Shown here: piece after piece, positions 1 through 54,478 of the stretch
How positions within the stretch are numbered: position 1 is the stretch's first letter
Layout: each line of letters starts with the position of its first letter
IMG/VR virus record: IMGVR_UViG_3300049982_000333
Span: 1 to 54,478 of that record
Direction: 5' to 3' (one strand)
From: a virus
Taxonomy: Duplodnaviria > Caudoviricetes
DNA length: 54,478 nucleotides
Translations under genes and position numbers: made by a program
Notes under the pieces: generated by a model
What the model saw: only the letters and a program-made list of their open reading frames with translations
Database searches by the model: none
What the model was told of the DNA's origin: nothing

Positions 1-351
1 ATGATCCGCGACCGGCTCGTAGCCCCCCGCACTCCCGAAGCACGCGAGTACCTGCGCGCCGGCCGCGCGGTCCTCCCCGTGCAGCTCCAGGAGGAGGTTG
101 CCCGCGACTCCTGGCTCAGGGCCGAGCGGCGCTACGACGAGCTCGACGGCTTCCACGGGTCTGACGAGCGCCGGAAGCGGACGGCCAAGACGTACGACGA
201 GCGACGCCACGAGCTGACCATCGCCCGGCGCGCCGAGCGGCGCGCGAAGACCGCCGCCGAGCAGGCCGACCCGGCCTCGGCCGCCTCCGTCGAAGGCGAG
301 CTGCTGGCGGTGTGGTGCGACTACCACGACCGCCGGAACGAGCGCGGCTGA
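1..351 (+). CDS. Hypothetical protein
   Basis: ORF with GC3-rich codons, followed by a perfect hairpin. Confidence 0.6.
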   Translation: MIRDRLVAPRTPEAREYLRAGRAVLPVQLQEEVARDSWLRAERRYDELDGFHGSDERRKRTAKTYDERRHELTIARRAERRAKTAAEQADPASAASVEGELLAVWCDYHDRRNERG

Positions 352-359
352 GCCGCGCA

Positions 360-386
360 GGCCGGCCCCGGCGACCGGGGCCGGCC
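360..386. terminator. Perfect GC-rich intergenic hairpin (terminator or mRNA-stabilising stem)
   Basis: GGCCGGCCCCGG-CGA-CCGGGGCCGGCC; no U-tract. Confidence 0.5.
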
Positions 387-433
387 ACGCACCCGACCTC
401 CATCAACCCCGCGAATCCCCAGGAGTGATCACA

Positions 434-649
434 ATGGCGAACCCGCACGTCTGCTACCACGGCGGCGACTGGCAGTGCACCGACGGCAGCAGCCTCGGCG
501 TGATGAGCGCGACCGGGTGGCGCTACTTCGCCCACCAGCGCCGCTACTTCGACTACCTGATGGGCCGCAGGCCCAAGATGACCGCCGCCGAGGGTTACGC
601 CCAGTACGTCTACAACGCCAACCTGCGCGCCTGGACGCGCGGCGAGTAG
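434..649 (+). CDS. Small aromatic-rich hypothetical protein
   Basis: AGGAG RBS at 421, ATG 434, good codon bias. Confidence 0.75.
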   Translation: MANPHVCYHGGDWQCTDGSSLGVMSATGWRYFAHQRRYFDYLMGRRPKMTAAEGYAQYVYNANLRAWTRGE

Positions 650-754
650 CGCGCTGAGGCCGCCGCTCTTCCTGCAGTAGAGGCAACGCAGGGCGGGCGG
701 TTCCCCCGCGGCCGCCCGCCCGGCGCCGACCCACGACACGAAGGAGGCAAGACC

Positions 755-1255
755 GTGACCACCAGCGAGTGGAACACCTGGGACACATGCCCCGACCCGG
801 GGCCCGGCATGTCCGGCACCTGCCGGGTCGCCGTCCGGTACCGGCACGTCGAGAAGGACGAACCCGTCGAGCCCACCGTCGCCAACCCCGACTACCACCT
901 GCGGTACCGGTCGCAATGCGCCGGCTGCGGTCACCTGGGGCCGCAGCGCTCGAGCGAGAACGAGGCGGCCGAGGACGGCTGCGACCACGCCTACCCGGGA
1001 TGGCGGGACATGCCCGTCTTGGACCACCGGCCGTACGAGGGCAAGCCGCTCGCCCAATGGGAGAAAGCGGCCCGCGCCGTCTACCCGGCCGGGTGGCTGG
1101 AGCGGCAGGGCCCCGTCCGGGAGTACCGCACGCCAGGTGGGACCCGCCACGTGCCCGGCTACGCGCCCGGCGGCGGCTACTGCATGGCCGTCCTCCGCGC
1201 CGCCACCAGCACCACAGCCAAGCCCGTTGCCGTGCAGGAATCCCTGTTCGGCTGA
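755..1255 (+). CDS. DUF6349-like protein, paralog 1
   Basis: CxxC...EDGCDHAYPGWRDMP...RHVPGYAPGGGY motif; GAAGGAGG RBS. Confidence 0.7.
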   Translation: MTTSEWNTWDTCPDPGPGMSGTCRVAVRYRHVEKDEPVEPTVANPDYHLRYRSQCAGCGHLGPQRSSENEAAEDGCDHAYPGWRDMPVLDHRPYEGKPLAQWEKAARAVYPAGWLERQGPVREYRTPGGTRHVPGYAPGGGYCMAVLRAATSTTAKPVAVQESLFG

Positions 1256-1272
1256 CCAGCGAAAGGAACGCC

Positions 1273-1551
1273 ATGACCTCCGACCAGCCAATGAGCGCGA
1301 CCATGAAGGTGCGCGTCCGTGACCACTCGGGCGAGGCCCCCTGGGGTGTCGGGCCGACGAACCCGGTCGTCCGGACGGTCGAGATCTCCACCTCGTGCCC
1401 CCGCTGCGGCGGCAAGCGCGGAGAGCCTCGCAACCTGAACCAGTCCGAGGACGGGGCGCACTACTCGGTCGACGTGTGGACCAACCCGTGTGGCCACGTC
1501 GACATGCACGCGGACGTCGTCAAGGAGGCCGCCGAGCGAGGTGCCCGATGA
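1273..1551 (+). CDS. Small zinc-finger hypothetical protein
   Basis: GAAAGGA RBS; CPRCGG...NPCGH; ATGA overlap with next gene. Confidence 0.7.
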   Translation: MTSDQPMSATMKVRVRDHSGEAPWGVGPTNPVVRTVEISTSCPRCGGKRGEPRNLNQSEDGAHYSVDVWTNPCGHVDMHADVVKEAAERGAR

Positions 1552-2009
1552 TCCCGGCCGAGTCCTGCCGCGCCCGTTTCGTCTCCTGGATCCGCCGGGA
1601 CGGCGAGACCGACCCGCCTACCGTTCGCAACCCCGCGCACCGCATCCGGCTCCAGTCGCGGTGCCCCGGGTGCGGCCACCAGGGGCCGATCCGCTCCGAC
1701 GAAAACGAAGCTATCGAGGACGCCTGCGACCACGCCCACCCCGGCTGGCGCACCATGCCGCTCCTGGAGCCCTACCCGTACGAGCTCACCAAACGGCCCC
1801 GCTGGGAGGCGGCCGCACGCGCCGCCTACCCGCCCGGGTGGTTCGAACGCGAGGGGCCCGTCCGCGAGCAGCGCGGGCCGATCGGCGGCCGGCACGTGCT
1901 CGGCAAGGCACCCGGCGGCGGCTACGCGATGGGCGTCCTCGGCACCCGACCCGACCCCAAGCACGTCGAGGCCACGCAGGAATCCCTGTTCGGCGGACCC
2001 GCGAAATGA
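1548..2009 (+). CDS. DUF6349-like protein, paralog 2
   Basis: CPGCGH...EDACDHAHPGWRTMP...RHVLGKAPGGGY; clearly homologous to 755-1255. Confidence 0.7.
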   Translation: MIPAESCRARFVSWIRRDGETDPPTVRNPAHRIRLQSRCPGCGHQGPIRSDENEAIEDACDHAHPGWRTMPLLEPYPYELTKRPRWEAAARAAYPPGWFEREGPVREQRGPIGGRHVLGKAPGGGYAMGVLGTRPDPKHVEATQESLFGGPAK

Positions 2010-2026
2010 GAAGGAGGCGGTGGCCG

Positions 2027-2605
2027 ATGCCACGCGCTCAGGAAGAGTTCACGATCGAAGAGCACGCCCGAAACATCATCGACCTCGGGCACAACCTCGC
2101 GTTCTACGCCCTCATGGAGGCAGTGGAGATCACCGTCGAAGCGGAGGCCGCTGCAGCCCGCGAGGTAGAAGGCATGAAGAGCCTGCTGGCCAAGCTGGTC
2201 CAGAGGTTCGCCTACCACGGCGGGGGGCGGCATGGCGTCGACCCTGACGGCAGCAAGTCGGCCGCCGTGGTGGATCTGCTGCTGGACTCCGCGGCCGCGC
2301 GGATATGGGAGCAGCACGTGACGAATCTCAGTGGCATCGCCGCGCTTCTCGACCCTGGCACCGCTCCGGGCGGTGTGTTGGCGCACGTCCGCGTGTACGA
2401 CGACGACGCGTACGTCCAGAGCGTCGTCTGCCTGGTCCGGCCGGCCGATTGGAAGCTGCTTTTCGTCGACCCGGACGGGAAGTGCACCGGCAGCACGGTC
2501 GGCGGCAGCCGCCCGGCACACGAAGCGCTCACGGAGCACGTGCATCAGGTCTTCGGCCGGTCCGGCCGGATCGGCGAGGTCTTCGTCGAAGGGGTAGGCC
2601 AGTGA
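2027..2605 (+). CDS. Hypothetical protein
   Basis: AAGGAGG RBS at 2011, ATG 2027, GTGA overlap with downstream MTase. Confidence 0.7.
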   Translation: MPRAQEEFTIEEHARNIIDLGHNLAFYALMEAVEITVEAEAAAAREVEGMKSLLAKLVQRFAYHGGGRHGVDPDGSKSAAVVDLLLDSAAARIWEQHVTNLSGIAALLDPGTAPGGVLAHVRVYDDDAYVQSVVCLVRPADWKLLFVDPDGKCTGSTVGGSRPAHEALTEHVHQVFGRSGRIGEVFVEGVGQ

Positions 2606-3435
2606 AGATCCCGCCCGAGGTCCTGGAGGTCCTCACCGACCCGCGGACCGTCATCGCCGGCGACCGCGTGCACATCCCGTTCGAGCTGGGCAAGCCGCTG
2701 TACGAGCGGCTGAAGCGAATTTTCGGCGAGATGGGCGGCAAGTGGGACGGACGCAAGGCGGTCCGCGCGCATGTCTTCCCGCGCGGCATCGAGTCGTTCA
2801 TGTTCGATGCGATCACCGCGGGGGAGTTCCCGTCGCGGTTCGACACGGGGTGGTACGCCACGCCGCCCGCCGTGGTGGAGGAGCTCCTGGCCCACGCTGG
2901 CATCAGCGAGAAGTACCCGGGCAAGACGACGTTGGAGCCATCCGCGGGTATCGGATCGATCGCCGGGCCGGCTGCCGCGCGAGGCGCCGTCGTCGACGTC
3001 GTCGAGCTCGACGAGCACCGCGCGTCGGTGCTGGCCGGGCATGGCCTTTACCGGCGAGTGGTGCACGGCGATTTCCTGGAGGTCGACCCGCTGTCCTATG
3101 AGGTCGGTTTCCAGCGGGTGGTGATGAATCCGCCGTTCGCCGAGGGTCTGCGGCACGTCAACCACGCGCTGGGGTTCCTGGGGGATGACGGGGTGCTGGT
3201 GTCGGTGCTGTCCGAGGGCGTGACGTGGCACACCGACCGGGCCACCGTGGAGTTCCGCAGGATCGTCGACGAGGCCGGCGGCGCGATCGTGCGCCTCCCG
3301 GACGGGTCGTTCCGCGCGTCGGGAACCGATATCAAGTCCGTCCTCGTGGTCGTCCCGACGATGCCCGGGCACACGGTCCGGAACCACAGCTGGCACCTGC
3401 GCCGGCCGAAGCAGCTCGACCTGTTCGCTGCCTGA
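2602..3435 (+). CDS. SAM-dependent amino (N6-adenine-type) DNA methyltransferase
   Basis: Motif X (WYATPPAVV), motif I (LEPSAGIG), motif IV (VVMNPPF), LPDGSF; ends QLDLFAA. Confidence 0.85.
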   Translation: MKIPPEVLEVLTDPRTVIAGDRVHIPFELGKPLYERLKRIFGEMGGKWDGRKAVRAHVFPRGIESFMFDAITAGEFPSRFDTGWYATPPAVVEELLAHAGISEKYPGKTTLEPSAGIGSIAGPAAARGAVVDVVELDEHRASVLAGHGLYRRVVHGDFLEVDPLSYEVGFQRVVMNPPFAEGLRHVNHALGFLGDDGVLVSVLSEGVTWHTDRATVEFRRIVDEAGGAIVRLPDGSFRASGTDIKSVLVVVPTMPGHTVRNHSWHLRRPKQLDLFAA

Positions 3436-3475
3436 CTGCGGCGCTCTGGTCTGCACAACGAAGGAGAGGAACCTC

Positions 3476-3697
3476 ATGAGCAAGCAAGGCGTCACGACCA
3501 ACCTCGCCGTGTCGGTGTACTACGACGACACGCAGACGACGCAAGAGGAAGCCATCGCGGAGATGCACCGGGCGCTCGCCGAGGCCGATAAGGCGGGCCA
3601 CTTCGAGCGGCGCCTGGTCGAGATCGCGTTCGGGGAGGACCACGACCCGGAACCGTTCACGCCCGCAGATGCCAGCGACGGGGACGAGCGGCGGTGA
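3476..3697 (+). CDS. Small acidic hypothetical protein
   Basis: AAGGAGAGGA RBS; ORF. Confidence 0.65.
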   Translation: MSKQGVTTNLAVSVYYDDTQTTQEEAIAEMHRALAEADKAGHFERRLVEIAFGEDHDPEPFTPADASDGDERR

Positions 3698-3732
3698 CCT
3701 GCGAAAACGTGCGATTCCTGGCCCGTAACATC

Positions 3733-3778
3733 TGGCATGCGCATGACCAGATCGCTATGATGAAGATATAAGAAAAAG
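3733..3778 (+). promoter_or_regulatory. Repeated early promoter, copy 1
   Basis: TGGCAT-N17-TATGAT; 25-mer GCTATGATGAAGATATAAGAAAAAG identical to 11766-11790. Confidence 0.75.
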
Positions 3779-3800
3779 TCCCACAATGAAAGAAGGAGCC

Positions 3801-4550
3801 ATGACCGCCTACACCGAGGAGCTCGCCACCTGGCACGCGATCGCCGCCCAAATCGAGGCCGAGAACGGCCCCCTCCCGGGCAGCTACCGCGCCGAGCAGG
3901 CCGAGGCGGAAGCCGCCCGCCAGGCCGAGGCCGACGCGCTCGACGACAAGGCGCACGCCCAGGGGTGGGGCATCAAGGACCCCGCCCGCGCCGAGGCCGC
4001 CCGGCTGCGCGCCGAGTCCCGCGCCGCCGAGCTCCGCGCCGAGGCCGCCGACCACGACCTCAAGGCCCATGAGTCGCGCGAGCGGTGCGACACCGACGGC
4101 TTCATCTCCCAGTGGGCCGACGGCCTCATGGCCGCCGAGAAGCGCCTGCAGGCCGACATCGAGGAGGCCGGCGGCCGCGCCCTGTTCCCCGCCCTGTTCG
4201 ACCTCGCCGGCAACCTGGTCCCCGCCAAGCAGATGCAGGGCCAGTGGGGCACCTACTGGGCCGTGCTCGACGACAACGGCCGGATCACCGGCACCTGGTT
4301 CACCCCGTCCAAGTCGAGCAACGCGCGCCGCGCCCGGGCCGCCGACGCCGCCAAGGGCTACTACGTCGGGTACGTGATGGCGGCCGCGAAGGCGGAGATC
4401 CGCGGCGGCAACGCGACCTCCTGCAGCGCGGTGGCCGTGCGCACCGACGGCGGCTACTCCACCGACGTCGAGATCGTCGACGACGGCCAGCACGACGAGT
4501 TCGGCGAGACCCTCGGCCGCCACTACGCCATCTGGGGCGGCCTGATCTGA
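3801..4550 (+). CDS. Hypothetical protein
   Basis: GAAGGAG RBS, ATG 3801, strong codon bias, first gene after the promoter. Confidence 0.8.
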   Translation: MTAYTEELATWHAIAAQIEAENGPLPGSYRAEQAEAEAARQAEADALDDKAHAQGWGIKDPARAEAARLRAESRAAELRAEAADHDLKAHESRERCDTDGFISQWADGLMAAEKRLQADIEEAGGRALFPALFDLAGNLVPAKQMQGQWGTYWAVLDDNGRITGTWFTPSKSSNARRARAADAAKGYYVGYVMAAAKAEIRGGNATSCSAVAVRTDGGYSTDVEIVDDGQHDEFGETLGRHYAIWGGLI

Positions 4551-4561
4551 CCTCTACCCGC

Positions 4562-4607
4562 ACCCCCGGGGCGCCCGCCCCGGGGGTCTCCAACCGCTAC
4601 AGGAAGG
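4562..4607 (+). repeat. Hairpin plus AACCGCTACAGGAAGG start-associated repeat, copy 1
   Basis: 16-mer at 4592-4607 is identical to 4918-4933; preceded by stem ACCCCCGGGGC/GCCCCGGGGGT. Confidence 0.7.
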
Positions 4608-4612
4608 CCCCC

Positions 4613-4882
4613 GTGTCTGACCTCCCGCGCCCCCTCGGCCCCGTCCGCGCCGCCGTCGCCCGGCTGCTCGCCGAAGCCCTGGCCGCCGTTCACGGCGAAC
4701 GATCCCGCAACGCCACGGCTCTTCACCTCATGCCACCCAGCCTCGTCACCGCTGCGGTGTCCACCGCCGGCGAGCTGTGGATCTACCTCGGCCGTGAGGA
4801 TCCCGAGGACATGCTCTCCGGGCTGCAGCTGCGCGCCCTCAACGCCGCCGCTGACGTGTTCCACCCGAGCGACGACGACTAA
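4613..4882 (+). CDS. Hypothetical protein
   Basis: GTG start after AGGAAGG RBS. Confidence 0.6.
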   Translation: MSDLPRPLGPVRAAVARLLAEALAAVHGERSRNATALHLMPPSLVTAAVSTAGELWIYLGREDPEDMLSGLQLRALNAAADVFHPSDDD

Positions 4883-4933
4883 CCCCGCCCCCACGCCACA
4901 GGGGCTGGGGGCTCACTAACCGCTACAGGAAGG
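4883..4933 (+). repeat. Hairpin plus AACCGCTACAGGAAGG start-associated repeat, copy 2
   Basis: Identical 16-mer at 4918-4933 preceded by an imperfect GC stem. Confidence 0.7.
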
Positions 4934-4941
4934 ACCAGCAC

Positions 4942-6120
4942 GTGATCCGCATCGTGCACACCCGGGCCGAAGGCACGCTGATCGAAGGTTCCCGCAAGGG
5001 CGACGGCGTATGGGAGATCGTCCGAACCCGCGGGTTCCACTGGTCGCGCAACGTCGGCCTCTACATCCGGAACTCCCAGGACAAGGCCGCGGACCGGTGG
5101 ACGATCGACCGGGCGGTGCAGGCACTGCGCGACGCCGGGTTCGAGGTCCAGGTGGAGATCGACGACGTGACCCCGGGCCGGTCGTTCGCCGAGGCCGAGG
5201 CCGACCGCGTCGACCGCGCGGAGGACCGGGCCGACCGGTTCGGCGAGCGCGCCGACCGCAACGCCGCCTCCGGCGACGCCCGGTGGGAGGCGACCCGCGA
5301 GCGCATGTCGCACCTGCCGGCCGGGCAGCCGATCCTCGTCGGTCACCACAGCGAGGGCAAGCACCGCCGCCAGCTCGAATGGGCGGACAACCAGGACCGC
5401 AAGGCCATCGGCGAGCTGAAGAAGGGAGAGTACTGGGCAGGCCGGGCGGCCGCCGCCGAGAACTACCAGCGGCACCGGGAGGACCCGGGCACCACGCGCA
5501 GGCGCATCGAGAAGCTGCAGGCCGACCGGCGCCGCATCGCCAGTGTCCTTGAAGACGGCTGGAAGGAGACGGTCGACCCCGACGAGGAGGCCCCCGAGGG
5601 GGCCAAGGTGCTGCACGCCTGGGACGACGGCTACCGCATGTGCCAGGTGTGGCCGACCGGCGACCACAAGGCCTCCCGCGAGGCCGATCTCGCCCAGCTC
5701 GACGACCAGATCGGCTACTGGCAGCAGGTGCTCGCCAAGGCCGAGCAGCGCGGCGTGAAGCTGTGGAGCAAGGCCGACTTCGGCAAGGGCGATTTCGTGA
5801 TCTACCGCGGGACTGCGGTCGAGGTGATGCGGGTCAACGCCAAGTCGCTGACCGTCCCGTGGGGGCACTACTGGGCGGGGTCGGGGCTGCCGGTGGTGAC
5901 GGTCGAGTACGCCAAGGACGCGCACCGCCCGGGTGGCCGCATCTACACCGACACGCTGCCGTACGACAAGGTGCAGGGCCGCCTCAGCAGGGACGAAGCC
6001 ACAGCGCCCGGTCTCTCCCGGCCGCAGGTCCGCGAGCTCATCGCCAAGAGGGTTCGCGAAGCGCGGGGCGAGCAGCCGGAGCCGGCTGCGGAGGAGGCGC
6101 CGGCGGCAGAGCAGTCCTGA
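4942..6120 (+). CDS. DUF3560 domain-containing protein
   Basis: Signature GQPILVGHHSEGKHRR and RRRIEKLQADRRR. Confidence 0.85.
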   Translation: MIRIVHTRAEGTLIEGSRKGDGVWEIVRTRGFHWSRNVGLYIRNSQDKAADRWTIDRAVQALRDAGFEVQVEIDDVTPGRSFAEAEADRVDRAEDRADRFGERADRNAASGDARWEATRERMSHLPAGQPILVGHHSEGKHRRQLEWADNQDRKAIGELKKGEYWAGRAAAAENYQRHREDPGTTRRRIEKLQADRRRIASVLEDGWKETVDPDEEAPEGAKVLHAWDDGYRMCQVWPTGDHKASREADLAQLDDQIGYWQQVLAKAEQRGVKLWSKADFGKGDFVIYRGTAVEVMRVNAKSLTVPWGHYWAGSGLPVVTVEYAKDAHRPGGRIYTDTLPYDKVQGRLSRDEATAPGLSRPQVRELIAKRVREARGEQPEPAAEEAPAAEQS

Positions 6121-6170
6121 CAGCAGGAGGGGTGACGCGGGATTTGGCGTGGTCACCCCCGCCTCACGCA

Positions 6171-6208
6171 TGGTTATCAAAGGCATACGACGATATGATG
6201 GAGATATG
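6171..6208 (+). promoter_or_regulatory. Repeated early promoter, copy 2 (degenerate, leaderless)
   Basis: TGGTTA-N17-TATGAT-GGAGAT-ATG; start codon sits at the expected +1. Confidence 0.6.
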
Positions 6209-6646
6209 AATCTAGCTACGTGCACGTACCAGGAAGTCACGCCGGACATGGGCATCCCGGTACGCACAACCGTCGGTGCACCGCGCTTCAAGCTCGCCTA
6301 CCAGCTCGCCGGCCACGCCAAGCTCATCACCCCCACCCGGCCGATGCTCGGCCTCCCCAGAGGCGCCTACGAGGTGTCCTACCGGGGTCTGTTGAACGCA
6401 GCCGGCGCCGAGCGGATCCACGCCGAACTTGCCGCGATCCACGCGGCCGCCGGGCGGCCCGCGGCGGCTCTCGTGCTGCTGTGCTTCGACCGGCTCGACA
6501 AGCCTGGCGAGTGGTGCCACCGGTCGATGTTCGCCGACTGGTGGCTAGAGCACACCGGCCAGGAAGTACCCGAGCTCGGCGCCACGCCTGGCGTGCCCGC
6601 CGCCGAGCCCGCTCCCAAGGTCAACCCGCCGTCAGCGCTGTTCTGA
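6206..6646 (+). CDS. DUF488-like protein
   Basis: LVLLCFD...WCHRSMFADWW motif. Confidence 0.7.
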   Translation: MNLATCTYQEVTPDMGIPVRTTVGAPRFKLAYQLAGHAKLITPTRPMLGLPRGAYEVSYRGLLNAAGAERIHAELAAIHAAAGRPAAALVLLCFDRLDKPGEWCHRSMFADWWLEHTGQEVPELGATPGVPAAEPAPKVNPPSALF

Positions 6647-6705
6647 CCGCGACCGAACCCGGGGCGGCGCCCCACGCGCCGCCCCCATCATTCGAGAGAG
6701 ACGTG

Positions 6706-7449
6706 ATGATCGACACCAGCCCCATTGAGCTGACCGACGAGCAGTGGACTGCGCTCCTGGCCGACTACGACGGCATGGACAGCTTCACGGTCAAGGACTT
6801 CGACGACGTGGAGCAGCTGCTCGTCCTGGCCCGGGAGAAGCTCGGCAACCTTCCCGAGGGCCACCCGCTCAGCTGCCCCGAGCTGCTGCACATGGCGCTG
6901 TGGGACACCAGCGACGCCAACAACTGGTCCCTCATGATGACCGTGGACCTGGCCGGCCTCCGGCTGGCAACCGACCACGTCAAGATCGGCCCCTTCCGGG
7001 ACGCCAACGAGACCCCCGGCGAGCCGGTCCTGCGTGCCGTCCTCGGCGAGCTCCTCGACCACCGCAACCGCCTGGTGCGCAAGCTCGCCCGGCACTTCAC
7101 CGCGACCGGCGTGGGCGCCACGTCCGACCCCGGCAACGGCACGGTGACCCTGGACATCGACACCGCGGCCGGGACCCTCCACATCGACCTCAGCGAGGAG
7201 TACGGCGAGGCCCTCGGCGGGCTCCTCTTGGACGACCCCGCCCACTCGGACGGCACCGGGCACGAGCTCGACATCGTCCTCGCGCATGAGCAGTTGCAGG
7301 AGTGGGCCGGGAGCCAACTCGACGCGAACGACATCTCGTGGTTGGACGACCAGATCCCGCACTCCAGCATCCCGGAGGCCATCAACACGATCTGCACCCA
7401 GCTCGACGACGAGGACCAGGAGGACGAGGACGAGCCGACGATCGACTGA
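6706..7449 (+). CDS. Acidic hypothetical protein
   Basis: Long ORF with GC3 bias and D/E-rich C-terminus. Confidence 0.7.
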   Translation: MIDTSPIELTDEQWTALLADYDGMDSFTVKDFDDVEQLLVLAREKLGNLPEGHPLSCPELLHMALWDTSDANNWSLMMTVDLAGLRLATDHVKIGPFRDANETPGEPVLRAVLGELLDHRNRLVRKLARHFTATGVGATSDPGNGTVTLDIDTAAGTLHIDLSEEYGEALGGLLLDDPAHSDGTGHELDIVLAHEQLQEWAGSQLDANDISWLDDQIPHSSIPEAINTICTQLDDEDQEDEDEPTID

Positions 7450-7534
7450 CCAGACCACCCCGGGGCTGGCGCCGCGCCGCCCCTGCCCCCGCCCGCAAGG
7501 CGGGGGCGCCGTCATCTCAGCAGAAGGAGTGAAG

Positions 7535-7996
7535 ATGCTCAGCGACCTCACCGCCCGATGCGTCACCTACGCGGTCGGCGTGCTTGCCACGCCTGGCCAG
7601 TTCCTCAGCATCCACATCAGCGCGGAAGGCCACATCGACGGGATCTGCGGCCACGACGCCCGCGTGTCCCGCGACTGGCTCCTCAGCATGATCGAGCCCG
7701 GCTGGCCTGGCTACGACCCCGCCATGGACTGGCGCAAGGGGAAAGCGGTGGACCCCGCCGGCACCTCGAAGTCGCCTCTCGCGGTGGGTGCCCGGGTGCG
7801 CCACGTCGGTCAGCAGTACCCGAAGGCCGTGTGGGAGGGCTCCGGGAACATCGCGCTTATCAAGGGCCCATACCTGGATGGTGCCTGGGAGTATCTGATC
7901 TACCACGACGCGGGTTTCGCAGGCACGGGGGAGCCTGGTGCTCCGTCGTGGTGGGCGTCGTACGCAACTGTCGACGTGGAAGAGCCGGCCTGGTGA
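7535..7996 (+). CDS. Hypothetical protein
   Basis: GAAGGAG RBS; GTGA overlap with next gene. Confidence 0.65.
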   Translation: MLSDLTARCVTYAVGVLATPGQFLSIHISAEGHIDGICGHDARVSRDWLLSMIEPGWPGYDPAMDWRKGKAVDPAGTSKSPLAVGARVRHVGQQYPKAVWEGSGNIALIKGPYLDGAWEYLIYHDAGFAGTGEPGAPSWWASYATVDVEEPAW

Positions 7997-8532
7997 GCGC
8001 GGCAGACGTCCAGGCAGCTTTCCTAGCCGCTCACCGAGACGAGCAGATCGGCATGTGGTGCATCTACATCGGGCACCCGGGCGGCGAGCTAGGCCGCCGC
8101 GATCCGGTCGCCTCGACTGCTCCTCTGCACCGCCCGACCGTGCTGCACCGGTCGGGCTGGGACTTCAGGAAGCAGCGGCGGGGGGCGTGCCTCGGCTGCG
8201 AATGGGAAGGCCCGGACTGGCGCTCGGAGCGAGACGCGGTCGAGGACGCGCACGATCACTGCTGGCCCGGCTGGCGGGATCTGCCGGCAGCGCGCCCGTC
8301 AGGGACGAACTACCAGCGGTGGTTGGAGGAGGTGAAGCGCGCCTACCCGGAGGCCTGGTTGGACGCCGGCGGTCCGATCGTCACCGTGCGAGCTGATTCC
8401 CGGTTCTCGCGGCATATGCCGGCTAAGGCGCCCGGCGGGGGTTACGACCTGGCTGCGACATACGCCGTCACGTACTACCGGCCGAAGAAGCGTGGGAGGC
8501 ACGCCCAGTCCGCGCTCGACCTGGAGATGTGA
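7993..8532 (+). CDS. DUF6349-like protein, paralog 3
   Basis: CLGCEW...EDAHDHCWPGWRDLP...RHMPAKAPGGGYD. Confidence 0.75.
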   Translation: MSAADVQAAFLAAHRDEQIGMWCIYIGHPGGELGRRDPVASTAPLHRPTVLHRSGWDFRKQRRGACLGCEWEGPDWRSERDAVEDAHDHCWPGWRDLPAARPSGTNYQRWLEEVKRAYPEAWLDAGGPIVTVRADSRFSRHMPAKAPGGGYDLAATYAVTYYRPKKRGRHAQSALDLEM

Positions 8533-8576
8533 TGTGCGTGCGGCGATATTTGTGCAGATCACAGCGCTAATCACTC

Positions 8577-8620
8577 TGTACATGCGCGTGGCCAGTTTGC
8601 TATGATAAAGATATAAGAAA
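8577..8620 (+). promoter_or_regulatory. Repeated early promoter, copy 3
   Basis: CAGTTTGCTATGATAAAGATATAAGAAA; 1 mismatch to the core of copies 1 and 4. Confidence 0.7.
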
Positions 8621-8653
8621 TTGAGCGTTACCCCCACCGAGAGGCGACCCCCC

Positions 8654-8788
8654 ATGAGCCACCCGTTCAGCATCGACGAGATCAACGCCCGCTACGCGGC
8701 CCTCATCGACGCGACCGACGACCCGGCCGAGATCGACCGCCTGGACGCCGAGCGCGTGGAGCTCATCGCGAACCACCCCGAGAGCTGA
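8654..8788 (+). CDS. 44-aa acidic small protein (MSHPFSIDEINARYAALIDATDDPAEIDRLDAERVELIANHPES)
   Basis: Read manually, not in the ORF track; GAGG RBS; first gene after promoter copy 3; followed by hairpin 8797-8821. Confidence 0.7.
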   Translation: MSHPFSIDEINARYAALIDATDDPAEIDRLDAERVELIANHPES

Positions 8789-8853
8789 GAACGCCAGGGC
8801 GGGGGCGAGAGGCCCCCGCCCCGCGGCCCCTCGACCGAACCAGGGAGACCCTC

Positions 8854-9093
8854 ATGCGCACCCTCTGGGACGACGCCCGCCCCACCGGCACGATCGCCGT
8901 CCGCTTGTCCGCCGAGGAGACCGAGACCCTCCTCGACATCGTGGCCCTGGCCCACGCCCGCGCGAGAGTCTCGGGCCACGTCGAGGACGCCGCCCACCTG
9001 GGCGCGGTCACGCGGAAGCTCGATTCCCTCGGCGTGTGCGCCGGCGGGGTCACCGTTTACGGCGCCGCTGTCCCGGCGCCCCTCACGCCCTGA
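8854..9093 (+). CDS. Hypothetical protein
   Basis: GGGAG RBS; ORF. Confidence 0.65.
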   Translation: MRTLWDDARPTGTIAVRLSAEETETLLDIVALAHARARVSGHVEDAAHLGAVTRKLDSLGVCAGGVTVYGAAVPAPLTP

Positions 9094-9105
9094 AGGAGTT
9101 TCCCG

Positions 9106-9606
9106 ATGCCCATCTACCTGCCCGCTCCCACTCGCGACGTGCGCGGTCCCGACGGTGGCGGCTGGAACCGGCTCAGCCTCAACGCCGGTCCGGTGTACCC
9201 GGGCCAGTGCGCCCTGCAGCCGACCTCGTACGCGACCCTGTGGGAGTCGCATGACACGCGCCGTGCCCGCTGGGGCGGCTTCGGGGGATGCGTCCGGGGC
9301 GGAGCCTGCGCTGGCTGCCCGTCGCTGACGCCCGCCGAGCCGCGCCGGCTGCTGTCGTTCACGCCGGACGTCCTCGTGCGGATCCTGGTCCGCAGCGGCG
9401 CGGCGGACCAGCCGCACGTCATGAACCGGCCCGAAGACGGCTGGGCGTCCCGCTCCGAGCGGTGGACCTGGCCTGAGCTGGCCCACCTGACCGGATGGCG
9501 CCTCGGCCGGCAGCACGTCGACGAGCACAGCGACGGCTTCTGGCTCCACGCGACGCACGCGAGCGGCGGCGTGTACGGCAAAAGCGAGGCCCTGCGATGC
9601 AGCTGA
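9106..9606 (+). CDS. Cys/Trp-rich hypothetical protein
   Basis: AAGGAG RBS; CxxxxxCxxC. Confidence 0.7.
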   Translation: MPIYLPAPTRDVRGPDGGGWNRLSLNAGPVYPGQCALQPTSYATLWESHDTRRARWGGFGGCVRGGACAGCPSLTPAEPRRLLSFTPDVLVRILVRSGAADQPHVMNRPEDGWASRSERWTWPELAHLTGWRLGRQHVDEHSDGFWLHATHASGGVYGKSEALRCS

Positions 9607-9824
9607 CCCTGGACTTCCCCGAGCCCGAGCGCCCGGTGGCCGAACCGCACACCGGCCGGCCGCAGGTCCGCCGCGGTCCGCAGCGCCGGGTCACGGTCCT
9701 ATGCCCATTCGGTCACCTCGTCTGGTCCATCGCGCCGGGCGACTGGGCGGGCTCCTGGTACCAGGCGCGACTCACCGACCCGGCCTTCACCGTGACCTGC
9801 CACGGCTCCCTGCAGGAGCGGTGA
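9597..9824 (+). CDS. Small hypothetical protein starting MQLTLDF
   Basis: 10-bp overlap with upstream gene; paralog of 10340-10585 (RPQV...VTxLCPxGHL...DWAxSxYxARLxDPxxTVxC). Confidence 0.7.
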   Translation: MQLTLDFPEPERPVAEPHTGRPQVRRGPQRRVTVLCPFGHLVWSIAPGDWAGSWYQARLTDPAFTVTCHGSLQER

Positions 9825-9826
9825 CC

Positions 9827-9871
9827 ATGCAGCTGGCCCTCGAGATCCCCCGGCCCGGACTGGAGATGTGA
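9827..9871 (+). CDS. Possible 14-aa minigene MQLALEIPRPGLEM
   Basis: CAGGAG RBS, ATG 9827, TGA 9869-9871; same MQL start as neighbours. Confidence 0.3.
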   Translation: MQLALEIPRPGLEM

Positions 9872-9872
9872 C

Positions 9873-10349
9873 ATGACACGATCCGAAGGCGACGCCCTGT
9901 TCGATTTGGCCCCGGCCGCCGACGCGGATCGCACCGCGCAAGGCTGGACCACTGTGACCCGCGAGGCGGTGACGCACACCATCGAGGACCACTTCGCCGC
10001 CGCGCGGCCCATCATCCGCGAAGGCCGACGCGACTTCTTCCCCTGCGTAGCCATCTACCGGTGGAGCTGGAAGCGCGGCCACGGTTGGAAACTGGATCTG
10101 TACGAGCTGAGCGGCCCCAACCGGAAAGCCGACGGCGCGGTCGGCCTGATGACCGTCACCCACCGCCTACACGGCACCGACCCCGAGGTGTGGGCCAGGC
10201 TGCCGGACTGGCTGTACCTGGCCATGGCCGCTACCCGCCCCGACTGGGAACCCCCGCCGGCCCAGCTGCAGCCCGCTGAGGGCATGGTCGAAGCGCTCAT
10301 CGCCGACGACTTCCCGCTCGGCCAGGGGGAGACCCGGCCGTGCAGTTGA
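9873..10349 (+). CDS. Hypothetical protein
   Basis: GGAG RBS; ORF. Confidence 0.65.
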   Translation: MTRSEGDALFDLAPAADADRTAQGWTTVTREAVTHTIEDHFAAARPIIREGRRDFFPCVAIYRWSWKRGHGWKLDLYELSGPNRKADGAVGLMTVTHRLHGTDPEVWARLPDWLYLAMAATRPDWEPPPAQLQPAEGMVEALIADDFPLGQGETRPCS

Positions 10350-10585
10350 GCCTCCTGGACGACCCGTTCGCTCTGCGGCCGCATGATGTGCGGCCGCAGG
10401 TCCACCGATTCGAGGGCGGGCGGGTCACGCTGCTGTGCCCGTACGGGCATCTCATCTGTTCAATGGCGGCTGACGACTGGGCTGCCTCGGGATACGCCGC
10501 ACGTCTTGCCGACCCGGACTACACGGTCGCCTGCGCCAACGGCGCGGTGCCGGTCGAGATGTGGTGGAGGTCCCAGTGCAGCTGA
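10340..10585 (+). CDS. Small hypothetical protein starting MQLSLL (paralog of 9597-9824)
   Basis: Sequence similarity to 9597-9824; 10-bp overlaps at both ends. Confidence 0.7.
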   Translation: MQLSLLDDPFALRPHDVRPQVHRFEGGRVTLLCPYGHLICSMAADDWAASGYAARLADPDYTVACANGAVPVEMWWRSQCS

Positions 10586-11709
10586 CCCTGGACCTCCCCG
10601 CGCTGGACCGCCCCCGGCCCGTGCTGAACCTGCTGGCCTACGACCTGATCGTCATCTGCAGTTCTGCAGGCAAGGACTCGCTCGCACTGCTGGCCTGCGT
10701 CGCCGAGCTCATCGCCGAGCAGGGATACCGCGGCCGCGTGGTCGTGCTGCACAACCACCTCGGCGTCACCCGGTCCGGCGAGCCGGTCGAGTGGTGGGGC
10801 GTCGAAGCGGCCGCCCGCGAGCACGCCGCAGCGTGCGGGTTCGAGTTCGTGGTACGGCGCCGCCCGGGCGGCGGCCTGTGGGACCAGCTGCTCGGCCAGC
10901 GCCGCCGGTGGATGGCGAACAACGCGCGTTGGTGCACCAGCGATCAGAAGACCGGCCCGTCGATGACCTGGGTCACCGAGGCGGTCGCCGAGTTCTGGGA
11001 GCAGCTCGACATGCCCGCGGACCGGCCGGTGGAGGTGCTGTACTGCCTGGGCCTGCGCGGCGAGGAGTCCGCCGGCCGCGCCGGGCAGCCGATCGTCCAG
11101 GTGGACCAACGCCGCTCGTCGGGCAACCGGCGGATCACGCGGTGGCTGCCGATCCGGGACTGGACCATCCGGGACGTGTGGGGGCAGATCGCGGAGTCGG
11201 GTCTGCGGCCGCACGCCGGGTATTCCTGGGGTCTGGGCCGGTTGTCGTGCAGCTTGTGTGTGCTGGCGTCGCTGGAGGATCTGATGCTCGCCGCGGCGCT
11301 GCGCCCGGCGCTGGCGGCCGACTACCTGTGGGCGGAGATCGAGCTGGAGCAGCCGTTCACCGAACGGCTGTCCATGGGGCAGATCCTCGCCGGCCTCGAT
11401 GCCGCCCGGCTGGAAACCGCCGGCGACACCGCGGCGGCCGCCGACGCCACGGTGGTGTTGTACGAGATGGTCCGCGAGTTCCTGGCTGACACGCCCGCGG
11501 CCCGGGGCGAGGGGACCACCAAGTCGGGCAAGCCGCGCCGGCCGTGGACCGATCAGGAGCTGGCCGGCCGGGCGTCCGCGCGCACCGCCGAGATTCTCGC
11601 GGCCGGGCGCCGGGCCGTCGCGCTGGTGGCGGAGGCGGACACGAGTGTGTGGATGCTGGACCCGCTCGACGACCACGCGGCGGCTGTCCTGGCAGGAGCA
11701 GCCGGTTGA
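10576..11709 (+). CDS. PAPS reductase-like PP-loop protein
   Basis: CSSAGKDS PP-loop, RWCTSDQKTGP, GLRGEESAGRA, WLPIRDWT, RLSCSLC. Confidence 0.85.
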   Translation: MQLTLDLPALDRPRPVLNLLAYDLIVICSSAGKDSLALLACVAELIAEQGYRGRVVVLHNHLGVTRSGEPVEWWGVEAAAREHAAACGFEFVVRRRPGGGLWDQLLGQRRRWMANNARWCTSDQKTGPSMTWVTEAVAEFWEQLDMPADRPVEVLYCLGLRGEESAGRAGQPIVQVDQRRSSGNRRITRWLPIRDWTIRDVWGQIAESGLRPHAGYSWGLGRLSCSLCVLASLEDLMLAAALRPALAADYLWAEIELEQPFTERLSMGQILAGLDAARLETAGDTAAAADATVVLYEMVREFLADTPAARGEGTTKSGKPRRPWTDQELAGRASARTAEILAAGRRAVALVAEADTSVWMLDPLDDHAAAVLAGAAG

Positions 11710-11744
11710 CCTGCGGTAACTGTGCGATTCATCCCGGTAACCCC

Positions 11745-11790
11745 TGGTATTCGCATACGCAGTTTGCTATGATGAAGATATAAGAAAAAG
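11745..11790 (+). promoter_or_regulatory. Repeated early promoter, copy 4
   Basis: TGGTAT-N17-TATGAT; similarity to copy 1 extends back to TGACCTGCG (11707 vs 3695). Confidence 0.75.
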
Positions 11791-11821
11791 CTCCTCCCCC
11801 CTCCACAGAGAGAAGGCCGCC

Positions 11822-11950
11822 ATGACCGCCCCCATCACCTTCGTCATCACCGCCAACGGCAACGAGGTCACCGTCGAGGTCACCGTCGCGGACGCCGAGA
11901 AGCTCGTCCCGATCTTCGCCGCGAACGGCATCACCTACCGCATCGCCTAA
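11822..11950 (+). CDS. 42-aa small protein (MTAPITFVITANGNEVTVEVTVADAEKLVPIFAANGITYRIA)
   Basis: Read manually; GAGAAGG RBS; extreme C3 bias; followed by a hairpin. Confidence 0.7.
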   Translation: MTAPITFVITANGNEVTVEVTVADAEKLVPIFAANGITYRIA

Positions 11951-12008
11951 CCCCCACCCGCCCCCCGGCCTGCGCGGCCGGGGACCCGTCCAGCGGAAGA
12001 AGGCTGTC

Positions 12009-12272
12009 ATGTCCACCACCACCAACGACCGCGCCACCATCGCCCGTGCCGCCCGCGAGCACGGCCTCTCCGTCGCCTACGCCGCAGTGTCCGCCGCCAG
12101 CTACGAGCAGGACGGGAAGTCGCTGACCGTTTCCTACGGCAGCGAGGAGGACCTGGTCGGGGCGTTCTACATCCACGCCCGGGCTGTGCCGGGCCGGCCG
12201 CTCGACTCGGTGGATGAGGTCGTGGCTGCCCTGGACGAGATGGTGCCCCAGAACGACGTCCCGTCCACCTGA
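12009..12272 (+). CDS. Hypothetical protein
   Basis: GAAGAAGG RBS; ORF. Confidence 0.7.
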   Translation: MSTTTNDRATIARAAREHGLSVAYAAVSAASYEQDGKSLTVSYGSEEDLVGAFYIHARAVPGRPLDSVDEVVAALDEMVPQNDVPST

Positions 12273-12330
12273 CCCCCGCGCGGGGGCCAGCCTGCCCGGC
12301 CGGTCCCGCGTCTGAAAGAAGGGCCCTGAC

Positions 12331-12516
12331 ATGGTCGGCCAGCAGCGCACCACCGCGCACTACGAGCGCGACTGCCCAATGTGTGGCGTCAGGATCGTGG
12401 AGGAGCGTGACCGCGAGTACGCACCCATGGTCGGCGCGTTCTGGCACTGCGGCCAGCGTGTGGACATCGGGCGGACGATATACCGCGCGGATGGCACCGC
12501 GATCCACAACCCCTGA
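12331..12516 (+). CDS. Small zinc-ribbon hypothetical protein
   Basis: CPMCG...WHCG; GAAGGG RBS. Confidence 0.55.
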   Translation: MVGQQRTTAHYERDCPMCGVRIVEERDREYAPMVGAFWHCGQRVDIGRTIYRADGTAIHNP

Positions 12517-12538
12517 CCCGACCTCGGTCTGCGCGGCC

Positions 12539-12574
12539 TGGACATCGAACCTTAAGGACCTTAAGGTATTGCTC
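12539..12574 (+). promoter_or_regulatory. Leaderless promoter with tandem palindromic operator CCTTAAGG x2
   Basis: TGGACA-N17-TAAGGT-N7-ATG; CCTTAAGG at 12550-12557 and 12559-12566. Confidence 0.7.
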
Positions 12575-13213
12575 ATGACCTGGAACGAAATCGGCATCGA
12601 ACCGGCCCGGAAGAAGCTCGGCGCCCTCGTGGCCGCCGCCCAGCGCGGACAGACCACCATCCTCACCCGCAACCGGACTCCCGCCGCGATGATCACACCG
12701 GTTCCCCTGCACCTCGCCCTCCGCGACATCAGCGTCGAAGCCATCGACCAGGGCAACTGGCGCGACCAGGCCATCCAGGACTGGATCGAAGCCGCCGCCG
12801 AGGAGGGCTACGGCTTCACCGTCCGGCGCACCCACTACTCCGGCGACGTGCTGGCCGTCCTCGCCGAGGACAAATGGATAGGCGACGAGATCACCCAGGG
12901 CGAGCCGCTCGCCCTGCTCGTCGACCGCACGCACCCGGATGTCGCAGAGGGCGATGGGGACACGCTCGACATCCACCCCGGGCTCATATCCCTACGCGGG
13001 GACCCCGGGCCCGCGGACGCCGTTCAGAGCGACGGCGACATCCCCGACCGGCCCGCCACAGCAGACATGGTCGTGGCCGGCCGATTCCGCGTCCAACGAA
13101 ACGGCTCGGGCGGAATCAGTCTCGACTGGGGCGACGGCGAGATCGACATGGGCGACGACGACGCCGAGCAACTCGCCGCAGCTCTCGCGACCGTACGTCG
13201 CCAGCCGCGATGA
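12575..13213 (+). CDS. Phd/YefM antitoxin-like DNA-binding domain fused to an acidic C-terminal region
   Basis: N-terminus IGIEPARKKLGALVAAAQRGQTTILTRNRTPAAMITPV matches the Phd fold pattern. Confidence 0.7.
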   Translation: MTWNEIGIEPARKKLGALVAAAQRGQTTILTRNRTPAAMITPVPLHLALRDISVEAIDQGNWRDQAIQDWIEAAAEEGYGFTVRRTHYSGDVLAVLAEDKWIGDEITQGEPLALLVDRTHPDVAEGDGDTLDIHPGLISLRGDPGPADAVQSDGDIPDRPATADMVVAGRFRVQRNGSGGISLDWGDGEIDMGDDDAEQLAAALATVRRQPR

Positions 13214-13295
13214 CCACCCGTTGACCCTCGCACCTGGTGATCGGCTAGCATCGACAGTGATCGGCTGATCATGTTGCGGCGCAGCCGATCGCCCC

Positions 13296-13366
13296 GCGCC
13301 GGAGTTGTGACGGCCGCATGCCCCTCTTCCCGAGGGGCGGACCAGGTTCGAGTCCTGGCCGGCGCT
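13296..13366 (+). tRNA. Non-canonical tRNA-Gly(TCC)-like RNA
   Basis: Acceptor GCGCCGG/CCGGCGC plus U73; anticodon arm CCCCT-CTTCCCG-AGGGG; T-arm CCAGG-TTCGAGT-CCTGG; weak D-arm; A8 and C37 deviations; no encoded CCA. Confidence 0.7.
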
Positions 13367-13401
13367 CGGCTTGCACACCGCCAGAGACCCGGGGGCTGGC
13401 T

Positions 13402-14745
13402 ATGTTCCACGGATCTATCCCAGCTCCGCTCCGCTCGATCATCTACGAGCACGCAGGCACCTGGCCAGGCGAGGACATCTACGTCGGCTGCAGCGGCAAC
13501 TTCACGATCGAGCGCGTGCTCCACGCCCGGTTCGGCGCCACCCGCGCCGTCCACGGCAACGACGTCCAGGCTTACTCGAGCGCCCTCGGCTGGTGGCTGG
13601 CCGGCCAGCCCGTCCCCTTCACCCTCCGCGAAGACCACGAGGAAGCCCTCGGCTGGCTCAGGCCCTACCTCGACGACCCCACAGACCTGCTCGCCACCCT
13701 GATGCTCGGCACCCGGTTCCTGCAGTGGGTCGGCAAGACCGGCCCGTACTACCGGCGGATGCTCGCGGCGACGCAAGATCAGTGGCCTCGCATGCACGAC
13801 AAGACCGCGACCAAGCTGCGGAACCTGACCGTACGGCTCGGCTCCTACTTCGCCGGCGACGTCCGCGACTACCTGACGCAGGTGGTGCCCGACACCGCGC
13901 CGGTCGTCATGTTCCCTCCGTTCTACGGCGGAGACTACGAAGCGCAGTTCGCGCCGATCGATGCCGCGTTCGACTGGCCGGCCCCGACGTTCGACGAGCT
14001 CGACGAGGACGGGAAAGAGCAGATCATCGCCCAGGTCCGCGAGCGTCCCAACTGGATGCTCGGCCTGCACATCGAACGGCCCGAGCTGCGCGCCCAGCTC
14101 GCCGGCGTCGTCCAGACCGCCAACCGCGGCCTGCCGATCTACGTGTACGCCGCGTCCGGGCCGCGGCGCATCGTCCGCCCGCACCAGACGACCGCCGGCA
14201 TCCCCATGCCGAAGATCGGTCCCGACGACGTGCTCGGCGACCGCATGGCGCTGCACATGCTCAGCGGCGGCCAGTTCGCCGCGATCCGCTCGCAGTTCAT
14301 GTCCAAGACGATCAAGCCGGGGTCGCCTTTGCTGGCGTGTGGCGTCTCCGTTGACGGGAAGATCGTCGGCGCGTTCGCGTTTCTGCCGCCGAAGTTCGAG
14401 CCGACCTCTGCCTACCTGATGTCGGACTTCCCGGTGTCGTGGAGCCGGTACCGGCGCCTGGCCAAGCTGATCGTCATGGCCGCCAACACCAGGGAGGCGC
14501 AGCTGCTGCTGCAACGCTCGCTGTCCCGCCGGATCACCGACTGGTCGACCACGGCGTTCACCGACAACCCGAACTCGGCGAAGTACGGGCGAGGCATCCC
14601 CGGCGTCAAGCTGGAGAAACGCACGGAGCCCGCGGCTGACGGCGTCCACCGCTACCAGCTGCAGTACGGCGGCCCGATGGGTCAGCGCACACTGGCCGAA
14701 GCGCTCGACCTGTGGAAGCGCAAGCACGGCAAGGACACCAGATGA
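13402..14745 (+). CDS. Putative DNA-modification/antirestriction enzyme: adenine-MTase-like N-terminus plus GNAT(Mom)-like C-terminus
   Basis: DIYVGCSGNF (motif I-like), HGND, VVMFPPFY (degenerate DPPY); C-terminal GVSVDGKIVGAFAF...YLMSDFPV...RLAKLIVM...TTAFTDNPNSAKY resembles a GNAT fold. Confidence 0.6.
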   Translation: MFHGSIPAPLRSIIYEHAGTWPGEDIYVGCSGNFTIERVLHARFGATRAVHGNDVQAYSSALGWWLAGQPVPFTLREDHEEALGWLRPYLDDPTDLLATLMLGTRFLQWVGKTGPYYRRMLAATQDQWPRMHDKTATKLRNLTVRLGSYFAGDVRDYLTQVVPDTAPVVMFPPFYGGDYEAQFAPIDAAFDWPAPTFDELDEDGKEQIIAQVRERPNWMLGLHIERPELRAQLAGVVQTANRGLPIYVYAASGPRRIVRPHQTTAGIPMPKIGPDDVLGDRMALHMLSGGQFAAIRSQFMSKTIKPGSPLLACGVSVDGKIVGAFAFLPPKFEPTSAYLMSDFPVSWSRYRRLAKLIVMAANTREAQLLLQRSLSRRITDWSTTAFTDNPNSAKYGRGIPGVKLEKRTEPAADGVHRYQLQYGGPMGQRTLAEALDLWKRKHGKDTR

Positions 14746-15683
14746 CCGACACCGCCTCGACCACCCCCCGCCTGCGCCCTCGCATCGTGCGTCGTGACCC
14801 CCGTCAGCTCACCCGCCTCCCGGTCAACGCCCGCTTCATGACGAAGGAGAAGTACGACCGGCTGGTCGCCAACATCAAAGACGACGGGTGCCTCACCAGC
14901 GTCCCTCTCGTCTACGGCGCCGGCGAATACCCCGAGGGCCAGGAGCTGATCCTTTCCGGCAACCACCGCTGCGACGCAGCCGTCGACGCCGGCGTGTTCG
15001 AGGTCGACGTCATGCTGATCGAGGACAAGGAGGAGAAGCAGCGGCTCATCGCCCGCCAGCTGTCGCACAACGCCATCGAGGGCGAAGACGACGACGCCAC
15101 CCTCAAGCAGTTGTACGACCAGATCGATGACGTCGACTGGCGGGCCTACTCCGGCCTCGACGACGAGCGGCTGAAGCTGCTGGCCGAGGTTCAACCCGAG
15201 GGACTGTCGGAGGCGAACCTGGATTTCGCCACGGTGCAGCTCATCTTCCTGCCGGCCGAGCTGGAGGCCGCCCGCGCCGCGTTCAACGACGCGAAGTTCG
15301 GCCAGGATGAGACCTGGCTCGCTGCTATCGCCGATTACGAGCCCACCCTTGACGCGCTCAGCTCCACCCACGCCGCCCACCGGGTCACCAACGTGGCCAC
15401 GGCCCTGCACGCCATCCTGGCCATCGTCGAGCGGCACCTGGACGACCTCCAGGCCGGATACACCGGGCCCGACGGCGAGGCGATCCATACGGGGCGCGTG
15501 GGCCTGGAAACCGTGCTCGGAGCGCGTACTCTGCCCGCCGGCGCGGCCGTGACCATCAACAAGGCGATCGCACGCGCGGAAGGGCTGAAGGAGATCCCCC
15601 ACGGTCAGGGCTATCTGCTCCTGGAGCGTCTCGCCGGCGAGTACCTGTCGGGGCCCACCCCGACCCCTGCCGAAGCGCGATAG
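14742..15683 (+). CDS. ParB/Srx-like domain protein
   Basis: NARFM...LVANIKDDGCLTSVPLV...ILSGNHRCDAA...QLSHNAIEGEDD; ATGA coupling to upstream gene. Confidence 0.8.
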   Translation: MTDTASTTPRLRPRIVRRDPRQLTRLPVNARFMTKEKYDRLVANIKDDGCLTSVPLVYGAGEYPEGQELILSGNHRCDAAVDAGVFEVDVMLIEDKEEKQRLIARQLSHNAIEGEDDDATLKQLYDQIDDVDWRAYSGLDDERLKLLAEVQPEGLSEANLDFATVQLIFLPAELEAARAAFNDAKFGQDETWLAAIADYEPTLDALSSTHAAHRVTNVATALHAILAIVERHLDDLQAGYTGPDGEAIHTGRVGLETVLGARTLPAGAAVTINKAIARAEGLKEIPHGQGYLLLERLAGEYLSGPTPTPAEAR

Positions 15684-15689
15684 GGCGCC

Positions 15690-16355
15690 ATGAGCGATCT
15701 CAAGCGGCTCAAGCTGGATCCCGCGCTTGATCCCTGGGAACGACAGCCAGAGGAGTCGATCAAGCGACACAACCAGTTCGCGACCTACCGGGACATTGGC
15801 CGGACCCGCACCATGCGCAAGGCCGCGGAGCAGCTCACACGCGCCGACTCGTGGGTCCGGCAGGTCGGCGCAGCGTTCAAGTGGCGCGAGCGGGCCGAGG
15901 CGTATGACCGGCACATGGACCAGCTGTACGAGGCGGCGTGGCTGGAGGAGCGCCGCAAGGCGGCCGAGACGGACTCGAAGATCCTGAACGCCGCAGTCGG
16001 GAAGATCGCTCAACGGCTGACTGCGCTCAACGCGGCCGACCTGTCCCCGGGTGACCTGATCCGGCTGATAGACGTGGCCATGCGGCACCGGCGCATCTTG
16101 TTCGGTGACCCGGCGACGACGATCGTCGCGCATGACCTGGGGGGTGGTGACCAGCAGGTGCGTATCGCCGAACAGCAGGGCGTGTTGCTCGCGGAGGTGA
16201 TTCGTCGTGTCGCTGACCGGCTGCTCAACGCGGTGGTGGACCAGCTCGACGACCCGGCCGCGACCGACCGGATTGGGCGTGAGTGGCCGGGGCTCCTATC
16301 GGAGATCGTTCCGCGGGAGATCGCTGCCGTCGCAGGAGATGACAACGATGGCTGA
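15690..16355 (+). CDS. Putative terminase small subunit
   Basis: PWERQPEES...FATYRDIGRTRTMRKAA...WRERAEAYD HTH pattern seen in phage terS-like proteins; position. Confidence 0.6.
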   Translation: MSDLKRLKLDPALDPWERQPEESIKRHNQFATYRDIGRTRTMRKAAEQLTRADSWVRQVGAAFKWRERAEAYDRHMDQLYEAAWLEERRKAAETDSKILNAAVGKIAQRLTALNAADLSPGDLIRLIDVAMRHRRILFGDPATTIVAHDLGGGDQQVRIAEQQGVLLAEVIRRVADRLLNAVVDQLDDPAATDRIGREWPGLLSEIVPREIAAVAGDDNDG

Positions 16356-17157
16356 CCAGGAAGGGGGGAGCTTGATGCCGTACCACGAGGGTGCCTGTCC
16401 AGGGCCGTGCAACCGCACCTACCGAAAGGCGGTAGATAGGTACGACGCTGCCGTCGAGGTGTACAAGCAAGCGATGACCAAATGGGCCTCCCGGCGGCCG
16501 GCTAAACGCGGGGAGCGCCCGGAGCGGCCGGAACTGCCGACAGTGGTCCCGGTGCTGGGTGATCCGATGTGGTCTGCTCGGTGCTGCTCGTTGATCCGTG
16601 CCGCGCTGGCCGAACTGGACGACCTTGCGAGCCTGTTGGCCGCCTCGTCGGACGGGCACCGCGGGGGTGCGCCGCGTGGCAACCAGAAGACCGGGCACGT
16701 CGGGAAGAGCAGCTCGGCGGCGTCGTTGTCGCCGATCGCTGACACCCTCGACGAGCTGTTCGGGGCGTTGGTGAAGGTGGAGGACGATTGGCGGGAGTTC
16801 CGCCGGTACCCGGGCCGGCCGAGTCGGGGCCGCGGTGGCCACGCCCGGCGGCTCAGCATCACGTTCCTGCTGGATGAGCTGGACGCGATCCTGACCCACT
16901 CGGGCAGCTTGCAGTTCGGGTTGGCGACGCTGTCCTGGCAGCGGCGTCTGCGCTCCCTGACCAAGAGCGACCCTGTTGCCGTTCAGTCGCCGATCCGGTG
17001 TCCGCGTTGTGGTGAGCGGGGGCGGGTACAGCGGGAGGACGACGGCTACTACAAGTGCGGCAGCTGTCAGCGACTCATGACTCAGCAAGAGCACGACCGG
17101 GAGTTCGACGAGCAAGCCCGAGCACAGGAAGCGGCCGAAATGGCTGGCGCGTCGTGA
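16348..17157 (+). CDS. Putative late-gene transcriptional regulator with C-terminal zinc finger
   Basis: CPRCGERG...YKCGSC; lies immediately before a promoter/terminator pair. Confidence 0.5.
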   Translation: MADQEGGSLMPYHEGACPGPCNRTYRKAVDRYDAAVEVYKQAMTKWASRRPAKRGERPERPELPTVVPVLGDPMWSARCCSLIRAALAELDDLASLLAASSDGHRGGAPRGNQKTGHVGKSSSAASLSPIADTLDELFGALVKVEDDWREFRRYPGRPSRGRGGHARRLSITFLLDELDAILTHSGSLQFGLATLSWQRRLRSLTKSDPVAVQSPIRCPRCGERGRVQREDDGYYKCGSCQRLMTQQEHDREFDEQARAQEAAEMAGAS

Positions 17158-17158
17158 C

Positions 17159-17188
17159 TTGCGTAATGCTCTGACCAGGGCGCAAACT
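17159..17188 (+). promoter_or_regulatory. Candidate late promoter
   Basis: TTGCGT-N18-CAAACT right after the regulator stop codon. Confidence 0.35.
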
Positions 17189-17214
17189 GTGCACCGTAGC
17201 CTGATGTGATCTCT

Positions 17215-17248
17215 GCCCTCGGACGCCTTTTCGCGCCGAGGGCTTTTT
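17215..17248 (+). terminator. Intrinsic terminator
   Basis: GCCCTCGG...CCGAGGGC followed by TTTTT. Confidence 0.75.
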
Positions 17249-17267
17249 GTGTTCCCGGGGGGTGATC

Positions 17268-17507
17268 ATGAGCCACCCCGAACCGGTGAACGTGCACGTG
17301 GCCGCTGCCCGCCTCCACCGTTCCCCCCGCACGATCTACTCGTGGTCCACCCGCTACGGGGTCCGCAAGTGGGGTAGCCGGGACGCCACCCTGTACGACT
17401 TCGCGGACCTGGCCACGATCGAGGCCTGCATCAACAGGGGCGATCCCGTCCCGGCCACGCCAGAGAGCAGGGACGAGCTGCGCGCTTCGTACGCGGCCGT
17501 GGCGTAG
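17268..17507 (+). CDS. Small MerR/excisionase-like HTH protein
   Basis: VHVAAARLHRSPRTIYSWSTRYG...LYDFADL. Confidence 0.65.
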   Translation: MSHPEPVNVHVAAARLHRSPRTIYSWSTRYGVRKWGSRDATLYDFADLATIEACINRGDPVPATPESRDELRASYAAVA

Positions 17508-17520
17508 AAGCAACCAAGAG

Positions 17521-17545
17521 GGCCCGGCCGCGCGCCGGGCCTTTC
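17521..17545 (+). terminator. Probable intrinsic terminator
   Basis: GGCCCGGC-CGCGC-GCCGGGCC-TTTC. Confidence 0.55.
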
Positions 17546-17592
17546 GCACGTCCGATCCCGCCCGCTGTGGCCATCGCCCGATTGGAGCTTCC

Positions 17593-18210
17593 ATGACCTA
17601 CGGTGAATCCGCGCGGGCATCGGACGCCATGTCCGTCGCCGTCTCCACCACTCTCACCGAGCAAGCGCGCGGCACGACCCACTGGATGGTCGAGCGTTGG
17701 GACGCCGACCAGACTCGCTGGGTCCGGCGCCGTTCCGGCCTGGCCGCTCCGCAGGCGGCCGACTTCGCGCGGCTGCACGTAGAGCCGTATGAGGTGTCAA
17801 CGGTCCACGGCAACCTGATCACGAACGCGGGTTGGACCAGGCTGATGAACCTGCTGACCAACCAGGGTGGTACGCAGGCGCTGGACGCGACGCACACACG
17901 GATCGGGGTAGGTAGCGGCAGCACGGCGGAGGCGTACACCGACGCGGACCTGGTGGGCCCGTCGAAGTGGTGGCAGCCGGTCACCGGCTCGGGCACCCTC
18001 GGCACCCGGACGCTCAGCTTCTCGGCGACGTTCGCCGGCCCGGATGGCAACTTTGCGTGGAACGAGTTCGCGTTGGACGTCACCACGGCTGCGGCGGCGG
18101 CCGGCAACACCGTGGGCGCGTTGCTGTTCAACAGGAAATCCTCGATCGCGCAGGGAACGAAAGCTGCCGGGCAAACGTGGGCGGCAACGGCGGCCGTGAC
18201 CTTCAGCTGA
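17593..18210 (+). CDS. Virion structural protein (fibre/collar-like), cassette A
   Basis: NLITNAG...IGVGSG...FSATF...NFAWNEFAL...LFNRK beta-rich pattern. Confidence 0.55.
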   Translation: MTYGESARASDAMSVAVSTTLTEQARGTTHWMVERWDADQTRWVRRRSGLAAPQAADFARLHVEPYEVSTVHGNLITNAGWTRLMNLLTNQGGTQALDATHTRIGVGSGSTAEAYTDADLVGPSKWWQPVTGSGTLGTRTLSFSATFAGPDGNFAWNEFALDVTTAAAAAGNTVGALLFNRKSSIAQGTKAAGQTWAATAAVTFS

Positions 18211-18241
18211 TCGTGTGAGGGCAGTGCGCTGGGGGTGACCG

Positions 18242-20137
18242 TTGCCGTCATTCCGCTCTGCCACTCAGGCGTCATCCGGCACGGCAGCGTCCTTCTCGGG
18301 CAGCAAGCCCGCCGGCACCATCCAGGGCGACATGCTGGTGCTGTGCCACACCGCGGACCTCGGCACGCTCGCGGAGATGGGCACCCCAACGGGCGGCGCC
18401 GCCTGGCAGCTGCTGGACTCAGCGCAGTGGCCGACCGCTACCGGCGCGGGAATGAAGCTCTGGTGGAAGATCGCCGGATCGTCTGAACCCTCCACCTACG
18501 GGCTGACCCAGAACTCGGGTGCGGACGGCACGGCCACGATCGTCTGCGTTCAAAGCCCGGGTGCGGGCACCCCGGTTGTCGCGCACACCGGCGGCACGAC
18601 GCTCGCGAGCAGCATTCCCACGCCGTCGACGACCCCGAACGGGGCCACCGACTTCGAGATCCGGTTCGTAGGCGCGACCAGCGGCAACGGGTCGGCGACC
18701 ACGTTCACGCCCCCTGGCGGATTCACCGAGCGGTCGGACGTCACCTCGGGGACGCAGTACGCGCCGCAGTCCTGCGCCACTCGCACCCTGTCCAGTAGCG
18801 GAGCGACGGGTACGCAGAACTTCACGTCGACGAACACCCTGGCGAGCTACTTGGGGTTCACCGTCAACATCGGCTCTGCCGGCGGTGGCGGCGGCACCCA
18901 GGTGCAACCGTCCGTTCGCTCGGTTTCCACGGCTTCGGGGAACCTGGTGGCCTCGTACACGGTTGCGAAGCCTGCTGGTACGCAGCCCGGTGATCTGATG
19001 TTCTGGGCACAGTCGTTTACGGCCGCGGGTTCGAATCCCGGAAACAACGGCCCTCAGGAAGGCGAGTTCTGGGCCTTCTTCGCGCACAACAGCGACATCC
19101 CGAACACGATGAGTGTTTGGTGGAAAATCGCTGGGCCAAGCGAACCAGCCACGTATACGGTTGGAAACTTTTCCACGACTGAACGTAGCTCGGTTGTGCT
19201 AATAACCGTCAAGGATGCTCCGACTGACTACAGCGGCTACCCATTCCAGCGCCCACCAAATGTAACGAACGAGACTACCTCGGGTGGATCGAATCTTGGC
19301 AGCATCGTAAGTCCGTCCTTCACGCCACCTGACGGCCTGACGCTTGATCTCCGAATTGTTACCTGTGACGGGTCGGCGTCAGCACGTACGTGGACGCCAC
19401 CTGCCGGATACACAGAGGTGGCCGACATTCATGATGCCGGTAACCGAACTGGTGTGACGGTCGCCTGGAAGCAGCTGTCAGGGACTGCTCCCACCGGGAC
19501 GCAAACGTTCACGGCTAGCAGCGCGACGATGAACAGCGTCTGGACTGCCGCTATTGGCATTCCGGCTGCTCCCGTGTTGATTGCCCTGAATGATGCCGGA
19601 TCCGCAGTCGAGAGCCTCAGCGTCGTCCAGGCCACGCAGAAGACCCTGACTGACACCGGCAGCAGCACAGAGACGCTGTCGGCGGTGACGACTGCGGCCC
19701 TGGCCGATGCCGGGTCAGCGGTCGAGCAACTGACGGTCACCGCCACCTCGGCACTGGCCGACACGGCGACCGCAGCCGAGATGCTGACCGCCGCGGCGAC
19801 CGTGGCGCTCGCTGAGACAGGATCGGCCGCCGACGCCATCAACGCCGGCATGCCCGTCGCCCTGGCCCAGGCGGGCACCGCGGCCGACGCGCTCACCGTC
19901 CAGGCCACCGTCACCCTGACCCAGGCGGGCACCGCCGTTGATGCGCTGACCGTCACCGTGCAGGTCGCACTCTCGGATACGGCGAGCGCAGCCGACGCGT
20001 TGATCGGCGTCCTGATCGAAGACATCACGGTCACCGCAGGCGCCGCGCAGCGCGGCTGGTCGTCGGGGGAACCGGCCAGCTCCTTCACGGCGGGCATGCC
20101 CGTCCGCGGCTGGTGTGCGGGGCCGCCCACAACCTGA
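18242..20137 (+). CDS. Fibre/adhesin-like protein: two homologous beta domains plus acidic 18-aa repeats, cassette A
   Basis: Duplicated KPAGTxxGD...WWKIAGxSEPxTY...TPPxGxTExxD; about 8 LxDxGSAxExLTV repeats. Confidence 0.65.
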   Translation: MPSFRSATQASSGTAASFSGSKPAGTIQGDMLVLCHTADLGTLAEMGTPTGGAAWQLLDSAQWPTATGAGMKLWWKIAGSSEPSTYGLTQNSGADGTATIVCVQSPGAGTPVVAHTGGTTLASSIPTPSTTPNGATDFEIRFVGATSGNGSATTFTPPGGFTERSDVTSGTQYAPQSCATRTLSSSGATGTQNFTSTNTLASYLGFTVNIGSAGGGGGTQVQPSVRSVSTASGNLVASYTVAKPAGTQPGDLMFWAQSFTAAGSNPGNNGPQEGEFWAFFAHNSDIPNTMSVWWKIAGPSEPATYTVGNFSTTERSSVVLITVKDAPTDYSGYPFQRPPNVTNETTSGGSNLGSIVSPSFTPPDGLTLDLRIVTCDGSASARTWTPPAGYTEVADIHDAGNRTGVTVAWKQLSGTAPTGTQTFTASSATMNSVWTAAIGIPAAPVLIALNDAGSAVESLSVVQATQKTLTDTGSSTETLSAVTTAALADAGSAVEQLTVTATSALADTATAAEMLTAAATVALAETGSAADAINAGMPVALAQAGTAADALTVQATVTLTQAGTAVDALTVTVQVALSDTASAADALIGVLIEDITVTAGAAQRGWSSGEPASSFTAGMPVRGWCAGPPTT

Positions 20138-20148
20138 GCTGAGGGGGC

Positions 20149-20436
20149 GTGGTGCTGACAATCCCGGCCATCTCGGTGGAGTACCTGAAAGTCCCGGTCA
20201 CCGGCCCGGCGAACCTCACTTCGTACGCGGTGGAGATGGCTGTGCTACCGGACGGCCAGGACCCGGTGACGGCGGATTGGAAGGCCGCCACCTGGATCGG
20301 CTCATACTCATCCGTGCTGGTCGGCCCGGGGACGACCCTGCCGTTGACCAAGGGAGTCACCTACGGGGCATGGGTGCGGATCACCGCGAGCCCGGAGAAG
20401 CCGGTGCTTTCCCCTGTCCTGGTCCATGCCACGTGA
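20149..20436 (+). CDS. Small fibre adaptor protein, cassette A
   Basis: Paralog of 25305-25598 (VEMAV...DWKAATW...LVGPG...YGAWVRIT). Confidence 0.6.
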   Translation: MVLTIPAISVEYLKVPVTGPANLTSYAVEMAVLPDGQDPVTADWKAATWIGSYSSVLVGPGTTLPLTKGVTYGAWVRITASPEKPVLSPVLVHAT

Positions 20437-20489
20437 GCTCGCCCGCCTGATCTCGCCTTCACCGACGACGCCACCCCAGGGAGGGCAGA

Positions 20490-21155
20490 GTGCCATTCAA
20501 CGACCTCGCCAAGAACTCCGCATTGACTGGCCTCGCGGCCGGCATCACGCATATCGGCGTCAACACCTTGGTAGCCGCGCCGCCCGCCGATGGCAGCCCA
20601 GGAACGGGCGCCACAGCGGCAGCCACCGAGGCCGCCGGCGGCAGCCCCGCCTACGCCCGCCTGGCAGCGACCTGGGCCGCGGCGGCGGTTGGGCAGGACG
20701 CCAACTCGGCGACCCTGCTGTTCGACGTCGGCCCTGGCACGTACGGGTTTCTGACGTTCTGGAACGCCCCGACCGGGAACAGCGGCACGCAGTACCGCGG
20801 GTACGTGCCCATCAACGGCGGCGTCAAGGGCTTCGGAACGGTCGACGCAGCCGACCTGACCGCGAACACGATCACGAGCAACGGGCACGGTCTGGCCAAC
20901 AACGACCGTGTGATCATCTACAACGTGTTCGGCGAGACCATTCCCGGAGGGGTGACCGAGGGCGCCGTCTACTACGTGGTGGGCGCGACGACGGACACCT
21001 TCCAGATGGCGCTCACGTCCGGCGGGGCTGCGATCGACCTGGTCACAACCCAGGGCGAGCTGTATTTCCAAAAGATCATCCCGGAAACCTTCGGCGCGCA
21101 AGGCCAGATCTCGGTGGCCATCGGCGCGATCGTCCTGGACGCGACGGGAATCTGA
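20490..21155 (+). CDS. Virion structural protein (fibre-like), cassette B
   Basis: EAAGGSPAYARLA...FDVGPG...WNAPTG, with inserted HGLANNDRV...YYVVGATTDTFQ domain. Confidence 0.55.
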   Translation: MPFNDLAKNSALTGLAAGITHIGVNTLVAAPPADGSPGTGATAAATEAAGGSPAYARLAATWAAAAVGQDANSATLLFDVGPGTYGFLTFWNAPTGNSGTQYRGYVPINGGVKGFGTVDAADLTANTITSNGHGLANNDRVIIYNVFGETIPGGVTEGAVYYVVGATTDTFQMALTSGGAAIDLVTTQGELYFQKIIPETFGAQGQISVAIGAIVLDATGI

Positions 21156-21158
21156 CCC

Positions 21159-21545
21159 GTGGCCGACAGCTCGGTGGCGGTGACGCCCGGCGCCGGCGCC
21201 ACTGTCGACACGTACGCCGTGGCGGGCGGCGACCATCAGCAGGTGGTGCGTGAAGCCCGCGCGACGGCAGTCGGAGCGCTCAACACGTGGACGGTGACCA
21301 CCGCCGGGGTGCAGAACCAGATCGCCGCCGACGCCGGCCGGGTCGCCGTGCTGATCGAGTCGGCGGCCAACACTCGGGTGTATCTGCGGTTCGACGGGAC
21401 GATCCCGACGGCGGCCGCCCACCACTGGTTTCTGGACCCGGGCGACCGGTGGGAGGTGCCCGTGCAGCTGTCGACACTGACCGTCTCCATGGCCGGCGCA
21501 GGGGCTGGCGGCACGATCCTGTCGACGCTGGCCACGGCGAGCTGA
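21159..21545 (+). CDS. Hypothetical structural protein
   Basis: Tightly coupled beta-rich ORF. Confidence 0.6.
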   Translation: MADSSVAVTPGAGATVDTYAVAGGDHQQVVREARATAVGALNTWTVTTAGVQNQIAADAGRVAVLIESAANTRVYLRFDGTIPTAAAHHWFLDPGDRWEVPVQLSTLTVSMAGAGAGGTILSTLATAS

Positions 21546-21546
21546 C

Positions 21547-23256
21547 ATGCTCGCGCCTCGGCTCCTGTATCCGAACCCGGACTTCTGGAACGTCTTCGGC
21601 CACAGCTATTTCCAATTCAGCTTCGGCGGCGTCGACCAGTCGGGGCGTACCGACTCGCTTGTTCGCAGCACCTTGGACATCGAGTTCACCAACTGGCGTA
21701 ACCGGGCCGTCCCGTCGTCACGGCTGATCATCGAAGGCCGCGCGCAGGGGGGGTTCGCCCGCGTCTTGCAGGAGCGCGTGCCGAACGTGGGCCGCGGCCG
21801 GCCGTACGTGGGCGAGGGCGGCGCGACCATCCTGTGCTACGGGATCAACGACCTCGGCTACGTCAGCAACACGGCGCAGGTGAGGACGGCGTTCCAGCAC
21901 GCGATGCGCATGGCCATCTCCCGCATGCGCGCTTCGACGTTGTACGAGAACGACTACCAGGTGGGCACGAGAACCTCGTACGGCGCAGGGTTCACCAGTG
22001 CCGGGTTCACGTCCGATTTCAGCAGCGGCAACTCGATACACGCGGCCACGAGCACCACGTCGGCCACGGTGACGATGACCTTGCCGTCGGACTACCAGGG
22101 CGAACCGGTCGTCATCGCCTTCACCGGGGCGGCCGGAGTCACCGGCGGCACGGTGACGTTCAGCGGCACCGCCGGGGTGACGGGCACGCTGTCGACGTCC
22201 AACATCATGCCGTCGGCGTCGTTGTCGCACGGCATCGTCGTGCGGCGCATCACCACGCTGACCGCAGCCAACGCAGGCCAGACCATCATCGCGACGGCGA
22301 CAGCCATCGACGGCGGCGGGGCGGTGTTCTTCGACTGCTGGTGGCTGGAATCACGGACACCACCCCCGGTGATCGTGTGCAATGTGGCGCGGCTGACCTC
22401 GGCCGGGTATGCCAGTTTCCCGAACGTTTCCACGGACGCCGACGTCGCCAACCTGAACAGCGACATCTCCGCCGTCGTGGCCGAGTTCGACTCGATGGTG
22501 CAGATCGCTGACCTCGACGGGGCCATCGGCGGCGACGCCACGCTCCTGGCCGCCGACGGCATCCACCCCAACGAGCTCGGCGCGGCCCGGGCGGCCGACG
22601 CCGTCTTGGCGGCCGTGCGGCGTCTCTCACCGACAGGTTCGAGCACCGCCGGCAACTTCAACGTGGCGTCTCCCCGTTCGGGCGGCATCATCAAGCCGAG
22701 GATCTCGGGCCGGTGGTACACCACCGAGTACCGGGCTGCCGGGAGCAACTACACGCCGGTGGCCGGGCACGACTTCGCCATCCCATTCCTGGTCTGCCAG
22801 GGGCGCGAGCGGTATATCCGCATGGGGATGCGCCTGGCCACCGCAGGCTCGGTGGCGGGCAGCATCAGGTGGGGGATCTACGACGACGTCGGCTGGGGCG
22901 GCTACCCGCAGTGCCTGGTCATCGAGCCGTCCGCCTCCGGTGGCGCGCTGAGCGTCGGCACCGTCGTGGGACTGGTGCAGAACCCAGCTTCAGGCGGCGG
23001 CTCCCTCGCGCAGGCGCTCGACCCGGGGCTGTACTGGCTGTCGATGCTGGTCGTCACCGCAGGTACCGGTCAGGCCTACGAGACGCTCGCCGGGCCGGTA
23101 CCGCTGGTCATGCCGCAGCTGGACGCCAGTGCCGCACGGATCACGCCCTCGGGGTGGCAGCTCACCGGTCAGAGCACTGCGGCGCTCCCGAACGTCTTCC
23201 CTGCGGGCGCGACTGCGGTGGACAACGTCCCGCTCGTGGCGATGCAGTTGCAGTAA
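21547..23256 (+). CDS. SGNH/GDSL hydrolase-domain virion protein
   Basis: Blocks VFGHSY, NRAVPS, YGINDL, ADGIHPNELG. Confidence 0.75.
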   Translation: MLAPRLLYPNPDFWNVFGHSYFQFSFGGVDQSGRTDSLVRSTLDIEFTNWRNRAVPSSRLIIEGRAQGGFARVLQERVPNVGRGRPYVGEGGATILCYGINDLGYVSNTAQVRTAFQHAMRMAISRMRASTLYENDYQVGTRTSYGAGFTSAGFTSDFSSGNSIHAATSTTSATVTMTLPSDYQGEPVVIAFTGAAGVTGGTVTFSGTAGVTGTLSTSNIMPSASLSHGIVVRRITTLTAANAGQTIIATATAIDGGGAVFFDCWWLESRTPPPVIVCNVARLTSAGYASFPNVSTDADVANLNSDISAVVAEFDSMVQIADLDGAIGGDATLLAADGIHPNELGAARAADAVLAAVRRLSPTGSSTAGNFNVASPRSGGIIKPRISGRWYTTEYRAAGSNYTPVAGHDFAIPFLVCQGRERYIRMGMRLATAGSVAGSIRWGIYDDVGWGGYPQCLVIEPSASGGALSVGTVVGLVQNPASGGGSLAQALDPGLYWLSMLVVTAGTGQAYETLAGPVPLVMPQLDASAARITPSGWQLTGQSTAALPNVFPAGATAVDNVPLVAMQLQ

Positions 23257-23268
23257 GGGGGCTGCGCG

Positions 23269-25305
23269 GTGCCGCTTCTGCTGCTCCCAAGGTCGGCTGC
23301 GGCGGTCGGCTCGGCACCGCCCACGTTCGTCGACGAGGTCGAAGGCCCGTCCTGGACGACGCTGACGACGAGCAAAGTCTCCCCGTCGATGACCGTGGTC
23401 GAGAACGACCGTCTGGTGGCCGTGGGCACCACGGCCGACGCGGCGACCACGCTGACTGGTATCAGCGGCGGGTTGCTGACCTGGACGTTGCAGCAGTCCG
23501 TCGCGGTGTCGCAGTTCTGCACGGTGTACGTGTGGACAGCGACGGTCGACGCCGACAAGTCCATGACGATCACCGTCACGGCGAACAACGCGCTCAACCA
23601 GTGGGGCATGGCCTGCTACCGGTTCAGGGCCTCGGATGGGTTCGGCGCGTCCACCAAGACAAACGTGACCAGCGGGTCTCCCACGTTGGGGATCACCACG
23701 ACGCAGCCCAACTCGGCGATCGTCGTCATCAGCTCGGACTGGACAGCGAAGAGCACCGCGCGTACGTGGCTCACCGTCAACTCGATCACCCCGACGGCCG
23801 GCAACGGCGGCGAGCGGGTCTACCAGTTCTCCAGCGGCCAGTACACGGCGTACTCGGCGTACTGGTCCGACGCCGGTGCGGCCGGAGCCAAGACAGTTGG
23901 CCTCAGCACGCCGACCGCCCAGAAGTACTCGATCATCGCGCTCGAGGTCAAAGGCTCGGCGTCATCCGTCGTCCCCGTGCCGGTCACCGGGCTGGCCACG
24001 ATGGCGCTCGGCGGCACCGGCACGGCCAGCAAGCAGGCACTGGGTGGCGGGATGTCGCCCCTGGCCGGGTCCGCGTCGGCCGTGACCAGGAAGACCGTGT
24101 CGGCCACCGCAACGGCCGCTGTGGGGCTCACCGGATCCGCGGTGGTCCGCAAGGCCGTACCCGCCGCAGGTCTGGGCGAGCTGGTCACGTCGGCTACGGG
24201 GATCGCCCGCAAGGCGGCCCGCGTCGCAGCCGCCGGACAACTGGTGGCGACGGCCTCTGCAACCGCCCGCAAATCGGCCCCCGTCACAGGGGCAGGGCGG
24301 CTTGCTCTCGCCGCTGCGGCTACGGCCCGCAAAGCTGCTCCGGTTGCCGGTGTCGCGCCTCTCGCCGCAGTGTCGCAGGCGACGGCACGCAAGGTCGTCA
24401 CCGGCTCAACCCGGTCTGCTGTCGTGCTCGCCGGCACGTCGACCGCGCGCAAGACCGCTGTCACGGGCGGCCCGGGTGTACTCGCGGCCGCGGTAACGGC
24501 GGCGGTACGCAAGAGGGCGCCGGCGGCGGGTACGAGCACGCTGGCCCTGGCAGGGTCGGTCGCGCTCGGCAACATCGTCGCTGTCTCAGGCGTCGCCTCG
24601 GTGGTCTTCGCCGGCGCATCGGCTACCAGGAAGATCGCCCGCTCCGCGGCCGCCGCCCCGCTCCCGCTGGCCGGTGTGTCCACCACGGCCAAGAAGGCCC
24701 CCGCGTCGGGTCTGGCCGCGCTGCTGCTCACCGGGTCGCGGTCCGCCACACCCGTCCGGGCCGTGACCGGCGTCGCCGCGCTGGCGCTCGCCGCCGCGGC
24801 CGGTGGCAGCAAGACCGCGAAGGCGTCCACGACCGGTGGTCTGGTGCTCGGGGGAACCGGCACGGCGCGGCACGTGGCGGCTGCTGCAGGGCGTAGCGCG
24901 GCCTTGCTCGGCGGAGCCTCCACCGTCCGGCACATCGCGTCCGGCACCGGCTACGGGGCCCTTGCCCTCACAGGGGCGGGCATCACGCGCCACCTGGCCG
25001 CCGTATCGGGTCGCGGGGTGCTCGCCATGGACGGGGCTGCGGTAGCGCAGCGCCGAGTCGGGGTAACGGGCGTGGGCTTCCTGGCCCTCGCCGCTTTCCA
25101 CGTGGAGGTGCCGCAGCCGGACCTCGAGTTCACCGTCGGGCCGCTGCGTCTCGCCTGGCCTACCGGGCCCGCCGAGGTCCGCTGGCCTGCAGGCGGCGCC
25201 GAGACCCGCTGGCCATCGGGGTCGGCGGAGGTCCGCTGGGCTTCCGGTGGCGTCCACATGGGTTGGCCTTCGGGGACTTTGAGGATCGGCCGGGGAGGGT
25301 CCTGA
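23269..25305 (+). CDS. Fibre/adhesin-like protein with basic 20-aa RK repeats, cassette B
   Basis: N-terminal beta domain, about 18 TARKxxxxxG repeats, C-terminal WPxG repeats. Confidence 0.65.
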   Translation: MPLLLLPRSAAAVGSAPPTFVDEVEGPSWTTLTTSKVSPSMTVVENDRLVAVGTTADAATTLTGISGGLLTWTLQQSVAVSQFCTVYVWTATVDADKSMTITVTANNALNQWGMACYRFRASDGFGASTKTNVTSGSPTLGITTTQPNSAIVVISSDWTAKSTARTWLTVNSITPTAGNGGERVYQFSSGQYTAYSAYWSDAGAAGAKTVGLSTPTAQKYSIIALEVKGSASSVVPVPVTGLATMALGGTGTASKQALGGGMSPLAGSASAVTRKTVSATATAAVGLTGSAVVRKAVPAAGLGELVTSATGIARKAARVAAAGQLVATASATARKSAPVTGAGRLALAAAATARKAAPVAGVAPLAAVSQATARKVVTGSTRSAVVLAGTSTARKTAVTGGPGVLAAAVTAAVRKRAPAAGTSTLALAGSVALGNIVAVSGVASVVFAGASATRKIARSAAAAPLPLAGVSTTAKKAPASGLAALLLTGSRSATPVRAVTGVAALALAAAAGGSKTAKASTTGGLVLGGTGTARHVAAAAGRSAALLGGASTVRHIASGTGYGALALTGAGITRHLAAVSGRGVLAMDGAAVAQRRVGVTGVGFLALAAFHVEVPQPDLEFTVGPLRLAWPTGPAEVRWPAGGAETRWPSGSAEVRWASGGVHMGWPSGTLRIGRGGS

Positions 25306-25598
25306 TGGCCTACATGCCCGCCAGTTCGAAGGAAGACGTCTACGTCCAGTGGGGCACACAGGCGGTCGGTCTGCCCGTCGAGATCGCGATCATCCCGCAC
25401 GCGTCACCGGAAACGGAGCCGGTCGACGCCGACTACAAGCCGGCGACGTGGGACGGCGCCACGGGCTGGGCGACGCTGCTGATCGGCGCCGGCTCAGATC
25501 TCGTGCTGGCCCCGGGCGACTACCAGGTGTGGAGCCGGGTCACTGCGGGCACCCGCCGCCCGGTGCGCCGTCACGGGCAGCTGACCGTCGGGGTGTGA
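25305..25598 (+). CDS. Small fibre adaptor protein, cassette B
   Basis: VEIAI...DYKPATW...LIGAG...YQVWSRVT; paralog of 20149-20436. Confidence 0.6.
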   Translation: MAYMPASSKEDVYVQWGTQAVGLPVEIAIIPHASPETEPVDADYKPATWDGATGWATLLIGAGSDLVLAPGDYQVWSRVTAGTRRPVRRHGQLTVGV

Positions 25599-25601
25599 TG
25601 G

Positions 25602-27143
25602 GTGGCTCTCACCGCGTGGGAGCACTGCGCAGCCCAGTTCGCCCCCAGGAAGCGCAGGTGGCCGAGCCCGGGGGCAATGGCCACCGAGCTGGACCGCACC
25701 CATCGCCAGACGGTGATGCTGGACCTGTTCGACCGCGAGCTCGTCGAGCTGTTCGACGGGACCGACAACCGCAACCTGATGATCTTCTGCCCGCCGCAGG
25801 AGGGCAAGTCCCAGAAGGTGTCCCGCCGCACCCCGGCGTGGCTGTTGGCGCACGATCCGACGCTGCGGATCGCGATCGTCTCCTACGCGGGCGACAAGGC
25901 AGTGCGGTGGGGCCGGCAGATCCTCCGGGACATCCGCGCCCATCCCGAGCTCGGCATCACCTTGCGCAAGGACGCCCAAGCGGCGGGCCGGTGGGAGACC
26001 GAGCAGGGCGGCAGTCTGATCTGCGTCGGCATCTCCGGCGGCATCACCGGCGAGCCCGTCGACGTGCTCATCATCGACGACCCTGTCGAGGGCCGCGCGG
26101 AGGCCGAGTCGGCGACCTACCGGCGACAGGCGTGGGACTGGTGGGAGTCCAACGGATCCACGCGTCTCTCCTCCCGCGGCCGGGTCCTGCTGATGATGAC
26201 CCGCTGGCACGAGGACGACCTGGCGGGCCGGCTGCTCGCCCGCGAGCCGAAAGAGTGGCGAGTGATCAGCGTCCCAGCGATCGCCGGCGACGGCGACCCG
26301 CTGGGCCGCCGCCCGGGCCAGGAGCTCATCTCCGTGCAGAGGCGCCGTCCGCGCTACTTCTACGGGTTGAAGGAGCGCCGATCGGCGTACGCCTTCAACA
26401 GCATCTACCAGCAGGCGCCCGTCCCGGCTGAGGGGAACCTGTTCAGGCGGTCTGATTTCCGGTACTGGCATCCGTTGCCCGCCGACCCGTCCAGGCATGG
26501 CGTGCTGGGTGGTAGCCGCATCGACGTCGCCGGCAGGGCTGTGTCGCTGGAGGACTGCTGGCGGTTCCTCACCGTCGACCTTGCCGCGTCCGTGCGGACG
26601 TCGGCGGACTGGACCGTCGCGTCGGCGTGGGCGATCTCTCCGGACGGCGACCTCATCCTGCTGGACCGGGCCCGGGCGCGGATCGAAGAGGGAGAGCACT
26701 GGGACCTGGTGCGGCCGCTGAAGGAGCGGTGGGTCGCGGACACCGTGTTCGTGGAGTCCGCGTTCATCGGCACAACGTTCGTGATCGACGCGGTCGCGTC
26801 CGGGGTGCCGGTGCAGCCGCTGACCGCGGACACCGACAAGCTCACCCGCGCTCTGCCGGCGGCGTCGCGGGTGAAGCAGCACCGGGTGTGGTTCCCGGCC
26901 GCCGCGGGCTGGCTGGACGTGTGGTGTGACGAGCTCGCGAGCTTCCCGACGGCGGCGCATGACGACCAGGTGGACACCCTGGCGTATGCGGCGCGGGTGC
27001 GGTCCGCGCACTGGCTGGCGCAGGAACCTGCGGCGCAGGCCGGCGCCCGCCGCGGCTCGTCCGAGCAGAGTGCGATCGAGCAGGCGTACACCGCGGCCAC
27101 CGGCGGCGACTCGGGGTTGGACTTCATGTCGATCGACTACTGA
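25602..27143 (+). CDS. terL: Terminase large subunit
   Basis: PPQEGKS Walker A, LIIDDP Walker B, MTRWHEDDL, YQQAP, TVDLA, HDDQVD nuclease motif. Confidence 0.95.
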   Translation: MALTAWEHCAAQFAPRKRRWPSPGAMATELDRTHRQTVMLDLFDRELVELFDGTDNRNLMIFCPPQEGKSQKVSRRTPAWLLAHDPTLRIAIVSYAGDKAVRWGRQILRDIRAHPELGITLRKDAQAAGRWETEQGGSLICVGISGGITGEPVDVLIIDDPVEGRAEAESATYRRQAWDWWESNGSTRLSSRGRVLLMMTRWHEDDLAGRLLAREPKEWRVISVPAIAGDGDPLGRRPGQELISVQRRRPRYFYGLKERRSAYAFNSIYQQAPVPAEGNLFRRSDFRYWHPLPADPSRHGVLGGSRIDVAGRAVSLEDCWRFLTVDLAASVRTSADWTVASAWAISPDGDLILLDRARARIEEGEHWDLVRPLKERWVADTVFVESAFIGTTFVIDAVASGVPVQPLTADTDKLTRALPAASRVKQHRVWFPAAAGWLDVWCDELASFPTAAHDDQVDTLAYAARVRSAHWLAQEPAAQAGARRGSSEQSAIEQAYTAATGGDSGLDFMSIDY

Positions 27144-27155
27144 GCGGGGGTTGCC

Positions 27156-27398
27156 ATGGCCAAGCTCCGCCCGATCACCATGCCCGTGGTGCTGCGCATC
27201 GGGGGCACCGAAGCGGAGATCGGCGAGATCGAGGTGCCGCTCACCATCCGCCGGGGGGCCGCCGTCCCGCTACCGGACGGGTCGGTCGAACTTCCCGTCG
27301 TCGCAGATCTGGACGGGGAGGAGCTGCGACGACGCATCGCGGGCTTCCTTCGTGGGGTCGCTGCCGTGATTGAGAGGGCTCCCGCCGATGGCGAGTAG
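27156..27398 (+). CDS. Hypothetical protein
   Basis: ORF between terL and portal. Confidence 0.55.
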   Translation: MAKLRPITMPVVLRIGGTEAEIGEIEVPLTIRRGAAVPLPDGSVELPVVADLDGEELRRRIAGFLRGVAAVIERAPADGE

Positions 27399-29502
27399 GG
27401 CTCCCACCCGGGACATCGGGCACCTCGACGTCGACTACGGGCTGTGGCTGGGCGAGCTGCTGGAGATCATCCCGGACCTGATCTGGCCGAGGTCCGTGGA
27501 GACCTACTCCAGGATGCGGTTCGACCCGCAGCTGACCGGGGTCCTGTCGTCCTACACGCTGCCGATCAGGAGAGCGACGTGGGCCGTCGACCCGGCCGGG
27601 TGCCGCGACGAGGTCGTGCAGATCGTCGCCGATGACCTGGGCCTGCCGATCCTCGGGGTCGACGAGAAGCCGGGCCCGGCGCGCCGGCGCGGTGTGCGCT
27701 GGGCCGAGCACCTGCGCCTGGCCCTGCTCAGCCTGACGTTCGGGTTCATGCCGTTCGAGCGGCGCTACGAGATCCGCAAAGGCCAGGCGCGGCTGGTCAA
27801 CCTCGGCGAGCGGATGCCGCACACGGTGTCCGACATCAAGCTCACCCGGGACGGCAACGTCGAGTCGATCTCCCAGGACACCATCGCCTCCGCACCCATC
27901 CCCGCTGAGCGGCTCGTCTGGTACGTCCACGAGCGGGAGGGCTCCAACTGGGCCGGCCGGTCCACCATGCGCGCGGCGTACGGGCCGTGGTTGCTCAAGC
28001 ATGAGATCTGGCGGGTGCATGCCACCTCGCTGCGCCGGTTCGGGATGGGGATCCCGAACGTCGAGGCGCCGGCTGGGGGCACGCCCGCGCAGGTCCAGGA
28101 GGCGCAGCGGCTGGCCTCGGCGATGCGGGTGGGCGACACGTCTGGGATCGGCCTCCCGCCGGGGTTCAAGGTCGCGATCTCCGGGATGACCGGCACCGTC
28201 CCCGACGCGCTGGCGTTCATCCACTATCTCGACCAGCAGATGAGCCGTCAGGCTTTGGCTGGTCTGATGGACCTGGGCGATACCAGCAACGGTTCCCGCG
28301 CGCTCGGCGAGTCGTTCCTCGACCTGTTCCTCCTCAGCTTGCAGGCGATCGCTGACCAGGTCGCCGACGTGGCCACCTCCGGCCACACCGGGATGCCGGG
28401 CATCGTCACCAACCTGGTCGATCTGAACTGGGGCGAGGACGAGGCGGCTCCCAAGGTCGTCGCGACCGACGTGGGAACGCGGAACGAGGCCACCGCGCAG
28501 GCGCTGCAGCTGCTGATCTCCTCCGGGGCGATCACCCCTGACCCGGAGCTCGAAGCCTTTGTGCGCCAGGGGTGGCGCCTCCCGGAGAAGTCGAAGGACG
28601 TCCCCCCGCCCGCGCCTGCTCCCGCGCCGGCGCTGCCGCCCGGCACACCGCCGCCTGCTCCCGCGCCTGCTCCCGCGCCGGCGCAGGCACGGCGCCGTAG
28701 CTCTCCCGCCCCGGCACGGCGGCAACGGGCACGCGCCGCCAAGCCCGACCATCGGCGCCAGATGACGCTGGATGAGGCACAGACCGGCGTCGACCCCGAT
28801 GCCATCCAGTCCCTGTGGGAGCAAGCGCTGGAGGCGCTCCTGGCCGCGTGGGACGCGATCTCGCAGGCGTGGCGCGACGCGCTGGCCAAACTCGTCAAGG
28901 CCGCGGTCGACGACGGCGACCTGCCCGCGCTCGCGCACATGGACCTCGACTCAACAGACGCCGACCAGCTGCTCACCGACGCCATGGTCGCGCTGGCCGA
29001 GGCCTCGGCGCAGCAGATGGCAGACGAGGCCGCCACCCAGCAGGTGGAGGTGGAGCCGCCGCCGGTCGACGAGGACCACCTGGGCGGGATCTCCGCCGCG
29101 CTGGCCATGCTGCTCGCCGGGTGGCTGGCGGGGGCGGCCGCGCGGGAGGCGCTGCGCCTGGCCGTGCCCGGCGCTGACGGCGGGCAGGTCGCGGCCGCCG
29201 TGACGGGCCACCTGGAGGGGTTGTCGGACGGCTTCCTGGCGGAGCAGCTCGGCGGCGCGCTGTCGACCGCGCAGATGTCGGGCCGGTTCGCCGTGCTCGA
29301 GGCCGCCCCGACGGCGCAGTACTCCGCGCTGGAGGTCCTCGACTCCAACACGTGTGCCCAGTGCGCGGAGATCGACGGCACGGCGTTCAACGACCTGGCG
29401 GCCGCCGAGGCGGCGTACGCGTCGGGCGGCTACATCGACTGCCAGGGCCGGCTGCGCTGCCGCGGCACAGTCATCGCTTTGTGGAACCAGGAGGACCCGT
29501 GA
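27388..29502 (+). CDS. Portal protein (Mu gp29/DUF935-like) fused to a MuF-like minor head domain
   Basis: Position after terL; RRFGMGIP, GSRALG motifs; Pro/Ala linker; C-terminal DSNTCAQC...CQGRLRCRG. Confidence 0.85.
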   Translation: MASRAPTRDIGHLDVDYGLWLGELLEIIPDLIWPRSVETYSRMRFDPQLTGVLSSYTLPIRRATWAVDPAGCRDEVVQIVADDLGLPILGVDEKPGPARRRGVRWAEHLRLALLSLTFGFMPFERRYEIRKGQARLVNLGERMPHTVSDIKLTRDGNVESISQDTIASAPIPAERLVWYVHEREGSNWAGRSTMRAAYGPWLLKHEIWRVHATSLRRFGMGIPNVEAPAGGTPAQVQEAQRLASAMRVGDTSGIGLPPGFKVAISGMTGTVPDALAFIHYLDQQMSRQALAGLMDLGDTSNGSRALGESFLDLFLLSLQAIADQVADVATSGHTGMPGIVTNLVDLNWGEDEAAPKVVATDVGTRNEATAQALQLLISSGAITPDPELEAFVRQGWRLPEKSKDVPPPAPAPAPALPPGTPPPAPAPAPAPAQARRRSSPAPARRQRARAAKPDHRRQMTLDEAQTGVDPDAIQSLWEQALEALLAAWDAISQAWRDALAKLVKAAVDDGDLPALAHMDLDSTDADQLLTDAMVALAEASAQQMADEAATQQVEVEPPPVDEDHLGGISAALAMLLAGWLAGAAAREALRLAVPGADGGQVAAAVTGHLEGLSDGFLAEQLGGALSTAQMSGRFAVLEAAPTAQYSALEVLDSNTCAQCAEIDGTAFNDLAAAEAAYASGGYIDCQGRLRCRGTVIALWNQEDP

Positions 29503-30764
29503 GGTTGAGAACCGCGCGCCCGCGCGCCCAACTAGCTGAGGGGCGTACCGATTGGTACCGCATCCAGAACGCGGCCGGCGACGGCGGCCCCGCGGAAGTG
29601 TTCATCTATGACGAGATCAGCTGGTGGGGCATCTCGGCGCAGGCCTTCGCCAGCGAATTGAAGGCGATCACCGCCAGCGAGATCCACCTGCGGATCAACT
29701 CCCCCGGCGGGGACGTGTTCGACGGGATCGCGATCCACAACCTGTTGCGGTCGCACGCCGCCCGTGTCACGACCTACGTGGACTCGCTGGCGGCTTCGAT
29801 CGCCTCGGTCATTGCGCTGGCCGGCGACAAGGTCATCATGCAGCAGCACTCGCAGATGATGATCCACAACCCGTGGGGCATGTCCATCGGCGACGCCAAC
29901 GACATGCGGGACGCGGCGGTTCGCCTGGACCGGCTGTCCGACACCATCGCCGGCGTCTACGCCGAGCGTGCCAGCGCGCCCGTTGCCTACTGGCGCGACC
30001 TGATGGGCGCCGAGACGTGGTTCTCCGCCGAGGAGGCGGTGACAGCGGGCCTGGCCGATGAGGTCGCGCCGCAGCGCACCCCGAGCGGCGACGACGCCGG
30101 CGGCGGCATCCCGGCGGCGCAGAACTCCTGGGACCTGAGCATCTTCCGCTACGCGGGGCGCGAGAACGCCCCTGCGCCTGTCCTGGCCCTCGCTGGCCAG
30201 GCACCGAAAACTCCCCCGGCCGGGCCGGCCGCGGGGCCAACCGATGAGGAGGAGGACAGCATGTCCACTCTGAGCGAGGGCCTGCGTGAGCGGCTCGGCA
30301 TCGATGACGCCGAGCTCGACGAAGACGCCCTGCTCGCCGCGCTTGACGAGGCACTCGCCGAGCGCGCCGACCCCGACCAGCCTGCCGGAGAGCCTGCCAC
30401 CGCGGCGGCGTCCCTGCCGGAGGGCACCGTCGCGATCGACGAGGCGACCTTGGCGGAGCTGCGCGAGCAGGCCGCCCAGGGCGTCGCCGCCCGCGCCCGG
30501 CAGCTCACCGAGGACCGTGACCGCGCCATCAAGGACGCCATCAGGGAGGGCAAGACGCCGCCGGCCCGGCGCGAGCACTGGGAGAAGTCGTGGGCGGCCG
30601 ACCCCGACGGCACCCGGGACCTGCTCGCGTCCCTGGCCCCCGGCCTGGTGCCGCTGGAGGACCTCGGTGAACCCGGAGGCGAGGACACCTCCTCGTCCGC
30701 CGAGGACGCCGAGTACGACGCGCTGTTCAGCCGTCCGGCTGCGGCCAGCGGAAAGGATGCCTGA
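29499..30764 (+). CDS. ClpP-like prohead protease with C-terminal scaffold
   Basis: INSPGGDVFDG, LAASIASVI, MMIHNPW, ETWFSAEEAV. Confidence 0.92.
   Translation: MRLRTARPRAQLAEGRTDWYRIQNAAGDGGPAEVFIYDEISWWGISAQAFASELKAITASEIHLRINSPGGDVFDGIAIHNLLRSHAARVTTYVDSLAASIASVIALAGDKVIMQQHSQMMIHNPWGMSIGDANDMRDAAVRLDRLSDTIAGVYAERASAPVAYWRDLMGAETWFSAEEAVTAGLADEVAPQRTPSGDDAGGGIPAAQNSWDLSIFRYAGRENAPAPVLALAGQAPKTPPAGPAAGPTDEEEDSMSTLSEGLRERLGIDDAELDEDALLAALDEALAERADPDQPAGEPATAAASLPEGTVAIDEATLAELREQAAQGVAARARQLTEDRDRAIKDAIREGKTPPARREHWEKSWAADPDGTRDLLASLAPGLVPLEDLGEPGGEDTSSSAEDAEYDALFSRPAAASGKDA
30261..30764 (+). CDS. Nested in-frame scaffolding protein
   Basis: Internal GAGGAGGAGG RBS before in-frame ATG 30261; acidic helical sequence. 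Confidence 0.65.
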   Translation: MSTLSEGLRERLGIDDAELDEDALLAALDEALAERADPDQPAGEPATAAASLPEGTVAIDEATLAELREQAAQGVAARARQLTEDRDRAIKDAIREGKTPPARREHWEKSWAADPDGTRDLLASLAPGLVPLEDLGEPGGEDTSSSAEDAEYDALFSRPAAASGKDA

Positions 30765-30767
30765 CCC

Positions 30768-31169
30768 ATGGGCGACTACACACCGGTTTACAGCCCGGGC
30801 ACCGCGATCACCCTGACGGCGTCGGCTGCCATCGTCGGGGGCCAGCTCGTCGAGGTGTCCGGCGTCAACTCCGTCGCGCCGACGGCGGGTGCCACCCCGT
30901 CGGTCAAGGTCGTCGGCGTTGCCGCGTTCGACGCCTCCTCAGGTAGCCGGGTCACCATCCACGGTCGCGGCCAGGTCCACGAGACCACCGCGAGCGGCGC
31001 GATCACGGCCGGCGATCAGCTGGTGTCCGGGGTGGTCGCCGGAACCGTGAAGACGGCCCCGGCCGTCACTACCCCCACCGCGGCCGACGTCACCACCACG
31101 CGTGCCGTCGTCGGCATCGCTCTCACCACGGCGGCCGACACGGCACTGGTCCGCTGGATGGAGGTCTAA
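30768..31169 (+). CDS. Capsid decoration/cement protein (DUF2190-like)
   Basis: ITLTASAAIVGGQLV...VVGVAAFDA...GAITAGD; position before the capsid gene. Confidence 0.75.
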   Translation: MGDYTPVYSPGTAITLTASAAIVGGQLVEVSGVNSVAPTAGATPSVKVVGVAAFDASSGSRVTIHGRGQVHETTASGAITAGDQLVSGVVAGTVKTAPAVTTPTAADVTTTRAVVGIALTTAADTALVRWMEV

Positions 31170-31173
31170 TCCC

Positions 31174-32112
31174 ATGCCCGGTACCTACCCTGCGGGACCC
31201 CCGACGCTGTCTGGGGACCTGCTCACCATTCACCGGCTGCTGCAGTCGCCCACGCAGATCCGGCGGCGGCTGCGCACCTTCACTGACCTCAGGTTTGTCA
31301 GCGACAAAATCTTGACCCAGCGGTTCCGGACGTCCGGCGGCGCGATCAGCTACGAGGTTTCCGAGCCGATCGTCAACACCCGGACCCCGGAGGCGGTCGC
31401 CGCTGGAGCCGAGTACCCGCAGGACGTCCCGAAGATGGGCGCGGGCGCGCTCGCCGCAGTCCAGAAGTGGGGCCAGTCGGTGCCGCTGACCGATGAGGAG
31501 ATCAAGCGCAGCGTCTACGCCGGCGACATCGTCGACCGGGCGCTGCGCAAGGTCATCAACACGGTCATCAAGCAGGTCGACGCGGTCACCACGTCCGCCA
31601 TCGGCTCGGCGATCACCGCGACCATCGCGGCCGTCGGCACCGGTGCCAACCGCTGGACGGCGGAGTCCACGGCCAGGATCCTGCGGGACGTCGAGCTGGC
31701 GAAGGCGGCGGTGATCGACCTGAACCAGGGCTACATGCCGGACACGCTGCTGCTGTCGAGCACCAAGTACGCGTTGATGGCCAGCGATCAGACGGTCGCG
31801 TCGCTGCGTCGCAGGGAGACCACCGACAACCCGATCTACACCGGGAAGATCGACGTCATCGACGACCTGGTGGTCGTCACCGCGCCGCTGTCGTCGCTGC
31901 CGTCGGACGACGTGTGGGTTCTGGACTCCCAGCAGCTCGGCGGCATGGCCGATGAGGCCGAGCTGGACCCGGGATACACCGTGGGGTCCATGGCGGTCCA
32001 GGTGCAGTCCGATCGGATCAAGCGCCGGGACAAGTGGGACATGTGGGGTCGCAGGCTCACGGTTCCCGTGGTCCAGGAGCCGGGCGCAGGCATCAAGATC
32101 ACGAACACGTGA
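31174..32112 (+). CDS. Major capsid protein
   Basis: Position, size, VAAGAEYP, KWGQSVPLTDE, PVVQEPGA. Confidence 0.88.
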   Translation: MPGTYPAGPPTLSGDLLTIHRLLQSPTQIRRRLRTFTDLRFVSDKILTQRFRTSGGAISYEVSEPIVNTRTPEAVAAGAEYPQDVPKMGAGALAAVQKWGQSVPLTDEEIKRSVYAGDIVDRALRKVINTVIKQVDAVTTSAIGSAITATIAAVGTGANRWTAESTARILRDVELAKAAVIDLNQGYMPDTLLLSSTKYALMASDQTVASLRRRETTDNPIYTGKIDVIDDLVVVTAPLSSLPSDDVWVLDSQQLGGMADEAELDPGYTVGSMAVQVQSDRIKRRDKWDMWGRRLTVPVVQEPGAGIKITNT

Positions 32113-32123
32113 GGGGTCGCGTC

Positions 32124-32480
32124 ATGAGGAACTACCGGGTGACCGCGGCGTGCGTCGTGCACGTCCCGATCGCGACGCAGGCCGGTCATGCTCTGGGCAC
32201 GCTGTACCGGGACGCGGTGTTCACCGGCGACCCCGACAGCGAGAAAGTTCGGCACCTGCTGGCCAGCGACATGATCGAAGAGATCGGTGGCGACGGTCAG
32301 CCTGTTGTCACAGAGCCCGACGACCCGGCCGCCGACTCCGGGTCGCAGCCGCCGCAGGTGGTCACCTCCCGGTCCAACAAGGCCGACCTGGTGGCCTACG
32401 GCGTCGCCCAGGGCGACGACCGCGCCGAGCTCGAGGCGCTCAACCGCGAGCAGCTGCTCGACAAGTACGTCCGCTCCTGA
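32124..32480 (+). CDS. Head-associated hypothetical protein
   Basis: C-terminal KADLVAYGVAQG...LNREQLL small helical motif; position. Confidence 0.6.
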   Translation: MRNYRVTAACVVHVPIATQAGHALGTLYRDAVFTGDPDSEKVRHLLASDMIEEIGGDGQPVVTEPDDPAADSGSQPPQVVTSRSNKADLVAYGVAQGDDRAELEALNREQLLDKYVRS

Positions 32481-32548
32481 TGGGCGTGCCCGGCGCCGGC
32501 TCCTTCCCACCCCCGGCGCCGGGCCACCACCAACCGTAGGGAGGGACA

Positions 32549-32995
32549 TTGGCCGAGCTCTGGACACCGACCCTGGAGCAGGTCGCCGACCACATCCCCA
32601 CCCGCACCCGCGACGCGTCAACCCCGGGCAGCGACACGCTGCTCGGCACGTTCACCGCGCAGACCACGCCGACCTCCGAGCAGGCCATCCGCCAAATTAA
32701 GGCGGCCGTCAATGAGGTCCTGTCGCAGGTCGGCGGCACTGTCCCTACCACTCCGGCGTACCTGCAGCTCATGGCGTCGCAGGCCGCCTCGTTGCGGGCC
32801 GCAGCAGATATCGAACTGGCCTACCCCGACCGTCAGGCCGACATCAGCACAGCCCAGCAGCTCGACCAGCGCGCCAAGGATGCCCTGGCCGCGCTGAAAG
32901 AGGCGATCAACGACGTCGGGTCGGGGACCGAGGGGTCGCTGCTGCCGCAGTATGCGTTCCCCGATCCGCCCTGGTGGGGCGACTTCCCCCTGTGA
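32549..32995 (+). CDS. Head-to-tail adaptor
   Basis: Synteny; GGAGGGA RBS with TTG start. Confidence 0.6.
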   Translation: MAELWTPTLEQVADHIPTRTRDASTPGSDTLLGTFTAQTTPTSEQAIRQIKAAVNEVLSQVGGTVPTTPAYLQLMASQAASLRAAADIELAYPDRQADISTAQQLDQRAKDALAALKEAINDVGSGTEGSLLPQYAFPDPPWWGDFPL

Positions 32996-33007
32996 GGAGG
33001 CGCACCG

Positions 33008-33457
33008 ATGGCGTCTGGTGACTACCGTCTGGTCTTTAACGAACGCGAAGTCGAGGAGCTGCTGCGCGGTCCCAACGGCGCGGTAGCGCGCATGATGGCC
33101 GCGAAGGCGGAGGTCGTCGCCGAGGGTCAGCGGCGCCGTTGCCCCGTCTCCCGGGACGGCTCCCACGGCCGCCCGCCCGGCTACATGCGCTCCAAGATCG
33201 GGTGGGCGATGTACCGGGATGAGCGTGGCCTGTACTTCGAGGCCGGTTCCTCGGCGCGCACCCCGGACGGCAAGCCCTACCCGCTGTACGTGGAGTACGG
33301 CACCCGGCCCCACGTGATCCGGCCGAAACGGCCTGACGGCACGCTGCATTGGGTCGGCAACGACGGCATGTCCCACTTCGCCAAGCAGGTCCACCATCCG
33401 GGCACCCGGGCTCAGCCGTTCATGCGGCCGTCGCTCGACGACATCCGGGGGGCGTGA
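33008..33457 (+). CDS. HK97 gp10-like neck protein
   Basis: YVEYGTRPHVIRPK...VHHPGTRAQPFMRP. Confidence 0.8.
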   Translation: MASGDYRLVFNEREVEELLRGPNGAVARMMAAKAEVVAEGQRRRCPVSRDGSHGRPPGYMRSKIGWAMYRDERGLYFEAGSSARTPDGKPYPLYVEYGTRPHVIRPKRPDGTLHWVGNDGMSHFAKQVHHPGTRAQPFMRPSLDDIRGA

Positions 33458-33460
33458 CCG

Positions 33461-33874
33461 GTGCCGGCCGTAGCGGCTGTCACGGCCGTACGGGCGTGGC
33501 TGAACGGCCGGGACGACCTGGTAGGGGAAGGTAACGCGTTCCCGCTCGGCGCCCACCGGGCGCTGCTCCGGTCCCCCGGGCAAGGCGCCTACGTCCTGCT
33601 GTCCCGCGTTGGCGGCGGCCCTGGACTCACCGCGGAGGACGGCGTCGACCGGGCCCGCATCTCCGCCTCGGTGTACGCGGGGACCGACGAGGCCGCAGAG
33701 AACGCGGCCACCGCCTACCGCAACGCCGTGGAGGGCCTGTCCGGGGCCCCGGCGCCGATGGGCACCGCCCAATGCCTGGTGGCCGACAACATCAGCGGCC
33801 CGCTGCTGATCGACCAGCACGCCGCCGGCGACCAGTTCGTGTACGCGGTCGACGCGGACTTCTACCTGATCTGA
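33461..33874 (+). CDS. Tail terminator/completion protein
   Basis: Synteny; SRVGGG...RISASVYA pattern. Confidence 0.65.
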   Translation: MPAVAAVTAVRAWLNGRDDLVGEGNAFPLGAHRALLRSPGQGAYVLLSRVGGGPGLTAEDGVDRARISASVYAGTDEAAENAATAYRNAVEGLSGAPAPMGTAQCLVADNISGPLLIDQHAAGDQFVYAVDADFYLI

Positions 33875-33887
33875 CCTGGAGGAGCTC

Positions 33888-34217
33888 ATGGCGGCACTGC
33901 AAACGCAGGTGCTTGTGCCCGGCGGTGCGAACGGCCCGCTGGCGGCCGCGACCACCGGCGGAGACACCTGCGCGCCCGGCGACGGCGTGTTTCTAGAGGT
34001 GAACAACGCCAACGCCGCCGCTCGTACGGTGAACCTGGCGACCCCCGGAGTGGTGGAGGGCCTGGCCATCGCTGACCGGGCGGTGACCATCCCGCCCGGG
34101 GAGCGTTGGAAGATCCCGCTGCCCGCCCGGCTGTACGCCAAGGCGGACGGGCAATGCGACATCACCTACACCCCCGACGCGGCCAGCGTCACCGTCGGCG
34201 TGTTCAAGGTCGCATGA
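33888..34217 (+). CDS. Hypothetical virion protein
   Basis: GGAGGAG RBS; beta-rich. Confidence 0.65.
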   Translation: MAALQTQVLVPGGANGPLAAATTGGDTCAPGDGVFLEVNNANAAARTVNLATPGVVEGLAIADRAVTIPPGERWKIPLPARLYAKADGQCDITYTPDAASVTVGVFKVA

Positions 34218-34462
34218 TGGCCCGCCCCGACAAGCCGGCCACCACCGCCGCCCCAGCTGAGCAGCCCGCGCCGGCGTACTACATCGCCGACGAGCCCCTG
34301 TTCATCGGCATCGCCCGGGCCCACAACCCCGGGGACCTGGTGCCCGCCGATCACGTCGAGCGGTACGGCTGGCGCGACAAGGTCCACCCGCCCGAGTCCC
34401 CCACGACCGAGCCTGTAACCGCGAGCGGCCAGGCCCCCACCGAAGGAGAAGGTGACGCCTGA
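34214..34462 (+). CDS. Hypothetical protein
   Basis: Overlapping start/stop on both sides. Confidence 0.55.
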   Translation: MMARPDKPATTAAPAEQPAPAYYIADEPLFIGIARAHNPGDLVPADHVERYGWRDKVHPPESPTTEPVTASGQAPTEGEGDA

Positions 34463-35016
34463 TGCCTCGTGGCACGCCCGGCCAGGTCGCGCTCGGCCCC
34501 GGCTACCTCTACATTGCGATCCTCGGCACGGCGGAGCCTGCCGACCTGACCACGCCGTGGGCGAGCGTGTCGCCGAACTGGATCACGCTCGGTTACACGG
34601 CCGAAGGGTCGGAGTTCACCTACAAGCCGAACGTCGACAAGGTCGAGGTGGCCGAAGAGCTCGACCCCATCCAATACGCCATCACCGGCCGCGACCTGGC
34701 CGTCAAGTTCGCCATGGCGCAGATCACCGCGAACAACATGAAAAGGGCGCTTAACGGGGGCACGATCACCACCGGGTCGGGATTCGTCACCTTCGAGCCG
34801 CCTGACCTGGGCGCGGAGGTCAGGCAGATGATCGGCTGGGAGTCCGAAGACCACCAGGAGAGGTGGGTCTGGCGGCAGTGCTTCCAACAGGGCGAGATCT
34901 CCATCGCTCGCAAAAAGGGTTCGGACAAGGCCACGATCCCGGTCGAGTTCACGTTGGAGAAGCCCGCCGGCGCGGCCCCGTTCAAAGCGATGTTCTTGAG
35001 TCCTGGGAGGCTCTAA
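34462..35016 (+). CDS. Major tail (tube) protein
   Basis: GPGYLYIA...WITLGYTAEGSEF...IPVEFTL; synteny. Confidence 0.85.
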   Translation: MPRGTPGQVALGPGYLYIAILGTAEPADLTTPWASVSPNWITLGYTAEGSEFTYKPNVDKVEVAEELDPIQYAITGRDLAVKFAMAQITANNMKRALNGGTITTGSGFVTFEPPDLGAEVRQMIGWESEDHQERWVWRQCFQQGEISIARKKGSDKATIPVEFTLEKPAGAAPFKAMFLSPGRL

Positions 35017-35490
35017 ATGGCGATGCGCTCCTACACCTCCTCTCCTCGTGAACGATCCGAGGAGATCAAATTCGAGCTCGACGGCGTGAAGTTCGTCGCC
35101 GAGGGGAACCTTTCATCGGTCGACGCCAGCGAGTTCGCCCGCATGGCCACCCAAGGCGTCGATTCCACGAACCCCGAAGGCGCGGCAATCGTCGCGGACA
35201 TCCTGTTGTCGACTCTGGGAGAGAGCACCTACCAGCAGTTCCGCCGCCACTGCCGGGTGCATCGGACCGACGACGAGACGCTGATGGCGGTCATCGGTGA
35301 CCTGCTGAGCGACTTCATGAAGCGCCCTACCAGCAGGCCCTCGGACTTCTCCGATGGGCCGCCGACCATGGCGGGTACGTCAACGGTCGTCTCCTTCTCT
35401 CGGGGCACCGTCACGACGGGGCCGGCGACGGCGACCCCGCAGGAGCCGGAGGAGCCGGAGTCGGAGCCGAGGGTCGTCACGTACGGCTGA
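35017..35490 (+). CDS. Tail assembly chaperone (G)
   Basis: Between tail tube and tape measure; RPT motif. Confidence 0.8.
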   Translation: MAMRSYTSSPRERSEEIKFELDGVKFVAEGNLSSVDASEFARMATQGVDSTNPEGAAIVADILLSTLGESTYQQFRRHCRVHRTDDETLMAVIGDLLSDFMKRPTSRPSDFSDGPPTMAGTSTVVSFSRGTVTTGPATATPQEPEEPESEPRVVTYG

Positions 35491-35699
35491 CCCTGCCTGA
35501 GTACCTCGACGTCGTTCACGCTTTGTACGTGGAGCGCCGGGACTCGGTGCTGCGTAACGGCGCCCTGCTCGGGCTTGCGGGCATAGAGGGCGAAACCCCC
35601 GACAGCCTCGAGTACTTCGAGGACGAGTTCGCTCCCGCCTTCAGGCAGACCCCCGAAGAACGCCGGGCCATAGTCGCCGCGCTGCTCGGCGCCGGGTAA
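35325..35699 (+). CDS. Tail assembly chaperone -1 frameshift extension (GT)
   Basis: -1 frame open 35301-35699, encoding PYQQALGLLRWAADH...LTLPEYLDVVHALYVE...; not in the ORF track. Confidence 0.65.
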   Translation, partial: PYQQALGLLRWAADHGGYVNGRLLLSGHRHDGAGDGDPAGAGGAGVGAEGRHVRLTLPEYLDVVHALYVERRDSVLRNGALLGLAGIEGETPDSLEYFEDEFAPAFRQTPEERRAIVAALLGAG

Positions 35700-35723
35700 C
35701 ACGCAACAAGGCCGGGGGGTGTC

Positions 35724-38700
35724 GTGGCCCCTCTGGCTGATGCTTACGTCCGCGTCCGCGCCGACACCAGCAGCGTGCGTGGCGACGTCCGCCGCGAGTT
35801 CGACCGAGCCGGGGGCGATGCCGGCGACGGGTTCAGCCGGCAGTTCTCCACCCGGGTCCTGTCGGCCATCACCCCGAGCCTTGCGCCGCTTACCTCCGGC
35901 CTGGTCAGCCTGGTCGGGAAGATGGGCTCGGCCAGCGTCGCGATCGTCGGCGGCGCGCTGAAGCTGTCTACGTTCGCCGCTGCAGCCGCGTCAGCGACGT
36001 CCAGCGTCGGCGGGTTGGTCGCTGCGCTGGCTCCGGCCGTGGGGATCGTGGCCGCCCTGCCCGGGGCGTTGGCGCTGGGCGCGGCAGGGATGGGCACTCT
36101 CAAGCTCGCCTTGGACGGCGTGGGCAAGGCGTTCGCGGCCGCGCTGAGCGGCGACTTCGACAAGTTCATGGCGGGTGCGAAGGATCTGGGCCCGGCCGCC
36201 AGTCAGGTGGCCTACGAGTTGTTTCAGCTCGCGCCCGCGTTCCAGGGCTTGAAGTTCGCCGCCCAGGACGCCATTTTCGCGCCGCTGGTCGGGCAGATGT
36301 GGTCGCTGCTACCGGTCCTGAACGTGGTGACGGACGGGGTGGCCAGCGTGGCCGCCGAATTCGGCCGTGGCGCCTCGGCGATACTCGAGTTCGCGCGGAG
36401 CGCCGAGACCATCGCGGCGATCCAGTCGATTTTCGCCTCGACACGCGATGCGGTGGCGGGCCTGCTGCCCGCGCTTCAGCCGCTGCTTGCCGGGTTCCGG
36501 GACCTGTCCGTCGTCGGGGCCGGGTTCACCACGGGCCTCGTACCGGGCGTCGCCGCCCTGGCGGCGCGGTTCGGCGAGTTCCTCTCGGCCGCGTCCGCCA
36601 GCGGGCAGGCGCTGCAGTGGATGAACAACGCCGTCGACGTGTTCCGCCAGCTCGGGGCGATCGCCGGCGACGTCGGCGGCATCCTGCGCGGCGTGTTCAC
36701 GGCGCTGCAGGCCTCGGGCGGCGGGGCGCTCGGCATCCTCGGGCAGCTCCTCGACGGGCTCAACCAGTTCGCCAACTCCGCGCAGGGCCAGCAGACCCTC
36801 ATCGCCGTGTTCCAGTCGCTCCACACGATCGGGGCGGCGTTCCTTCCGGTCATCACGGCGATCGCCTCGGGGATCGGCGCCCTGGCTCCGTCGGTCGCCG
36901 CGCTGGCCACGGCGATCGGCCCGATCCTCACCACGGCGATCAACGCGGTGGCCCCCGCCGTGGCGGCGATGGGCCCGGGCCTGCTCGCGGTGTTCACCGG
37001 CATCGGCCAGGCGGTCGCTGCTCTTGCGCCCGCGCTGCTGCCCCTTGGCCAGGTCATCGGTTCGGCGTTCGCGACTTTGCAGCCACTGCTCGCCGCCATC
37101 GGTCCGGCGGTGGCCGCGATCCTGCCCGGCCTGCAGGCGTTCATCAGCGCTGTGGCGACAGGGGTCGCGTCGCTCGCGCCGGCGCTCGCTCCGATCGGAG
37201 CGGCGTTCGGCGGGATCCTCGCAGCGATTGCGCCTCTGCTGCCGGTGGTCGGCCAGCTCGTGGCCTTGATCGCCACCACGCTCGCTGCAGGGGTGCAGGC
37301 GATGCTGCCGTCGATTCAGCTGATGGTCGGCGTGTTCGGGCAAATTCTGCAGTCGCTGTCCCCGCTGTTGCCTGTGATCGCCCAGCTCGCCACGCTGATC
37401 GCCACGAGCCTCGCCACTGGGATGCAGGCGTTGCTCGGGCCCGTCCAGGTGCTCGTGGGCGGGCTGGCCTCGATGCTGACCGCCCTGTCGCCGATCATTC
37501 CGCTAATCATCGGTCTGGCGGCGACGGTGATCGGCCAGCTGGTGCCGGCTTTTGCTCCGCTTCTGCCGGTGCTCGGCCAGCTGGTGTTGCTGATCGCCAC
37601 GAGCCTGGCGTCGGGCATCATCGCGATCCTGCCGTCGATTCAGCTGCTCGTCGGGGCGTTTGCGCAGGCTGTGGTCGCGTTGTCGCCCGTGGTCCCGTTG
37701 ATCTTCGGTTTGGCCGCGACGTTGATCAACGCCCTGGTTCCGGCTCTGGCACCCCTTCTCCCGCAGCTGGCGTCGCTGGTCACACAGCTCGTGGTCGGCT
37801 TGGTCCCCGCGATTACCCCGCTGATCCCGATCGTCGCCGAGATCGCGACGATCATCGGGCAAAACTTCGTCGTCGTGCTGGGGTTGCTGGTCCAGGCCGT
37901 GCTGCCTCTGCTCCCTGTGCTGTCGGAGCTGGCGCAAACCATCGGCGGCGCGCTGGTGCAGTACCTGCGCGAGGTGAGCCCGCTCATCCCGATGCTGGTC
38001 GGCGCATTTCTGCAGCTCATTCCAGCGCTCACGCCGATTCTTCCGCTGATCGGCCAACTGGTGACGGCGCTGCTGCCTGTCCTGGCCACGGCCCTCACCT
38101 CCCTGGCACCCATCGTGGTCCAGCTGGTGGGGGCCTTCCTGACGCTGCTGCAGGCGGTCCTGCCGATTCTGCCGCCGCTGGTCGGACTGGTAGCCGCGCT
38201 AGCCCCGGTGATCTCCACGTTGCTGCAGACCGCTGGCGTGATCATGGGCGTGGTCGTCAGCGCCCTGGTTGCCTTGGTGAACGCGATCGCTCCGGTGATC
38301 ACGTGGGTCGTCAACTTGGCGGGGACCATCATCGGCAAGTTGACCGAGGCGGTGAACTGGCTGGCGGTGCACATCGGCAACATGCCGGAGGATTTCAAGC
38401 GGTGGTTCGGCCTGGCCAAAGACTGGGCCGTGCAGAAGTTCTCCGAGCTGGTCATCTGGGTCAAAGGCCTACCCGGGCTGATCGTGAACGCGCTCGGCAG
38501 CCTCGGGGACACCCTGGTGACCGCTGGCAAAAACTTGATCACCGGCCTGTGGAACGGCGTGGTGAGCATGTGGGATTGGTTCAAAAACCAGATCTACTCG
38601 TTTTTCAGCGGCATCATGCCGGACTGGGTCAAGCAAGCGTTGGGCATCGCCAGCCCGAGCCGCGTGTTCGCCGCGATCGGCAAGTGGATCCCCATGGGCC

Positions 38701-39044
38701 TGGCCAGCGGCATCACCGCCGCGTCCGGGCACGTGCTCGACGCGGTGCGCGGCATGGCCGACATGGCGACCATGGCCGTGCAGCCGGTGCTCACGGCCGG
38801 GGCGCCTGTGCTCGTGGGCGGGTTCGGCTCGACATTCGGTGTGCCCTCGCTCGGCGGCAGCGGCCCCGACCTCGCCAGCAGGAGCGGCGGAGCGACCGCA
38901 CAGGCCGCAGGAGGCGTGACCATCCAGGGGGACATCCACCTCCACGTGCAGGGCATAGTCGACCCCACCAAGCCGGACATGTGGCGCGACGCGCTTGTCC
39001 TGCTCCGCGACGGGATCTACGGGCTGGAGCGTGAGCACGCGTGA
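35724..39044 (+). CDS. Tape measure protein
   Basis: 1106 aa, Ala/Leu-rich periodic repeats, LGIASPSRVF motif. Confidence 0.92.
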   Translation: MAPLADAYVRVRADTSSVRGDVRREFDRAGGDAGDGFSRQFSTRVLSAITPSLAPLTSGLVSLVGKMGSASVAIVGGALKLSTFAAAAASATSSVGGLVAALAPAVGIVAALPGALALGAAGMGTLKLALDGVGKAFAAALSGDFDKFMAGAKDLGPAASQVAYELFQLAPAFQGLKFAAQDAIFAPLVGQMWSLLPVLNVVTDGVASVAAEFGRGASAILEFARSAETIAAIQSIFASTRDAVAGLLPALQPLLAGFRDLSVVGAGFTTGLVPGVAALAARFGEFLSAASASGQALQWMNNAVDVFRQLGAIAGDVGGILRGVFTALQASGGGALGILGQLLDGLNQFANSAQGQQTLIAVFQSLHTIGAAFLPVITAIASGIGALAPSVAALATAIGPILTTAINAVAPAVAAMGPGLLAVFTGIGQAVAALAPALLPLGQVIGSAFATLQPLLAAIGPAVAAILPGLQAFISAVATGVASLAPALAPIGAAFGGILAAIAPLLPVVGQLVALIATTLAAGVQAMLPSIQLMVGVFGQILQSLSPLLPVIAQLATLIATSLATGMQALLGPVQVLVGGLASMLTALSPIIPLIIGLAATVIGQLVPAFAPLLPVLGQLVLLIATSLASGIIAILPSIQLLVGAFAQAVVALSPVVPLIFGLAATLINALVPALAPLLPQLASLVTQLVVGLVPAITPLIPIVAEIATIIGQNFVVVLGLLVQAVLPLLPVLSELAQTIGGALVQYLREVSPLIPMLVGAFLQLIPALTPILPLIGQLVTALLPVLATALTSLAPIVVQLVGAFLTLLQAVLPILPPLVGLVAALAPVISTLLQTAGVIMGVVVSALVALVNAIAPVITWVVNLAGTIIGKLTEAVNWLAVHIGNMPEDFKRWFGLAKDWAVQKFSELVIWVKGLPGLIVNALGSLGDTLVTAGKNLITGLWNGVVSMWDWFKNQIYSFFSGIMPDWVKQALGIASPSRVFAAIGKWIPMGLASGITAASGHVLDAVRGMADMATMAVQPVLTAGAPVLVGGFGSTFGVPSLGGSGPDLASRSGGATAQAAGGVTIQGDIHLHVQGIVDPTKPDMWRDALVLLRDGIYGLEREHA

Positions 39045-40219
39045 GCAACCTCATCCTCGGCCGGCTCACCCTCCGGGAGACGTTCACGCTGTCGGAGTCG
39101 GCCGGCGACGGGCGGACGATGTCACTCGCCGGCAAGGAGGTGGCGCCGCTCATCCCCCGCAAAGCCCTGATCGAACGGTACGAGGGGCTGCTCAACTCGG
39201 TCGGCGCGATGGTCCCCGCGATCTGGTCGGAGAAGGTCGAGCGGAACGGCTACTACACCATCAAAAGCGCCAGCGGCGATTACACCGACCGGCCCGGCGT
39301 CGCATGGGTGAGCTGGAAGTTGGAGTTGACCCGTCACGGCACCCCCAGCGAGGTGGAGCTGGAGAGCAGACTCACCGGCGCCGTGCGTGCCAACGATTTC
39401 ACCTTGACGGGCGAGCGGTGGCACGCCCCCGCCATCGGCGCCTACGGGTACTACACCGGCCCCACGCTGCCCTCCATCATGACCCGGGCGTCGACCGACG
39501 GAGTGATGACCGTCTACCGCGGCGTCCCCGCGGGAGTGTCGCCCCGGTGGGGCTGCGCGGCCGAGGACTACATGCGCGGCCGCGTCCGGATCCTGTCCGG
39601 CGGCACCGAGAGAATCGGCACCGGATACGTGGTCAACCCGCTCGACTGGGAACTGTCGAACGGCCTGGTGCGGGTCCGGCCGCTGCTCGCAGCCGGCAGC
39701 CTGGAGGTTGCCTCGTTCGCCGGCGGGGCGTGGCGGCCGAAGAGCTGGTGGGTGGACATCAGTGGCACGCAGGTCGCCCAGTTCGAGTCGGCGACGATCC
39801 TGCGCAACGACCCCGAGCAGTGCGTCGTCCGGCTGACCGAGAGCCGTTCCCCTGCGGGTCGGATGAGCCTGGATCTGACGCTGAGACGCGGATCCCGAAG
39901 CGTGGAAGGGTACGTGCAGCGCGGCGACTCCGGGACCATCTCGGTGTACCTGACCGCGGCCGAGACGATGAGCAACAACACCTCGTACCTGGTGCGGTCG
40001 ACGGACGACTCCAACGGCAACCGCGTCACCTGCGGCTCGGCCAGGACCTTCACCGCGCACGCCAACGGCGGCCTGGTCAAGGCCTCGGTGACCGCGCTCG
40101 ACTTCTACCTCAGCGTGGTCGTCGGCGGCGCCGCAGCGGTGTCCGGCGACCAGGCGACCAACATCAGGGACCAGTACATCGCGGCGATGCCTGAGACGAC
40201 GGGCGTGGTCAGGCGATGA
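39041..40219 (+). CDS. Minor tail protein
   Basis: Directly after tape measure; GTGA overlap. Confidence 0.7.
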   Translation: MSNLILGRLTLRETFTLSESAGDGRTMSLAGKEVAPLIPRKALIERYEGLLNSVGAMVPAIWSEKVERNGYYTIKSASGDYTDRPGVAWVSWKLELTRHGTPSEVELESRLTGAVRANDFTLTGERWHAPAIGAYGYYTGPTLPSIMTRASTDGVMTVYRGVPAGVSPRWGCAAEDYMRGRVRILSGGTERIGTGYVVNPLDWELSNGLVRVRPLLAAGSLEVASFAGGAWRPKSWWVDISGTQVAQFESATILRNDPEQCVVRLTESRSPAGRMSLDLTLRRGSRSVEGYVQRGDSGTISVYLTAAETMSNNTSYLVRSTDDSNGNRVTCGSARTFTAHANGGLVKASVTALDFYLSVVVGGAAAVSGDQATNIRDQYIAAMPETTGVVRR

Positions 40220-43122
40220 GCGTCACCGAGGTCGTTCAGGCGCTCGGATCCTGGAGCGTCACACTGGCGGAGGAAACCCCGCGCGAGGTGCTCGACCAGC
40301 TCGGCTTCTTCTCGCACGTCGCTATCGTCCCTGGCCGGCTCAACCCGGCTCAGTACGGCGACACGCTGCTGACGATGGCGCGGTACGTCGGGGTGGTGAC
40401 CGGCCGGGAGTTCGACCAGGCCAAGCGCATCAAGGGCCAGGGCATGGCGGTGTGGTTGGGCGATGCCGATGACAAGGGCGAGGTCTTCGAGGCGCCGGTC
40501 AGCATCAACGGGCTGACCTTCCCCAACGCCATTCGTGCGTTGCTCGGCTCGGGCACGGCCGTCATCGAGGGCACCCTGTACAGCGTCGCCGGGACGTACA
40601 CGGGCGTCCATCAGTGGCAGTCGCGGCGCAAAGCCATCGACTACGTCTGCGGCCTGATGGGCGCCGAGTGGAGGGTCAACGGGAACGCGACTCTGGATGC
40701 GGGGCCGGCCTCGAACCTGTATGTGGCCAACCCGTCGTGCGTCATCGTCCGCAAGGGCGCCGGACGCGATCTCACCCTGAGCGGCCTGCCCGGCGACATC
40801 CAGCTCACCCGCGACGTCGAAGACTGGACGTCCCGTGTGGTGCTGCTCGCCGAGGGCCAGGGCGATGCGGTGGCCACCGGCTCGGCGGACATCGGCTCCA
40901 ACCCCTACCTCGACCTGCGCGGCGGCGCGGTGCGGCGGACCAGACTGATCAGCGAGTCTGGCACGGCCACCGGCAATGCCCAGTCCAGAGCGCAGCTGCA
41001 GCTCAACCGTTTCGTCGGCACCCGCAACGCGCTGCGCTTGTCGGCCCAGGACTACGAGATTGACGGCTCGTTCCGCCCGGGGGACTGGGTGTGGGTGTAC
41101 GACCCGGAATCTGGGTTGGTCGACACCAACAACGAGATCATTTTCAGAGGCGAGCGGTTCAACCCCATCAAGTTGCGCGCCGTGGAGACCACCTGGCCGA
41201 TCGTCAAGGCGATGACGGTCGCGTGCCGGACGCAGGCCGGGGTGTGGGTGGACCTCACCGACTATGTGACCTACGAGGTCGGGCAGACCTCCATCACGGT
41301 GGGCGAGCTGTCGCGGTCGCTGACTGGCGCGGACTCCGAGCCGGTCGGTGGCCGGCCCATCCCGGACTCGACGATCCCCGGCACGGTCACGTGGGTGACG
41401 CCGTTCGGCACGTCGGTGTATCTGGATGGGCTCGGCTACACGAGGGCGCGGATCATCGTCGCGTGGAACCTGCCGCTCAACGCCGACGGCAGCACAATCC
41501 TCGATGGCGACCACTACGAGATCGGCTACGGTGTCACCCCGGCCGCGTCGTGGGAGACCGCCTACGCGGCGTGGGGCGACCTGCAGGCAGTGGTCAACGA
41601 CCTGTCGCCGGGCGTGACCTACGACTTCAGGATCAGGGCGGTGGACGCGGCTGGCAACGCGGGCGCTTGGTCGGCGACGGTGTCCGCTACGGCGAACCCC
41701 GACACGATCCCGCCGAGCACGCCGGCGCCGCCGACGGTGGCCGCGTCGCTGATCGCTATCCAGGTCAGTCACACCCTCGGTAAGGCCAGCGGCGGGGTGT
41801 TCAACCTCGAGCGCGACTTGGACCACCTTGAGGTCCACGTGGGTGCCACCTCGGGGTTCACGACAGACGCGACGACGCTGCGTGGCCAGGTGCCGGCCAA
41901 CGCGGGCATGATGCAGGCGGGCATCGCGGCGGTCGGCACGGTGCCGGAGTCGAACACGACGTTGCGGCATGTCAAGGTGATCGCTGTCGACATGGCGGGC
42001 AACCGGTCTGCGGCGTCCGCCAGCGCTACCACCACGGCGCTGCTCATCGATGACGCGCACATCAGTGACCTGACCGTCACCAAGGTCACCGCAGGCACGA
42101 TCAGCGCCAACTGGTTGATCGGCGCCAGCATTCGCACGGCGAGCAGTGGTCAGCGGGTGGAGCTGAACGCGACCGGTCTGCATGGGTTTAACGCCGGCGG
42201 CATCGAGACGGTGAGTCTGCTCAACTCCGGGTCGTTCACCCTGCGTAGTGCCGCGACGGGTGCTCGCGTGGAGCTGGACACCAGCGGTTTCCGTGCCTAC
42301 AACTCCGGCGGCACGCAAACGGTCGGCCTGTCTAATTCGGGGTCGTTCTTCCTTCAGAGCGGCACGTCGGGCGCGCGAATGGTCCTGGATGTCAACGGCA
42401 TCGAGTTGTTCAACGCGTCTGGTAACAAGACGGTCGAGTTCAACACCTCTGACGGTACGGCGTTGATCGTAGGCCGGGTGAGTAGCTCTGAAACCGATCA
42501 GAAGCGGCTGGTGATCAACCCGGGGCCGTCTGCTGATTCGTTCGAGCCCGAAATCCGAATGTACGAAGAGTACGACCTCGGCGAGTATCACTACTGGACG
42601 ACTGGTGCTCCGGGTGCTCACGTGACGGAGATCGGGTCTGCCAACCTGAGTGGTCACAGAAGTTCGTTGACGATGAGCCAGGCAGGCTATTACCTGGCCA
42701 ACGTGAACAGCGACGGTTCCCGTTATGGGGGATTCATCAACGCTGATGGCACCAGCAGCTTTGAGATTTCCTTGCACAATCAGGCGGGCCTGTTGTTCAC
42801 CAACAACGCGCTAGTTCATGGCCATGACGTGATCTTGCAGCCGGAGTCGAGCGGCGGCGTATATCTGAAAGGGAAGATTACGACAGCCGATTCGGCGTCT
42901 GCTGTGGCGGGCGGCAAGGTAGCAGCCAACGGGACTGGCGGCACGGTCATATATGGCCCCTCCTATGACGGCACTCCGTACCCGGCTGCCACGGTCAGAG
43001 CCGGGAACGTGGCGTCCTTCGTCATCACCAACGTGTCCCCTTCGAGCTTCAACTGGAGCTGGAACGGCCCGGCGCTGAGCTCCGGCGCCGATCACATCAA
43101 CTGGTTCGGCCGGAAGGAGTAG
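40216..43122 (+). CDS. Tail tip/central fibre protein with fibronectin type III domains
   Basis: LSPGVTYDFRIRAVDAAGNAGAWS, VDMAGNRSAAS, KVTAGTISA, GQRVELNATG repeats. Confidence 0.8.
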   Translation: MSVTEVVQALGSWSVTLAEETPREVLDQLGFFSHVAIVPGRLNPAQYGDTLLTMARYVGVVTGREFDQAKRIKGQGMAVWLGDADDKGEVFEAPVSINGLTFPNAIRALLGSGTAVIEGTLYSVAGTYTGVHQWQSRRKAIDYVCGLMGAEWRVNGNATLDAGPASNLYVANPSCVIVRKGAGRDLTLSGLPGDIQLTRDVEDWTSRVVLLAEGQGDAVATGSADIGSNPYLDLRGGAVRRTRLISESGTATGNAQSRAQLQLNRFVGTRNALRLSAQDYEIDGSFRPGDWVWVYDPESGLVDTNNEIIFRGERFNPIKLRAVETTWPIVKAMTVACRTQAGVWVDLTDYVTYEVGQTSITVGELSRSLTGADSEPVGGRPIPDSTIPGTVTWVTPFGTSVYLDGLGYTRARIIVAWNLPLNADGSTILDGDHYEIGYGVTPAASWETAYAAWGDLQAVVNDLSPGVTYDFRIRAVDAAGNAGAWSATVSATANPDTIPPSTPAPPTVAASLIAIQVSHTLGKASGGVFNLERDLDHLEVHVGATSGFTTDATTLRGQVPANAGMMQAGIAAVGTVPESNTTLRHVKVIAVDMAGNRSAASASATTTALLIDDAHISDLTVTKVTAGTISANWLIGASIRTASSGQRVELNATGLHGFNAGGIETVSLLNSGSFTLRSAATGARVELDTSGFRAYNSGGTQTVGLSNSGSFFLQSGTSGARMVLDVNGIELFNASGNKTVEFNTSDGTALIVGRVSSSETDQKRLVINPGPSADSFEPEIRMYEEYDLGEYHYWTTGAPGAHVTEIGSANLSGHRSSLTMSQAGYYLANVNSDGSRYGGFINADGTSSFEISLHNQAGLLFTNNALVHGHDVILQPESSGGVYLKGKITTADSASAVAGGKVAANGTGGTVIYGPSYDGTPYPAATVRAGNVASFVITNVSPSSFNWSWNGPALSSGADHINWFGRKE

Positions 43123-43126
43123 GGCG

Positions 43127-43705
43127 GTGACCTGGACGCTGAAAGGCATGCACGAAGACCTGCACGCCGAAGAAGCCGACGACCGGTGGCTCCTCACCTA
43201 TGAGGTTCCCGCCGAGTTCGCGCACGACGGCACCTATTCGGTGTCCTTCCCCAAGGACATGGTCAACCACATGGCTGTCACCTACGGATATGACGTCGAC
43301 GATCCGGTCGACATCGAGGACCTGTTCGACCACCTGTTCCACATGGCCTACATGACGGAAGTCGCCAGGCGGGAAGGGCGGGTACACGAGGCCACGTGGA
43401 ATCCGTACGAGTTGAAACCAGAATCGGCTCGTCAGGTGATCAAGGACCAGGTGACAGAGCTGAAGCGGACCCGCCCGATCAGGCATGGCGGCAAAGCCGA
43501 CCTGACGAACCCGCTCACAGCGAAAGTGACCGTCGTCGATGATCCCATCGACATCGTCAAGAGGGACATGCTGAGTCGTGTGGACCGCAAGGTCATTGCC
43601 GATCGCACTGAGGCTGTAGCGCAGATCCGTGTCGCCGCGCAGGACAGGATGATCTCTCATGCCCTGCGAATCAACGCGAGGATAGACAGCGGAGGCATGA
43701 CGTGA
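43127..43705 (+). CDS. Hypothetical protein
   Basis: ORF coupled to the tail gene. Confidence 0.65.
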   Translation: MTWTLKGMHEDLHAEEADDRWLLTYEVPAEFAHDGTYSVSFPKDMVNHMAVTYGYDVDDPVDIEDLFDHLFHMAYMTEVARREGRVHEATWNPYELKPESARQVIKDQVTELKRTRPIRHGGKADLTNPLTAKVTVVDDPIDIVKRDMLSRVDRKVIADRTEAVAQIRVAAQDRMISHALRINARIDSGGMT

Positions 43706-43893
43706 TGGGGAGTCCAGTGCCAGCCGAGCAGGGGTCGACGCGGTTGACCGTCGACCTGACCCGCTACGCCGAGGCGCTCACGCGCCAGCGCAACGACGCC
43801 TTAGACCAAGCCGCTCAGTGGCGTGCGGTCGCCGAGGGGCTCCTGGCCGAACGCGACCAGACTCGCGCCGAGCTGGCGGCTCTCAAGGAATAG
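43702..43893 (+). CDS. Small coiled-coil protein
   Basis: GGAGG RBS; heptad pattern. Confidence 0.6.
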   Translation: MMGSPVPAEQGSTRLTVDLTRYAEALTRQRNDALDQAAQWRAVAEGLLAERDQTRAELAALKE

Positions 43894-43901
43894 CGGAATC
43901 G

Positions 43902-44177
43902 TCACTGGTGACGGGTGATCGTCGTCCTGCGGCGACGGCGCGCCCACACCCACGGATAGCCGAAGCCCGCCGTGCACACCACGAGTGCGATCTCTCCGCA
44001 CGTCCACGCCGGTTTCGTCACCGACCTGCCCACCTGCTGCACCTGCTGCGGCATCGGCTGTTGATACCCGTACCCGGGCGGCGGCCCGTACGGCGCCGGC
44101 GGCTGGCCCTGCGGCGGCCCGTACTGCGGAGACTGGTGGCCGTAGGGCGGCTGGTTCGGGTCGTGCGGATACGCCAT
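43902..44177 (-). CDS. Antisense moron: Pro/Gln/Tyr-rich small membrane protein
   Basis: GGAG RBS; PYGPPPGYGYQQP N-terminus, one hydrophobic segment, RRRRR tail. Confidence 0.7.
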   Translation of the reverse strand: MAYPHDPNQPPYGHQSPQYGPPQGQPPAPYGPPPGYGYQQPMPQQVQQVGRSVTKPAWTCGEIALVVCTAGFGYPWVWARRRRRTTITRHQ

Positions 44178-44324
44178 GGTGCCAGCTCCAGGTGCTCGAG
44201 GGTGCCCAAATGGGACGCCTGCCCACGGCCCCAGGTTGCCACGTGTCCGCATCGGGATATCAGCCGTGCCGCCCGTCTCGCCTCCGGCGGGCGGCATCTT
44301 CGTGGTGGAAGGGCGGCCAGCTGA

Positions 44325-44735
44325 GTGGACGTGATCACGATCCCTTGGGTCGGAGGCAGTGTCCTCAGCATCGCCTTAGCGATGATCTTCGGCACGGTCG
44401 GCCTGGTCCTCAAGGGCCGCCTGATCCCGCGTAAGCAGCACGAAGACGTGCGCAAAGACGCCGCCACGACCATCGAGGCCGTGCGTGCTGATGCCGCCAA
44501 GGCGATCAAGGACGCCCGGGAAGACCGGGACGCCCGGGTGACCGAGGCCAACGAGGACGCCGAGCAGTGGCGCAGGTTCTGGGAGGAAGAACACCGTGCC
44601 CATGAGCTCACCAGGCGCGCTCACGACGAGGAACGCCGAGCCGAGCTACGCGCCGCCGCCGAAGGCACCCAGCTCGCCGCATCTCTGCTCCAGACCATCC
44701 ACGCGCGGCAAATCGAGGCCGGCCATGACACGTGA
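44325..44735 (+). CDS. Membrane protein of the lysis cassette
   Basis: N-terminal TM segment, charged coiled coil. Confidence 0.7.
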   Translation: MDVITIPWVGGSVLSIALAMIFGTVGLVLKGRLIPRKQHEDVRKDAATTIEAVRADAAKAIKDAREDRDARVTEANEDAEQWRRFWEEEHRAHELTRRAHDEERRAELRAAAEGTQLAASLLQTIHARQIEAGHDT

Positions 44736-44931
44736 CGGACAAGACCGGCCGGACATGGACGAGGCGGCGCGCATGGTCGCCGAGTCCCGCCGGCGAGCCG
44801 AACACGACGCACGTGAGTCCTCGGAACGGGCCCGCCACAAGTGGGGCCTGGCCGAGATGCTCCGTCGACTTCGTGAGGCCAACGGTTTCGACCGGATCAT
44901 GGACGACGCGTTTGGGGGTGGCCGTGATTGA
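44725..44931 (+). CDS. Small lysis-cassette hypothetical protein
   Basis: RRLREANGFDRIM pattern; overlaps both neighbours. Confidence 0.6.
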   Translation: MTRDGQDRPDMDEAARMVAESRRRAEHDARESSERARHKWGLAEMLRRLREANGFDRIMDDAFGGGRD

Positions 44932-45241
44932 GCTGGTGTATGCCGTCGGCAGCGTGCTGGTGGTGATCTCGGCGGTGCTGGCCGACGCCTGCGTGCTGGC
45001 GCAAGCCCTGCTCGCCCGCTGGTGGCAAACCCCTCAAGGACGGCACGTCTTCGCGTTCCAGGCCGCTCTCGGGCTGTGCCTGTCGTTGTGGACGCTGCGC
45101 CTGGTGGTCTCGGACGGGCCCTTGTTCCTCGTGGCGCGCATGGCGTCGTTCGCTCTGGTGCCGGTCGTTCTGGCCTGGCGGCTGGTGGTCATCATCCGCA
45201 CCTGGCACCAGGCGCGGCGTAATCGAAGGGAGACAGGCTGA
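44924..45241 (+). CDS. Putative holin (3 TM)
   Basis: WWQTPQGRHV motif; three hydrophobic segments; TGATG coupling to endolysin. Confidence 0.65.
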   Translation: MIELVYAVGSVLVVISAVLADACVLAQALLARWWQTPQGRHVFAFQAALGLCLSLWTLRLVVSDGPLFLVARMASFALVPVVLAWRLVVIIRTWHQARRNRRETG

Positions 45242-46215
45242 TGCCATATCTCACCAAGCTGGCCGAGGTGGCCCGCCGCACCGGTCACCCGGTCGTGGAG
45301 GTCGCGGGGTGGAAGACGCGCGGCCACGGCCCGCAGCCCGATGTCCGTGGTGTTGTGTGCCACCACACCGCCGGCCGCGACGACATGCACATCGTGCGGG
45401 ACGGCCGCCCCGACCTCGACGGGCCGCTGTCGCAGTTCTGGCTCAAGCACGACGGCAGCATCTGGGTCATCGCCGCAGGCCGGTGCTGGCACAACGCCCC
45501 ATCCACGTCGCCGAACCACACCAACAGCAACGCGATCGGCATCGAAGCGGAGAACGACGGGCATTCGCCTTGGCCAGCCGTGCAGCTCGACTCCTACCAC
45601 CGGCTGTGCGCCGAGCTGGCCAAGGAGTTCCACCTGCCCGCGTCCCGCGTGGTGGGCCACAAGGAAGTCCAGCCAGGGAAACCGGACCCCCACACGCTGA
45701 ACATGGCGACGTTCCGGGCCCAGGTCGCCCGGCTGATGACTGGTGCCGAGCCGACCCCCGGCAAGGCCACAACCGAGGAGGACGACGTGCCCGAGATCGT
45801 GTCCCTAGGGGCTGGCGAAGACCAGATGGTCCCGGCCGCCGGCGAGCTGGCCGTGCGCTGGCACACCGAGTTCGTCGACGACGGCAACGACCACGGGGCG
45901 GACGGTGTTGCCGTGCTGGCCGACGGCGCGCGGTGGGCTCTGTGTGACGCGCTGGTGAAGCTGGGCGGCCTAGCGCCCGGTGACGAGGTGGACGTGGCGT
46001 GGACGCGGTACTCCCGCGACGGCAAGCAGCTGCTCGACGACCCGTGGCGGTTGACCTACCACGCTGACCCGGACGGGCGGATCGAGGCCAGCCTCGGCGG
46101 CCAGTTCTCGCTGAGCGCCGACAACCAGCTGCGCCTGCGGGTGATCAACCCGGCGCCGCGGACCGCGACGCTGGAGAAGGTCACGATGGCCAAGGTCACG
46201 CTGTTCAGTCGCTGA
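45241..46215 (+). CDS. Endolysin, N-acetylmuramoyl-L-alanine amidase
   Basis: VVCHHTAG, IGIEAEN, VVGHKE, KPDP zinc-amidase motifs. Confidence 0.92.
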   Translation: MPYLTKLAEVARRTGHPVVEVAGWKTRGHGPQPDVRGVVCHHTAGRDDMHIVRDGRPDLDGPLSQFWLKHDGSIWVIAAGRCWHNAPSTSPNHTNSNAIGIEAENDGHSPWPAVQLDSYHRLCAELAKEFHLPASRVVGHKEVQPGKPDPHTLNMATFRAQVARLMTGAEPTPGKATTEEDDVPEIVSLGAGEDQMVPAAGELAVRWHTEFVDDGNDHGADGVAVLADGARWALCDALVKLGGLAPGDEVDVAWTRYSRDGKQLLDDPWRLTYHADPDGRIEASLGGQFSLSADNQLRLRVINPAPRTATLEKVTMAKVTLFSR

Positions 46216-46285
46216 TCTAGTTGTCCCTGACCTGCGGCGTTGTCGCGGGTCTTTTCGTTTCCCGACCTCGAATGAGGAGAGTGTC

Positions 46286-46549
46286 ATGGCTCAGATCACG
46301 CGGGCGAAGTTCCGCTGCAACAGCGTCGAGCGGTTCACCCCCGAGCACACCCAGGGGCAGCGCACGTACCGGTTCGCCCCCGTGTACGACCCCAGCGTGC
46401 CGGAGGACCAGCGGTACGCACGGTACACCCCGGCCGGCGAGGTCCGGCTCGTGGTCGACAACCCGAGCGTGTCCTTCGTGCCGGGCCAGGACTACTACCT
46501 GGACTTCACGCCGGTTCCGGTCGAGAGCCCGGTGCCCGTCGAGAGCTGA
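46286..46549 (+). CDS. Hypothetical protein
   Basis: GAGGAG RBS; RAKFRC...TPAGEVRLVVDNP...YYLDFTP. Confidence 0.75.
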   Translation: MAQITRAKFRCNSVERFTPEHTQGQRTYRFAPVYDPSVPEDQRYARYTPAGEVRLVVDNPSVSFVPGQDYYLDFTPVPVESPVPVES

Positions 46550-46595
46550 TCGGCGTCCCCTGTTTTCTCGTTCCTGACCTCGCATGAGGAGAGCC

Positions 46596-46874
46596 ATGTC
46601 CCAGCAGCCCACCGTGGGCCGGATCGTCAACTACAAGCTCAACGAGGGCGACGTCGCCCAGATCGACGCGAACCTGCCCATCCATTCGTCGGACGTGCAC
46701 CGCAACGCCGTGAAGGCGGGCGACGTGTACCCGGCCAAGGTGGTCCGCGTGTTCGACCCCTCGACGAGCACCGTGAACCTCCAGGTCTCCCTGGACGGCG
46801 ACTGCTTGTACTGGGCCACGTCTCGCGTCGAGGGCGACCAGCCGGGCCAGTGGGCCTGGCCGTCCCGGGTGTGA
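46596..46874 (+). CDS. Hypothetical protein
   Basis: GAGGAG RBS; PTVGRIVNY...VNLQVSLDG...WAWPSRV. Confidence 0.75.
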   Translation: MSQQPTVGRIVNYKLNEGDVAQIDANLPIHSSDVHRNAVKAGDVYPAKVVRVFDPSTSTVNLQVSLDGDCLYWATSRVEGDQPGQWAWPSRV

Positions 46875-46999
46875 CCGACCCGCTCATCTCCGGCGCCCAG
46901 CTGCCCGCTCTGCGCCGCGCGCTCCGCTCCCTCGAGGGAGCGGAGCACCATCCCGAGTCGTGGCCGCCCGGCGGCCCTGTCCTCCCTGGAGAGGCACTC

Positions 47000-47410
47000 A
47001 TGAAGATCTTTGGTCGCGAGCCCGCCGTCTGGTTGCACGCCATTCAGGCGGTGCTGGCGTTCTTCATCACCATCCCCGCCGTGCAGGCGTGGGGCCTGAA
47101 CCAGGTCACCGCCGACGCGGCCGTGACCATCCTGGCCGGCATCGTGGCCGTCTGGGTCGCCGTCGCCACCCGTCCGTTCGTAGCGTCCGTGCTGATCGGC
47201 GCCGTCCAGACGATCCTGACGGGCATCGTCGCCTTCGGCTTCGACATCTCCAGCGTGACGCAGGGCGCGCTGCTGGTGGCGCTGAACGCGGCTCTGATGG
47301 TGCTGATGCCGCTTGGTCTCACGCCGACGGTCGATCCTGACCCTCGGTTCCTGCGGGCACAGCGCGACGTGTCGGGCACCTTCGCCGTCCCGGGGTCTCG
47401 CCGCACGTAG
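47000..47410 (+). CDS. Holin
   Basis: MKIFGREPAVW N-terminus typical of actinophage holins; 4 TM segments. Confidence 0.75.
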   Translation: MKIFGREPAVWLHAIQAVLAFFITIPAVQAWGLNQVTADAAVTILAGIVAVWVAVATRPFVASVLIGAVQTILTGIVAFGFDISSVTQGALLVALNAALMVLMPLGLTPTVDPDPRFLRAQRDVSGTFAVPGSRRT

Positions 47411-47426
47411 GCCCCCTGGACTGGAT

Positions 47427-47472
47427 CGCCCCCGCTTCTCCTCCGCTTCGGCGGGGAGGGCGGGGGCGTTTC
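47427..47472. terminator. Strong terminator between convergent modules
   Basis: CGCCCCCGCTTCTCCTCCGC-TTCG-GCGGGGAGGGCGGGGGCG-TTT. Confidence 0.85.
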
Positions 47473-47487
47473 GTCATGTCCGGCCGA

Positions 47488-48654
47488 TCAGACGTCCGGA
47501 CAGTCCAGCCAGACGCTCTGCCCGCCCGGGCCCACGGTCATCCCGAACCGCTCACGGCCTGGCGCGCCGGCGCGCAGCCACCGTTCGTACGCGGCCTCCA
47601 GCTCATCCCACAGTGGCCGGCCACCGCCCTGCATCACCTCCACCTCGCCGCTCTCCTCCCAGGCGCACACCAGCGCCCAGTCATCGCCGTGGAGGTGACG
47701 CAGCCGCATCGTCCACGCCTGCTCGCCGTCGATGGCCTCCCACCCGGCCCAGGTGACCACCAGGTCCGGCGCCACCGTAGCGAGGTAGAGCCCGAACCCT
47801 TCTATCCACGCGGGGGACAGGCCCTGCGGATCCAGCCGGGTCGTCGACGTCGCCCCCTCGCCCGGGTACGGCGGCCAGCTGCGTGGCGCCCGCTGGGCCC
47901 GCATCATCATGAACGTGGCCGCGCCGGCGAACCGGCCCACCGCGGTGCCGCCGTGGCGCACGTGCAGCTGCAGCTGCTCGCCCCACTGCCCGTGCGCGGG
48001 CATCCACGGGGCGACGATCACCCCGCCCGGGCGGGTCTGCTGCACCCACGCGTAGGGGATGTCCCGGACGCCGCAGGTGACGTGCACCCGGTCGTACGGC
48101 GCCCGGGCGTCGTGGCCGAGCGCGCCGTCCCCCGTGATGACCGTGGGGCAGTGGCCGGCCGCTGCCAGAGCGTCGGCCGCCGCGGCGGACACGCGGCTGT
48201 CGACCTCGACGGTGACGACGTGATCGTCGCCGAGCCGCCAGCTCAGCATGGCCGCGCTCCACCCGGTGCCCGTGCCGATCTCCAGCACCCGGTTGCCGTC
48301 GGCCACATCCAGCAGCCGCAGGAACTCCATGGCGACGTGCGGGCACGAAAGGCTCGAGCTCGGCGGGCTGGAGGTGTCGGCGACGTCGGCGGTTCCGTCG
48401 CCGCGTTGGGTGATGATCGTGGTGTTGGAGTAGACCGCGTCCCACCACGGCCGAGAGTCACGGTGGCGGTCGATGATGTGCTCGGGCCGGTCGTCCATCG
48501 GCTCGGCCCAAGCCCGCGTCGGGACGAAAGCGTGGCGAGGCACAGCGCGCAGGCCAGCCATCCACGCGCGGCTGTCTCGATCGGTGGGTTCGAGGACGCC
48601 GGCAACGGTCAGGTAGCCGACCAGGGCGTCAAGGTGTTCTCGTGTGGCGATCAT
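47488..48654 (-). CDS. Protein-L-isoaspartate O-methyltransferase (PIMT) homolog
   Basis: AVPRHAFVP, SSSLSCP, VLEIGTGTGWSAA, GDGALG, PYDRVHVTC. Confidence 0.9.
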   Translation of the reverse strand: MIATREHLDALVGYLTVAGVLEPTDRDSRAWMAGLRAVPRHAFVPTRAWAEPMDDRPEHIIDRHRDSRPWWDAVYSNTTIITQRGDGTADVADTSSPPSSSLSCPHVAMEFLRLLDVADGNRVLEIGTGTGWSAAMLSWRLGDDHVVTVEVDSRVSAAAADALAAAGHCPTVITGDGALGHDARAPYDRVHVTCGVRDIPYAWVQQTRPGGVIVAPWMPAHGQWGEQLQLHVRHGGTAVGRFAGAATFMMMRAQRAPRSWPPYPGEGATSTTRLDPQGLSPAWIEGFGLYLATVAPDLVVTWAGWEAIDGEQAWTMRLRHLHGDDWALVCAWEESGEVEVMQGGGRPLWDELEAAYERWLRAGAPGRERFGMTVGPGGQSVWLDCPDV

Positions 48655-49067
48655 GGCAGCTCCTTCCGCGGCTGGCAGGTGACCATGGCCGTAGACGTTG
48701 CTTCCCGCGCCGCCAGGCCGCACTGCTGGGCGAGCTCTTCGGCTGTCTTCCGGATCAGCGCCACTGCGGCGGCGGCGGTTTCCGCCTTCTCCTCGACGGT
48801 CTCCGCGAGTTCGCGGAACTGTTCGACGACCGCCTCATCTAGGGTCTGCTGGAGGCGCTCCTGAAAGATGCTGATCACCGCGTGGCCCATGGCTCGGGGG
48901 TCGCTCACTCGCCCGCCGGTCACCTCGTCGTAGACGATTGGGACCTGGCCTATCAGGAACTGGTAGTCGGCGAGCTCGCGCTGCACTGCATCGCGATTCA
49001 GGCTGCCGTCTGGGTTCTCGACCAGGTGCTGCCAGAACCTGGTGTACGTCTGCTCGTAGTCGGACAT
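48651..49067 (-). CDS. Hypothetical protein
   Basis: GAGGA RBS; ATGA overlap with PIMT. Confidence 0.7.
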   Translation of the reverse strand: MSDYEQTYTRFWQHLVENPDGSLNRDAVQRELADYQFLIGQVPIVYDEVTGGRVSDPRAMGHAVISIFQERLQQTLDEAVVEQFRELAETVEEKAETAAAAVALIRKTAEELAQQCGLAAREATSTAMVTCQPRKELP

Positions 49068-49092
49068 CAGCCCTCGTCCTCTCGTTGATCGA

Positions 49093-49305
49093 TTACTTGC
49101 CGCCGAAAGCCCGCGGCCGGCGACCCGTGCCACCGCACGGCATGCACGGCCCGACAGCGCCGGACAGCGCACTCCGCCGCTCGCCGGAACCCCGGCACGG
49201 GGAGCACCACCTCCGCGGGTACCGAACCCGGTCACGGACGATCACCCAGATCGCGACGATGACGATGCCGGCGAATATGAGAGCGCCCTCGGTGAACTGG
49301 TCCAT
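49093..49305 (-). CDS. Small membrane protein with DnaJ-type CxxCxGxG zinc finger
   Basis: TM segment, then CSPCRGSG...CMPCGGTG. Confidence 0.7.
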   Translation of the reverse strand: MDQFTEGALIFAGIVIVAIWVIVRDRVRYPRRWCSPCRGSGERRSALSGAVGPCMPCGGTGRRPRAFGGK

Positions 49306-49306
49306 G

Positions 49307-49612
49307 TCACTTCCCGACCAGCGCCTGGACGTCGTCGCGCCGGTACCCGTAGGTGCTGCCACGTGCGGAGGCCGCCGGCCACGGCCGCGCCTGTGGTAGC
49401 CCATACGCCGCCAGGGCGCCTGCTAGGTCCTCCGTGAACCACCGGCCATACGTGTGGTGGTCGGCCGCCTGGAGCCGGCCGAGGATCACGTGGGTAGGCA
49501 GGACGGTCTCGCCGGGCCTGTAGGTGGCGTGGACCGCGGCGAGGTGACCGGTGCGCGGGGCCGGTGTGGCGCGGCGGCGGAACAGGCGGGTGATTCCCAG
49601 CATCGCCGTCAC
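49307..49612 (-). CDS. Stand-alone TraB-like winged-helix protein
   Basis: Aligns by eye to the TraB C-terminus (TxxILxRL...LxxxLxxxG...GYxRxDV). Confidence 0.55.
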   Translation of the reverse strand: MTAMLGITRLFRRRATPAPRTGHLAAVHATYRPGETVLPTHVILGRLQAADHHTYGRWFTEDLAGALAAYGLPQARPWPAASARGSTYGYRRDDVQALVGK

Positions 49613-49764
49613 TTCTTCTTCCGCTGCTTGATGCCGCCGATCTTCTTCTGACCGGCCCGGGTGAACGACACCTTGCATACGTGGGTGAGGGGGTTGTTGT
49701 AGCCCTTCCTGCACTTGCCACAGGTGAATAGCTTGACGACAACTTTGATCTTCTTGCCAGCCAC
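49609..49764 (-). CDS. Small basic zinc-finger protein
   Basis: AAGGAG RBS; CGKCRKGYNNPLTHVC; Lys-rich. Confidence 0.6.
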   Translation of the reverse strand: MAGKKIKVVVKLFTCGKCRKGYNNPLTHVCKVSFTRAGQKKIGGIKQRKKK

Positions 49765-49804
49765 GGTGGGCTCCTTCCGGGGGATTCCGTGGGGTCGAAA
49801 CGGA

Positions 49805-49937
49805 CTCAAGATCTTGAGGGGGAGGGTCCAGAATCTTGAGGATCAAGGCCAAATCTTGGGGCCCCGTCCAGGACCCTGGAGGCGGTGCCCGACACCGCTG
49901 ACCTGCACTCTGGAGGGCTCGGCGTGCTCTGGAGGGC
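49805..49937. repeat. clt-like array of 8-bp repeats downstream of traB
   Basis: YCTKGRGG at 49812, 49834, 49854, 49875, 49909, 49928; palindrome CTCAAGATCTTGAG at 49805-49818. Confidence 0.6.
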
Positions 49938-49938
49938 A

Positions 49939-52068
49939 TCACTGGAACACCACCGTCCGCCCGTTCTTCAGCGCATCGAGCGCATCCTCCACGTCGGCCC
50001 TCACGTAGCCGTTGCGGGATTTCTTCTTGCCCGGCTCCTTCTCGTCGTGAGGGTCGGACAGCCACAGCCCATCCGGCCCCACCCCCAGCGGCCGCAAGAG
50101 CGCGGACAGCTGCGAGGAGTCCAGCGCCGCCCACTCGTCCCACTCGTGCAGCCGATCGAGGATCGTCTCCGTCCACATCCGGTCCGTCTCGCCGAACACG
50201 TCCAGCAGGCACAGCAGTAGCCGGCCCAGGGGCGAGGCGTCGGCGTGCGGCAGCGTCCCCGCGGCTTCACGCAGCCGGTAGGCCGTCGCGATGATCTGAT
50301 CGACCTCGCCAGCCTCGTCGTCCAGGTAGAACGAGCGCATGAACACTGGGGTCGCCCCGTCGGCGTCGAGCCACCCGAGCCCGCGGTAGGCGGGTGCCTT
50401 GGGGATGTTGGAGGCGTCGTACCCGTCGCCGGCCTTGCCCTCGCCGAGGATGGCGTTGGACGAGGTCGGCCCGTCGCATCGCATCGCCCACCGCATGCTT
50501 ACCGACGCGCGCAGCGTGCCGGGCACCACGTCCACCGTGGTGCGCTGGGTGGCCAGCACGAGCAGGATCCCGGCGGCCGGCCCGCGGGAGGCCAGGTCGG
50601 CCATCAGTCCGGCGATCTTCTCGCCGAGCTTGTCCTCCTTGATGGTGGTGTACCACCGCAGCTCATCGACGATGATGAACTCGAGCGGCATCTCTCCCAG
50701 CAGGTCAGCGCCCAGCTTGCGCCGCTTCAGCTCGGAGAACCGGTTGTACCGGGCCTCCATCTTGGCGACCATGCCTTCGAGGAACGCGGCCAGGCGCTCG
50801 GGCTGCCGCTTGAAGTAGGTGTGGCAGATGCAGGCGAACGGGTCGAAGTCGGCGGCGCCCTTGCCGTCGATGATGTGCAGTCGGACCCGAATGTCCAGCG
50901 CGGCCGCGCAGGCCAGGTTGGTGACGCCGATGCTCTTCCCGGTCCGCGGGGCGCCGCCAAGGAGGAACGAGGAGTCCACGATCTTCGGGGCGACCATCTG
51001 CTGCCGGGCGTCCCGCCCCAGCGGTACGCCCTCGCTCCAGATGTCCAGCGGGGTCTTGCGGTACAGCAGCGGTGACTTCAGCGTCGCGGCGAACGGGTTG
51101 CCGTTGGCACAGCGGACGGTGACCCGGCCCTCGTGCCCGTCGACGGGCTGGATGTCCAGCTGGATGTAGCCGACGCCGAACGCTGACGCCAGCTCGTACC
51201 GCCGGGCCATCGCCGCCTTAGCGGTCACCGCGGACGGCAGCTCGACCACGGCCTTCCACGCTTCCCCGTCCAGGACCACGGGGCCGACGACCCGGATCAC
51301 GTCCGCCTTGCCGAGCTTGGCGTCCGAGAACGCGTGCCGGATCACGCTCGACGATGGCCGCTTACCTGCGGGTTTACGGCCCTTCTCATCCTCGGTGGTG
51401 ACGCCGCGGATGTTCTTCTCGACCAACCCGGCGATGATGAACGCCAGCGTCGCGACGAAGATCGGGGATGGCCACCACCACGACCAGGCGCCGGCCATGG
51501 CGGCGGCGTACAGTCCGGTGATGATCCACCGCCGCTTCCGCGCCGCTTCGATCTTGTCGACTGACACGCCGTCGCGCATCGCGTAGTCGGTCGCTGAAAC
51601 CCACGCCCACCAGCGCTTCGTCCCACGCCAGCCACCAGCCAGGCCGTACCTGGCGAATCGGCCGCCGCGGCGCGCGTACGGCGCCGACCCTTGAGCGGCT
51701 TCGCCGATGCGCCGGTACAGCTGGTGGAGGGACCTGGGGGAGATGTCGCACTCGTGTGAGGTGCAGGCCCGGCGGACCCGCGGGTCGTCGTGCGGGAGGT
51801 TGCTGGTGAGGTGCTCGAGCTCGGCGATACGCCGGTAGGACAGCCGCCGGGAGATCCGGCCGTACCGGCGGCGCGGCGCCGGTACCTCGATCTCGTCGAC
51901 GACCTCGCCGTCGACGATGCCGTCGAGCTCCTCCAGTTCGCCGCCCGGCTCGGGTACGGCCGGCGTGGAGGGGGTGTCGGGGGTGGCGAGCTCGCGGCCT
52001 TCCGCGGGCGCGCTGGTGTCCTCTCCGTCCTCGACGGGGAGGTTGGGGCGGTGGTTGGGCTGGGTCAC
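49939..52068 (-). CDS. traB: FtsK/SpoIIIE-family conjugative DNA translocase (TraB-like); start may be 52101
   Basis: TM segments, GGAPRTGKS Walker A, IIDGKG, IIVDE Walker B, LATQR, C-terminal wHTH. Confidence 0.85.
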   Translation of the reverse strand: MTQPNHRPNLPVEDGEDTSAPAEGRELATPDTPSTPAVPEPGGELEELDGIVDGEVVDEIEVPAPRRRYGRISRRLSYRRIAELEHLTSNLPHDDPRVRRACTSHECDISPRSLHQLYRRIGEAAQGSAPYARRGGRFARYGLAGGWRGTKRWWAWVSATDYAMRDGVSVDKIEAARKRRWIITGLYAAAMAGAWSWWWPSPIFVATLAFIIAGLVEKNIRGVTTEDEKGRKPAGKRPSSSVIRHAFSDAKLGKADVIRVVGPVVLDGEAWKAVVELPSAVTAKAAMARRYELASAFGVGYIQLDIQPVDGHEGRVTVRCANGNPFAATLKSPLLYRKTPLDIWSEGVPLGRDARQQMVAPKIVDSSFLLGGAPRTGKSIGVTNLACAAALDIRVRLHIIDGKGAADFDPFACICHTYFKRQPERLAAFLEGMVAKMEARYNRFSELKRRKLGADLLGEMPLEFIIVDELRWYTTIKEDKLGEKIAGLMADLASRGPAAGILLVLATQRTTVDVVPGTLRASVSMRWAMRCDGPTSSNAILGEGKAGDGYDASNIPKAPAYRGLGWLDADGATPVFMRSFYLDDEAGEVDQIIATAYRLREAAGTLPHADASPLGRLLLCLLDVFGETDRMWTETILDRLHEWDEWAALDSSQLSALLRPLGVGPDGLWLSDPHDEKEPGKKKSRNGYVRADVEDALDALKNGRTVVFQ

Positions 52069-52093
52069 GCCGGCGACTCCAGGGGCGTGGACA

Positions 52094-52279
52094 TCAGGCA
52101 CCCGCCGGGCGGCGTTTGGCCGGGCCGGGGCGGCGATCGCCTGAGTCCTTGGAGGACCGGGTCATGCCTCGCTGGCGGTCCAGCTCAAGCCAGGAGTCTT
52201 CGGCCTTCTTGAAGGACGGAAGGCCGTCCCCGTGCACCAGGTGGATCGCCCGCTTGTCAGTGTTGATCTTGCGCATCAC
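52094..52279 (-). CDS. Small hypothetical protein
   Basis: GAAGAAGG RBS; GTGA overlap with upstream gene. Confidence 0.5.
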   Translation of the reverse strand: MMRKINTDKRAIHLVHGDGLPSFKKAEDSWLELDRQRGMTRSSKDSGDRRPGPAKRRPAGA

Positions 52280-53769
52280 GCGGTCGCCTTCTTCGTCGCG
52301 TTGAGGAGGGCCCGGCGGGTGCGTCCGTCCAGCTGTTCCAGCCACTCGTTGCGCTTGCGGCGGCCGTACTGGGGGGTGACGCCACCCACCCGGGCAAGCT
52401 CCGCGCCCTTCGGCGCGCGGCGCTCCTGTTCGATCGTCCGCAACCAGTGGCGGCGCATCGCGTCGGTTGCGCTCGCGGTTGCGGTTTCGGTTTCGTCGCC
52501 GGTTGCAGTCCCGTCGTCGGGGTCGTCGTCGCGGAGCGCTGCGAGGACCTCATCCGCGTCCGGATCCGAAACCTCGTCCGCAACCGCGCGGCTGGTTTCG
52601 CCCCGGGTTGCGAAGAGGGTTTCGCTTGCGGCCGCGCGGCCGCCGAACAGCGGGAGCGGGCGGCCGGGGGACGAAACCGCCGCCGCAACCAGATCCGCAA
52701 CCTCAGAGCTGGTTGCGGTAGCGCCTGGCAGCAGGTTTCGTCCGGCGATGAACGCGGCCATCGATGTGACCGCTGCGGACACTTCCCGGTCGCCTTCGTG
52801 CTGCCGGTTGACGGCCTCTGTCCAGTCGCGCATCGCCGCGGCCAGGATCGTGGCGTCGCTGTGCCTGGCCGCGCCAGTGACGGCCGGGTGGTCGAGGTGG
52901 GCCCAGGGCGCGGCCGCGGTCTCCAAGAGGTCGGAGAGGCTGTCGGCGCCGCCGAGCGTCGTCACGAGATCGAGGAGCGCCGTCTGCTTCGTCGTGTCGC
53001 GGGCAAGGTCGGTGTGCTCCACGGCCTGGTCCAGAGCACGGTCACGCTTCCCCAGAGCGCGTCTGAGCTTGCTCTCGGAGGCGCCTGACTGGCGGAGCTG
53101 GCGGACGTTCTTGGTAGCCAAGGCCACGCGGGTCAGCCGGCGGTGCGCGTCCACGTCGCTCGCGGTGCGGTCGCTGACCTCGGCCAGACCGAGGCGCACC
53201 ATCGCACGCTCAGGGGTGAGCCGCCACTTGATGCGGGACCGGCCGGTGAGGCGGTGCCGTTCGATGGCCATGCCGCGCTCCCACAGCCACGCGGCGACCA
53301 GCGGGGCAGCGAGCCGGAACACGGCCTCAGCGAGGCTGCGGGCGTCCATGCTGGACAGCACGGCGGACAGACTCGTGAGGGCCCATACCGCGGCGCCGTC
53401 GATGCCGGCGGAGTGGTTCTCCCGCATGTTGCGGCGTGCCCGCACGGCGCTGGTGACGACGGCAACTTCGATGAACGCGAACAGCAGCAGCTGCAGGGGG
53501 CCGTCGAATCCGAGGACGTCGCCGGAGAACCGCCACATGCCCTGGGCGGACACTCCGGTCGCGATGCTGGCGGCGACGATGGTGAGGATGTCCTCGCCCG
53601 GGCGGCTGGCTTTCGCGACGCGGCCGGCGATGGCTTTCAGGGCACGCTTGGCCGGTCGTAGGAGGATGAGGGTCACCGTCGCTGTCGCGATGATCGTGAC
53701 CCACACAAATTGAGGAACCTGGGCCGCCAACTCTGGCACCCAGGCGAGCCATTCCGTTACGGTCTGCAT
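52276..53769 (-). CDS. Spd/DUF2637-like multi-pass membrane protein with C-terminal HTH
   Basis: About 5 TM segments, low-complexity linker, PKGAELARVGGVTPQYGR HTH; upstream of traB. Confidence 0.65.
   Translation of the reverse strand: MQTVTEWLAWVPELAAQVPQFVWVTIIATATVTLILLRPAKRALKAIAGRVAKASRPGEDILTIVAASIATGVSAQGMWRFSGDVLGFDGPLQLLLFAFIEVAVVTSAVRARRNMRENHSAGIDGAAVWALTSLSAVLSSMDARSLAEAVFRLAAPLVAAWLWERGMAIERHRLTGRSRIKWRLTPERAMVRLGLAEVSDRTASDVDAHRRLTRVALATKNVRQLRQSGASESKLRRALGKRDRALDQAVEHTDLARDTTKQTALLDLVTTLGGADSLSDLLETAAAPWAHLDHPAVTGAARHSDATILAAAMRDWTEAVNRQHEGDREVSAAVTSMAAFIAGRNLLPGATATSSEVADLVAAAVSSPGRPLPLFGGRAAASETLFATRGETSRAVADEVSDPDADEVLAALRDDDPDDGTATGDETETATASATDAMRRHWLRTIEQERRAPKGAELARVGGVTPQYGRRKRNEWLEQLDGRTRRALLNATKKATA
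52439..52740. repeat. Intragenic array of 16 GGTT(G/T)CG heptamers in both orientations
   Basis: Counted directly; groups phased at 12 bp. Confidence 0.8.
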
Positions 53770-53807
53770 TTGATCGGGCCTCTCAACCAGGTCCGGTTTG
53801 TAGAGGA

Positions 53808-53841
53808 CCCCTGCCGGCGAGCCAACGCCGGTGGGGGTTTT
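53808..53841 (+). terminator. Hairpin with T-tract
   Basis: CCCCTGCCGGCG-AGCCAA-CGCCGGTGGGGG-TTTT. Confidence 0.5.
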
Positions 53842-53975
53842 CTGCGGTCAGGGGGTCGGTGTCGGTAGGGGGTCCGGCCGGGGCTCGAGCCTCACGGGGG
53901 CTAAGGCGAGTCACCCGGCCGGACATCTGGTGACCGGCCCGGCGGATGAAGGCGACCCGGGCCGGTCGGCGGGGG

Positions 53976-54296
53976 TCACCCGCCAGTTCGTGGGTTCAGC
54001 TCGGATGGCTCGACGCCTGGCGGTAGTTCGCCGGTCGCGTAGCCACTGCGGTGGGCGATCTCGTCCTGCACGGCGAGCTCCATCATCAGGGACACGACGT
54101 CCTCGCGGGCGATGCTCGGCACCAGGCCGGACGCGCGCTGGGCGTCGGTCAGTACGGCGTACCTGGTGGCCCACCATCGCGGGCCGAGCAACCTGACGTA
54201 CCGGATCCTCCACGCGGGGTAGTCCTGGCTCAAGGCGGCGATCTTCCGTTCCCTGGCCTGGTCGGCCTTTGCCACGCCGAGGTCTGACTCGCTCAC
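53976..54296 (-). CDS. Hypothetical protein
   Basis: YPAWRI...WWATR motif; GTGA overlap. Confidence 0.7.
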   Translation of the reverse strand: MSESDLGVAKADQARERKIAALSQDYPAWRIRYVRLLGPRWWATRYAVLTDAQRASGLVPSIAREDVVSLMMELAVQDEIAHRSGYATGELPPGVEPSELNPRTGG

Positions 54297-54478
54297 GATG
54301 GCCTCGCAGCCAGGTCGGCGATGCTCTCCTGAGTGGCGATCTGCTGGCACACGGCGAGGAGGTCATGGCCTAGGACCACCCGCATGGCCCCCGCCGTCCT
54401 GGCTGAGGTGCTGTACCGCTCCTGCCGGATGGCGAGCAGCCCGTAGCTGAGACGCTGCATAGTCCAGACGGCGGCCAT
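54293..54478 (-). CDS. Hypothetical protein (distant paralog of 53976-54296)
   Basis: Shared W...AxR...RxxG...D...QxxIA layout; at the window edge. Confidence 0.55.
   Translation of the reverse strand: MAAVWTMQRLSYGLLAIRQERYSTSARTAGAMRVVLGHDLLAVCQQIATQESIADLAARPS

Follow-up and report, generated by a model that had tools for sequence, protein, structure and literature searches.

Mobile elements are known to encode proteins that use or attack the bacterial sliding clamp, including Tn7 TnsE, IS transposases, staphylococcal phage clamp inhibitors, and the Caulobacter SocB toxin. In eukaryotes, DNMT1 binds PCNA through a PIP box, coupling maintenance methylation to replication such that nascent DNA is methylated. 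For the bacterial clamp, a review (PMC11139829) gives, in its account of binding peptides, QLDLF as both the motif consensus and the strongest-binding peptide, describes a phage-display hexamer (LQLELDF) that resembles QLTLDF, and places the Hda motif PAQLSLPLYL in a disordered N-terminus. In M. smegmatis DinB1, the clamp motif that was deleted is given as QESLF (PMC9346131), and the clamp motif of NucS is its last five residues (preprint 10.1101/2025.06.19.660520). The late activator MuC of temperate phage Mu is reported to carry near-consensus clamp motifs at its N- and C-termini and to need the host clamp (PMC12867686).

Here we analyzed a 54,478-nt stretch of viral DNA (IMGVR_UViG_3300049982_000333:1-54478; hereafter, the window) from an actinobacterial (Streptosporangiaceae-type) prophage. 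Our own gene call places 73 proteins in the window, 23 of them below 12 kb and the other 50 elsewhere. The phage also carries a portal of Mu type, a Mu-like protease/scaffold, and a module of Mom type. An initial annotation had listed ten clamp-motif-like peptides at the termini of early proteins between positions 755 and 11709, and with three corrections this list is borne out, as all ten are present in the translated sequence. The carriers are non-structural proteins, and seven good matches fall into four families: three DUF6349 proteins, a methyltransferase, a PAPS-reductase-like enzyme, and a pair of paralogous small partners. PSALF and DALFDL are weaker additional candidates. The proteins had been described as about ten unrelated ones; with three DUF6349 paralogs and a pair of phrog_14636 paralogs among them, they instead represent four or five independent families. 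The strict published consensus (QL[SD]LF or QLxLx[LF]) fits just three of the ten listed peptides, namely QLDLF in the methyltransferase, QLTLDF at 9597, and QLTLDL at 10576; QSALDLEM, PSALF, DALFDL, and QLSLLD fit more loosely.

The methyltransferase (2602..3435 (+), 277 aa) is a class I SAM-dependent enzyme with an NPPF motif (N176 P177 P178 F179) that is invariant in our alignment. It ends KQLDLFAA, with QLDLF at nt 3412-3426 followed by AA. The protein matches PHROG families annotated as DNA methyltransferase at 1e-30, its Pfam MTS score of 16.5 lies below the cut-off of 23, and among solved structures the closest in sequence are rRNA adenine methyltransferases (E about 1e-6 to 3e-6). We assign it as a predicted nucleic-acid amino-methyltransferase, with DNA as the putative substrate. 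A C-terminal Q..LF is found in 118/120 homologs, 96 of which have QLDLF, and this tail is kept down to 50% identity; a single internal match occurs in 29,516 residues. Distant homologs of the catalytic domain stop directly after it, and the tail is present in 0/38 of their loci, giant and short stand-alone forms alike. The linker between domain and motif differs in both length and sequence among homologs (the rows compared were chosen for having the motif), and the motif is predicted to lie outside the folded domain.

All three DUF6349 paralogs score above the Pfam cut-off for PF19876 (25 bits). The first (755..1255 (+), 166 aa, 104.9 bits) ends VQESLFG, with QESLF at nt 1235-1249 followed by G and the stop codon. 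The second (1548..2009 (+), 153 aa, 101.5 bits) has QESLF at nt 1977-1991, and its C-terminus, first read as QESLFGG, is in fact QESLFGGPAK, placing the motif five residues from the end. The third (7993..8532 (+), 152.5 bits), which is 179 aa from our start and 159 aa in the public call, carries a weaker, hexapeptide-like candidate, QSALDL (nt 8506-8523), followed by EM; its closest representative (71% identical) terminates QDALEWEL. An AF2 model of the first paralog has a pLDDT of 89.8 overall and about 61-65 over the last ~16 residues, and the Pfam domain stops at residue 150 of 166 with the motif tail outside it, consistent with a clamp-like motif in a disordered tail beyond the folded domain. 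Across 141 DUF6349 representatives the motif is C-terminal in 30, with zero residues following it in 22 of these, and N-terminal in 19; nine internal matches occur in 25,377 residues. A search for a solved relative of the fold returned no Foldseek match at E <= 0.001 (best VIA Z 3.5).

The PAPS-reductase-like enzyme (10576..11709 (+), 377 aa; DndC-type fold family) scores 33.1 bits against PF01507 (cut-off 22.5) and matches phrog_424. Identification as the DndC equivalog is ruled out by a TIGR03183 score of 23.8 bits against a cut-off of 290.4. Calls of N-terminal motifs hinge on the choice of start codon; in this case MQLTLDL (nt 10579-10596) follows a GTG that is also the start in the public gene call (P0121, 377 aa), with GGTGGAGG, a Shine-Dalgarno-like run, 6 nt upstream. 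Among 75 homologs, the motif is N-terminal in ten and C-terminal in four; N-terminal forms include MQLTLDLPE, MQLLLDFPE, MTNQLALFE, and MSATQPALF, and C-terminal forms include EEQLALFA, GQLLLFAT, and EQTALFELAA. A motif that is kept while its linker varies, and that switches terminus among homologs, appears to behave as a typical short linear motif.

Two small phrog_14636 proteins, both with PHROG matches, lie just upstream. The first (9597..9824 (+), 75 aa, ATG start) begins MQLTLDF (nt 9600-9617); its homologs in related loci start MIRPVQLALDIP, MTQLTLFGG, or MGLMQLALLSDP, and in one such locus (L013) the PAPS-reductase-like enzyme carries the domain as a C-terminal fusion. Its paralog (10340..10585 (+), 81 aa) begins MQLSLLD (nt 10343-10357) from a GTG start with a GGGGGAG run upstream. 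Between them, the peptide MQLALEI at 9827 is present as first annotated, but rather than the terminus of an early protein it is the beginning of a 14-codon mini-ORF (9827..9871 (+); MQLALEIPRPGLEM plus stop), a putative gene from sequence reading, preceded by a GGAGCGG run at a distance of 7 nt. A single nucleotide separates the end of the mini-ORF from the ATG of a 158-aa orphan protein (9873..10349 (+)), in which DALFDL (residues 7-12, nt 9891-9908) is a weak candidate. No Pfam or PHROG family matches this orphan, and searches of 44 related loci and of 151 genomes from the order returned no homolog.

The final candidate, PPSALF (nt 6629-6643), lacks the glutamine and forms the C-terminus of a 146-aa protein (6206..6646 (+)). 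The label DUF488-like given to this protein earlier finds no support in Pfam, with no family at E <= 0.01 and just a TPR_4 noise match at E <= 5; its PHROG match is to phrog_2450. In related loci, 34/35 phrog_2450 members end ..PP[ST]LF, ..TLFD[FL], or ..GGL[FW], preceded by a variable linker. NucS proteins in three host-type genomes have the C-termini ..NDTLF, ..NPTLF, or ..KLRLF, and we match the first two of these to the PP[ST]LF tails of the phrog_2450 family.

We compared terminal and internal motif frequencies across the window. Taking 12-residue termini, the pattern QL[SD]LF or QL.L.[LF] gives three terminal and zero internal matches in the 73 proteins, and a relaxed pattern gives seven terminal and 12 internal. 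A strict regular expression (Q..LF, QL.L.[LF], or QL.LL, within 15 residues of either terminus) matches 6/73 proteins, comprising 6/23 below 12 kb and 0/50 of the others; composition-preserving shuffles average 0.15 matches with a maximum of three, and 0/2000 reach six. The initial annotation had pointed to the host proteome as the comparison, and against a host-type background (40 segments of 20 kb from two actinobacterial chromosomes, same gene caller and expression) the early proteins are enriched, with 6/23 versus 1/687 genes (Fisher p = 4e-9), where 1/687 describes the pattern and not all clamp binders, as the expression misses host clients with weak or internal motifs. Both host DinB, with its internal RQLGLGE, and host NucS, without Q, are missed in this way. 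In the 44 related actinobacterial loci the expression matches 101/1058 genes, or 63/1015 once the methyltransferase by which the loci were located is excluded; these loci are not independent samples, and p-values therefore overstate the evidence.

Within the 44 related loci, the motif turns up in thirteen BLAST families. Among them are a second N6_Mtase family (N-terminal M[EQ]QLDLFA in 10/11), DUF3560 proteins, an HNH endonuclease, and a GP88 protein, so that the carriers are mostly DNA-acting proteins. The window's own DUF3560 protein is without a motif, compared to 19/105 members of its BLAST cluster with one. Eight of the 44 loci, those from Streptosporangiales and the closest relatives of the window, encode a full three-domain DnaN paralog. 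Both paralogs scanned (L002, 3499-5106, and L013) match all three Pfam beta-clamp domains, the L002 protein, from the one locus scanned against NCBIfam, scores 237.3 bits against TIGR00663 (cut-off 137.65), and ATDR[YF]R and LxMPxR(L/I) motifs are kept in 8/8. By synteny, the DnaN gene of these relatives sits to the left of the window's first gene, just upstream of the window start; within the window, we detected no DnaN gene (no PF00712 match at E <= 1). Because the closest relatives encode their own paralog, the target clamp may be the element's own, instead of or besides the host's.

Overall, the sliding-clamp-motif reading put forward in the initial annotation appears well supported: the peptides match the published motifs QLDLF, QESLF, and QLSLPL, are conserved in homologs, hop between termini, and are enriched over the host. 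We consider it reasonably likely that they are genuine beta-sliding-clamp-binding motifs that tether DNA-modifying and function-unassigned proteins to the clamp, the carriers being the methyltransferase, the PAPS-reductase/DndC-like enzyme with its two small partners, the three DUF6349 proteins, and probably the phrog_2450 protein. From these data we infer physical binding, the identity of the bound clamp, and a purpose, as follows. Each motif, on a flexible N- or C-terminal tail, would dock its protein, at the hydrophobic pocket between domains II and III, to a DnaN clamp, which would be the host's and probably also the paralog encoded just upstream of the module in the closest related elements. 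Since clamps remain on freshly replicated DNA, the tether would gather the enzymes on nascent DNA of the element. Their most likely purpose there would be to modify it, by methylation and possibly by a DndC-like activity, before host restriction or defense sees it. If true, this suggests that the phage hooks DNA-modifying tools onto the replication machinery.

The initial annotation had named two purposes, modification of nascent DNA or titration of the host clamp, and we infer the first in preference to the second. Were the main role host takeover, many high-affinity early proteins would bind the clamp and saturate its pockets, displacing polymerases, repair factors, or replication-control factors of the host and thereby stopping host replication or freeing clamps for the element. 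This would fit the same tag on multiple paralogs and the several carriers without a recognizable enzymatic domain (the three DUF6349 proteins and the 14-codon mini-ORF). Moreover, overexpressed MuC of phage Mu is described as lethal via its clamp motifs and as rescued by co-expression of hda and dnaN (PMC12867686; preprint 10.1101/2025.01.04.631326). However, the best-conserved carriers are nucleic-acid enzymes with an obvious use for a tether (two methyltransferase families, the PAPS-reductase-like enzyme, and the HNH endonuclease), related elements bring an additional clamp and not clamp binders alone, and prophages or integrated elements would need tight control over such toxicity. We therefore regard takeover as an unlikely main role.

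Less likely still, the Q..LF and QLxLxL termini could dock to a different hub protein of the element or host, such as a ParB-like protein, a packaging or conjugation ATPase, or a chaperone, with a convergent likeness to clamp motifs. Docking of the tails to the clamp is a prediction from sequence, many variants stray from the strict consensus, and ParB-family genes always adjoin the module in related loci, with a ParB-like gene at 14742-15683 in the window. Against this, the form seen most often is precisely the optimal peptide for the clamp, QLDLF, QESLF is identical to a documented actinobacterial clamp motif, and placement at the extreme C-terminus, or at the N-terminus as in Hda, follows clamp-motif rules. 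We know of no other hub that reads a Q..LF-type peptide.

It is highly improbable that the C-terminal tails are ssrA-type degradation tags for short-lived early proteins. The ends of many methyltransferase homologs, which finish in AA, LA, or similar small residues past LF (as in ..LFAA or ..LFALA), do resemble ssrA-type C-termini; yet DUF6349 tails end exactly in LF or LFG, the invariant part is Q..LF and not the last two residues, and in some homologs the motif is N-terminal, where a C-degron cannot work. Least probable of all is chance, with pentapeptides containing L and Q arising in a GC-rich proteome and their number raised by paralogy and free start choice: three C-terminal and two N-terminal cases are indeed paralogs, some listed peptides fit loosely, and an amidase of the structural module (45241-46215) also ends ..KVTLFSR, presumably by chance, but the shuffle, background, homolog, and family counts already contradict this explanation.

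We return to the preferred reading, a set of proteins tethered to the clamp, and its relation to known systems. MuC is likewise a temperate-phage protein with terminal clamp-like motifs, and the phage described here also has Mu-type modules. In contrast to the single transcription activator of Mu, which acts in a proteobacterial host, the motif is found here in no fewer than four families of a single module, with no recognizable transcription factor among them, and relatives encode their own clamp. Cellular clients, including the C-terminal motifs of Pol II, Pol IV, as well as Pol III alpha and the N-terminal QLSLPL of Hda, show the same peptide class at disordered termini, QESLF agrees with DinB1 letter for letter, and the ..[DP]TLF tails of NucS resemble PP[ST]LF. 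Those clients are chromosomal replication and repair proteins, whereas the carriers here are mobile-element methyltransferases, a DndC-like enzyme, DUF6349 proteins, DUF3560 relatives, and phrog_2450 proteins.

DNMT1 and PCNA provide a parallel for a DNA methyltransferase tethered to a sliding clamp by a short peptide, as putatively here, with another clamp, another motif, and another domain of life; in the literature searched, we found no link between a bacterial methyltransferase and the clamp. Polyvalent proteins occur in phages and conjugative elements, and in other phyla the methyltransferase domain, DUF3560, and DUF6349 are found within giant multi-domain proteins of 1,200-8,000 aa; in the actinobacterial elements each domain is instead encoded by a gene of its own and bears a separate clamp tag. 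Finally, TnsE, IS transposases, phage inhibitors, and SocB also exemplify mobile elements that exploit the peptide pocket of the clamp. They are single proteins serving target choice or inhibition, whereas here a whole set of presumed modification proteins and function-unassigned proteins is tagged.

Gene calling with codon log-odds learned from the window's long ORFs gave 73 proteins. Six of them carry a peptide resembling beta-sliding-clamp (DnaN) binding motifs (Q..LF, QL.L.[LF] or QL.LL) in their first or last 15 residues, and all six are encoded below 12 kb (6/23 proteins there vs 0/50 elsewhere in the window). Residue shuffles gave a mean of 0.15 such proteins and reached six in 0 of 2000 trials. 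The stricter pattern (QL[SD]LF or QL.L.[LF]) has three matches in the window, each no more than 12 residues from a terminus, and a relaxed pattern has 7 terminal matches vs 12 in 15,293 internal positions. As a host background, we sampled a Streptomyces chromosome and a Streptosporangium contig at even intervals (40 pieces of 20 kb), applied the same gene caller and the same terminal pattern, and found a terminal motif in 1/687 genes. The enrichment over background on which the initial annotation had let its proposal stand or fall is thus present (6/23 early vs 1/687 host-type genes); Fisher values for it are descriptive only, because related loci share ancestry. Outside the early module, the sole LF near a terminus belongs to the amidase (endolysin; 45241-46215), which ends ..KVTLFSR without a glutamine, probably by chance.

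Every terminal peptide listed in the initial annotation is found in the sequence, with three corrections. The protein at 1548-2009 ends QESLFGGPAK rather than QESLFGG. MQLALEI at 9827 is present and opens a 14-codon ORF (9827-9871; MQLALEIPRPGLEM followed by a stop) with its own Shine-Dalgarno-like run, ending one base before the ATG of an orphan gene (9873-10349); this mini-ORF could encode a free clamp-motif peptide, represent an N-terminus detached by a frameshift, or be nothing. MQLTLDL of the PAPS-reductase domain protein (10576-11709) is read only from the GTG at 10576, which is also the start of the public gene call (P0121, 377 aa) and has a good Shine-Dalgarno-like run upstream. The carriers had been described as unrelated, yet they include three DUF6349 (PF19876) paralogs (755-1255, 1548-2009 and 7993-8532; 105, 102 and 153 bits vs a cut-off of 25) and two phrog_14636 paralogs (9597-9824 and 10340-10585). 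Further carriers are a class I SAM methyltransferase (2602-3435), whose NPPF motif is invariant, and the protein at 6206-6646, which has no DUF488 match, contrary to its first label, and belongs to phrog_2450. The orphan protein has no homolog in 44 related loci or 151 genomes of the order. A repeat or regulatory DNA site behind the four (A/G)TGCAGCTG starts was considered and rejected: the alignment is conserved only across the MQL.L codons and not upstream, and peptide identity together with this codon bias accounts for the DNA identity.

The window's 54,478 bp (~70% G+C) form a provirus record in IMG/VR, for which CheckV estimates 64% completeness. Megablast against 50,697 phage records revealed no close relative of the window region, and a search of viral contigs with the PAPS-reductase protein revealed no related locus. 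The motif carriers sit in a non-structural module spanning 1 to ~13 kb, all on the plus strand, and the nearest homologs of early-module proteins are found in Streptosporangiaceae (Streptosporangium, Nonomuraea and Planomonospora), with more remote ones in Streptomyces. A promoter and terminator scan of positions 1-13500 gave two weak promoter-like sites and was otherwise uninformative. Further right lie a Mom-type DNA modification module (13402-14745; DAM-like-phage1 and GNAT-like (GNAT-phage-like) domains, 349 and 191 bits) and a ParB-like protein ending at 15683, just upstream of the small terminase; both proteins lack a terminal motif, and both fit a DNA-modification or anti-restriction theme. 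The structural and lysis module follows on the plus strand from ~15.7 kb onward, with small and large terminase, Mu-type portal, ClpP-like protease with Mu-like scaffold, capsid, tail tube, tape measure, holin and amidase. The right end (47488-54478) lies on the minus strand and encodes a PCMT-like methyltransferase, a 709-aa ATPase of the FtsK/SpoIIIE family and genes without assigned function; instead of being part of the phage, these may come from an adjoining conjugative-type element or from flanking host DNA.

The tail is most uniform in the methyltransferase. Among 120 homologs of 50-100% identity, 118 have Q..LF within their last 14 residues, exactly QLDLF in 96 of these 118, with a single internal match in 29,516 residues. 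Distant homologs of the catalytic domain (two from Streptomyces, two from other actinobacteria and the remainder from other phyla) have the tail in 0/38 cases, and either end directly after the domain or are embedded in giant proteins. This marks the tail as an addition made in a single actinobacterial clade.

DUF6349 proteins show the same peptide at either end. In a sample of 141 representatives of 50%-identity clusters (up to 450 aa), a motif lies in the last 15 residues of 30, 22 of which end exactly at F, and in the first 15 residues of 19 others (e.g. MQLALFEQ, MTTQLGLFDQ), with nine internal matches in 25,377 residues. In an alignment of 33 members, picked for having the C-terminal motif, the domain stops at ..APGGGY.MAV and is followed by a linker variable in length and sequence, and then by Q..LF. 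The AlphaFold2 model of 755-1255 (mean pLDDT 89.8) is a small alpha/beta domain with conserved Cys/His residues (C55, C58, D77, H78); confidence is low (about 61-65) in the last ~16 residues, and the first ~20 are also less confident. Foldseek against the PDB gave no solved structural relative at E <= 0.001 and a wide VIA-align search gave a best Z of 3.5, which supports no firm statement on fold novelty. The literature searched holds nothing on DUF6349 function. Proteins of 1,553 to 7,994 aa contain the domain as well.

Close homologs of the PAPS-reductase-like enzyme begin MQLTLDLPE, MQLLLDFPE or MQLTLNLPE, and more distant ones MTNQLALFE, MSATQPALF or MSTQAALF; some have a bare N-terminus and a C-terminal EEQLALFA, GQLLLFAT, EQTALFELAA or IQTSLFDPA. 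By the strict pattern, 10 of 75 homologs have the motif N-terminally and 4 C-terminally. In phrog_2450, 34 of 35 members in related loci end ..PP[ST]LF, ..TLFD[FL] or ..GGL[FW], preceded by a conserved VPELG and a variable linker. Conservation of the peptide on a drifting linker, together with its shifts between termini, is the behaviour of a docking motif rather than of a piece of a fold. A homolog search with the 9597-9824 protein returned only itself, and its relatives were obtained by tblastn on related loci. A Nonomuraea locus (L013; 17944-19392) encodes the PAPS-reductase-like enzyme with the small phrog_14636 domain (..YTVTC.G..) fused on at its C-terminus; the window has this domain as two separate paralogs on either side of the orphan gene, both with an N-terminal motif of their own. 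This fusion functionally ties the window's two small proteins to the PAPS-reductase-like enzyme.

When a single genome per species was scanned with the methyltransferase alignment, 79 related loci emerged, 44 of them actinobacterial. Genomes marked as unpublished support none of the claims made here. In these 44 loci, 101/1058 called genes have a terminal motif (15 N-terminal and 86 C-terminal), or 63/1015 when the methyltransferase used for locus finding is set aside, and BLAST clustering places the carriers in 13 families. These include another methyltransferase family (PF02384, N6_Mtase), in which M[EQ]QLDLFA forms the N-terminus of 10/11 members, DUF3560-containing proteins with C-terminal EQLDLF in 19 of a 105-member cluster (ending ..EQLDLF(xx)), a 220-aa family, a 150-aa family, an HNH endonuclease and a GP88-family protein. 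The window's own DUF3560 protein (4942-6120) ends ..APAAEQS without a motif, and may have lost the tag.

The tags resemble known clamp ligands. According to a review of the beta clamp (PMC11139829), the consensus is QL(S/D)LF, with QLDLF as the tightest-binding peptide and LQLELDF as a phage-display hexamer; these motifs lie in the C-terminal tails of Pol II, Pol IV as well as Pol III alpha or, for Hda (PAQLSLPLYL), in its disordered N-terminus, and the glutamine aids binding and is not indispensable. QESLF is the stretch removed in the "beta clamp" mutant of Mycobacterium smegmatis DinB1 (PMC9346131). Actinobacterial NucS, according to a preprint, binds the clamp via its five C-terminal residues, which are EYRLF in M. 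tuberculosis (10.1101/2025.06.19.660520). NucS in three host-type genomes ends ..NDTLF, ..NPTLF and ..KLRLF, similar in kind to the PP[ST]LF tails of phrog_2450 and the window's PSALF, which likewise lack a glutamine.

The eight closest loci, all from Streptosporangiales (L002, L003, L013, L016, L033, L034, L041 and L065), have a gene for a DnaN paralog of their own, which lies upstream of the methyltransferase by a few kb. Both paralogs scanned against Pfam, those of L002 (3499-5106) and L013 (3462-4799), have all three beta-clamp domains, and in both loci a ParB gene follows the clamp. The L002 paralog is 53% identical to host DnaN and scores 237 bits against TIGR00663 (cut-off 138). Host clamps show little or no variation in ATDR[YF]R and LxMPxR(L/I); the paralogs retain both motifs and have an N-terminal extension of 60-150 residues. 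In the five of the eight loci in which we found both the clamp and a homolog of the window's first gene, the order is clamp, homolog of that gene, DUF6349, methyltransferase. The window itself has no DnaN match and starts exactly at this first gene, so that a clamp gene of this element, if it has one, would lie outside the record. In the other 36 actinobacterial loci, mostly Streptomyces, no clamp gene lies within 10 kb though tags are present, which makes the host clamp a possible target. Of the four DnaN-like genes in a Streptosporangium genome (G001), one is the canonical copy adjacent to dnaA, another is a second copy on the chromosome that ends ..MSLRLT, and the remaining two are longer, one of these being located in a related element.

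Judging from these sequences, we think that the tags dock their carriers on the sliding clamp. Carriers whose fold is known act on nucleic acids, and newly made DNA is marked by clamps, so co-replicational modification of the element's DNA would be the most economical purpose of such docking. The main rival explanation is clamp titration for host takeover: overexpression of phage Mu MuC, which has N- and C-terminal motifs, is reported to be lethal in a motif-dependent way (PMC12867686). Titration and co-replicational modification are compatible and not exclusive. Less likely are docking of these peptides on a different hub partner, a role of the methyltransferase tail as a degron, and a chance origin of the motifs.

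Actinobacterial prophages and integrated elements might go further and possess a private "tool-belt", in which an element DnaN paralog with its 60-150-residue N-terminal extension, loaded on element DNA, would recruit a dozen or so clamp-tagged families (two DNA-methyltransferase families, a DndC-like enzyme and its zinc-ribbon-like partner, an HNH nuclease, DUF6349, DUF3560 and phrog_2450) and couple epigenetic protection and anti-defence to element replication; we offer this tentatively, as an idea that is on balance improbable. If true, it would give DUF6349 a first function, as a clamp adaptor or clamp-dependent factor. Clamp-binding motifs have so far been described mainly in replication and repair proteins, and recently in one phage transcription factor. 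The literature searched describes no methyltransferase, PAPS-reductase-like enzyme or DUF6349 protein that has a clamp tag, and no suites of clamp-tagged proteins in mobile elements, only Mu and cellular work. If our reading of the tags is correct, mobile elements would tag whole sets of DNA-modifying and uncharacterised proteins for the sliding clamp, and this would be the first bacterial methyltransferase-clamp coupling among the literature searched. It would also provide a testable handle on DUF6349, phrog_2450 and phrog_14636 and suggest a role for the additional dnaN copies of actinomycete genomes, and griselimycin-type clamp-pocket antibiotics might also disturb phage and mobile-element biology. 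In eukaryotes, DNMT1 couples modification to replication through PCNA. The proposed tether can be likened to this pair, and the "tool-belt", if real, would be its bacterial counterpart.

What the first reader, a model, noticed from the sequence alone, without database searches (positions are those of the whole stretch)
13296..13366. tRNA-Gly-like RNA that looks chargeable but poorly suited to translation
Seen: A8 instead of U8, G14 instead of A14, a U10-U25 mismatch, pyrimidine C37, an A51-U63 T-stem pair and no encoded CCA, while the acceptor, anticodon and T stems are perfectly paired. Established: non-proteinogenic staphylococcal tRNA-Gly species carry weak T-stem pairs such as A51-U63 that reduce EF-Tu binding. 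Inference: intact stems argue for selection rather than decay. It could be a non-ribosomal donor, a decoy for anticodon nucleases, or a structured leader; a GATCGGCTG/CAGCCGATC hairpin at 13259-13290 precedes it.
Basis: partly seen in the sequence, partly recalled or inferred. Interest (0 to 1): 0.7.

Follow-up and report, generated by a model that had tools for sequence, protein, structure and literature searches.

The report
Phage tRNA-Gly tied to DNA-modifying enzyme
A glycine tRNA-like gene in this phage always travels with a Dam-like/GNAT-like enzyme gene and looks kept for charging with glycine but not for decoding, so it is probably a private glycine donor for modifying the phage's DNA.

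Summary

It is not decaying. In 80 distinct homologues the cloverleaf is 97.5% paired, and 19 of 23 pairs change on both sides. The GlyRS identity set is invariant: G1-C72, C2-G71, U73, C35 and C36.

Decoding features drift. Position 34 takes all four bases, U33 is lost in 23/80, and 72/80 have a G:C pair at 32:38. None has the G51-C63 T-stem pair that host tRNA-Gly genes carry.

The RNA sits directly upstream of a Dam-like + GNAT-like fusion gene (13402-14745; PF22555 + PF22559). This holds in 84 of 90 distinct related loci across four phyla, and a ParB-like gene follows in 95/98 loci.

Phage Mu's GNAT enzyme Mom was recently shown to move glycine from host Gly-tRNA onto adenine in DNA. My best reading (about 0.6) is a phage-encoded glycyl donor, insulated from translation, for a second, unrelated tRNA-dependent DNA-modifying enzyme.

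Charging, transfer and the DNA target are inferred, not shown. I found no paper describing this cassette.

The parts
13221..13251 (+). Promoter-like TTGACC (13221-13226), 19-nt spacer, TAGCAT (13246-13251). It would start transcription near the base of the leader hairpin.
   Evidence: Read. The strict sigma-70 scan found nothing because the spacer is 19 nt. Relatives carry a -10-like GGCTAnnAT or TATCAT at the same distance upstream of their tRNA-like gene. Inferred, not shown.
13259..13290 (+). 5' leader hairpin with 9-bp arms GATCGGCUG/CAGCCGAUC and a 14-nt loop, ending 5 nt before the tRNA 5' end.
   Evidence: The fold gives -19.5 kcal/mol, z -3.09. By eye, a hairpin directly upstream of the tRNA-like gene recurs in most clades with different sequences, and the arms differ in matching fashion (GGCTG/CAGCC, GGCCG/CGGCC, GGTCG/CGACC). 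This was not scored formally.
13296..13366 (+). tRNA-Gly(UCC)-like gene, 71 nt including discriminator U73. No CCA is encoded (CGG follows).
   Evidence: ARAGORN, fold, covariance model R1 at 76.6 bits, family covariation and column statistics.
13402..14745 (+). Fusion protein of 447 aa: Dam-like domain at residues 2-272 and GNAT-like domain at residues 280-443. It starts 35 nt after the tRNA-like gene.
   Evidence: PF22555 at 1.6e-104 and PF22559 at 1.4e-56; phrog_7858 at 1.9e-87. The AF2 model has pLDDT 88.7. N-terminal domain matches: E. coli Dam 2g1p_B at Z 12.4 and T4 Dam at Z 11.9. C-terminal domain matches: GNAT 1y9k_D at Z 11.6 and Mu Mom 8bv8_A at Z 11.0.
14712..15683 (+). ParB-like protein of 323 aa, overlapping the end of the fusion gene by 34 nt. 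It is a conserved third member of the cassette.
   Evidence: phrog_7405 at 1.6e-62, plus ParB-like PHROGs. Pfam ParB_N gives only E 0.18. tblastn finds it directly downstream of the fusion gene in 95 of 98 loci.

Best explanation
The element is a functional gene derived from tRNA-Gly. It is the first member of a conserved phage cassette: tRNA-Gly-like RNA, then a Dam-like/GNAT-like fusion protein, then a ParB-like protein.

The proposed working is as follows.
- The RNA is transcribed with a 5' leader hairpin.
- Host RNase P, a 3' nuclease and the CCA-adding enzyme trim and finish it.
- The host glycyl-tRNA synthetase charges it with glycine.
- A T stem that binds EF-Tu weakly and an anticodon loop closed by a C32-G38 pair keep it out of translation.
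- The GNAT-like domain uses Gly-RNA as its glycyl donor, while the Dam-like domain binds phage DNA and flips out the target adenine.
- The result is a Mom-like N6-adenine adduct that protects phage DNA from restriction.

Shown here: the fold, purifying selection on the stems and on the GlyRS determinants, relaxed selection on decoding features, and tight linkage to the enzyme genes.

Inferred: processing, charging, weak EF-Tu binding, donor use, the DNA target and the product.
For: Linkage.
- Model R1 finds a tRNA-Gly-like gene in 92 of 99 sources that hold a homologue of the fusion gene. That is 84 of 90 distinct loci plus the window.
- In 88 of 90 hits it ends at most 221 nt upstream of the gene (median 118 nt). 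The strand is the same in all but one, L094.
- Linkage holds at 36-45% protein identity in Bacillota, Chloroflexi and Dormiibacterota.
- In the phage collection, the 15 records with the protein are exactly the 15 records with the RNA.
- A DNA pattern taken from the RNA alone hit 13 viral stretches. Eight are tRNA-Gly-like, and all eight have the fusion gene next to them, including three contigs not found through the protein. The other five are not tRNA-Gly-like.

Selection.
- 97.5% of cells are paired, 19 of 23 pairs change on both sides, and 0 of 500 shuffles match.
- G1, C2, C35, C36, U73, G53 and C61 are invariant in 80/80. These include the glycylation determinants named in PMC7826273 (passage).

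Decoding features drift.
- Position 34 is U55, C16, A8, G1. U33 is absent in 23/80. Position 37 is not a purine in 13/80. The loop is not 7 nt in 5/80. In all, 37/80 break at least one rule.
- 18 of 18 canonical host tRNA-Gly gene copies from 5 genomes have U8, U33, A37 and A38.

T stem.
- G49-U65 occurs in 1/80 and G51-C63 in 0/80, against 18/18 and 16/18 in host copies.
- PMC7826273 (passage) calls G49-U65, C50-G64 and G51-C63 the high-affinity EF-Tu combination, and A51-U63 part of the weak one.

Precedent.
- Mu Mom, a GNAT-fold enzyme, transfers glycine from Gly-tRNAGly to N6 of adenine in dsDNA (PMC13219725, abstract and passages).
- Mom's structure is among the best GNAT matches to the C-terminal domain (Z 11.0, rmsd 3.2, 142 residues). 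Dam is among the best matches to the N-terminal domain (Z 12.4, 193 residues).

Enzyme motifs.
- Where Dam has DPPY, after the fourth strand, the family has invariant FPPF: F171 54/54, P172 54/54, P173 53/54, F174 54/54.
- The GNAT beta4-alpha3 loop has R/H where the recalled CoA-binding Q/RxxGxG/A motif has glycine, in 54/54.

Codon usage.
- GGA is the rarest glycine codon in 17 large ORFs of the window, 43 of 802.
Against: - No experiment or RNA data bears on expression, processing, charging or transfer.
- Six of 90 distinct loci keep both protein genes but have no such RNA within the fetched flanks of 1.5-3 kb. The RNA is therefore dispensable or replaceable by host tRNA-Gly.
- The GNAT-like domain shows no sequence or profile similarity to Mom (hhalign probability 0.3; Mom matches PF25680 only). 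Its structural match to Mom is tied with ordinary acetyltransferases.
- The Dam-like domain keeps a Gly-rich motif and an ND pair at the places where I recall Dam binds SAM. It could be a real methyltransferase, with the GNAT domain doing something else.
- rRNA and tRNA adenine methyltransferases (Erm38 at Z 13.0, TrmN at Z 12.1) match the N-terminal domain as well as Dam does, though over fewer residues (143-158 against 193). An RNA target is not excluded.
- A 32:38 pair is also drawn for S. aureus tRNAGly of both kinds (PMC7826273 passage), so that feature alone does not prove non-decoding.
- 43 of 80 sequences keep a formally canonical loop (7 nt, U33, R37, no A34), the window's U33 included.
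- One model hit in a Streptomyces genome (L126, 57.5 bits) has no fusion gene within 1.5 kb.
Confidence: 0.6

Rival explanations
1. It is an ordinary phage-borne elongator tRNA-Gly that supplements host decoding of GGA/GGG during infection. Its place next to the enzyme gene is a frozen accident of genome order.
For: The cloverleaf is complete, with a canonical T loop (GGUUCGAGUCC) and G18-G19 in the window. 43/80 family members keep a 7-nt loop with U33, a purine at 37 and no A34. Phage Jeon's annotators call it tRNA-Gly(tcc). Phages often carry tRNAs (established knowledge).
Against: - Position 34 takes all four bases. A34 (anticodon ACC) occurs in 8/80; from recall, bacteria otherwise use A34 only in tRNA-Arg.
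- U33 is lost in 23/80. The loop is 6 or 8 nt in 5/80.
- The Gordonia phage copies have a broken T loop.
- GGA accounts for only 43 of 802 glycine codons in the window's large ORFs.
- Adjacency to the same gene is kept down to 36% protein identity in four phyla.
- It is the only tRNA in the window.
Confidence: 0.12
2. It is a cis-acting tRNA-like processing or stability signal. RNase P and 3' cleavage at the tRNA shape define the 5' end of the enzyme mRNA or stabilise it, and the RNA itself has no role once released.
For: In the window and about a third of hits, the tRNA-like gene ends only 26-38 nt before the start codon with no terminator between them, so the two are probably co-transcribed. 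A leader hairpin precedes the tRNA-like gene in most clades.
Against: - In the larger group, a stem-loop followed by a -10-like motif lies between the RNA gene and the enzyme gene, 107-221 nt away. That points to separate transcripts.
- A processing signal needs only a tRNA shape. It does not explain invariant C35, C36 and U73 while neighbouring loop positions vary freely.
Confidence: 0.08
3. The RNA is the target or a decoy rather than the donor. Either the Dam-like/GNAT-like protein modifies this RNA (adenine methylation, or acetylation of its glycyl group), or the RNA soaks up host tRNA-directed defence enzymes such as GNAT toxins acting on Gly-tRNAGly or anticodon nucleases.
For: rRNA and tRNA adenine methyltransferases match the N-terminal domain as well as Dam does (Erm38 Z 13.0, TrmN Z 12.1). 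GNAT toxins that acetylate Gly-tRNAGly exist (TacT, cited in PMC13219725, passage). A closed 5-nt loop could resist anticodon nucleases (inference).
Against: - A decoy does not explain linkage to one particular enzyme and a ParB-like partner.
- Dam and T4 Dam align over 190-193 residues, including the inserted helical region, against 140-158 for the RNA methyltransferases. Pfam places the domain with phage DNA adenine methylase-like proteins at 1.6e-104.
- No adenine is conserved in the loops except A58 (77/80).
Confidence: 0.1
4. It is a dedicated glycyl donor, but for a target other than DNA adenine. Candidates are a phage or host protein, a nucleotide or a cell-wall precursor. In this reading the Dam-like domain is a separate methyltransferase.
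For: Known tRNA-dependent GNAT-fold transferases act on peptidoglycan precursors, lipids, proteins and natural products (PMC13219725 passage). The sequence alone does not fix the acceptor.
Against: The GNAT-like domain is fused to a Dam-like domain in all 120 listed homologues except two truncated ones that carry only PF22555. It is followed by a ParB-like, probably DNA-binding, protein in 95/98 loci. The catalytic D/N of the DPPY motif is replaced by invariant F, which argues against a stand-alone methyltransferase (inference).
Confidence: 0.1

Closest known systems
Phage Mu Mom (PF25680), a tRNA-dependent DNA aminoacyltransferase ('momylation'; PMC13219725)
   Same: Both are phage-encoded GNAT-fold proteins. 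The glycine-specific tRNA link is shown for Mom and implied here by the adjacent tRNA-Gly-like gene. The likely target is adenine in DNA and the likely role is anti-restriction. Mom's structure 8bv8_A aligns to the C-terminal domain at Z 11.0.
   Different: There is no sequence or profile similarity. Mom is a single domain with an HTH-like insertion and scavenges any host tRNAGly isoacceptor (passages). Here the GNAT-like domain is fused to a Dam-like domain, is followed by a ParB-like gene, and usually comes with its own divergent tRNA-Gly-like gene. No activity has been shown here.
Staphylococcal non-proteogenic tRNAGly (NP1-3), used by FmhB/FemA/FemB for the pentaglycine bridge (PMC7826273)
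   Same: Both are Gly-specific tRNAs with UCC anticodons and all glycylation determinants, but with T-stem pairs that bind EF-Tu weakly (A51-U63). In 16/80 members here, G replaces U at position 55 (TGC instead of TTC in the T loop). Both have a 6-bp anticodon helix with a 5-nt loop (passage).
   Different: The paper's abstract states that the NP lineage is present only in staphylococci. The RNA here is phage-encoded, has a different acceptor stem (GCGCCGG), and has a free position 34 (U, C, A or G). Its partner is a Dam-like/GNAT-like protein, not a Fem transferase. The window itself keeps TTC in the T loop.
Dam-family (alpha-class) DNA N6-adenine methyltransferases (E. coli Dam, T4 Dam, DpnM)
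   Same: The N-terminal domain has the same fold, including the inserted helical region (Z 11.1-12.4 over 186-194 residues). It has a PP-aromatic motif after strand 4 and a Gly-rich first motif.
   Different: DPPY is replaced by invariant FPPF, so the residue that contacts N6 (recalled role) is missing. The domain is fused to a GNAT-like domain. No SAM-dependent activity has been tested.
Ordinary phage-encoded tRNAs
   Same: Both are tRNA genes inside a phage genome, called by ARAGORN.
   Different: This is a single tRNA fixed next to one enzyme gene across phyla. Decoding features drift while the synthetase determinants stay invariant.

Membership tests
Canonical elongator tRNA-Gly | Cloverleaf with 7-bp acceptor, D, anticodon and T arms | tested here: met
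   The MFE cloverleaf is found. Across the family, 97.5% of cells are paired and there is covariation in all four helices. In the window the D stem has only 3 pairs plus U10-U25.
Canonical elongator tRNA-Gly | GlyRS determinants G1-C72, C2-G71, U73, C35, C36 | tested here: met
   All are present in the window and invariant in 80/80. The list of determinants comes from a PMC7826273 passage. Charging itself was not tested.
Canonical elongator tRNA-Gly | Decoding loop: 7 nt, U33, purine 37, no Watson-Crick G:C pair at 32:38 | tested here: not met
   The window has U33 but C37 and C32-G38. In the family, 37/80 break a loop rule and 72/80 have a G:C-type 32:38 pair. In the 18 host copies the loops are all CUUCCAA, UUCCCAA or UUGCCAA.
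Canonical elongator tRNA-Gly | Tertiary core U8-A14 and G18-G19 | tested here: not met
   The window has A8 and G14; G18-G19 is present. In the family U8/A14 occurs in 38/80 and A8/U14 in 12/80. The D-loop alignment is not robust.
Canonical elongator tRNA-Gly | Reaches Rfam RF00005 gathering score (29 bits) | tested here: inconclusive
   RF00005 was not listed for the window. It was listed for 4/18 relatives' loci and 3/3 host tRNAs. Speed filters may have dropped matches.
Staphylococcal non-proteogenic tRNAGly | TGC/TGT instead of TTC in the T loop | tested here: not met
   The window has TTC (GGTTCGAG). G55 occurs in 16/80 family members. The feature is taken from a PMC7826273 passage.
Staphylococcal non-proteogenic tRNAGly | Weak EF-Tu T stem A49-U65, U50-A64, A51-U63 | tested here: inconclusive
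   The window has C49-G65, C50-G64 and A51-U63, so only the third pair matches. The family lacks the tight pairs: G49-U65 in 1/80 and G51-C63 in 0/80. Affinity was not measured.
Staphylococcal non-proteogenic tRNAGly | Donor for Fem-family peptidoglycan transferases | not testable with these tools
   No Fem gene lies next to it. The neighbour is PF22555 + PF22559.
Mom family (PF25680) | Sequence membership in the Mom profile | tested here: not met
   Mu Mom matches PF25680 only. The window's domain matches PF22559 only, even at E<=10. hhalign of Mom against alignment A1 gives probability 0.3.
Mom family (PF25680) | GNAT fold | tested here: met
   Model residues 277-428 align to 8bv8_A at Z 11.0, rmsd 3.2, over 142 residues, and to other GNATs at Z 10.7-11.6.
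Mom family (PF25680) | Uses Gly-tRNAGly to modify N6 of dA in dsDNA | not testable with these tools
   This is inferred only, from the linked tRNA-Gly-like gene and the fused Dam-like domain.
Dam-family DNA adenine methyltransferase | Class I methyltransferase fold with Dam-type inserted domain | tested here: met
   2g1p_B at Z 12.4 over 193 residues and T4 Dam at Z 11.9 over 190-193 residues. PF22555 at 1.6e-104.
Dam-family DNA adenine methyltransferase | Catalytic (D/N/S)PP(Y/F/W) motif | tested here: not met
   FPPF at residues 171-174 is invariant in 53-54 of 54 sequences. Equivalence to Dam's DPPY is inferred from its position after strand 4, not from a residue-level superposition.

The most novel reading that the evidence does not exclude
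Phages of at least four bacterial phyla carry a private glycyl carrier RNA: a tRNA-Gly retired from decoding but still charged by the host synthetase. It feeds a second, independently evolved tRNA-dependent DNA-modifying enzyme, built from a catalytically altered Dam domain fused to a GNAT domain and working with a ParB-like partner. If so, this would be the first phage-encoded non-proteinogenic tRNA, and DNA aminoacylation would be a widespread anti-restriction strategy rather than a peculiarity of phage Mu.
Probability: 0.5. Interest if true: 0.9.

Novelty: new variant of a known kind. Interest (0 to 1): 0.8.

Why it matters
tRNA-dependent modification of DNA was demonstrated only recently, and for one enzyme family: Mom, which scavenges host tRNA. 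This cassette suggests three things.
- A second, unrelated enzyme family with the same logic.
- A phage that brings its own donor RNA, shaped to avoid the ribosome.
- A natural example of a glycyl carrier kept apart from translation.

It is directly testable, because cultured phages of Mycobacterium smegmatis and Gordonia rubripertincta carry the cassette.

It also matters for annotation. These genes are labelled tRNA-Gly, methyltransferase or hypothetical, and in the Gordonia phages the RNA is not annotated at all. For sequencing, an unknown adenine adduct could distort nanopore or restriction-based analyses of such phages.

Tried and rejected
- **Near-identical DNA in the phage collection:** no match for window 12000-15000.
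- **Sequence search of the fusion protein and the ParB-like protein against PDB chains:** only chance-level hits.
- **NCBIfam:** no family for the fusion protein.
- **RNA evidence:** no RNA holder listed. The only holder of the stretch is a soil-metagenome DNA run that may be its source.
- **attP or integration-site remnant:** rejected. The RNA gene lies mid-genome among early genes, differs from host tRNA-Gly throughout the acceptor stem, and keeps its place next to the enzyme gene in both prophages and free phages.
- **Acceptor 'minihelix' in L087:** rejected. It is a terminator hairpin followed by a T run.
- **Strict promoter/terminator scan of 12900-13600:** nothing found. The promoter named in the parts list is my own reading with a 19-nt spacer.
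- **Idea that the leader-loop motif CGGCGC pairs with the tRNA 5' strand as a switch:** noticed and not tested.
- **Mom-like placement of the GNAT domain by sequence:** rejected.
- **Literature.** Four searches found no paper describing this cassette or a phage-encoded donor tRNA for DNA modification:
  - aminoacyl-tRNA / DNA modification / phage / GNAT / adenine;
  - 'antirestriction adenine methyltransferase', 0 papers;
  - momylation / Mom / tRNAGly / homologs / phage-encoded;
  - DNA hypermodification / tRNA / GNAT / Dam / ParB / actinobacteriophage.
- **PMC5512222:** the passages read concern other GNAT families.
- **Limits of the literature check:** supplements of PMC13219725, which list the mined Mom homologues, could not be seen and might bear on prior knowledge. 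Subscription journals are not covered.
Full report
**1. What is at the coordinates**

The window is a complete 54,478-bp virus record of about 70% G+C. ARAGORN finds a single tRNA in it, tRNA-Gly(tcc) at 13296-13367.

- acceptor stem GCGCCGG/CCGGCGC with U73;
- A8 and G14;
- an unpaired U10/U25;
- anticodon stem CCCCU/AGGGG and loop C-U-UCC-C-G, so C37;
- T stem CCAGG/CCUGG, so A51-U63;
- CGG in place of CCA;
- a 9-bp hairpin at 13259-13290.

The minimum-energy fold is a cloverleaf (-39.6 kcal/mol, z -2.54). In it C32 pairs with G38, leaving a 5-nt loop. The hairpin is stable on its own (-19.5 kcal/mol, z -3.09).

Rfam's tRNA model was not listed for the window at gathering score or at E<=10. 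In a control run it was listed for 4 of 18 relatives' loci and for 3 of 3 host tRNAs. The element is therefore well off the tRNA consensus, although filter effects cannot be excluded.

**2. Surroundings**

GC3-based gene calling and translation place the RNA gene in a 188-nt gap. Upstream, a gene ends at 13213; it has a weak Phd/YefM-like N-terminus. Downstream, a gene starts at 13402.

That downstream gene (13402-14745) encodes a two-domain protein:
- PF22555 'phage DNA adenine methylase-like domain 1' at 1.6e-104;
- PF22559 'phage GNAT-like domain' at 1.4e-56;
- phrog_7858.

A ParB-like gene (14712-15683, phrog_7405) overlaps its end by 34 nt.

An AlphaFold model built from 54 homologues (pLDDT 88.7) matches two folds:
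- N-terminal domain: E. coli Dam (Z 12.4, 193 residues) and T4 Dam (Z 11.9);
- C-terminal domain: GNAT acetyltransferases (best Z 11.6) and the crystal structure of phage Mu Mom (8bv8_A, Z 11.0, rmsd 3.2, 142 residues).

**3. Linkage across related loci**

- Fifteen viral contigs encode a homologue of the fusion protein.
- Eighty genome loci were kept out of 134 confirmed.
- Fifteen phage records also carry it: 10 Mycobacterium and 5 Gordonia.

ARAGORN calls a tRNA-Gly-type gene in the flank of 11/15 viral loci and 66/80 genome loci. Phage Jeon has an annotated tRNA-Gly(tcc) directly before the homologue.

I built covariance model R1 from 67 distinct ARAGORN calls. It finds 93 hits in 92 of 99 sources. 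The other seven sources have nothing, even with filters off.

After removing duplicates between collections, 84 of 90 distinct loci carry the RNA, plus the window. The six without it are one Kutzneria prophage, one Streptomyces locus, two Bacillaceae, one Chloroflexi MAG and one Selenomonadaceae MAG. All keep both protein genes.

In 88 of 90 hits the RNA gene ends at most 221 nt before the start codon (median 118 nt). There are two modes:
- 26-38 nt, as in the window (35 nt);
- 107-221 nt, where a stem-loop and a -10-like motif intervene.

Only L094 is on the opposite strand.

The reverse tests also hold. The Jeon-type and Jollymon-type RNA sequences occur in exactly the 15 phage records that carry the protein (against 26). 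A pattern taken from the RNA alone hit 13 viral stretches. Eight are tRNA-Gly-like, and all eight have the fusion gene downstream, three of them on contigs not reached through the protein. The other five are not tRNA-Gly-like.

One exception was seen. An R1 hit of 57.5 bits in a Streptomyces genome (L126) has no fusion gene within 1.5 kb.

The ParB-like gene follows the fusion gene in 95 of 98 loci, including those of Bacillota and Chloroflexi at about 40% identity. The conserved unit is therefore RNA, fusion protein, ParB-like protein.

**4. What selection keeps and what it lets go**

I used the model-guided alignment A3 (93 rows, 80 distinct) with the cloverleaf plus two extra pairs that were not in the model.
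- 97.5% of cells form standard pairs, against 75.0% in shuffles and 37-43% when partners are slid.
- 19 of 23 pairs change on both sides.
- 0 of 500 shuffles reach any observed measure.

The alignment was fitted to the cloverleaf, which favours those 21 pairs. The 32:38 and 33:37 pairs were not fitted.

Invariant in 80/80 are G1, C2, C35, C36, G53, C61, C72, G71 and U73. G3-C70 holds in 78/80. A passage of PMC7826273 lists G1-C72, the second acceptor pair, U73, C35 and C36 as the determinants for glycylation.

The positions that matter for decoding wander:

| Feature | Counts in 80 distinct sequences |
|---|---|
| Position 34 | U55, C16, A8, G1 |
| Position 33 | U57, C18, A4, G1 |
| Position 37 | G36, A31, C9, U3, one gap |
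| Loop length | 7 nt in 75, 8 nt in 4, 6 nt in 1 |
| Break at least one of these rules | 37 |

The 32:38 pair is standard in 79/80 (CG62, GC10, UG4, UA2, GU1) and G:C-type in 72/80.

As a control, I found 18 canonical host tRNA-Gly gene copies in five host genomes using the same model. All have U8, U33, A37 and A38, with loops CUUCCAA, UUCCCAA or UUGCCAA.

The T stem also differs systematically:

| T-stem pair | Host copies | Phage-type RNAs |
|---|---|---|
| G49-U65 | 18/18 | 1/80 |
| G51-C63 | 16/18 | 0/80 |

The commonest phage-type combination is the window's own: C49-G65, C50-G64, A51-U63 (37/80). A passage of PMC7826273 describes G49-U65, C50-G64/U50-A64 and G51-C63 as the high-affinity EF-Tu combination of the proteogenic S. 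aureus tRNAGly. It describes A49-U65, U50-A64 and A51-U63 as the weak combination of the non-proteogenic ones. The same passage notes TGC/TGT instead of TTC in their T loops; G55 occurs in 16/80 here.

**5. Window-specific oddities**

- A8 with G14 is unique (1/80).
- U10-U25 is shared only with the Streptosporangium longisporum prophage L057.
- 43/80 lack an encoded CCA, and position 74 is C in 79/80.

These are lineage quirks tolerated by the function, not the family's signature.

**6. Against a translational role in this phage**

GGA is the rarest glycine codon in 17 large ORFs, 43 of 802. GGG accounts for 185 of 802.

**7. Link to known biology**

PMC13219725 (abstract and passages read) shows that Mu Mom, a GNAT-fold protein, transfers glycine from Gly-tRNAGly to N6 of adenine in dsDNA. 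The adduct then rearranges. Mom accepts all three E. coli tRNAGly isoacceptors. The passages I read mention neither a phage-encoded tRNA nor a Dam-like fusion.

The fusion protein here is not a Mom relative by sequence. Mom matches PF25680 only, and hhalign against the family alignment gives probability 0.3.

Where Dam has DPPY, the family has invariant FPPF (53-54 of 54). The GNAT beta4-alpha3 loop has R/H in 54/54 where the recalled Q/RxxGxG/A motif has glycine. Both motif comparisons rest on my recall of the canonical motifs and on position in the model, not on a residue-level superposition.

**8. Reading**

The simplest account of these facts is as follows. The RNA is charged by host GlyRS, which is why the determinants are frozen. 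It is not needed for decoding, and is probably kept from it, which is why positions 33, 34 and 37 drift, 32:38 is closed and the tight EF-Tu pairs are absent. It serves the adjacent GNAT-like domain as glycyl donor. The Dam-like domain supplies DNA binding and adenine flipping.

I put this at about 0.6. The rivals, scored in their own sections, are:
- an ordinary decoding tRNA;
- a pure processing signal;
- the RNA as target or decoy;
- a non-DNA acceptor.

The six loci without the RNA fit an accessory role, since host tRNA-Gly could substitute, as it does for Mom.

**9. Novelty**

Non-proteogenic tRNAGly and tRNA-dependent DNA modification are both known. New, as far as my four searches show, are:
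- a phage-encoded tRNA-Gly of this kind;
- its coupling to a distinct Dam-like/GNAT-like enzyme and a ParB-like partner;
- its spread over Actinomycetota, Bacillota, Chloroflexi and Dormiibacterota.

Supplements of the Mom paper could not be read.

Noticed in passing
L104:1501-1572 and L115:1501-1572 (Streptomyces host chromosomes G001, G002): There is a second chromosomal tRNA-Gly(UCC)-like gene right beside tRNA-Gly(GCC). It has TGC instead of TTC in the T loop, an extra base in the T stem and A51-U63, the same marks as S. aureus non-proteogenic tRNAGly. One copy also has C32-G38. It could be a host cell-wall tRNA, or the source of the phage type.
   Followed up: partly
window 14712-15683: The ParB-like gene (phrog_7405) overlaps the end of the fusion gene by 34 nt. 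It is conserved directly downstream in 95 of 98 loci across phyla. Its role in the cassette is unknown.
   Followed up: partly
L062, L069; proteins P0011, P0024, P0025: Some homologues of the fusion protein are about 700 aa long and carry a Hint/intein insertion after about residue 176. The tRNA-like gene still sits just before the true gene start.
   Followed up: no
window 13236-13267: GTGATCGGCT occurs twice, at 13236-13245 and 13258-13267. The first copy runs into the -10-like TAGCAT, and the second forms the 5' arm of the leader hairpin. Relatives share GGCTAnnAT motifs both before the RNA gene and, in some, again before the enzyme gene. This may be a phage promoter or operator.
   Followed up: partly
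L016:2821-2891, L017:2823-2893 (Gordonia phages Jollymon, Clawz; also Soos, Sting): The tRNA-like gene is not annotated in these five records. Its T loop is degenerate (UAACCAC/UAACCAA), and in Jollymon the anticodon loop reads CCCCC, yet the acceptor stem, U73 and an encoded CCA are kept.
   Followed up: partly
L126 (G002:C1:1392812-1392880): This tRNA-Gly-type hit (57.5 bits) has a 4-nt loop AGCC and no fusion gene within 1.5 kb. A RibD_C gene lies downstream. It may be a relic of a lost cassette or may have a different partner.
   Followed up: partly
window 10561-11709: A PAPS-reductase/DndC-like gene lies 1.7 kb upstream (PF01507 at 7.3e-08, phrog_424). It is found in 13 of 98 related loci. 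It may be another DNA-modification function.
   Followed up: no
L098:1272-1342 and 1350-1420: One Oscillospiraceae-type locus carries two tandem tRNA-Gly-like genes (anticodons CCC and ACC) before the fusion gene.
   Followed up: no

Follow-up and report, generated by a model that had tools for sequence, protein, structure and literature searches.

The 54,478-nt stretch of phage DNA analysed here (hereafter the window) carries a gene for an unusual glycine tRNA in front of a gene for a two-domain enzyme, followed by genes for a ParB-like protein and a terminase small subunit-like protein, and this raises the question of what a glycine tRNA does beside such an enzyme. An earlier note, made from the sequence alone, had proposed that the RNA carries glycine for a packaging-coupled, anti-restriction base modification. 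The glycine-carrier reading is supported by our analysis, and the packaging-coupled and anti-restriction roles are treated here as putative. We propose that the tRNA-Gly-like RNA, the Dam-like/GNAT fusion enzyme and the ParB-like protein constitute a cassette whose most likely function is the attachment of a glycine-derived group to phage DNA, with a probability of about 0.6. No published description of a tRNA-Gly/fusion enzyme/ParB-like cassette was found in the literature search.

Organization of the locus

ARAGORN called exactly one tRNA in the window, a + strand tRNA-Gly(tcc) spanning 13296-13367, of which the 71 nt from 13296 to 13366 run from G1 to U73 and end 35 nt before the start of the fusion enzyme gene. 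The features of the locus are as follows.

13221..13251, + strand: possible promoter, TTGACC (13221-13226), 19-nt spacer, TAGCAT (13246-13251), read by eye; weak
13296..13366, + strand: tRNA-Gly-like gene, anticodon UCC (ARAGORN, covariance model R1, minimum free energy (MFE) cloverleaf, covariation among relatives)
13402..14745, + strand: fusion enzyme gene, 447 aa (Pfam PF22555 and PF22559; phrog_7858)
13405..14217, + strand: Dam-like domain with Rossmann methyltransferase fold, residues 2-272 (PF22555 DAM-like-phage1, E = 1.6e-104)
13912..13926, + strand: motif F171-P-P-F-Y175 at the position of Dam motif IV (DPPY), from alignment
14239..14730, + strand: GNAT-fold domain, residues 280-443 (PF22559 GNAT-phage-like, E = 1.4e-56)
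14742..15683, + strand: ParB/Srx-like partner gene, 313 aa (phrog_7405, PHROG ParB-like families)
15690..16355, + strand: terminase small subunit-like gene, terS (phrog_6299, E = 5.7e-23)

The start codon of the enzyme gene is set by a conserved N-terminus, MF.G.IP, in which F2 is invariant and G4 nearly so among 52 sequences. Its stop codon TGA (14743-14745) overlaps the ATG of the partner gene at 14742 (ATGA), which implies translational coupling. The candidate promoter sits about 45 nt 5′ of the tRNA-Gly-like gene, and a TANNNT hexamer occurs at a similar distance in related loci; a consensus promoter scan called none at 13221..13251. The arrangement that the earlier note had described, namely a 71-nt tRNA-like gene 35 bp before the enzyme gene, coupling of the latter to a ParB/Srx gene and a terS-like gene behind, was thus confirmed.

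Linkage of the tRNA-Gly-like gene to the enzyme gene

Well over a hundred relatives of this prophage carry the odd Gly tRNA gene beside the enzyme gene and the ParB-like gene. Using R1, a covariance model made from the relatives, we detected a tRNA-Gly-like gene at E ≤ 0.01 in 88 of 98 homologous loci, and one or two such genes in 47 of a second set of 65 further viral loci (31-81% protein identity); because some DNA is common to both sets and close relatives are numerous among the loci, these counts do not represent independent events. The linkage to tRNA-Gly that the earlier note had expected in homologues was therefore found. The background in five host genomes, each of 8-11 Mb, amounted to 13-20 R1 matches per genome at E ≤ 1e-3, from which a chance match would be expected in a locus of about 6 kb approximately once in a hundred, against the 88 of 98 observed. 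In 69 of the 76 distinct cases of the first set and 34 of the 40 of the second, no more than 250 nt separated the 3′ end of the RNA from the start codon. The tRNA was located downstream of the enzyme gene in L098, L168, L194, L202 and L204, and on the opposite strand in L084 and L189. ARAGORN typed upstream same-strand tRNAs in 68 of the 98 loci as Gly (64) or irregular (4), and found no non-Gly tRNA in this position in any of the 98. A tRNA was absent from the flanks of 10 of the 98 and 18 of the 65 loci, and a search of the former ten with filters off returned nothing above 12.3 bits. Phages without a linked tRNA would have to draw on host tRNAGly, like Mu.

The three genes co-occur across phages and prophages of Actinomycetota, and also in metagenome-assembled genomes (MAGs) labelled Chloroflexi, Dormiibacterota, Planctomycetota, Bacillota and Vicinamibacterales; the enzyme family comprises 828 clusters at 50% identity. 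In the record of the Mycobacterium phage Jeon, a tRNA-Gly(tcc) is annotated directly 5′ of gene 68.

Charging and decoding features of the RNA family

The cloverleaf is the MFE structure of the window RNA alone (−39.6 kcal/mol, z = −2.54, equalled by 1 of 200 shuffles), and this RNA scored 78.4 bits against R1. In the region 12500-14000, the Rfam tRNA model RF00005 gave no match at E ≤ 1 (gathering score, 29 bits), and the sole Rfam match was to the tRNA-like mascRNA model at 23 bits. In alignment A3, which holds 58 distinct sequences, 95.7% of cells were paired, compared with 77.9% after shuffling (reached by 0 of 500) and about 40% with slid partners, and 16 of the 22 pairs of the cloverleaf showed changes on both sides. 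The tRNA-Gly-like RNA family is a covarying cloverleaf.

The identity set of bacterial GlyRS was taken as G1-C72, C2-G71, U73, C35 and C36 from PMC7826273. Position counts were made on 77 distinct tRNA-Gly-like sequences: G1, C2, G71, C72, U73 and C35 were present in all 77, and C36 in 76. The pair G3-C70, which we presume to belong to the set as well, had each of its bases in 76 of 77, so that every identity position was invariant or one short. Reading of the window RNA revealed the complete set (G1-C72, C2-G71, G3-C70, U73, C35, C36), in agreement with the earlier description of its GlyRS identity and TCC anticodon; CCA is absent from the encoded 3′ end.

The features connected with decoding behaved differently. 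Every base occurs at position 34 (U 50, C 16, A 10, G 1; n = 77), giving all four NCC anticodons including ACC. U33 was kept in only 51 of 77 sequences and U8 in only 49, and position 37 was A in 33, G in 33, C in 5 and U in 4. Positions 32 and 38 form a covarying standard pair in 56 of the 58 sequences of A3 (CG 42, GC 9, other standard 5) and are unpaired in two. G55 goes together with loss of the D-loop GG, which was present in 1 of 15 sequences with G55 versus 34 of 60 with U55. In the window RNA itself, position 8 is A, position 37 is C and C32 pairs with G38, whereas all 17 chromosomal tRNA-Gly genes of five host genomes, compared by eye, have U8, U33, A37 and A38. By the standard of U33, U8, a purine at position 37 and the absence of strong 32:38 pairing, neither the window RNA nor the family as a whole has a decoding-competent loop. 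Since the GlyRS identity is kept, position 34 is free, 32:38 is paired, and U33, U8 and the purine at 37 are often lost, the sequence pattern matches what is expected of an RNA that carries glycine rather than decodes.

A dedicated non-proteogenic tRNAGly that serves FmhB, FemA and FemB has been described in Staphylococcus aureus (PMC7826273). It shares with the cassette RNA a retained GlyRS identity set and altered D and T arms, and by analogy the cassette RNA would likewise be a poor partner of EF-Tu and the ribosome and serve a transferase outside translation. According to that report, the S. aureus tRNAs belong to the cell, occur only in staphylococci and supply peptidoglycan synthesis, whereas the cassette RNA is viral, is encoded in cis to its enzyme gene, and has the 32:38 pair, a non-U33 and the free position 34.

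Domains of the fusion enzyme

The AlphaFold2 model of the fusion enzyme had a pLDDT of 93.9. Its N-terminal domain adopts a class I methyltransferase fold with a Dam-type helical insert, and the structure matches that covered most residues, the insert included, were DpnM, T4 Dam and EcoDam (191-204 aa versus about 150 aa). In a profile search, the Dam-like domain had no significant match to any methyltransferase in PDB. Among 52 sequences, P172 and P173 of the FPPFY motif are nearly invariant, and its first residue is F or Y in 26 of the 26 rows shown of the 52-sequence alignment, rather than the polar residue that opens motif IV, (D/N/S)PP(Y/F/W). The motif IV D/N of amino-methyltransferases contacts the target amino group. 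hhalign placed FPPFY on the DPPY of EcoDam in an alignment that was not significant (probability 0.3%), and in three homologues (P0008, P0101 and P0125) inteins are inserted exactly after the motif. The enzyme shares with Dam, DpnM and T4 Dam the Rossmann methyltransferase fold, the helical insert and PP(F/Y) at motif IV, and differs from Dam in the replacement of D/N by F or Y, the fusion to a GNAT domain and the lack of a significant sequence match. The methyltransferase-like half with FPPFY in place of DPPY, as read in the earlier note, is in this form upheld. G32 and D54 are invariant among the 52 sequences, and C30, S31, N33 and N53 are nearly so. Judging by the fold, G32 and D54 presumably correspond to the glycine of motif I and the aspartate of motif II in the cofactor site of Dam-type enzymes. 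Because both are invariant, the Dam-like domain may still bind SAM or another adenosine ligand, which our preferred reading leaves unaccounted for.

The C-terminal domain was modelled with a pLDDT of 89.8. Its GNAT assignment, which the earlier note had set in advance as a test of its reading, held by both Pfam and structure comparison. Foldseek and VIA-align returned GNAT-fold matches, Mu Mom (8bv8) among them at rank 3 of 999, level with ordinary acetyl-CoA GNATs. K394 and Y395 are invariant among the 52 sequences, and D342, F343 and R397 are nearly invariant there and invariant in a 28-sequence alignment of the C-terminal half; overall, conservation of the GNAT domain equals that of the methyltransferase-fold domain. 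GNATs normally carry a glycine-rich loop after strand 4. In the consensus this place reads RLSKLV, and a glycine-rich CoA-pyrophosphate loop was not seen there by eye.

The earlier note had also called this half Mom-like, a label that holds for the fold and not for the sequence. The fusion enzyme matched only PF22555 and PF22559 at E ≤ 0.01 and not the Mom family PF25680, which Mu Mom itself matched at 2.4e-75 as a control. The hhalign probability was 0.8% for alignment A2 against Mu Mom alone, and 2% for A4 against a 26-sequence Mom alignment (A9), over 22 columns of the strand 2-3 hairpin only. The fusion enzyme is thus not a member of the Mom family by sequence and is Mom-like in fold only.

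The report to which the earlier note alluded, that Mom uses Gly-tRNAGly, does exist: according to PMC13219725, Mu Mom (PF25680; PDB 8bv8) moves glycine from Gly-tRNAGly onto N6 of adenine in double-stranded DNA, yielding N6-carbamoylmethylation, and possesses an HTH-like insertion together with a catalytic set of R111, S124, D149 and R151. Mom is a single-domain dimer served by any host tRNAGly isoacceptor (PMC13219725), whereas the cassette enzyme, with no detectable sequence kinship to it, is fused to a Dam-type domain and has a ParB-like partner and its own deviant tRNA gene. The linked tRNA-Gly gives indirect support, from gene context, to the view that the enzyme may work like Mom, not that it belongs to the Mom family.

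The ParB-like partner and terS

The ParB-like protein matched PHROG ParB-like families down to 1.6e-10, and its Atlas neighbours are ParB/Srx clusters. The protein of the window had no Pfam match at E ≤ 0.01, and PF02195 (ParB_N) matched 17 of 30 aligned relatives at E ≤ 0.1; the motif S72-G-N-H-R76 is invariant among the aligned relatives. The gene lies directly downstream of the enzyme gene in 92 of the 98 loci. By tblastn, terS came next in 70 of 98 and was undetected in all of L081-L098, which are MAG and uncultured-genome loci. terS is a neighbour in actinobacterial loci and lies outside the core cassette.

In PMC13229309, ParB-like proteins are described as activators that are required by, and specific to, their cognate enzymes in one subclass of phage thymine dioxygenases (5mYOX), and ParB-terminase loci with DNA methyltransferases were reported by Iyer, Zhang and Aravind (PMC4738411). 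The present cassette has in common with these systems a ParB-like gene beside a (here putative) phage DNA-modifying enzyme, near packaging genes. It differs in that its enzyme is a GNAT/Dam-like fusion, whereas theirs are Fe/2OG dioxygenases or active methyltransferases, without a tRNA.

Proposed mechanism and alternative explanations

We propose that the RNA would be made as part of the operon transcript and, once processed, would receive glycine from the host GlyRS. The changes in its anticodon loop and core would hold it off EF-Tu and the ribosome, creating a private donor pool, a step modelled on the non-proteogenic tRNAGly of S. aureus that serves the Fem transferases. The Dam-like domain would bind DNA and flip into its FPPF pocket a base that bears an exocyclic amine, most likely adenine, while the GNAT domain would grip the glycyl-CCA end and pass glycine to the base amine as in Mu Mom; a subsequent rearrangement of the glycyl product may give a carbamoylmethyl group. 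The ParB-like protein would activate the enzyme or steer it to DNA, and may act near the packaging start, since terS follows in most actinobacterial loci. In the stronger form of this proposal, which we rate at about even odds, the RNA would be a private cofactor tRNA, charged by GlyRS and ignored by the ribosome, with the sole job of giving glycine to a Dam-like/GNAT enzyme that aminoacylates phage DNA bases with a ParB-like activator; this would be a second, independently evolved route besides Mom and the first viral tRNA dedicated to a task outside translation.

Two other uses of the RNA were weighed, both of which we consider unlikely. The RNA could be a substrate or scaffold, in that the fusion protein methylates or acylates it, acetylates its glycyl group, or uses it as a guide or structural cofactor. 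The precedent for acetylation is provided by the TacT and AtaT toxins, GNATs that recognise an aminoacyl-tRNA (Gly-tRNAGly in the case of TacT, according to PMC13219725) and acetylate its amino acid via acetyl-CoA; they are paired with an antitoxin, whereas the cassette has no antitoxin, no CoA loop by eye, a Dam-type fusion and a phage late-operon context. The best-covering fold matches are moreover DNA methyltransferases, the partner is ParB-like and the locus adjoins terS, and a mere target would leave the strict retention of GlyRS identity unexplained unless charging were still needed. Alternatively, Gly-tRNA could be the donor and the acceptor a protein (the ParB-like partner, the terminase or the capsid), a lipid or a small molecule, like Fem, L/F-transferase, MprF or PacB. 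Before Mom, every known case in which a GNAT-related enzyme transferred an aminoacyl group from tRNA involved a non-DNA acceptor, according to PMC13219725. Against such an acceptor, we note that the GNAT is joined to a Dam-type domain whose base-pocket motif, an aromatic PP(F/Y), is conserved, and that its obligate partner is ParB-like, ParB-like proteins being activators of a phage DNA-modifying enzyme (PMC13229309).

It is less probable still that the RNA is an ordinary phage translation tRNA, or an operon-leader processing or regulatory element, whose location has no functional meaning. Phages do often carry tRNA genes, RF00005 matched 3 of 10 related loci tested at 46-62 bits, and some distant members have ordinary-looking anticodon loops such as UUUCCAA. 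An ordinary tRNA would nevertheless not be expected to be solely Gly at a constant site next to a single gene family in several phyla (by record title), to take all four NCC anticodons, to lose U33 in 26 of 77 sequences or to covary at 32:38; GGA is moreover the least used Gly codon in the window (72 of 1001 Gly codons in 22 ORFs), and a processing signal alone would not need C35, C36 and U73. Just as improbable is an N6-adenine methylase that depends on SAM, has a GNAT domain as an accessory and bears no relation to the tRNA: the NCBI name of the protein (putative antirestriction adenine methyltransferase, which no paper was found to use), the Dam-type fold, the presumed cofactor-site residues G32 and D54 and the methyltransferase labels of homologues in some phage records speak for it, but the loss of the motif IV D/N in all 26 rows shown of 52 and a GNAT domain as conserved as its neighbour speak against it, and the tRNA-Gly linkage would be left unexplained.

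Significance

To our knowledge, tRNA-dependent DNA modification is known from one enzyme family only, Mom, which was solved in 2023-2026. If our preferred reading of the cassette as a glycine-dependent DNA modification system is true, Mom-type chemistry arose again in another GNAT family, and phages bring their own donor tRNA, sparing the translation pool of the host, a drain on which was raised as a cost by the Mom authors (Discussion of PMC13219725). ParB-like proteins would then be partners of a second class of phage DNA-modifying enzymes, and an orthogonal tRNA/enzyme pair that writes amino acids onto DNA could be a useful tool. Cultured carriers, among them the Mycobacterium phages Jeon and Taptic and the Gordonia phages Clawz and Jollymon, are available on non-pathogenic laboratory hosts, so that the idea is directly testable. 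It offers a testable function for a class of orphan phage tRNA genes, which are usually put down to codon usage, and for genes that records of cultured Mycobacterium and Gordonia phages label methyltransferase or hypothetical.

Organization of the cassette in the prophage

The window, which is the entire record, is a provirus with a G+C content of 69.5%. Among sequencing runs, one DNA dataset was found to contain it, a soil metagenome that may be its source, and no RNA dataset. All the cassette elements named in the earlier note, namely the tRNA, the fusion gene, the ParB-like gene and the terminase small subunit gene (terS), were found where it had placed them, in the following layout:

Left part of the window: early genes
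13296–13367: tRNA-Gly(UCC), the sole tRNA found by ARAGORN in the window
13402–14745: fusion enzyme gene (447 aa), with the Pfam domains DAM-like-phage1 (residues 2–272, E 1.6e-104) and GNAT-phage-like (residues 280–443, E 1.4e-56)
Directly after the fusion enzyme gene: ParB-like gene, matching phrog_7405 and PHROG ParB families
6 nt after the ParB-like gene: terS, matching phrog_6299
25602–27143: TerL gene, with the portal, protease, major head and tape-measure genes after it

The 3′ end of the tRNA is separated by 35 nt from the ATG of the fusion enzyme gene at 13402, and the stop codon of this gene overlaps the start of the ParB-like gene in an ATGA. A scan of positions 13000–13450 called neither a promoter nor a terminator, and the promoter-like hexamers are a by-eye reading only. 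Folding 150 nt that span the leader, the tRNA and the spacer gave no improvement over shuffled sequences (z −0.75), and therefore no leader structure is claimed.

In the ORF immediately 5′ of the tRNA (12383–13213, +), one stretch resembles Phd/YefM antitoxins, weakly and below threshold (E 0.0052). Another ORF (16207–17157, +), which shares about 150 nt with the 3′ end of terS, matches phrog_1568, a DNA-binding protein; its C-terminal zinc ribbon gave sub-threshold Pfam matches, with Lar restriction alleviation at E 0.0011 and with Mu Com at E 0.0032. In Mu, the translation of mom is under the control of Com; the match found here is far too weak to serve as a basis for anything further. A PAPS-reductase-like gene (10561–11709, +), which matches BrxP (E 2.2e-13) and also DndC models (PADLOC, NCBIfam), may be part of a second DNA-modification function in the prophage. 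Two further methyltransferase-like genes (2305–3435, +, and 47488–48723, −) match PADLOC mad2 (E 2e-14 and 6.6e-11, respectively) as well as PHROG DNA methyltransferase families.

A tRNA-Gly gene is linked to the enzyme gene

Homologous loci were gathered from cultured phages (15 records, 5 from Gordonia and 10 from Mycobacterium, with identities of 43–57%), from IMG/VR contigs (15 loci), and from a collection with one genome per species, which was searched with a 52-sequence alignment and from which the best 80 of 118 relatives were taken. These best 80 include Streptomyces, Micromonospora, Actinoplanes, Nonomuraea and Kutzneria, along with MAGs labelled Chloroflexi, Dormiibacterota, Planctomycetota, Bacillota and Vicinamibacterales. 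ARAGORN called a same-strand tRNA upstream of the enzyme gene in 68 of the 98 loci of this first set; 64 were of glycine type (UCC 44, CCC 15, ACC 4, GCC 1), four had an irregular loop, and none at this position was assigned to another amino acid. With a covariance model of the cassette tRNA trained on 58 distinct sequences (E ≤ 0.01), one copy was found in the window and a copy in 88 of the 98 loci, including Gordonia phages without an ARAGORN call. The other ten loci gave no tRNA match even with the filters off (top score 12.3 bits). When IMG/VR was scanned again, now with the alignment, 80 loci were obtained, of which 65 (identity 31–81%) were left after removal of 15 repeats; 47 of the 65 had a tRNA match, two of them with tandem copies, and the anticodon was NCC in all 47. 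Since the two sets partly overlap (L205 and L094, for example, represent one and the same DNA) and many loci are closely related, 88/98 and 47/65 count loci, not independent events. As a scale for chance, the model found 13–20 matches per host genome in five genomes of 8–11 Mb. The linkage to tRNA-Gly for which the earlier note proposed a test in homologs thus holds in both sets.

In a few distant loci, the tRNA-Gly gene lies 3′ of the enzyme and ParB genes (L098, L168, L194, L202 and L204) or on the opposite strand (L084 and L189), and therefore the gene order is variable and the neighbourhood constant. Tandem or duplicated cassette tRNAs are present in L186 (1478–1624), in L203 (2261–2422) and in the genome of L025 (G007:C4, at about 255410 and 257474). 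L025 is among the ten negative loci, and the two model matches of its genome are on the same strand, some 4 and 6 kb upstream, apparently on the same contig. The GenBank record of Mycobacterium phage Jeon (L003) carries an annotated tRNA-Gly(tcc) immediately 5′ of the homologue. The annotated CDS of gene 68 in this record (locus positions 3947–5335) begins within the tRNA-Gly (3893–3964); since the conserved N-terminus begins at locus position 4001, the true start is probably downstream of the deposited one.

The cassette tRNA is genuine but abnormal

The cloverleaf is the minimum free energy fold of the window tRNA alone, with an anticodon stem of 7 bp and a loop of 5 nt. The Rfam tRNA model did not reach E ≤ 1 on this RNA, which has A8, C37 and a C32–G38 pair. 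Across the 58 distinct sequences, 95.7% of the cells of the cloverleaf were paired, and 16 of the 22 pairs showed changes on both sides. Shuffled controls had 77.9% paired, with none of 500 reaching the observed value, and slid partners about 40%. Position 32:38 is a covarying standard pair in these sequences (CG 42, GC 9, other standard 5, unpaired 2). A remnant of an attP or integration site was rejected as the origin of the tRNA, since it is full-length, covarying and internal to the phage genome, with the early genes on one side and terS on the other.

Positions were counted in 77 distinct sequences among 89 model matches. G1, C2, G71, C72, U73 and C35 were invariant, and G3, C70 and C36 were each present in 76 of the 77; the G3–C70 pair is a GlyRS identity element too. 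Apart from this pair, the positions kept coincide with the GlyRS identity set given in PMC7826273. This set, noted earlier for the window alone, is invariant or nearly so (76/77) across the distinct sequences. Position 34 was U in 50, C in 16, A in 10 and G in one of the 77; ACC is not known as a normal glycine anticodon in bacteria. U33 was retained in only 51 sequences and U8 in 49, and any base occurred at position 37. All 17 chromosomal tRNA-Gly genes read by eye in five host genomes have U8, U33, A37 and A38. In these genomes, chromosomal tRNA-Gly scored 60–70 bits with the model versus 72–88 bits for the cassette copy, and fell below the cassette copy in four of the five; in G004, a chromosomal tRNA-Gly(CCC) scored 69.9 bits, near the 72.2 bits of the cassette copy. 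The conservation pattern, with GlyRS identity retained and features at U8, U33 and position 37 often lost, argues that selection has kept the requirements of charging and relaxed those of the ribosome.

The D-loop GG was found in 1 of 15 tRNAs with G55 and in 34 of 60 with U55, an association that looks like tertiary-contact covariation. CCA was encoded in 31 of 76 distinct cases in the first set and 25 of 40 in the second. GGA, the codon that a UCC anticodon reads best, is used least among the glycine codons of 22 ORFs of the window (72/1001). Two Streptomyces chromosomal loci, L111 (G002:C1, about 3946298–3946370) and L110, carry an extra tRNA-Gly(UCC) beside tRNA-Gly(GCC). The extra tRNA of L111 lacks the D-loop GG and has a T-loop UGC instead of UUC, as do some cassette tRNAs with regard to UGC; in L110, both loops look ordinary (T-loop UUC, D-loop GG). 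The extra tRNA-Gly(UCC) may be a cell-wall (Fem-type) tRNA.

Folds of the fusion enzyme

The enzyme family comprised 828 clusters at 50% identity (E ≤ 1e-3), or 267 at 1e-30, and nearly all members are full-length fusions. The full-length model was confident (pLDDT 93.9). The N-terminal half has a class I methyltransferase fold; G32 and D54 are invariant, and in motif IV the two prolines are nearly so. Amino-methyltransferases have D, N or S before this PP, and the fusion enzymes among the 26 listed of 52 aligned sequences have F or Y, in agreement with the earlier reading of a methyltransferase-like half with the D/N of motif IV replaced. Sequence searches of the PDB with the whole protein and with profiles of either half found no methyltransferase; CaMKII kinases gave short matches in the FPPF region, both with the whole protein and with the N-half profile, which were taken as chance, and the C-half profile matched only germacradienol/geosmin synthase (E about 0.7). 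The comparison of the N-terminal half with E. coli Dam was not significant (hhalign, probability 0.3%), and neither NCBIfam nor PADLOC holds a model for the fusion protein. Inteins (Hint domain) occupy one identical site in the Dam-like domain of the homologues P0008, P0101 and P0125, directly after FPPF(Y/F/D), and other homologues of about 700 aa have the same insertion. Inteins favour functionally critical sites.

The C-terminal half had been described as GNAT(Mom)-like. The GNAT fold is supported by its model (pLDDT 89.8), and kinship with Mom is not, as Pfam and hhalign comparisons gave no relationship by sequence. The GNAT CoA motif is a glycine-rich loop after strand 4; the corresponding segment here has no such loop. 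FemX, TacT and L/F-transferase were absent among the 50 matches listed for the GNAT half, but these best 50 are tied, and the absence is therefore no sign that the three are less similar.

The ParB-like partner and the core of the cassette

A ParB-like homologue, in which an SGNHR motif is invariant, lies directly 3′ of the enzyme gene in 92 of the 98 loci. Three of the others (L088, L096 and L097) end at the contig end; in L031, L041 and L057 there is room downstream and the gene was not found. terS follows in 70 of the 98 loci; none was detected in L081–L098, the loci from MAGs and uncultured genomes. A PAPS-reductase/BrxP-like gene is upstream in only 15. On these counts, the core of the cassette consists of the RNA, the fusion enzyme and its ParB-like partner. 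The predicted complex of the enzyme with this partner scored 0.10 against a mark of 0.32, which gives no verdict either way. For one subclass of phage thymine dioxygenases, a 2026 study (PMC13229309) showed ParB-like proteins to be required, cognate-specific activators; a stable complex could not be trapped in that study.

A probable tRNA-dependent DNA-modifying system with its own donor tRNA

The observed co-occurrence of the genes, the structure and conservation pattern of the RNA, and the folds of the enzyme are best accounted for by a tRNA-dependent DNA-modifying system, Mom-like in action, differently built, and provided with its own donor tRNA. The host GlyRS would charge the cassette RNA, which would be kept out of translation, and the enzyme would act on DNA, presumably on a base. 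The chemistry, the biological purpose and an activating or other role of the ParB-like protein are likewise proposed. This model leaves unexplained the invariant residues of the Dam-like domain, which we take to be a cofactor site. That RNA instead of DNA is the target of the enzyme is a less probable alternative, for which the RNA-methyltransferase-like fold matches speak.

ParB-terminase loci with methyltransferases were predicted to modify DNA during packaging (PMC4738411). The passages of the Mom study that bear on the donor (PMC13219725) describe no phage tRNA and state that all host tRNAGly isoacceptors work. We found no prior description of the cassette in the literature searched, which included the papers on Mom and 5mYOX (phage thymine dioxygenases). 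We class the cassette as a putative form of tRNA-dependent DNA hypermodification, a known process; in contrast to Mom, it brings a dedicated tRNA encoded by the virus, its enzyme belongs to another GNAT family and contains a Dam-type module, and a ParB-like protein is its partner.

Follow-up and report, generated by a model that had tools for sequence, protein, structure and literature searches.

The window analysed here (the whole stretch of DNA, 54478 bp in length) contains, at positions 52276..53769 of the minus strand, an open reading frame with a GC3 of 0.86 that encodes a 497-residue membrane protein of SpdB/DUF2637-like type, in which a variable linker precedes a C-terminal helix-turn-helix (HTH). 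The record that carries this gene is of siphovirus type. The gene lies directly upstream of one encoding a TraB-like FtsK/SpoIIIE DNA translocase (49939..52101, minus strand; PF01580, 2.9e-10; PHROG 1358), whose C-terminal winged-helix region was aligned with relatives. Just past the traB stop codon, at 49805..49860 (unstranded), is a set of clt-like repeats comprising three copies of C(C/T)CAAGA and the palindrome CTCAAGATCTTGAG. The sequence TACCGGCG is present four times in the 5′ part of traB; with one mismatch allowed it is found 95 times in the window against 81 expected, which does not amount to enrichment.

The N-terminal hydrophobic segments of the 497-residue protein (residues 20–170) were read from the sequence by eye. 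Neither the full-length protein nor its C-terminal 100 residues matched a Pfam, NCBIfam or PHROG family, and PF10935 (DUF2637) went unmatched, with no Pfam match to the protein even at E ≤ 10. Relatives annotated as DUF2637 were found with tblastn, at 35–42% identity over about 110 residues. Atlas neighbours of the protein also point to DUF2637, which we take as a lead only. Genome contigs contained 213 relatives, and the 80 retained from these 213 all came from Streptosporangiales, mostly from genera of the Streptosporangiaceae. The gene is also carried by other IMG/VR contigs (L105–L113). Among INPHARED phages, blastn and tblastn found nothing related to the protein or to the traB-spd block. 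The C-terminal 120 residues gave 596 pattern matches in metagenome contigs, of which 0 were confirmed; a class-level sample of genomes gave a single positive (1 of 401), namely the centre genome itself; and a tblastn search of 72,556 plasmids with the C-terminal 70 residues gave only three chance-level matches in Rhizobium.

The HTH is predicted at residues 455–479 (ELARVGGVTPQYGRRKRNEWLE; 52333..52407, minus strand) by an AlphaFold2 model that covers residues 398–497 (mean pLDDT 75, from an alignment of 6 sequences) and that places helices at model residues 58–65 and 69–82, with a pLDDT of about 90 there. A Foldseek comparison of this model with the PDB returned nothing at E ≤ 0.001 (the best match being 0.66); its weak top matches are mostly HTH-type or other DNA-binding domains. 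Gene order and the HTH model together describe a membrane protein gene that adjoins traB and ends in a predicted DNA-binding domain. A gene combining DUF2637 with an HTH upstream of traB at locus L083 is a parallel case.

Inside the linker-coding part of the gene, 340 bp upstream of traB, lies an array of 16 heptamers in two orientations (52439..52740, unstranded; 15 GGTT(G/T)CG and one GGTTGCA, by exact-copy count). The number of exact GGTT(G/T)CG copies in the window as a whole is ordinary (25, against 18.5 ± 4.6 in shuffles); the striking feature is their clustering, with 15 of the 25 falling within 302 of the 54478 bp. GGTTGCG/CGCAACC is represented by 8 copies within the array versus 6 elsewhere in the window (221-fold enrichment) and GGTTTCG/CGAAACC by 7 versus 4 (279-fold enrichment). 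The two clusters rank second and third among local 7-mer clusters in a whole-window scan, the first being four copies of CCTTAAG near position 12550.

The copies form three convergent units. Unit A (52672..52740) contains, as read on the plus strand, CGAAACC at 52672 and CGCAACC at 52684 and 52696, followed by GGTTGCG at 52711 and GGTTTCG at 52734; its copies keep a 12-bp phase, and its last C-form and first G-form stand 15 bp apart. Unit B (52567..52624) consists of CGAAACC at 52567 and CGCAACC at 52579, followed by GGTTTCG at 52594, GGTTGCG at 52606 and GGTTTCG at 52618, and this layout (C-forms, an 8-bp gap, G-forms) recurs at the homologous position in the related loci L084, L003 and L086. 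Unit C (52439..52507) has CGCAACC at 52439, followed by GGTTGCG at 52465 and 52477, GGTTTCG at 52483 and 52489, and GGTTGCA at 52501. All three units are unstranded: on either strand, the CG(A/C)AACC copies precede the GGTT(G/T)CG copies, with junction distances of 15, 15 and 26 bp. Neighbouring copies on the same strand are separated by 12 bp in 7 of 10 cases, by 6 bp in 2 and by 23 bp in 1. The information content of the array is confined to the 7-bp core (1.1–2.7 bits per position), the flanks being nearly empty (mostly 0.07–0.25 bit, with three positions at 0.59–0.76), and the copies are therefore not recent duplications. In the frame of the gene, one orientation encodes x-(A/E)-T and the other x-V-(A/S).

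A first-pass annotation of this DNA had listed the same 15 exact copies and the GGTTGCA at 52501, described them as convergent blocks with 12-bp spacing, and assigned AT/ET and VA/VS peptides to the two orientations. Each copy was recovered at its position and on its strand, the blocks correspond to the three units (with spacing that is mostly 12 bp), the peptides agree with the reading frame of the gene, and the k-mer enrichment that it proposed as a check is borne out by the figures above. It had also placed the array over the linker and the start of the HTH. The first half of that placement holds (about residues 343–430), whereas the second does not: the array reaches only the helix that precedes the HTH, and the predicted HTH helices themselves (residues 455–462 and 466–479) are encoded 3′ of it.

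Selection on the DNA of the linker

Codon choice within the array departs from that elsewhere. Valine is encoded by GTT at 5 of 6 positions, versus 3.1% elsewhere (P = 1.7e-7), and alanine by GCA at 7 of 20, versus 5.1% elsewhere (P = 3.8e-5); GAA accounts for 4 of the 7 glutamate codons, and GC3 is 0.76 in the array against 0.88 in the remainder of the gene. When the same peptide was re-encoded by synonymous-codon resampling (20000 runs), the mean number of copies was 0.85 and the maximum 5, against the 15 observed. When only the array region's own synonymous codons were shuffled, the mean was 4.5 copies and no run exceeded 11. The use of rare codons, which build the motif, and the resampling bear out the earlier suggestion that selection on the array acts at the level of the DNA and not of the peptide.

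Arrays and helix-turn-helix domains of related genes

Relatives of the gene carry arrays at homologous linker positions. Their motifs differ from one gene to another, and the two orientations change in concert. The window and L084 share CG(C/A)AACC and GGTT(G/T)CG, which encode AT/ET and VA/VS; in L003 and L004 part of the copies read CGCTACC and GGTAGCG, with the AT and VA peptides kept by way of the rare codons GCT and GTA. The array of L086 is made of CGACACC and GGTGTCG (encoding DT and VS), and that of L087 of CGTCACC and GGTGACG (encoding VT in both orientations). In a second class of HTH, GGTCACA is found in L101 and L113 and GGTCAAC in L112, so that a single DNA change reads as VT to VN in one orientation and as VT to LT in the other.

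These motifs follow the HTH of the gene in which they lie. Genes with a '(T/S)PQYG' helix (the window, L084, L097, L098 and L099) have G(A/C)AACC/GGTT(T/G)C arrays in five cases out of five, and those with an 'xS(Y/W)G' helix (L003, L004, L086, L087 and L088) have GGT(G/A)NCG arrays, and no GGTTKCG, in all five. The 'HPSLAS' helix is paired with GGTCACA (two of two) and 'DPAHAS' with GGTCAAC. The core HTH of the window differs from that of L003 solely in having VTPQ in place of CVES. The 'xSY' class is degenerate, with L003, L004 and L088 mixing GGTAGCG, GGTGGCG and GGTGTCG; the form GGTGKCG consists of common codons. The association spans 13 mutually related genes, and the tree of the 62-residue domain does not separate the branches inside class I and yields no count of independent specificity switches. 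Within that scope, the comparison of homologues proposed in the first pass turned out in its favour: homologous genes carry different short motifs at the same place, and these covary with the gene's own HTH.

In L098 and L099 only the C-terminal part of the protein (about 80–115 residues) matches the window protein, the N-terminus being otherwise unmatched, and both nevertheless combine the window's HTH with GAAACC arrays. The linker array and the HTH therefore move jointly, as one cassette. The product of the array-bearing gene is the sole protein found to be common to the array-bearing loci that were compared. Two chromosomal paralogues of about 415 residues, read base by base, are without an array.

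Possible readers of the array

On balance, we think that the array probably comprises sites for the HTH of the protein that it helps to encode, through which the element would be fastened to the membrane in aid of its spreading or segregation. The first-pass annotation had offered a cis-acting array that could tether the element through the encoded protein, with a second clt as one of its options; the former is the better supported, because the motifs follow the gene's own HTH, and the latter fares poorly, the motif not following TraB. In such a scheme, about 16 cis-acting candidate half-sites would occupy the segment of the gene under least constraint, which codes for a disordered linker, and would be read by the C-terminal HTH of the same gene's SpdB/DUF2637-type integral membrane protein, beside the TraB translocase. 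Oligomers of the protein might then occupy the three convergent units and anchor the DNA of the element at the membrane next to TraB, from where it could be handed more readily to the transfer or spreading machinery, or be retained in hyphal compartments and spores.

A different binder, either a host factor or an unrecognised regulator of the element (such as a GntR-type Kor/TraR protein) for which the array would form an operator or silencer field controlling the traB operon, strikes us as unlikely. GntR-family regulators do occur near many related loci, by annotation at L002 and by similarity near L005, L006, L054, L058, L083, L094, L095 and L103, and among more distant relatives several arrays take the form of palindromes around a GT..AC core (CCGGTACCGG, CCCGTACGGG, CGGTCGCGACCG), which we take to recall GntR operators. 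The array also lies upstream of traB, which is described as toxic when its expression is unregulated (PMC4447253). However, neither a GntR protein nor any other shared regulator turned up in the window or was common to the loci with window-type arrays, and 16 sites spread over 300 bp inside a gene would be unusual for an operator. A host factor, moreover, leaves unexplained both the differing motifs of related elements in related hosts and the match between the motif and the gene's own HTH.

The suggestion that the array is a second clt, made of TraB recognition sequences and read by the C-terminal winged-helix domain of the neighbouring TraB, we regard as quite unlikely, although it has several points to recommend it. 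Known clt loci, as far as the available text of PMC3583192 describes them, consist of 5–9-bp direct and inverted repeats in the tra region, some overlapping coding sequence (three copies of G(C/A)AAC in pIJ101, nine of a 9-mer in pJV1 and four of TGACACC in pWTY27). The array, 16 heptamers in the tra region, has a similar build, and its CG(C/A)AACC form contains the pIJ101 repeat. The repeats behind traB at L102 (CGCTACC/GGTAGCG) are heptamers of GGTNNCG form too. A related TraB of the same broad family lies directly downstream in four of the five loci of the same motif type (the 'PQY' loci), leaving TraB incompletely separated from the motif. Against this, the TraB of L083 is 71% identical to that of the window, with a near-identical recognition region (DSSQLSALLRPLGV versus DPSQLAALLRPINV), yet the L083 record (54.8 kb, estimated to be 75% complete) has no spd-like gene and no cluster, and its 16 copies of the motif are scattered and compare with 17 for a control pattern. 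Conversely, L084/L093 carries the window's motif and has no protein matching its TraB, and L005, whose TraB belongs to the same family (39% identical), has a very different in-gene motif, CCGTACGG, together with TCTACCC repeats of its own past the traB stop codon. The window shares with the related loci L083, L005, L102, L103 and L104 the presence of a repeat field directly behind traB, the classical position of clt, and this field differs from one to the next, although the CCCCAAG..CTTGG field at L083 is similar to that of the window.

It is improbable, in our estimation, that the functional object is a nucleic-acid structure (three long mRNA hairpins, or DNA cruciforms or hairpins), with the paired changes representing compensatory covariation. 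The sense RNA of 52430–52750 has a folding energy of −168.8 kcal/mol (z = −5.4), a stability that none of 100 shuffles reached, whereas a control stretch of the same gene gives z = +1.2; strong values are also found for L086 (−5.7), L101 (−6.0) and L003 (−3.5), and the variants in unit B are mirror-symmetric, its outer and inner pairs matching perfectly. Arrays are nevertheless present in L099 (+0.2), L088 (−0.4) and L097 (−1.1), which are without folding potential, and the copies in L088 and L099 have a single orientation. The spacers between copies are nearly free of information, and a hairpin gives no role to the 12-bp phase of same-strand copies. No Rfam family was found in the array in a scan of 51800–54478 at E ≤ 1; the same scan gave one weak match at 51897–51977, outside it.

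The remaining explanation, which dispenses with function at the DNA level and takes the array for an incidental result of a low-complexity, repetitive linker that expanded through slippage or duplication, or for a translation-slowing cluster of rare codons between domains, could appeal to the divisibility by three of the 12-bp and roughly 117-bp spacings, to three similar stretches of about 39 residues in the linker and to the in-gene array of L002, a plain tandem repeat encoding GTGTAGERT, but it is scarcely credible, being already disfavoured by the synonymous resampling, by the different residue changes that a single DNA change causes in the two orientations, by unconserved flanks and spacers, by a motif field in L002 that runs about 400 bp on into non-coding DNA, and by Val and Ala codons that pair as each other's reverse complements (GTT/GCA in the window, GTA/GCT in L003 and L004), a match not expected if rare codons were all that was demanded.

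Parallels with known systems and implications

Recognition of the array by the protein's own HTH would have its closest parallel in the SpdA2/sps pair of Streptomyces plasmids, which the array gene resembles without being homologous. In the available sections of PMC4170104, SpdA2 of pIJ101 is described as binding a palindrome within its own coding region; synonymous removal of sps abolishes SpdA2 binding and lowers segregational stability, and the sps sites force the peptide motif SRDD/E on a poorly conserved part of SpdA. Both cases would thus involve a transfer or spreading protein with short repeated sites in its own coding region, those of the array being putative binding sites. SpdA proteins, however, are small (117–163 residues) with an N-terminal binding domain (PMC4170104, in part), whereas the array protein has 497 residues, a membrane domain and a C-terminal HTH; and sps, in the same account, is a single 12-bp palindrome, repeated 2–3 times and almost invariant among plasmids, whereas the array has 16 half-sites in a 12-bp phase, arranged in three units, with a motif that varies among relatives. 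A BLASTP comparison of the protein with pIJ101 SpdA2 indicated no homology (E = 0.31) to the SpdA proteins, which are conserved over some 40–50 residues at the N-terminus. The sps palindrome CGTCACGTGACG is absent from the window at 0 or 1 mismatch, and at 2 mismatches it has 5 copies there versus 9.0 expected, with 0 in the array gene.

The clt loci of pSVH1, pIJ101, pJV1 and pWTY27 are comparable in repeat size, arrangement and location, and their reader is a membrane-associated protein with a domain of helix-turn-helix type (PMC3583192 and PMC4447253), as the presumed reader of the array would be; they differ in that the array does not follow TraB and that a separate repeat field lies behind traB. 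SpdB2 of pSVH1, an integral membrane protein of the spreading machinery that forms oligomers, interacts with TraB and binds double-stranded DNA, and homologues of it are reported on actinophages (PMC4447253, in part). The window gene is like it in adjoining traB and in combining a membrane domain with a C-terminal domain; the DNA binding published for SpdB2, though, is non-specific, and the sections available describe no array of sites (PMC4447253). The 497-residue protein showed no sequence similarity to pIJ101 SpdB (E = 0.77), and no site array inside an spdB-type gene is described in the literature searched. Plasmid centromeres can likewise be built of short iterated repeats, as in the heptads that omega of pSM19035 binds and in parC, the site of ParR of R1. 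By analogy, the array may resemble them in offering many short direct and inverted sites for cooperative binding by a small domain encoded nearby, with the differences that its presumed binder is anchored in the membrane and that the sites lie within the binder's own gene. No ParA/ParM-type partition NTPase was found adjacent to the array gene or among the called ORFs scanned, and the only partition candidate in the window is a distant protein with a ParB-like nuclease domain (14712–15683).

A more speculative possibility, which we put forward tentatively and consider rather doubtful, is that the SpdB-like membrane proteins of these actinomycete elements carry a private 'membrane centromere', in the form of HTH sites in their own linker-coding DNA that act in cis. 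The sites would lie immediately 5′ of the part that encodes the HTH, and if transcription, translation and membrane insertion are coupled, the growing protein would already keep the gene that encodes it at the membrane; its HTH, synthesized last, would occupy the adjacent array and so prefer the encoding molecule in cis. Joint change of site and helix would give each element a private specificity, akin to incompatibility groups, and this, if true, would account for the different motifs carried by related elements whose hosts are related too.

The array represents a coding sequence with a second, putative protein-binding code, to which the peptide conforms instead of shaping it and which changes along with its presumed reader domain. 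If that domain is the gene's own HTH, the predicted swap of specificity would involve four residues (VTPQ or CVES) and a single base, position 4 of the motif (T or G/A). For the question of how TraB/Spd machinery takes up and moves the double-stranded DNA of plasmids, AICEs and phages in actinomycete hyphae, a sequence-specific, membrane-anchored partner with a mapped array would, if real, provide a concrete handle. The presence of this module in the record of a tailed phage bears on the possibility that some actinophages spread in a conjugation-type manner.

The right-end gene block and its 497-residue protein

Plus-strand genes of the complete virus record (54,478 bp) include those for the large terminase, portal, major head protein, tape measure, tail proteins, endolysin and holins. 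The right-end block lies on the minus strand and comprises a methyltransferase-like gene (47488–48723), a small Cys-rich ORF (49609–49809), a gene for a TraB-like FtsK/SpoIIIE translocase (49939–52101; PF01580 at 2.9e-10), a 497-aa ORF (52276–53769) that holds the heptamer array within its 3′ third, and a 124-aa ORF (53976–54350). A siphovirus-type genome (window 21547–47410) that also bears a TraB-like translocase and an SpdB-like gene (47488–54350) is reminiscent of the Streptomyces plasmid-phage pZL12; elsewhere, such a conjugation-type module is found in Streptosporangiaceae chromosomes. Neither an integrase nor ParA was detected by Pfam among the ORFs called in the window.

The 497-aa protein has no match in Pfam, NCBIfam or PHROG. 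As we read its sequence, hydrophobic segments appear to make up the first ∼170 residues. Relatives on Streptomyces plasmids (tblastn) carry the DUF2637 annotation, and in a protein atlas the protein adjoins DUF2637 clusters and, more weakly, a cluster with the HTH_SpdB_C family (leads only). The C-terminal part is a predicted helix-turn-helix (HTH): an AlphaFold2 model of residues 398–497 (mean pLDDT 75, and about 90 across the last 60 residues) places helices at residues 432–449, 455–462, 466–479 and 482–496. A Foldseek search with this model gave no significant match; the weak top matches were mostly HTH-type or other DNA-binding folds (sigma region 4, LexA, homeodomains and HMG boxes).

A phased heptamer array within the coding sequence

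The first-pass annotation had described a 12-bp-phased array of GGTT(G/T)CG heptamers in both orientations at 52439–52740, and all of its coordinates are correct. The number of exact GGTTKCG copies in the whole window is ordinary (25, versus 18.5 ± 4.6 in shuffled sequences); 15 of the 25 lie within 302 bp, an enrichment of 221-fold and 279-fold for the two heptamers, and inclusion of a GGTTGCA at 52501 brings the array to 16 copies. The convergent blocks resolve into three units, in each of which CG(A/C)AACC copies precede GGTT(G/T)CG copies, whichever strand is read. A spacing of 12 bp separates same-strand neighbours in 7 of 10 cases; C-form and G-form copies meet at junctions of 15, 15 and 26 bp, and the distance between corresponding copies from one unit to the next is mostly 117 bp. 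Information is concentrated in the seven core positions, while most flanks and spacers carry only ∼0.1–0.25 bit, so the copies are not remnants of a recent duplication.

The further proposal, that selection acts on the DNA rather than on the peptide, is well supported by rare codons and by two resampling tests. In the gene frame the two orientations encode different peptides, x-(Ala/Glu)-Thr and x-Val-(Ala/Ser), using codons that are rare in the window genome: within the array, compared with a set of 35 other genes, GTT accounts for 5 of 6 Val codons (versus 27 of 865), GCA for 7 of 20 Ala codons (versus 76 of 1495) and GAA for 4 of 7 Glu codons (versus 93 of 560). Encoding the same peptide with synonymous codons drawn from window usage produced a mean of 0.85 heptamers (maximum 5 in 20,000 trials), and shuffling the region's own codons among positions of the same amino acid produced a mean of 4.5 (maximum 11). 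Since both randomizations fall short of the 15 observed, we conclude that the array is almost certainly real and under selection at the nucleotide level.

Other local features were also seen in the window. Apart from the heptamer array, its strongest local 7-mer cluster is the palindrome CCTTAAG, all four copies of which lie within 300 bp (∼12550–12850) in or beside ORF 12383–13213. A 1.3-kb stretch without a called gene (18837–20149) contains clusters of TGGAAA, AACCGT and GCATGCC (four copies of each within 300 bp) and may serve in regulation or as an origin. Four exact copies of TACCGGCG occur at 51710–51884, in the 5′ part of traB; with one mismatch allowed, this sequence is not enriched across the window. 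A tRNA-Gly (anticodon TCC, 13296–13367) overlaps the called start of a DAM-like/GNAT ORF (13318–14745), the true start of which is therefore probably further downstream.

Arrays and helix-turn-helix domains in related genes

Relatives of the N-terminal ∼290 residues number 213 in genome contigs; the 80 that were kept all come from Streptosporangiales, mostly Streptosporangiaceae genera, and the majority are forms of about 410–445 aa. Two of these shorter forms, read base by base (loci L028 and L061), contain no array and have chromosomal-looking neighbours. Longer forms on apparently mobile DNA bear different short motifs in the same place. On a Thermobispora bispora plasmid (L002; NZ_CP039125.1), ∼53 GGTACC copies (mostly CCGGTACCGG) occupy 1.25 kb (5700–6950); the field covers the homologous gene's 3′ half, where it encodes GTGTAGERT repeats, and extends ∼400 bp further into non-coding DNA. 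Further arrays consist of CCGTACGG (L005 and L110), CGGTCGCGACCG (L010/L111), a variant of the latter (CGACCAG/CTGGTCG with GTCGCGA repeats, in L109) and GGGGACG (L054 and L058). When the C-terminal 120 residues were searched against genomes sampled by family, order and class, window-type HTH genes were found in 9 of 401 genomes of the family sample at E ≤ 0.001 (five hits being strong), in 9 of 401 of the order sample at E ≤ 1e-6 and, at class level, in the centre genome itself only. The gene family also occurs on nine viral contigs. In Streptosporangium sp. CA-135522 (L004) the homologous gene is frameshifted within the array region (5030–5120), leaving one ORF of 438 aa and another of 92 aa, the latter with the HTH.

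In six genes with alignable linkers the motif copies occupy homologous positions; the two orientations are reverse complements within each gene, and the motif varies between genes. The window and L084 carry CG(C/A)AACC and GGTT(G/T)CG (peptides AT/ET and VA/VS), some copies in L003 and L004 read CGCTACC and GGTAGCG (AT and VA, here from the rare codons GCT and GTA instead), L086 has CGACACC and GGTGTCG (DT and VS), and L087 has CGTCACC and GGTGACG (VT and VT). Because both orientations change together as reverse complements, the peptide adapts to the DNA and not the reverse. L003, L004 and L088 contain mixed GGTAGCG, GGTGGCG and GGTGTCG copies, and their class is best written GGT(G/A)NCG; its GGTGKCG members are built from common codons. 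A second HTH class has a like architecture (12-bp phase, three convergent units ∼105–130 bp apart) with the motifs GGTCACA (L101 and L113) and GGTCAAC (L112), one DNA difference by which Val-Thr becomes Val-Asn when read in one orientation and Leu-Thr in the other.

Covariation of the motifs with each gene's own HTH, a check that the first-pass annotation had put forward, was also found. Genes with a second helix starting ‘(T/S)PQYG’ (the window, L084, L097, L098 and L099) have G(A/C)AACC/GGTT(T/G)C arrays in five of five cases, and those with ‘xS(Y/W)G’ (L003, L004, L086, L087 and L088) have GGT(G/A)NCG arrays in five of five and GGTTKCG in none, in a small sample of genes that are related to one another and among which independent switches are not countable because the HTH-domain tree lacks resolution inside class I. 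Similarly, ‘HPSLAS’ pairs with GGTCACA and ‘DPAHAS’ with GGTCAAC. The core HTH of the window differs from that of L003 solely in VTPQ versus CVES. Only the C-terminal ∼80–115 aa of the L098 and L099 proteins match the window protein, the N-terminus being otherwise unmatched; both nevertheless bear a window-type HTH and GAAACC arrays, so array and HTH move as one cassette.

Candidate readers of the array and known systems

We favor, with slightly better than even confidence, a reading in which the array is a set of putative binding sites for the HTH of the protein that the array-bearing gene encodes; by binding there, this protein would anchor the element at the membrane next to TraB, in the service of spreading or segregation. 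Recognition by another binder is unlikely, and no other protein is common to the array-bearing loci compared.

TraB is the weaker candidate reader, and the earlier suggestion of a second clt (the TraB recognition repeats of Streptomyces conjugative plasmids) now seems quite unlikely, as the motif does not track TraB. TraB proteins related to the window's are confined, in a set of 83 loci, to L005 and the window itself. The viral contig L083 encodes a TraB 71% identical to that of the window, with almost the same recognition region, yet its record (54.8 kb, estimated to be 75% complete) lacks both a gene of the 497-aa type and a motif cluster (16 scattered copies versus 17 for a control pattern). 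L084/L093 have the window's motif and no protein similar to its TraB, and in L005 the TraB is related yet the in-gene motif is CCGTACGG. Each traB (window, L083, L005, L104 and L102) is moreover followed, just past its stop codon in the classical place of clt, by its own field of short repeats: three C(C/T)CAAGA and the perfect palindrome CTCAAGATCTTGAG in the window (49805–49860), a comparable CCCCAAG..CTTGG field in L083, and intergenic units of 7–8 bp in both orientations in L005 (7056–7150; (G/C)TCTACCC with inverted copies), L104 (after 11588; CGTCTAG) and L102 (after 12700; CGCTACC/GGTAGCG). The window repeats probably constitute either the true clt or an operator of the small gene that comes next. 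TraB retains some probability because a TraB of the same broad family lies downstream in four of the five ‘PQY’ loci, and because the L102 repeats share the GGTNNCG form, the same heptamer being found inside the spd-like genes of L003 and L004.

Upstream of its traB, L083 encodes a 279-aa true DUF2637 protein (2899–3738; PF10935, 1.3e-16) with an HTH-like C-terminus, in a gene with neither a long linker nor an array. From this parallel, a membrane-domain and HTH gene before traB is seemingly a conserved module, the upstream member of which is exchanged.

It is very unlikely that the array acts as a nucleic-acid structure. The sense RNA has a folding z-score of −5.4 (versus +1.2 for a control stretch), which we ascribe to the convergent layout, and the paired change of the two orientations is readable in principle as compensatory covariation; against this, the z-score spans −6.0 to +0.2 across ten homologs, and three array-bearing genes, two of them with single-orientation copies, have no excess folding. 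No Rfam family matched within the array, and we regard the capacity to form hairpins as a side effect of how the sites are arranged, or an additional feature at most. An array without any DNA-level function is highly improbable in view of the codon randomizations. A small remainder of the probability falls outside all of these readings.

Recognition sites placed within the gene of the protein proposed to read them have their closest precedent in SpdA2/sps of pIJ101, an analogy in which the logic is shared and the system is different. There (PMC4170104), sps is a 12-bp palindrome that recurs two to three times within the spdA coding region and imposes the peptide motif SRDD/E; gel shifts show that SpdA2 binds it, and the synonymous removal of sps lowers segregational stability. 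SpdA2 has no similarity to the window protein (E = 0.31), which differs in kind in having a membrane domain and a C-terminal HTH, and the sps palindrome is absent from the window. Window-type arrays have far more sites and an ordered geometry, and their motif diversifies between relatives, whereas sps is nearly invariant. In build and position the window protein is like SpdB2 of pSVH1, a resemblance that does not assign it as a member; SpdB2 is reported to show non-specific dsDNA binding, interaction with TraB and homologs on actinophages (PMC4447253). In the main texts of the papers searched on DUF2637, SpdB2 and TraB/clt, no such array was described within any gene of the spdB type. The main interest of the array is a predicted specificity swap that is open to direct test.
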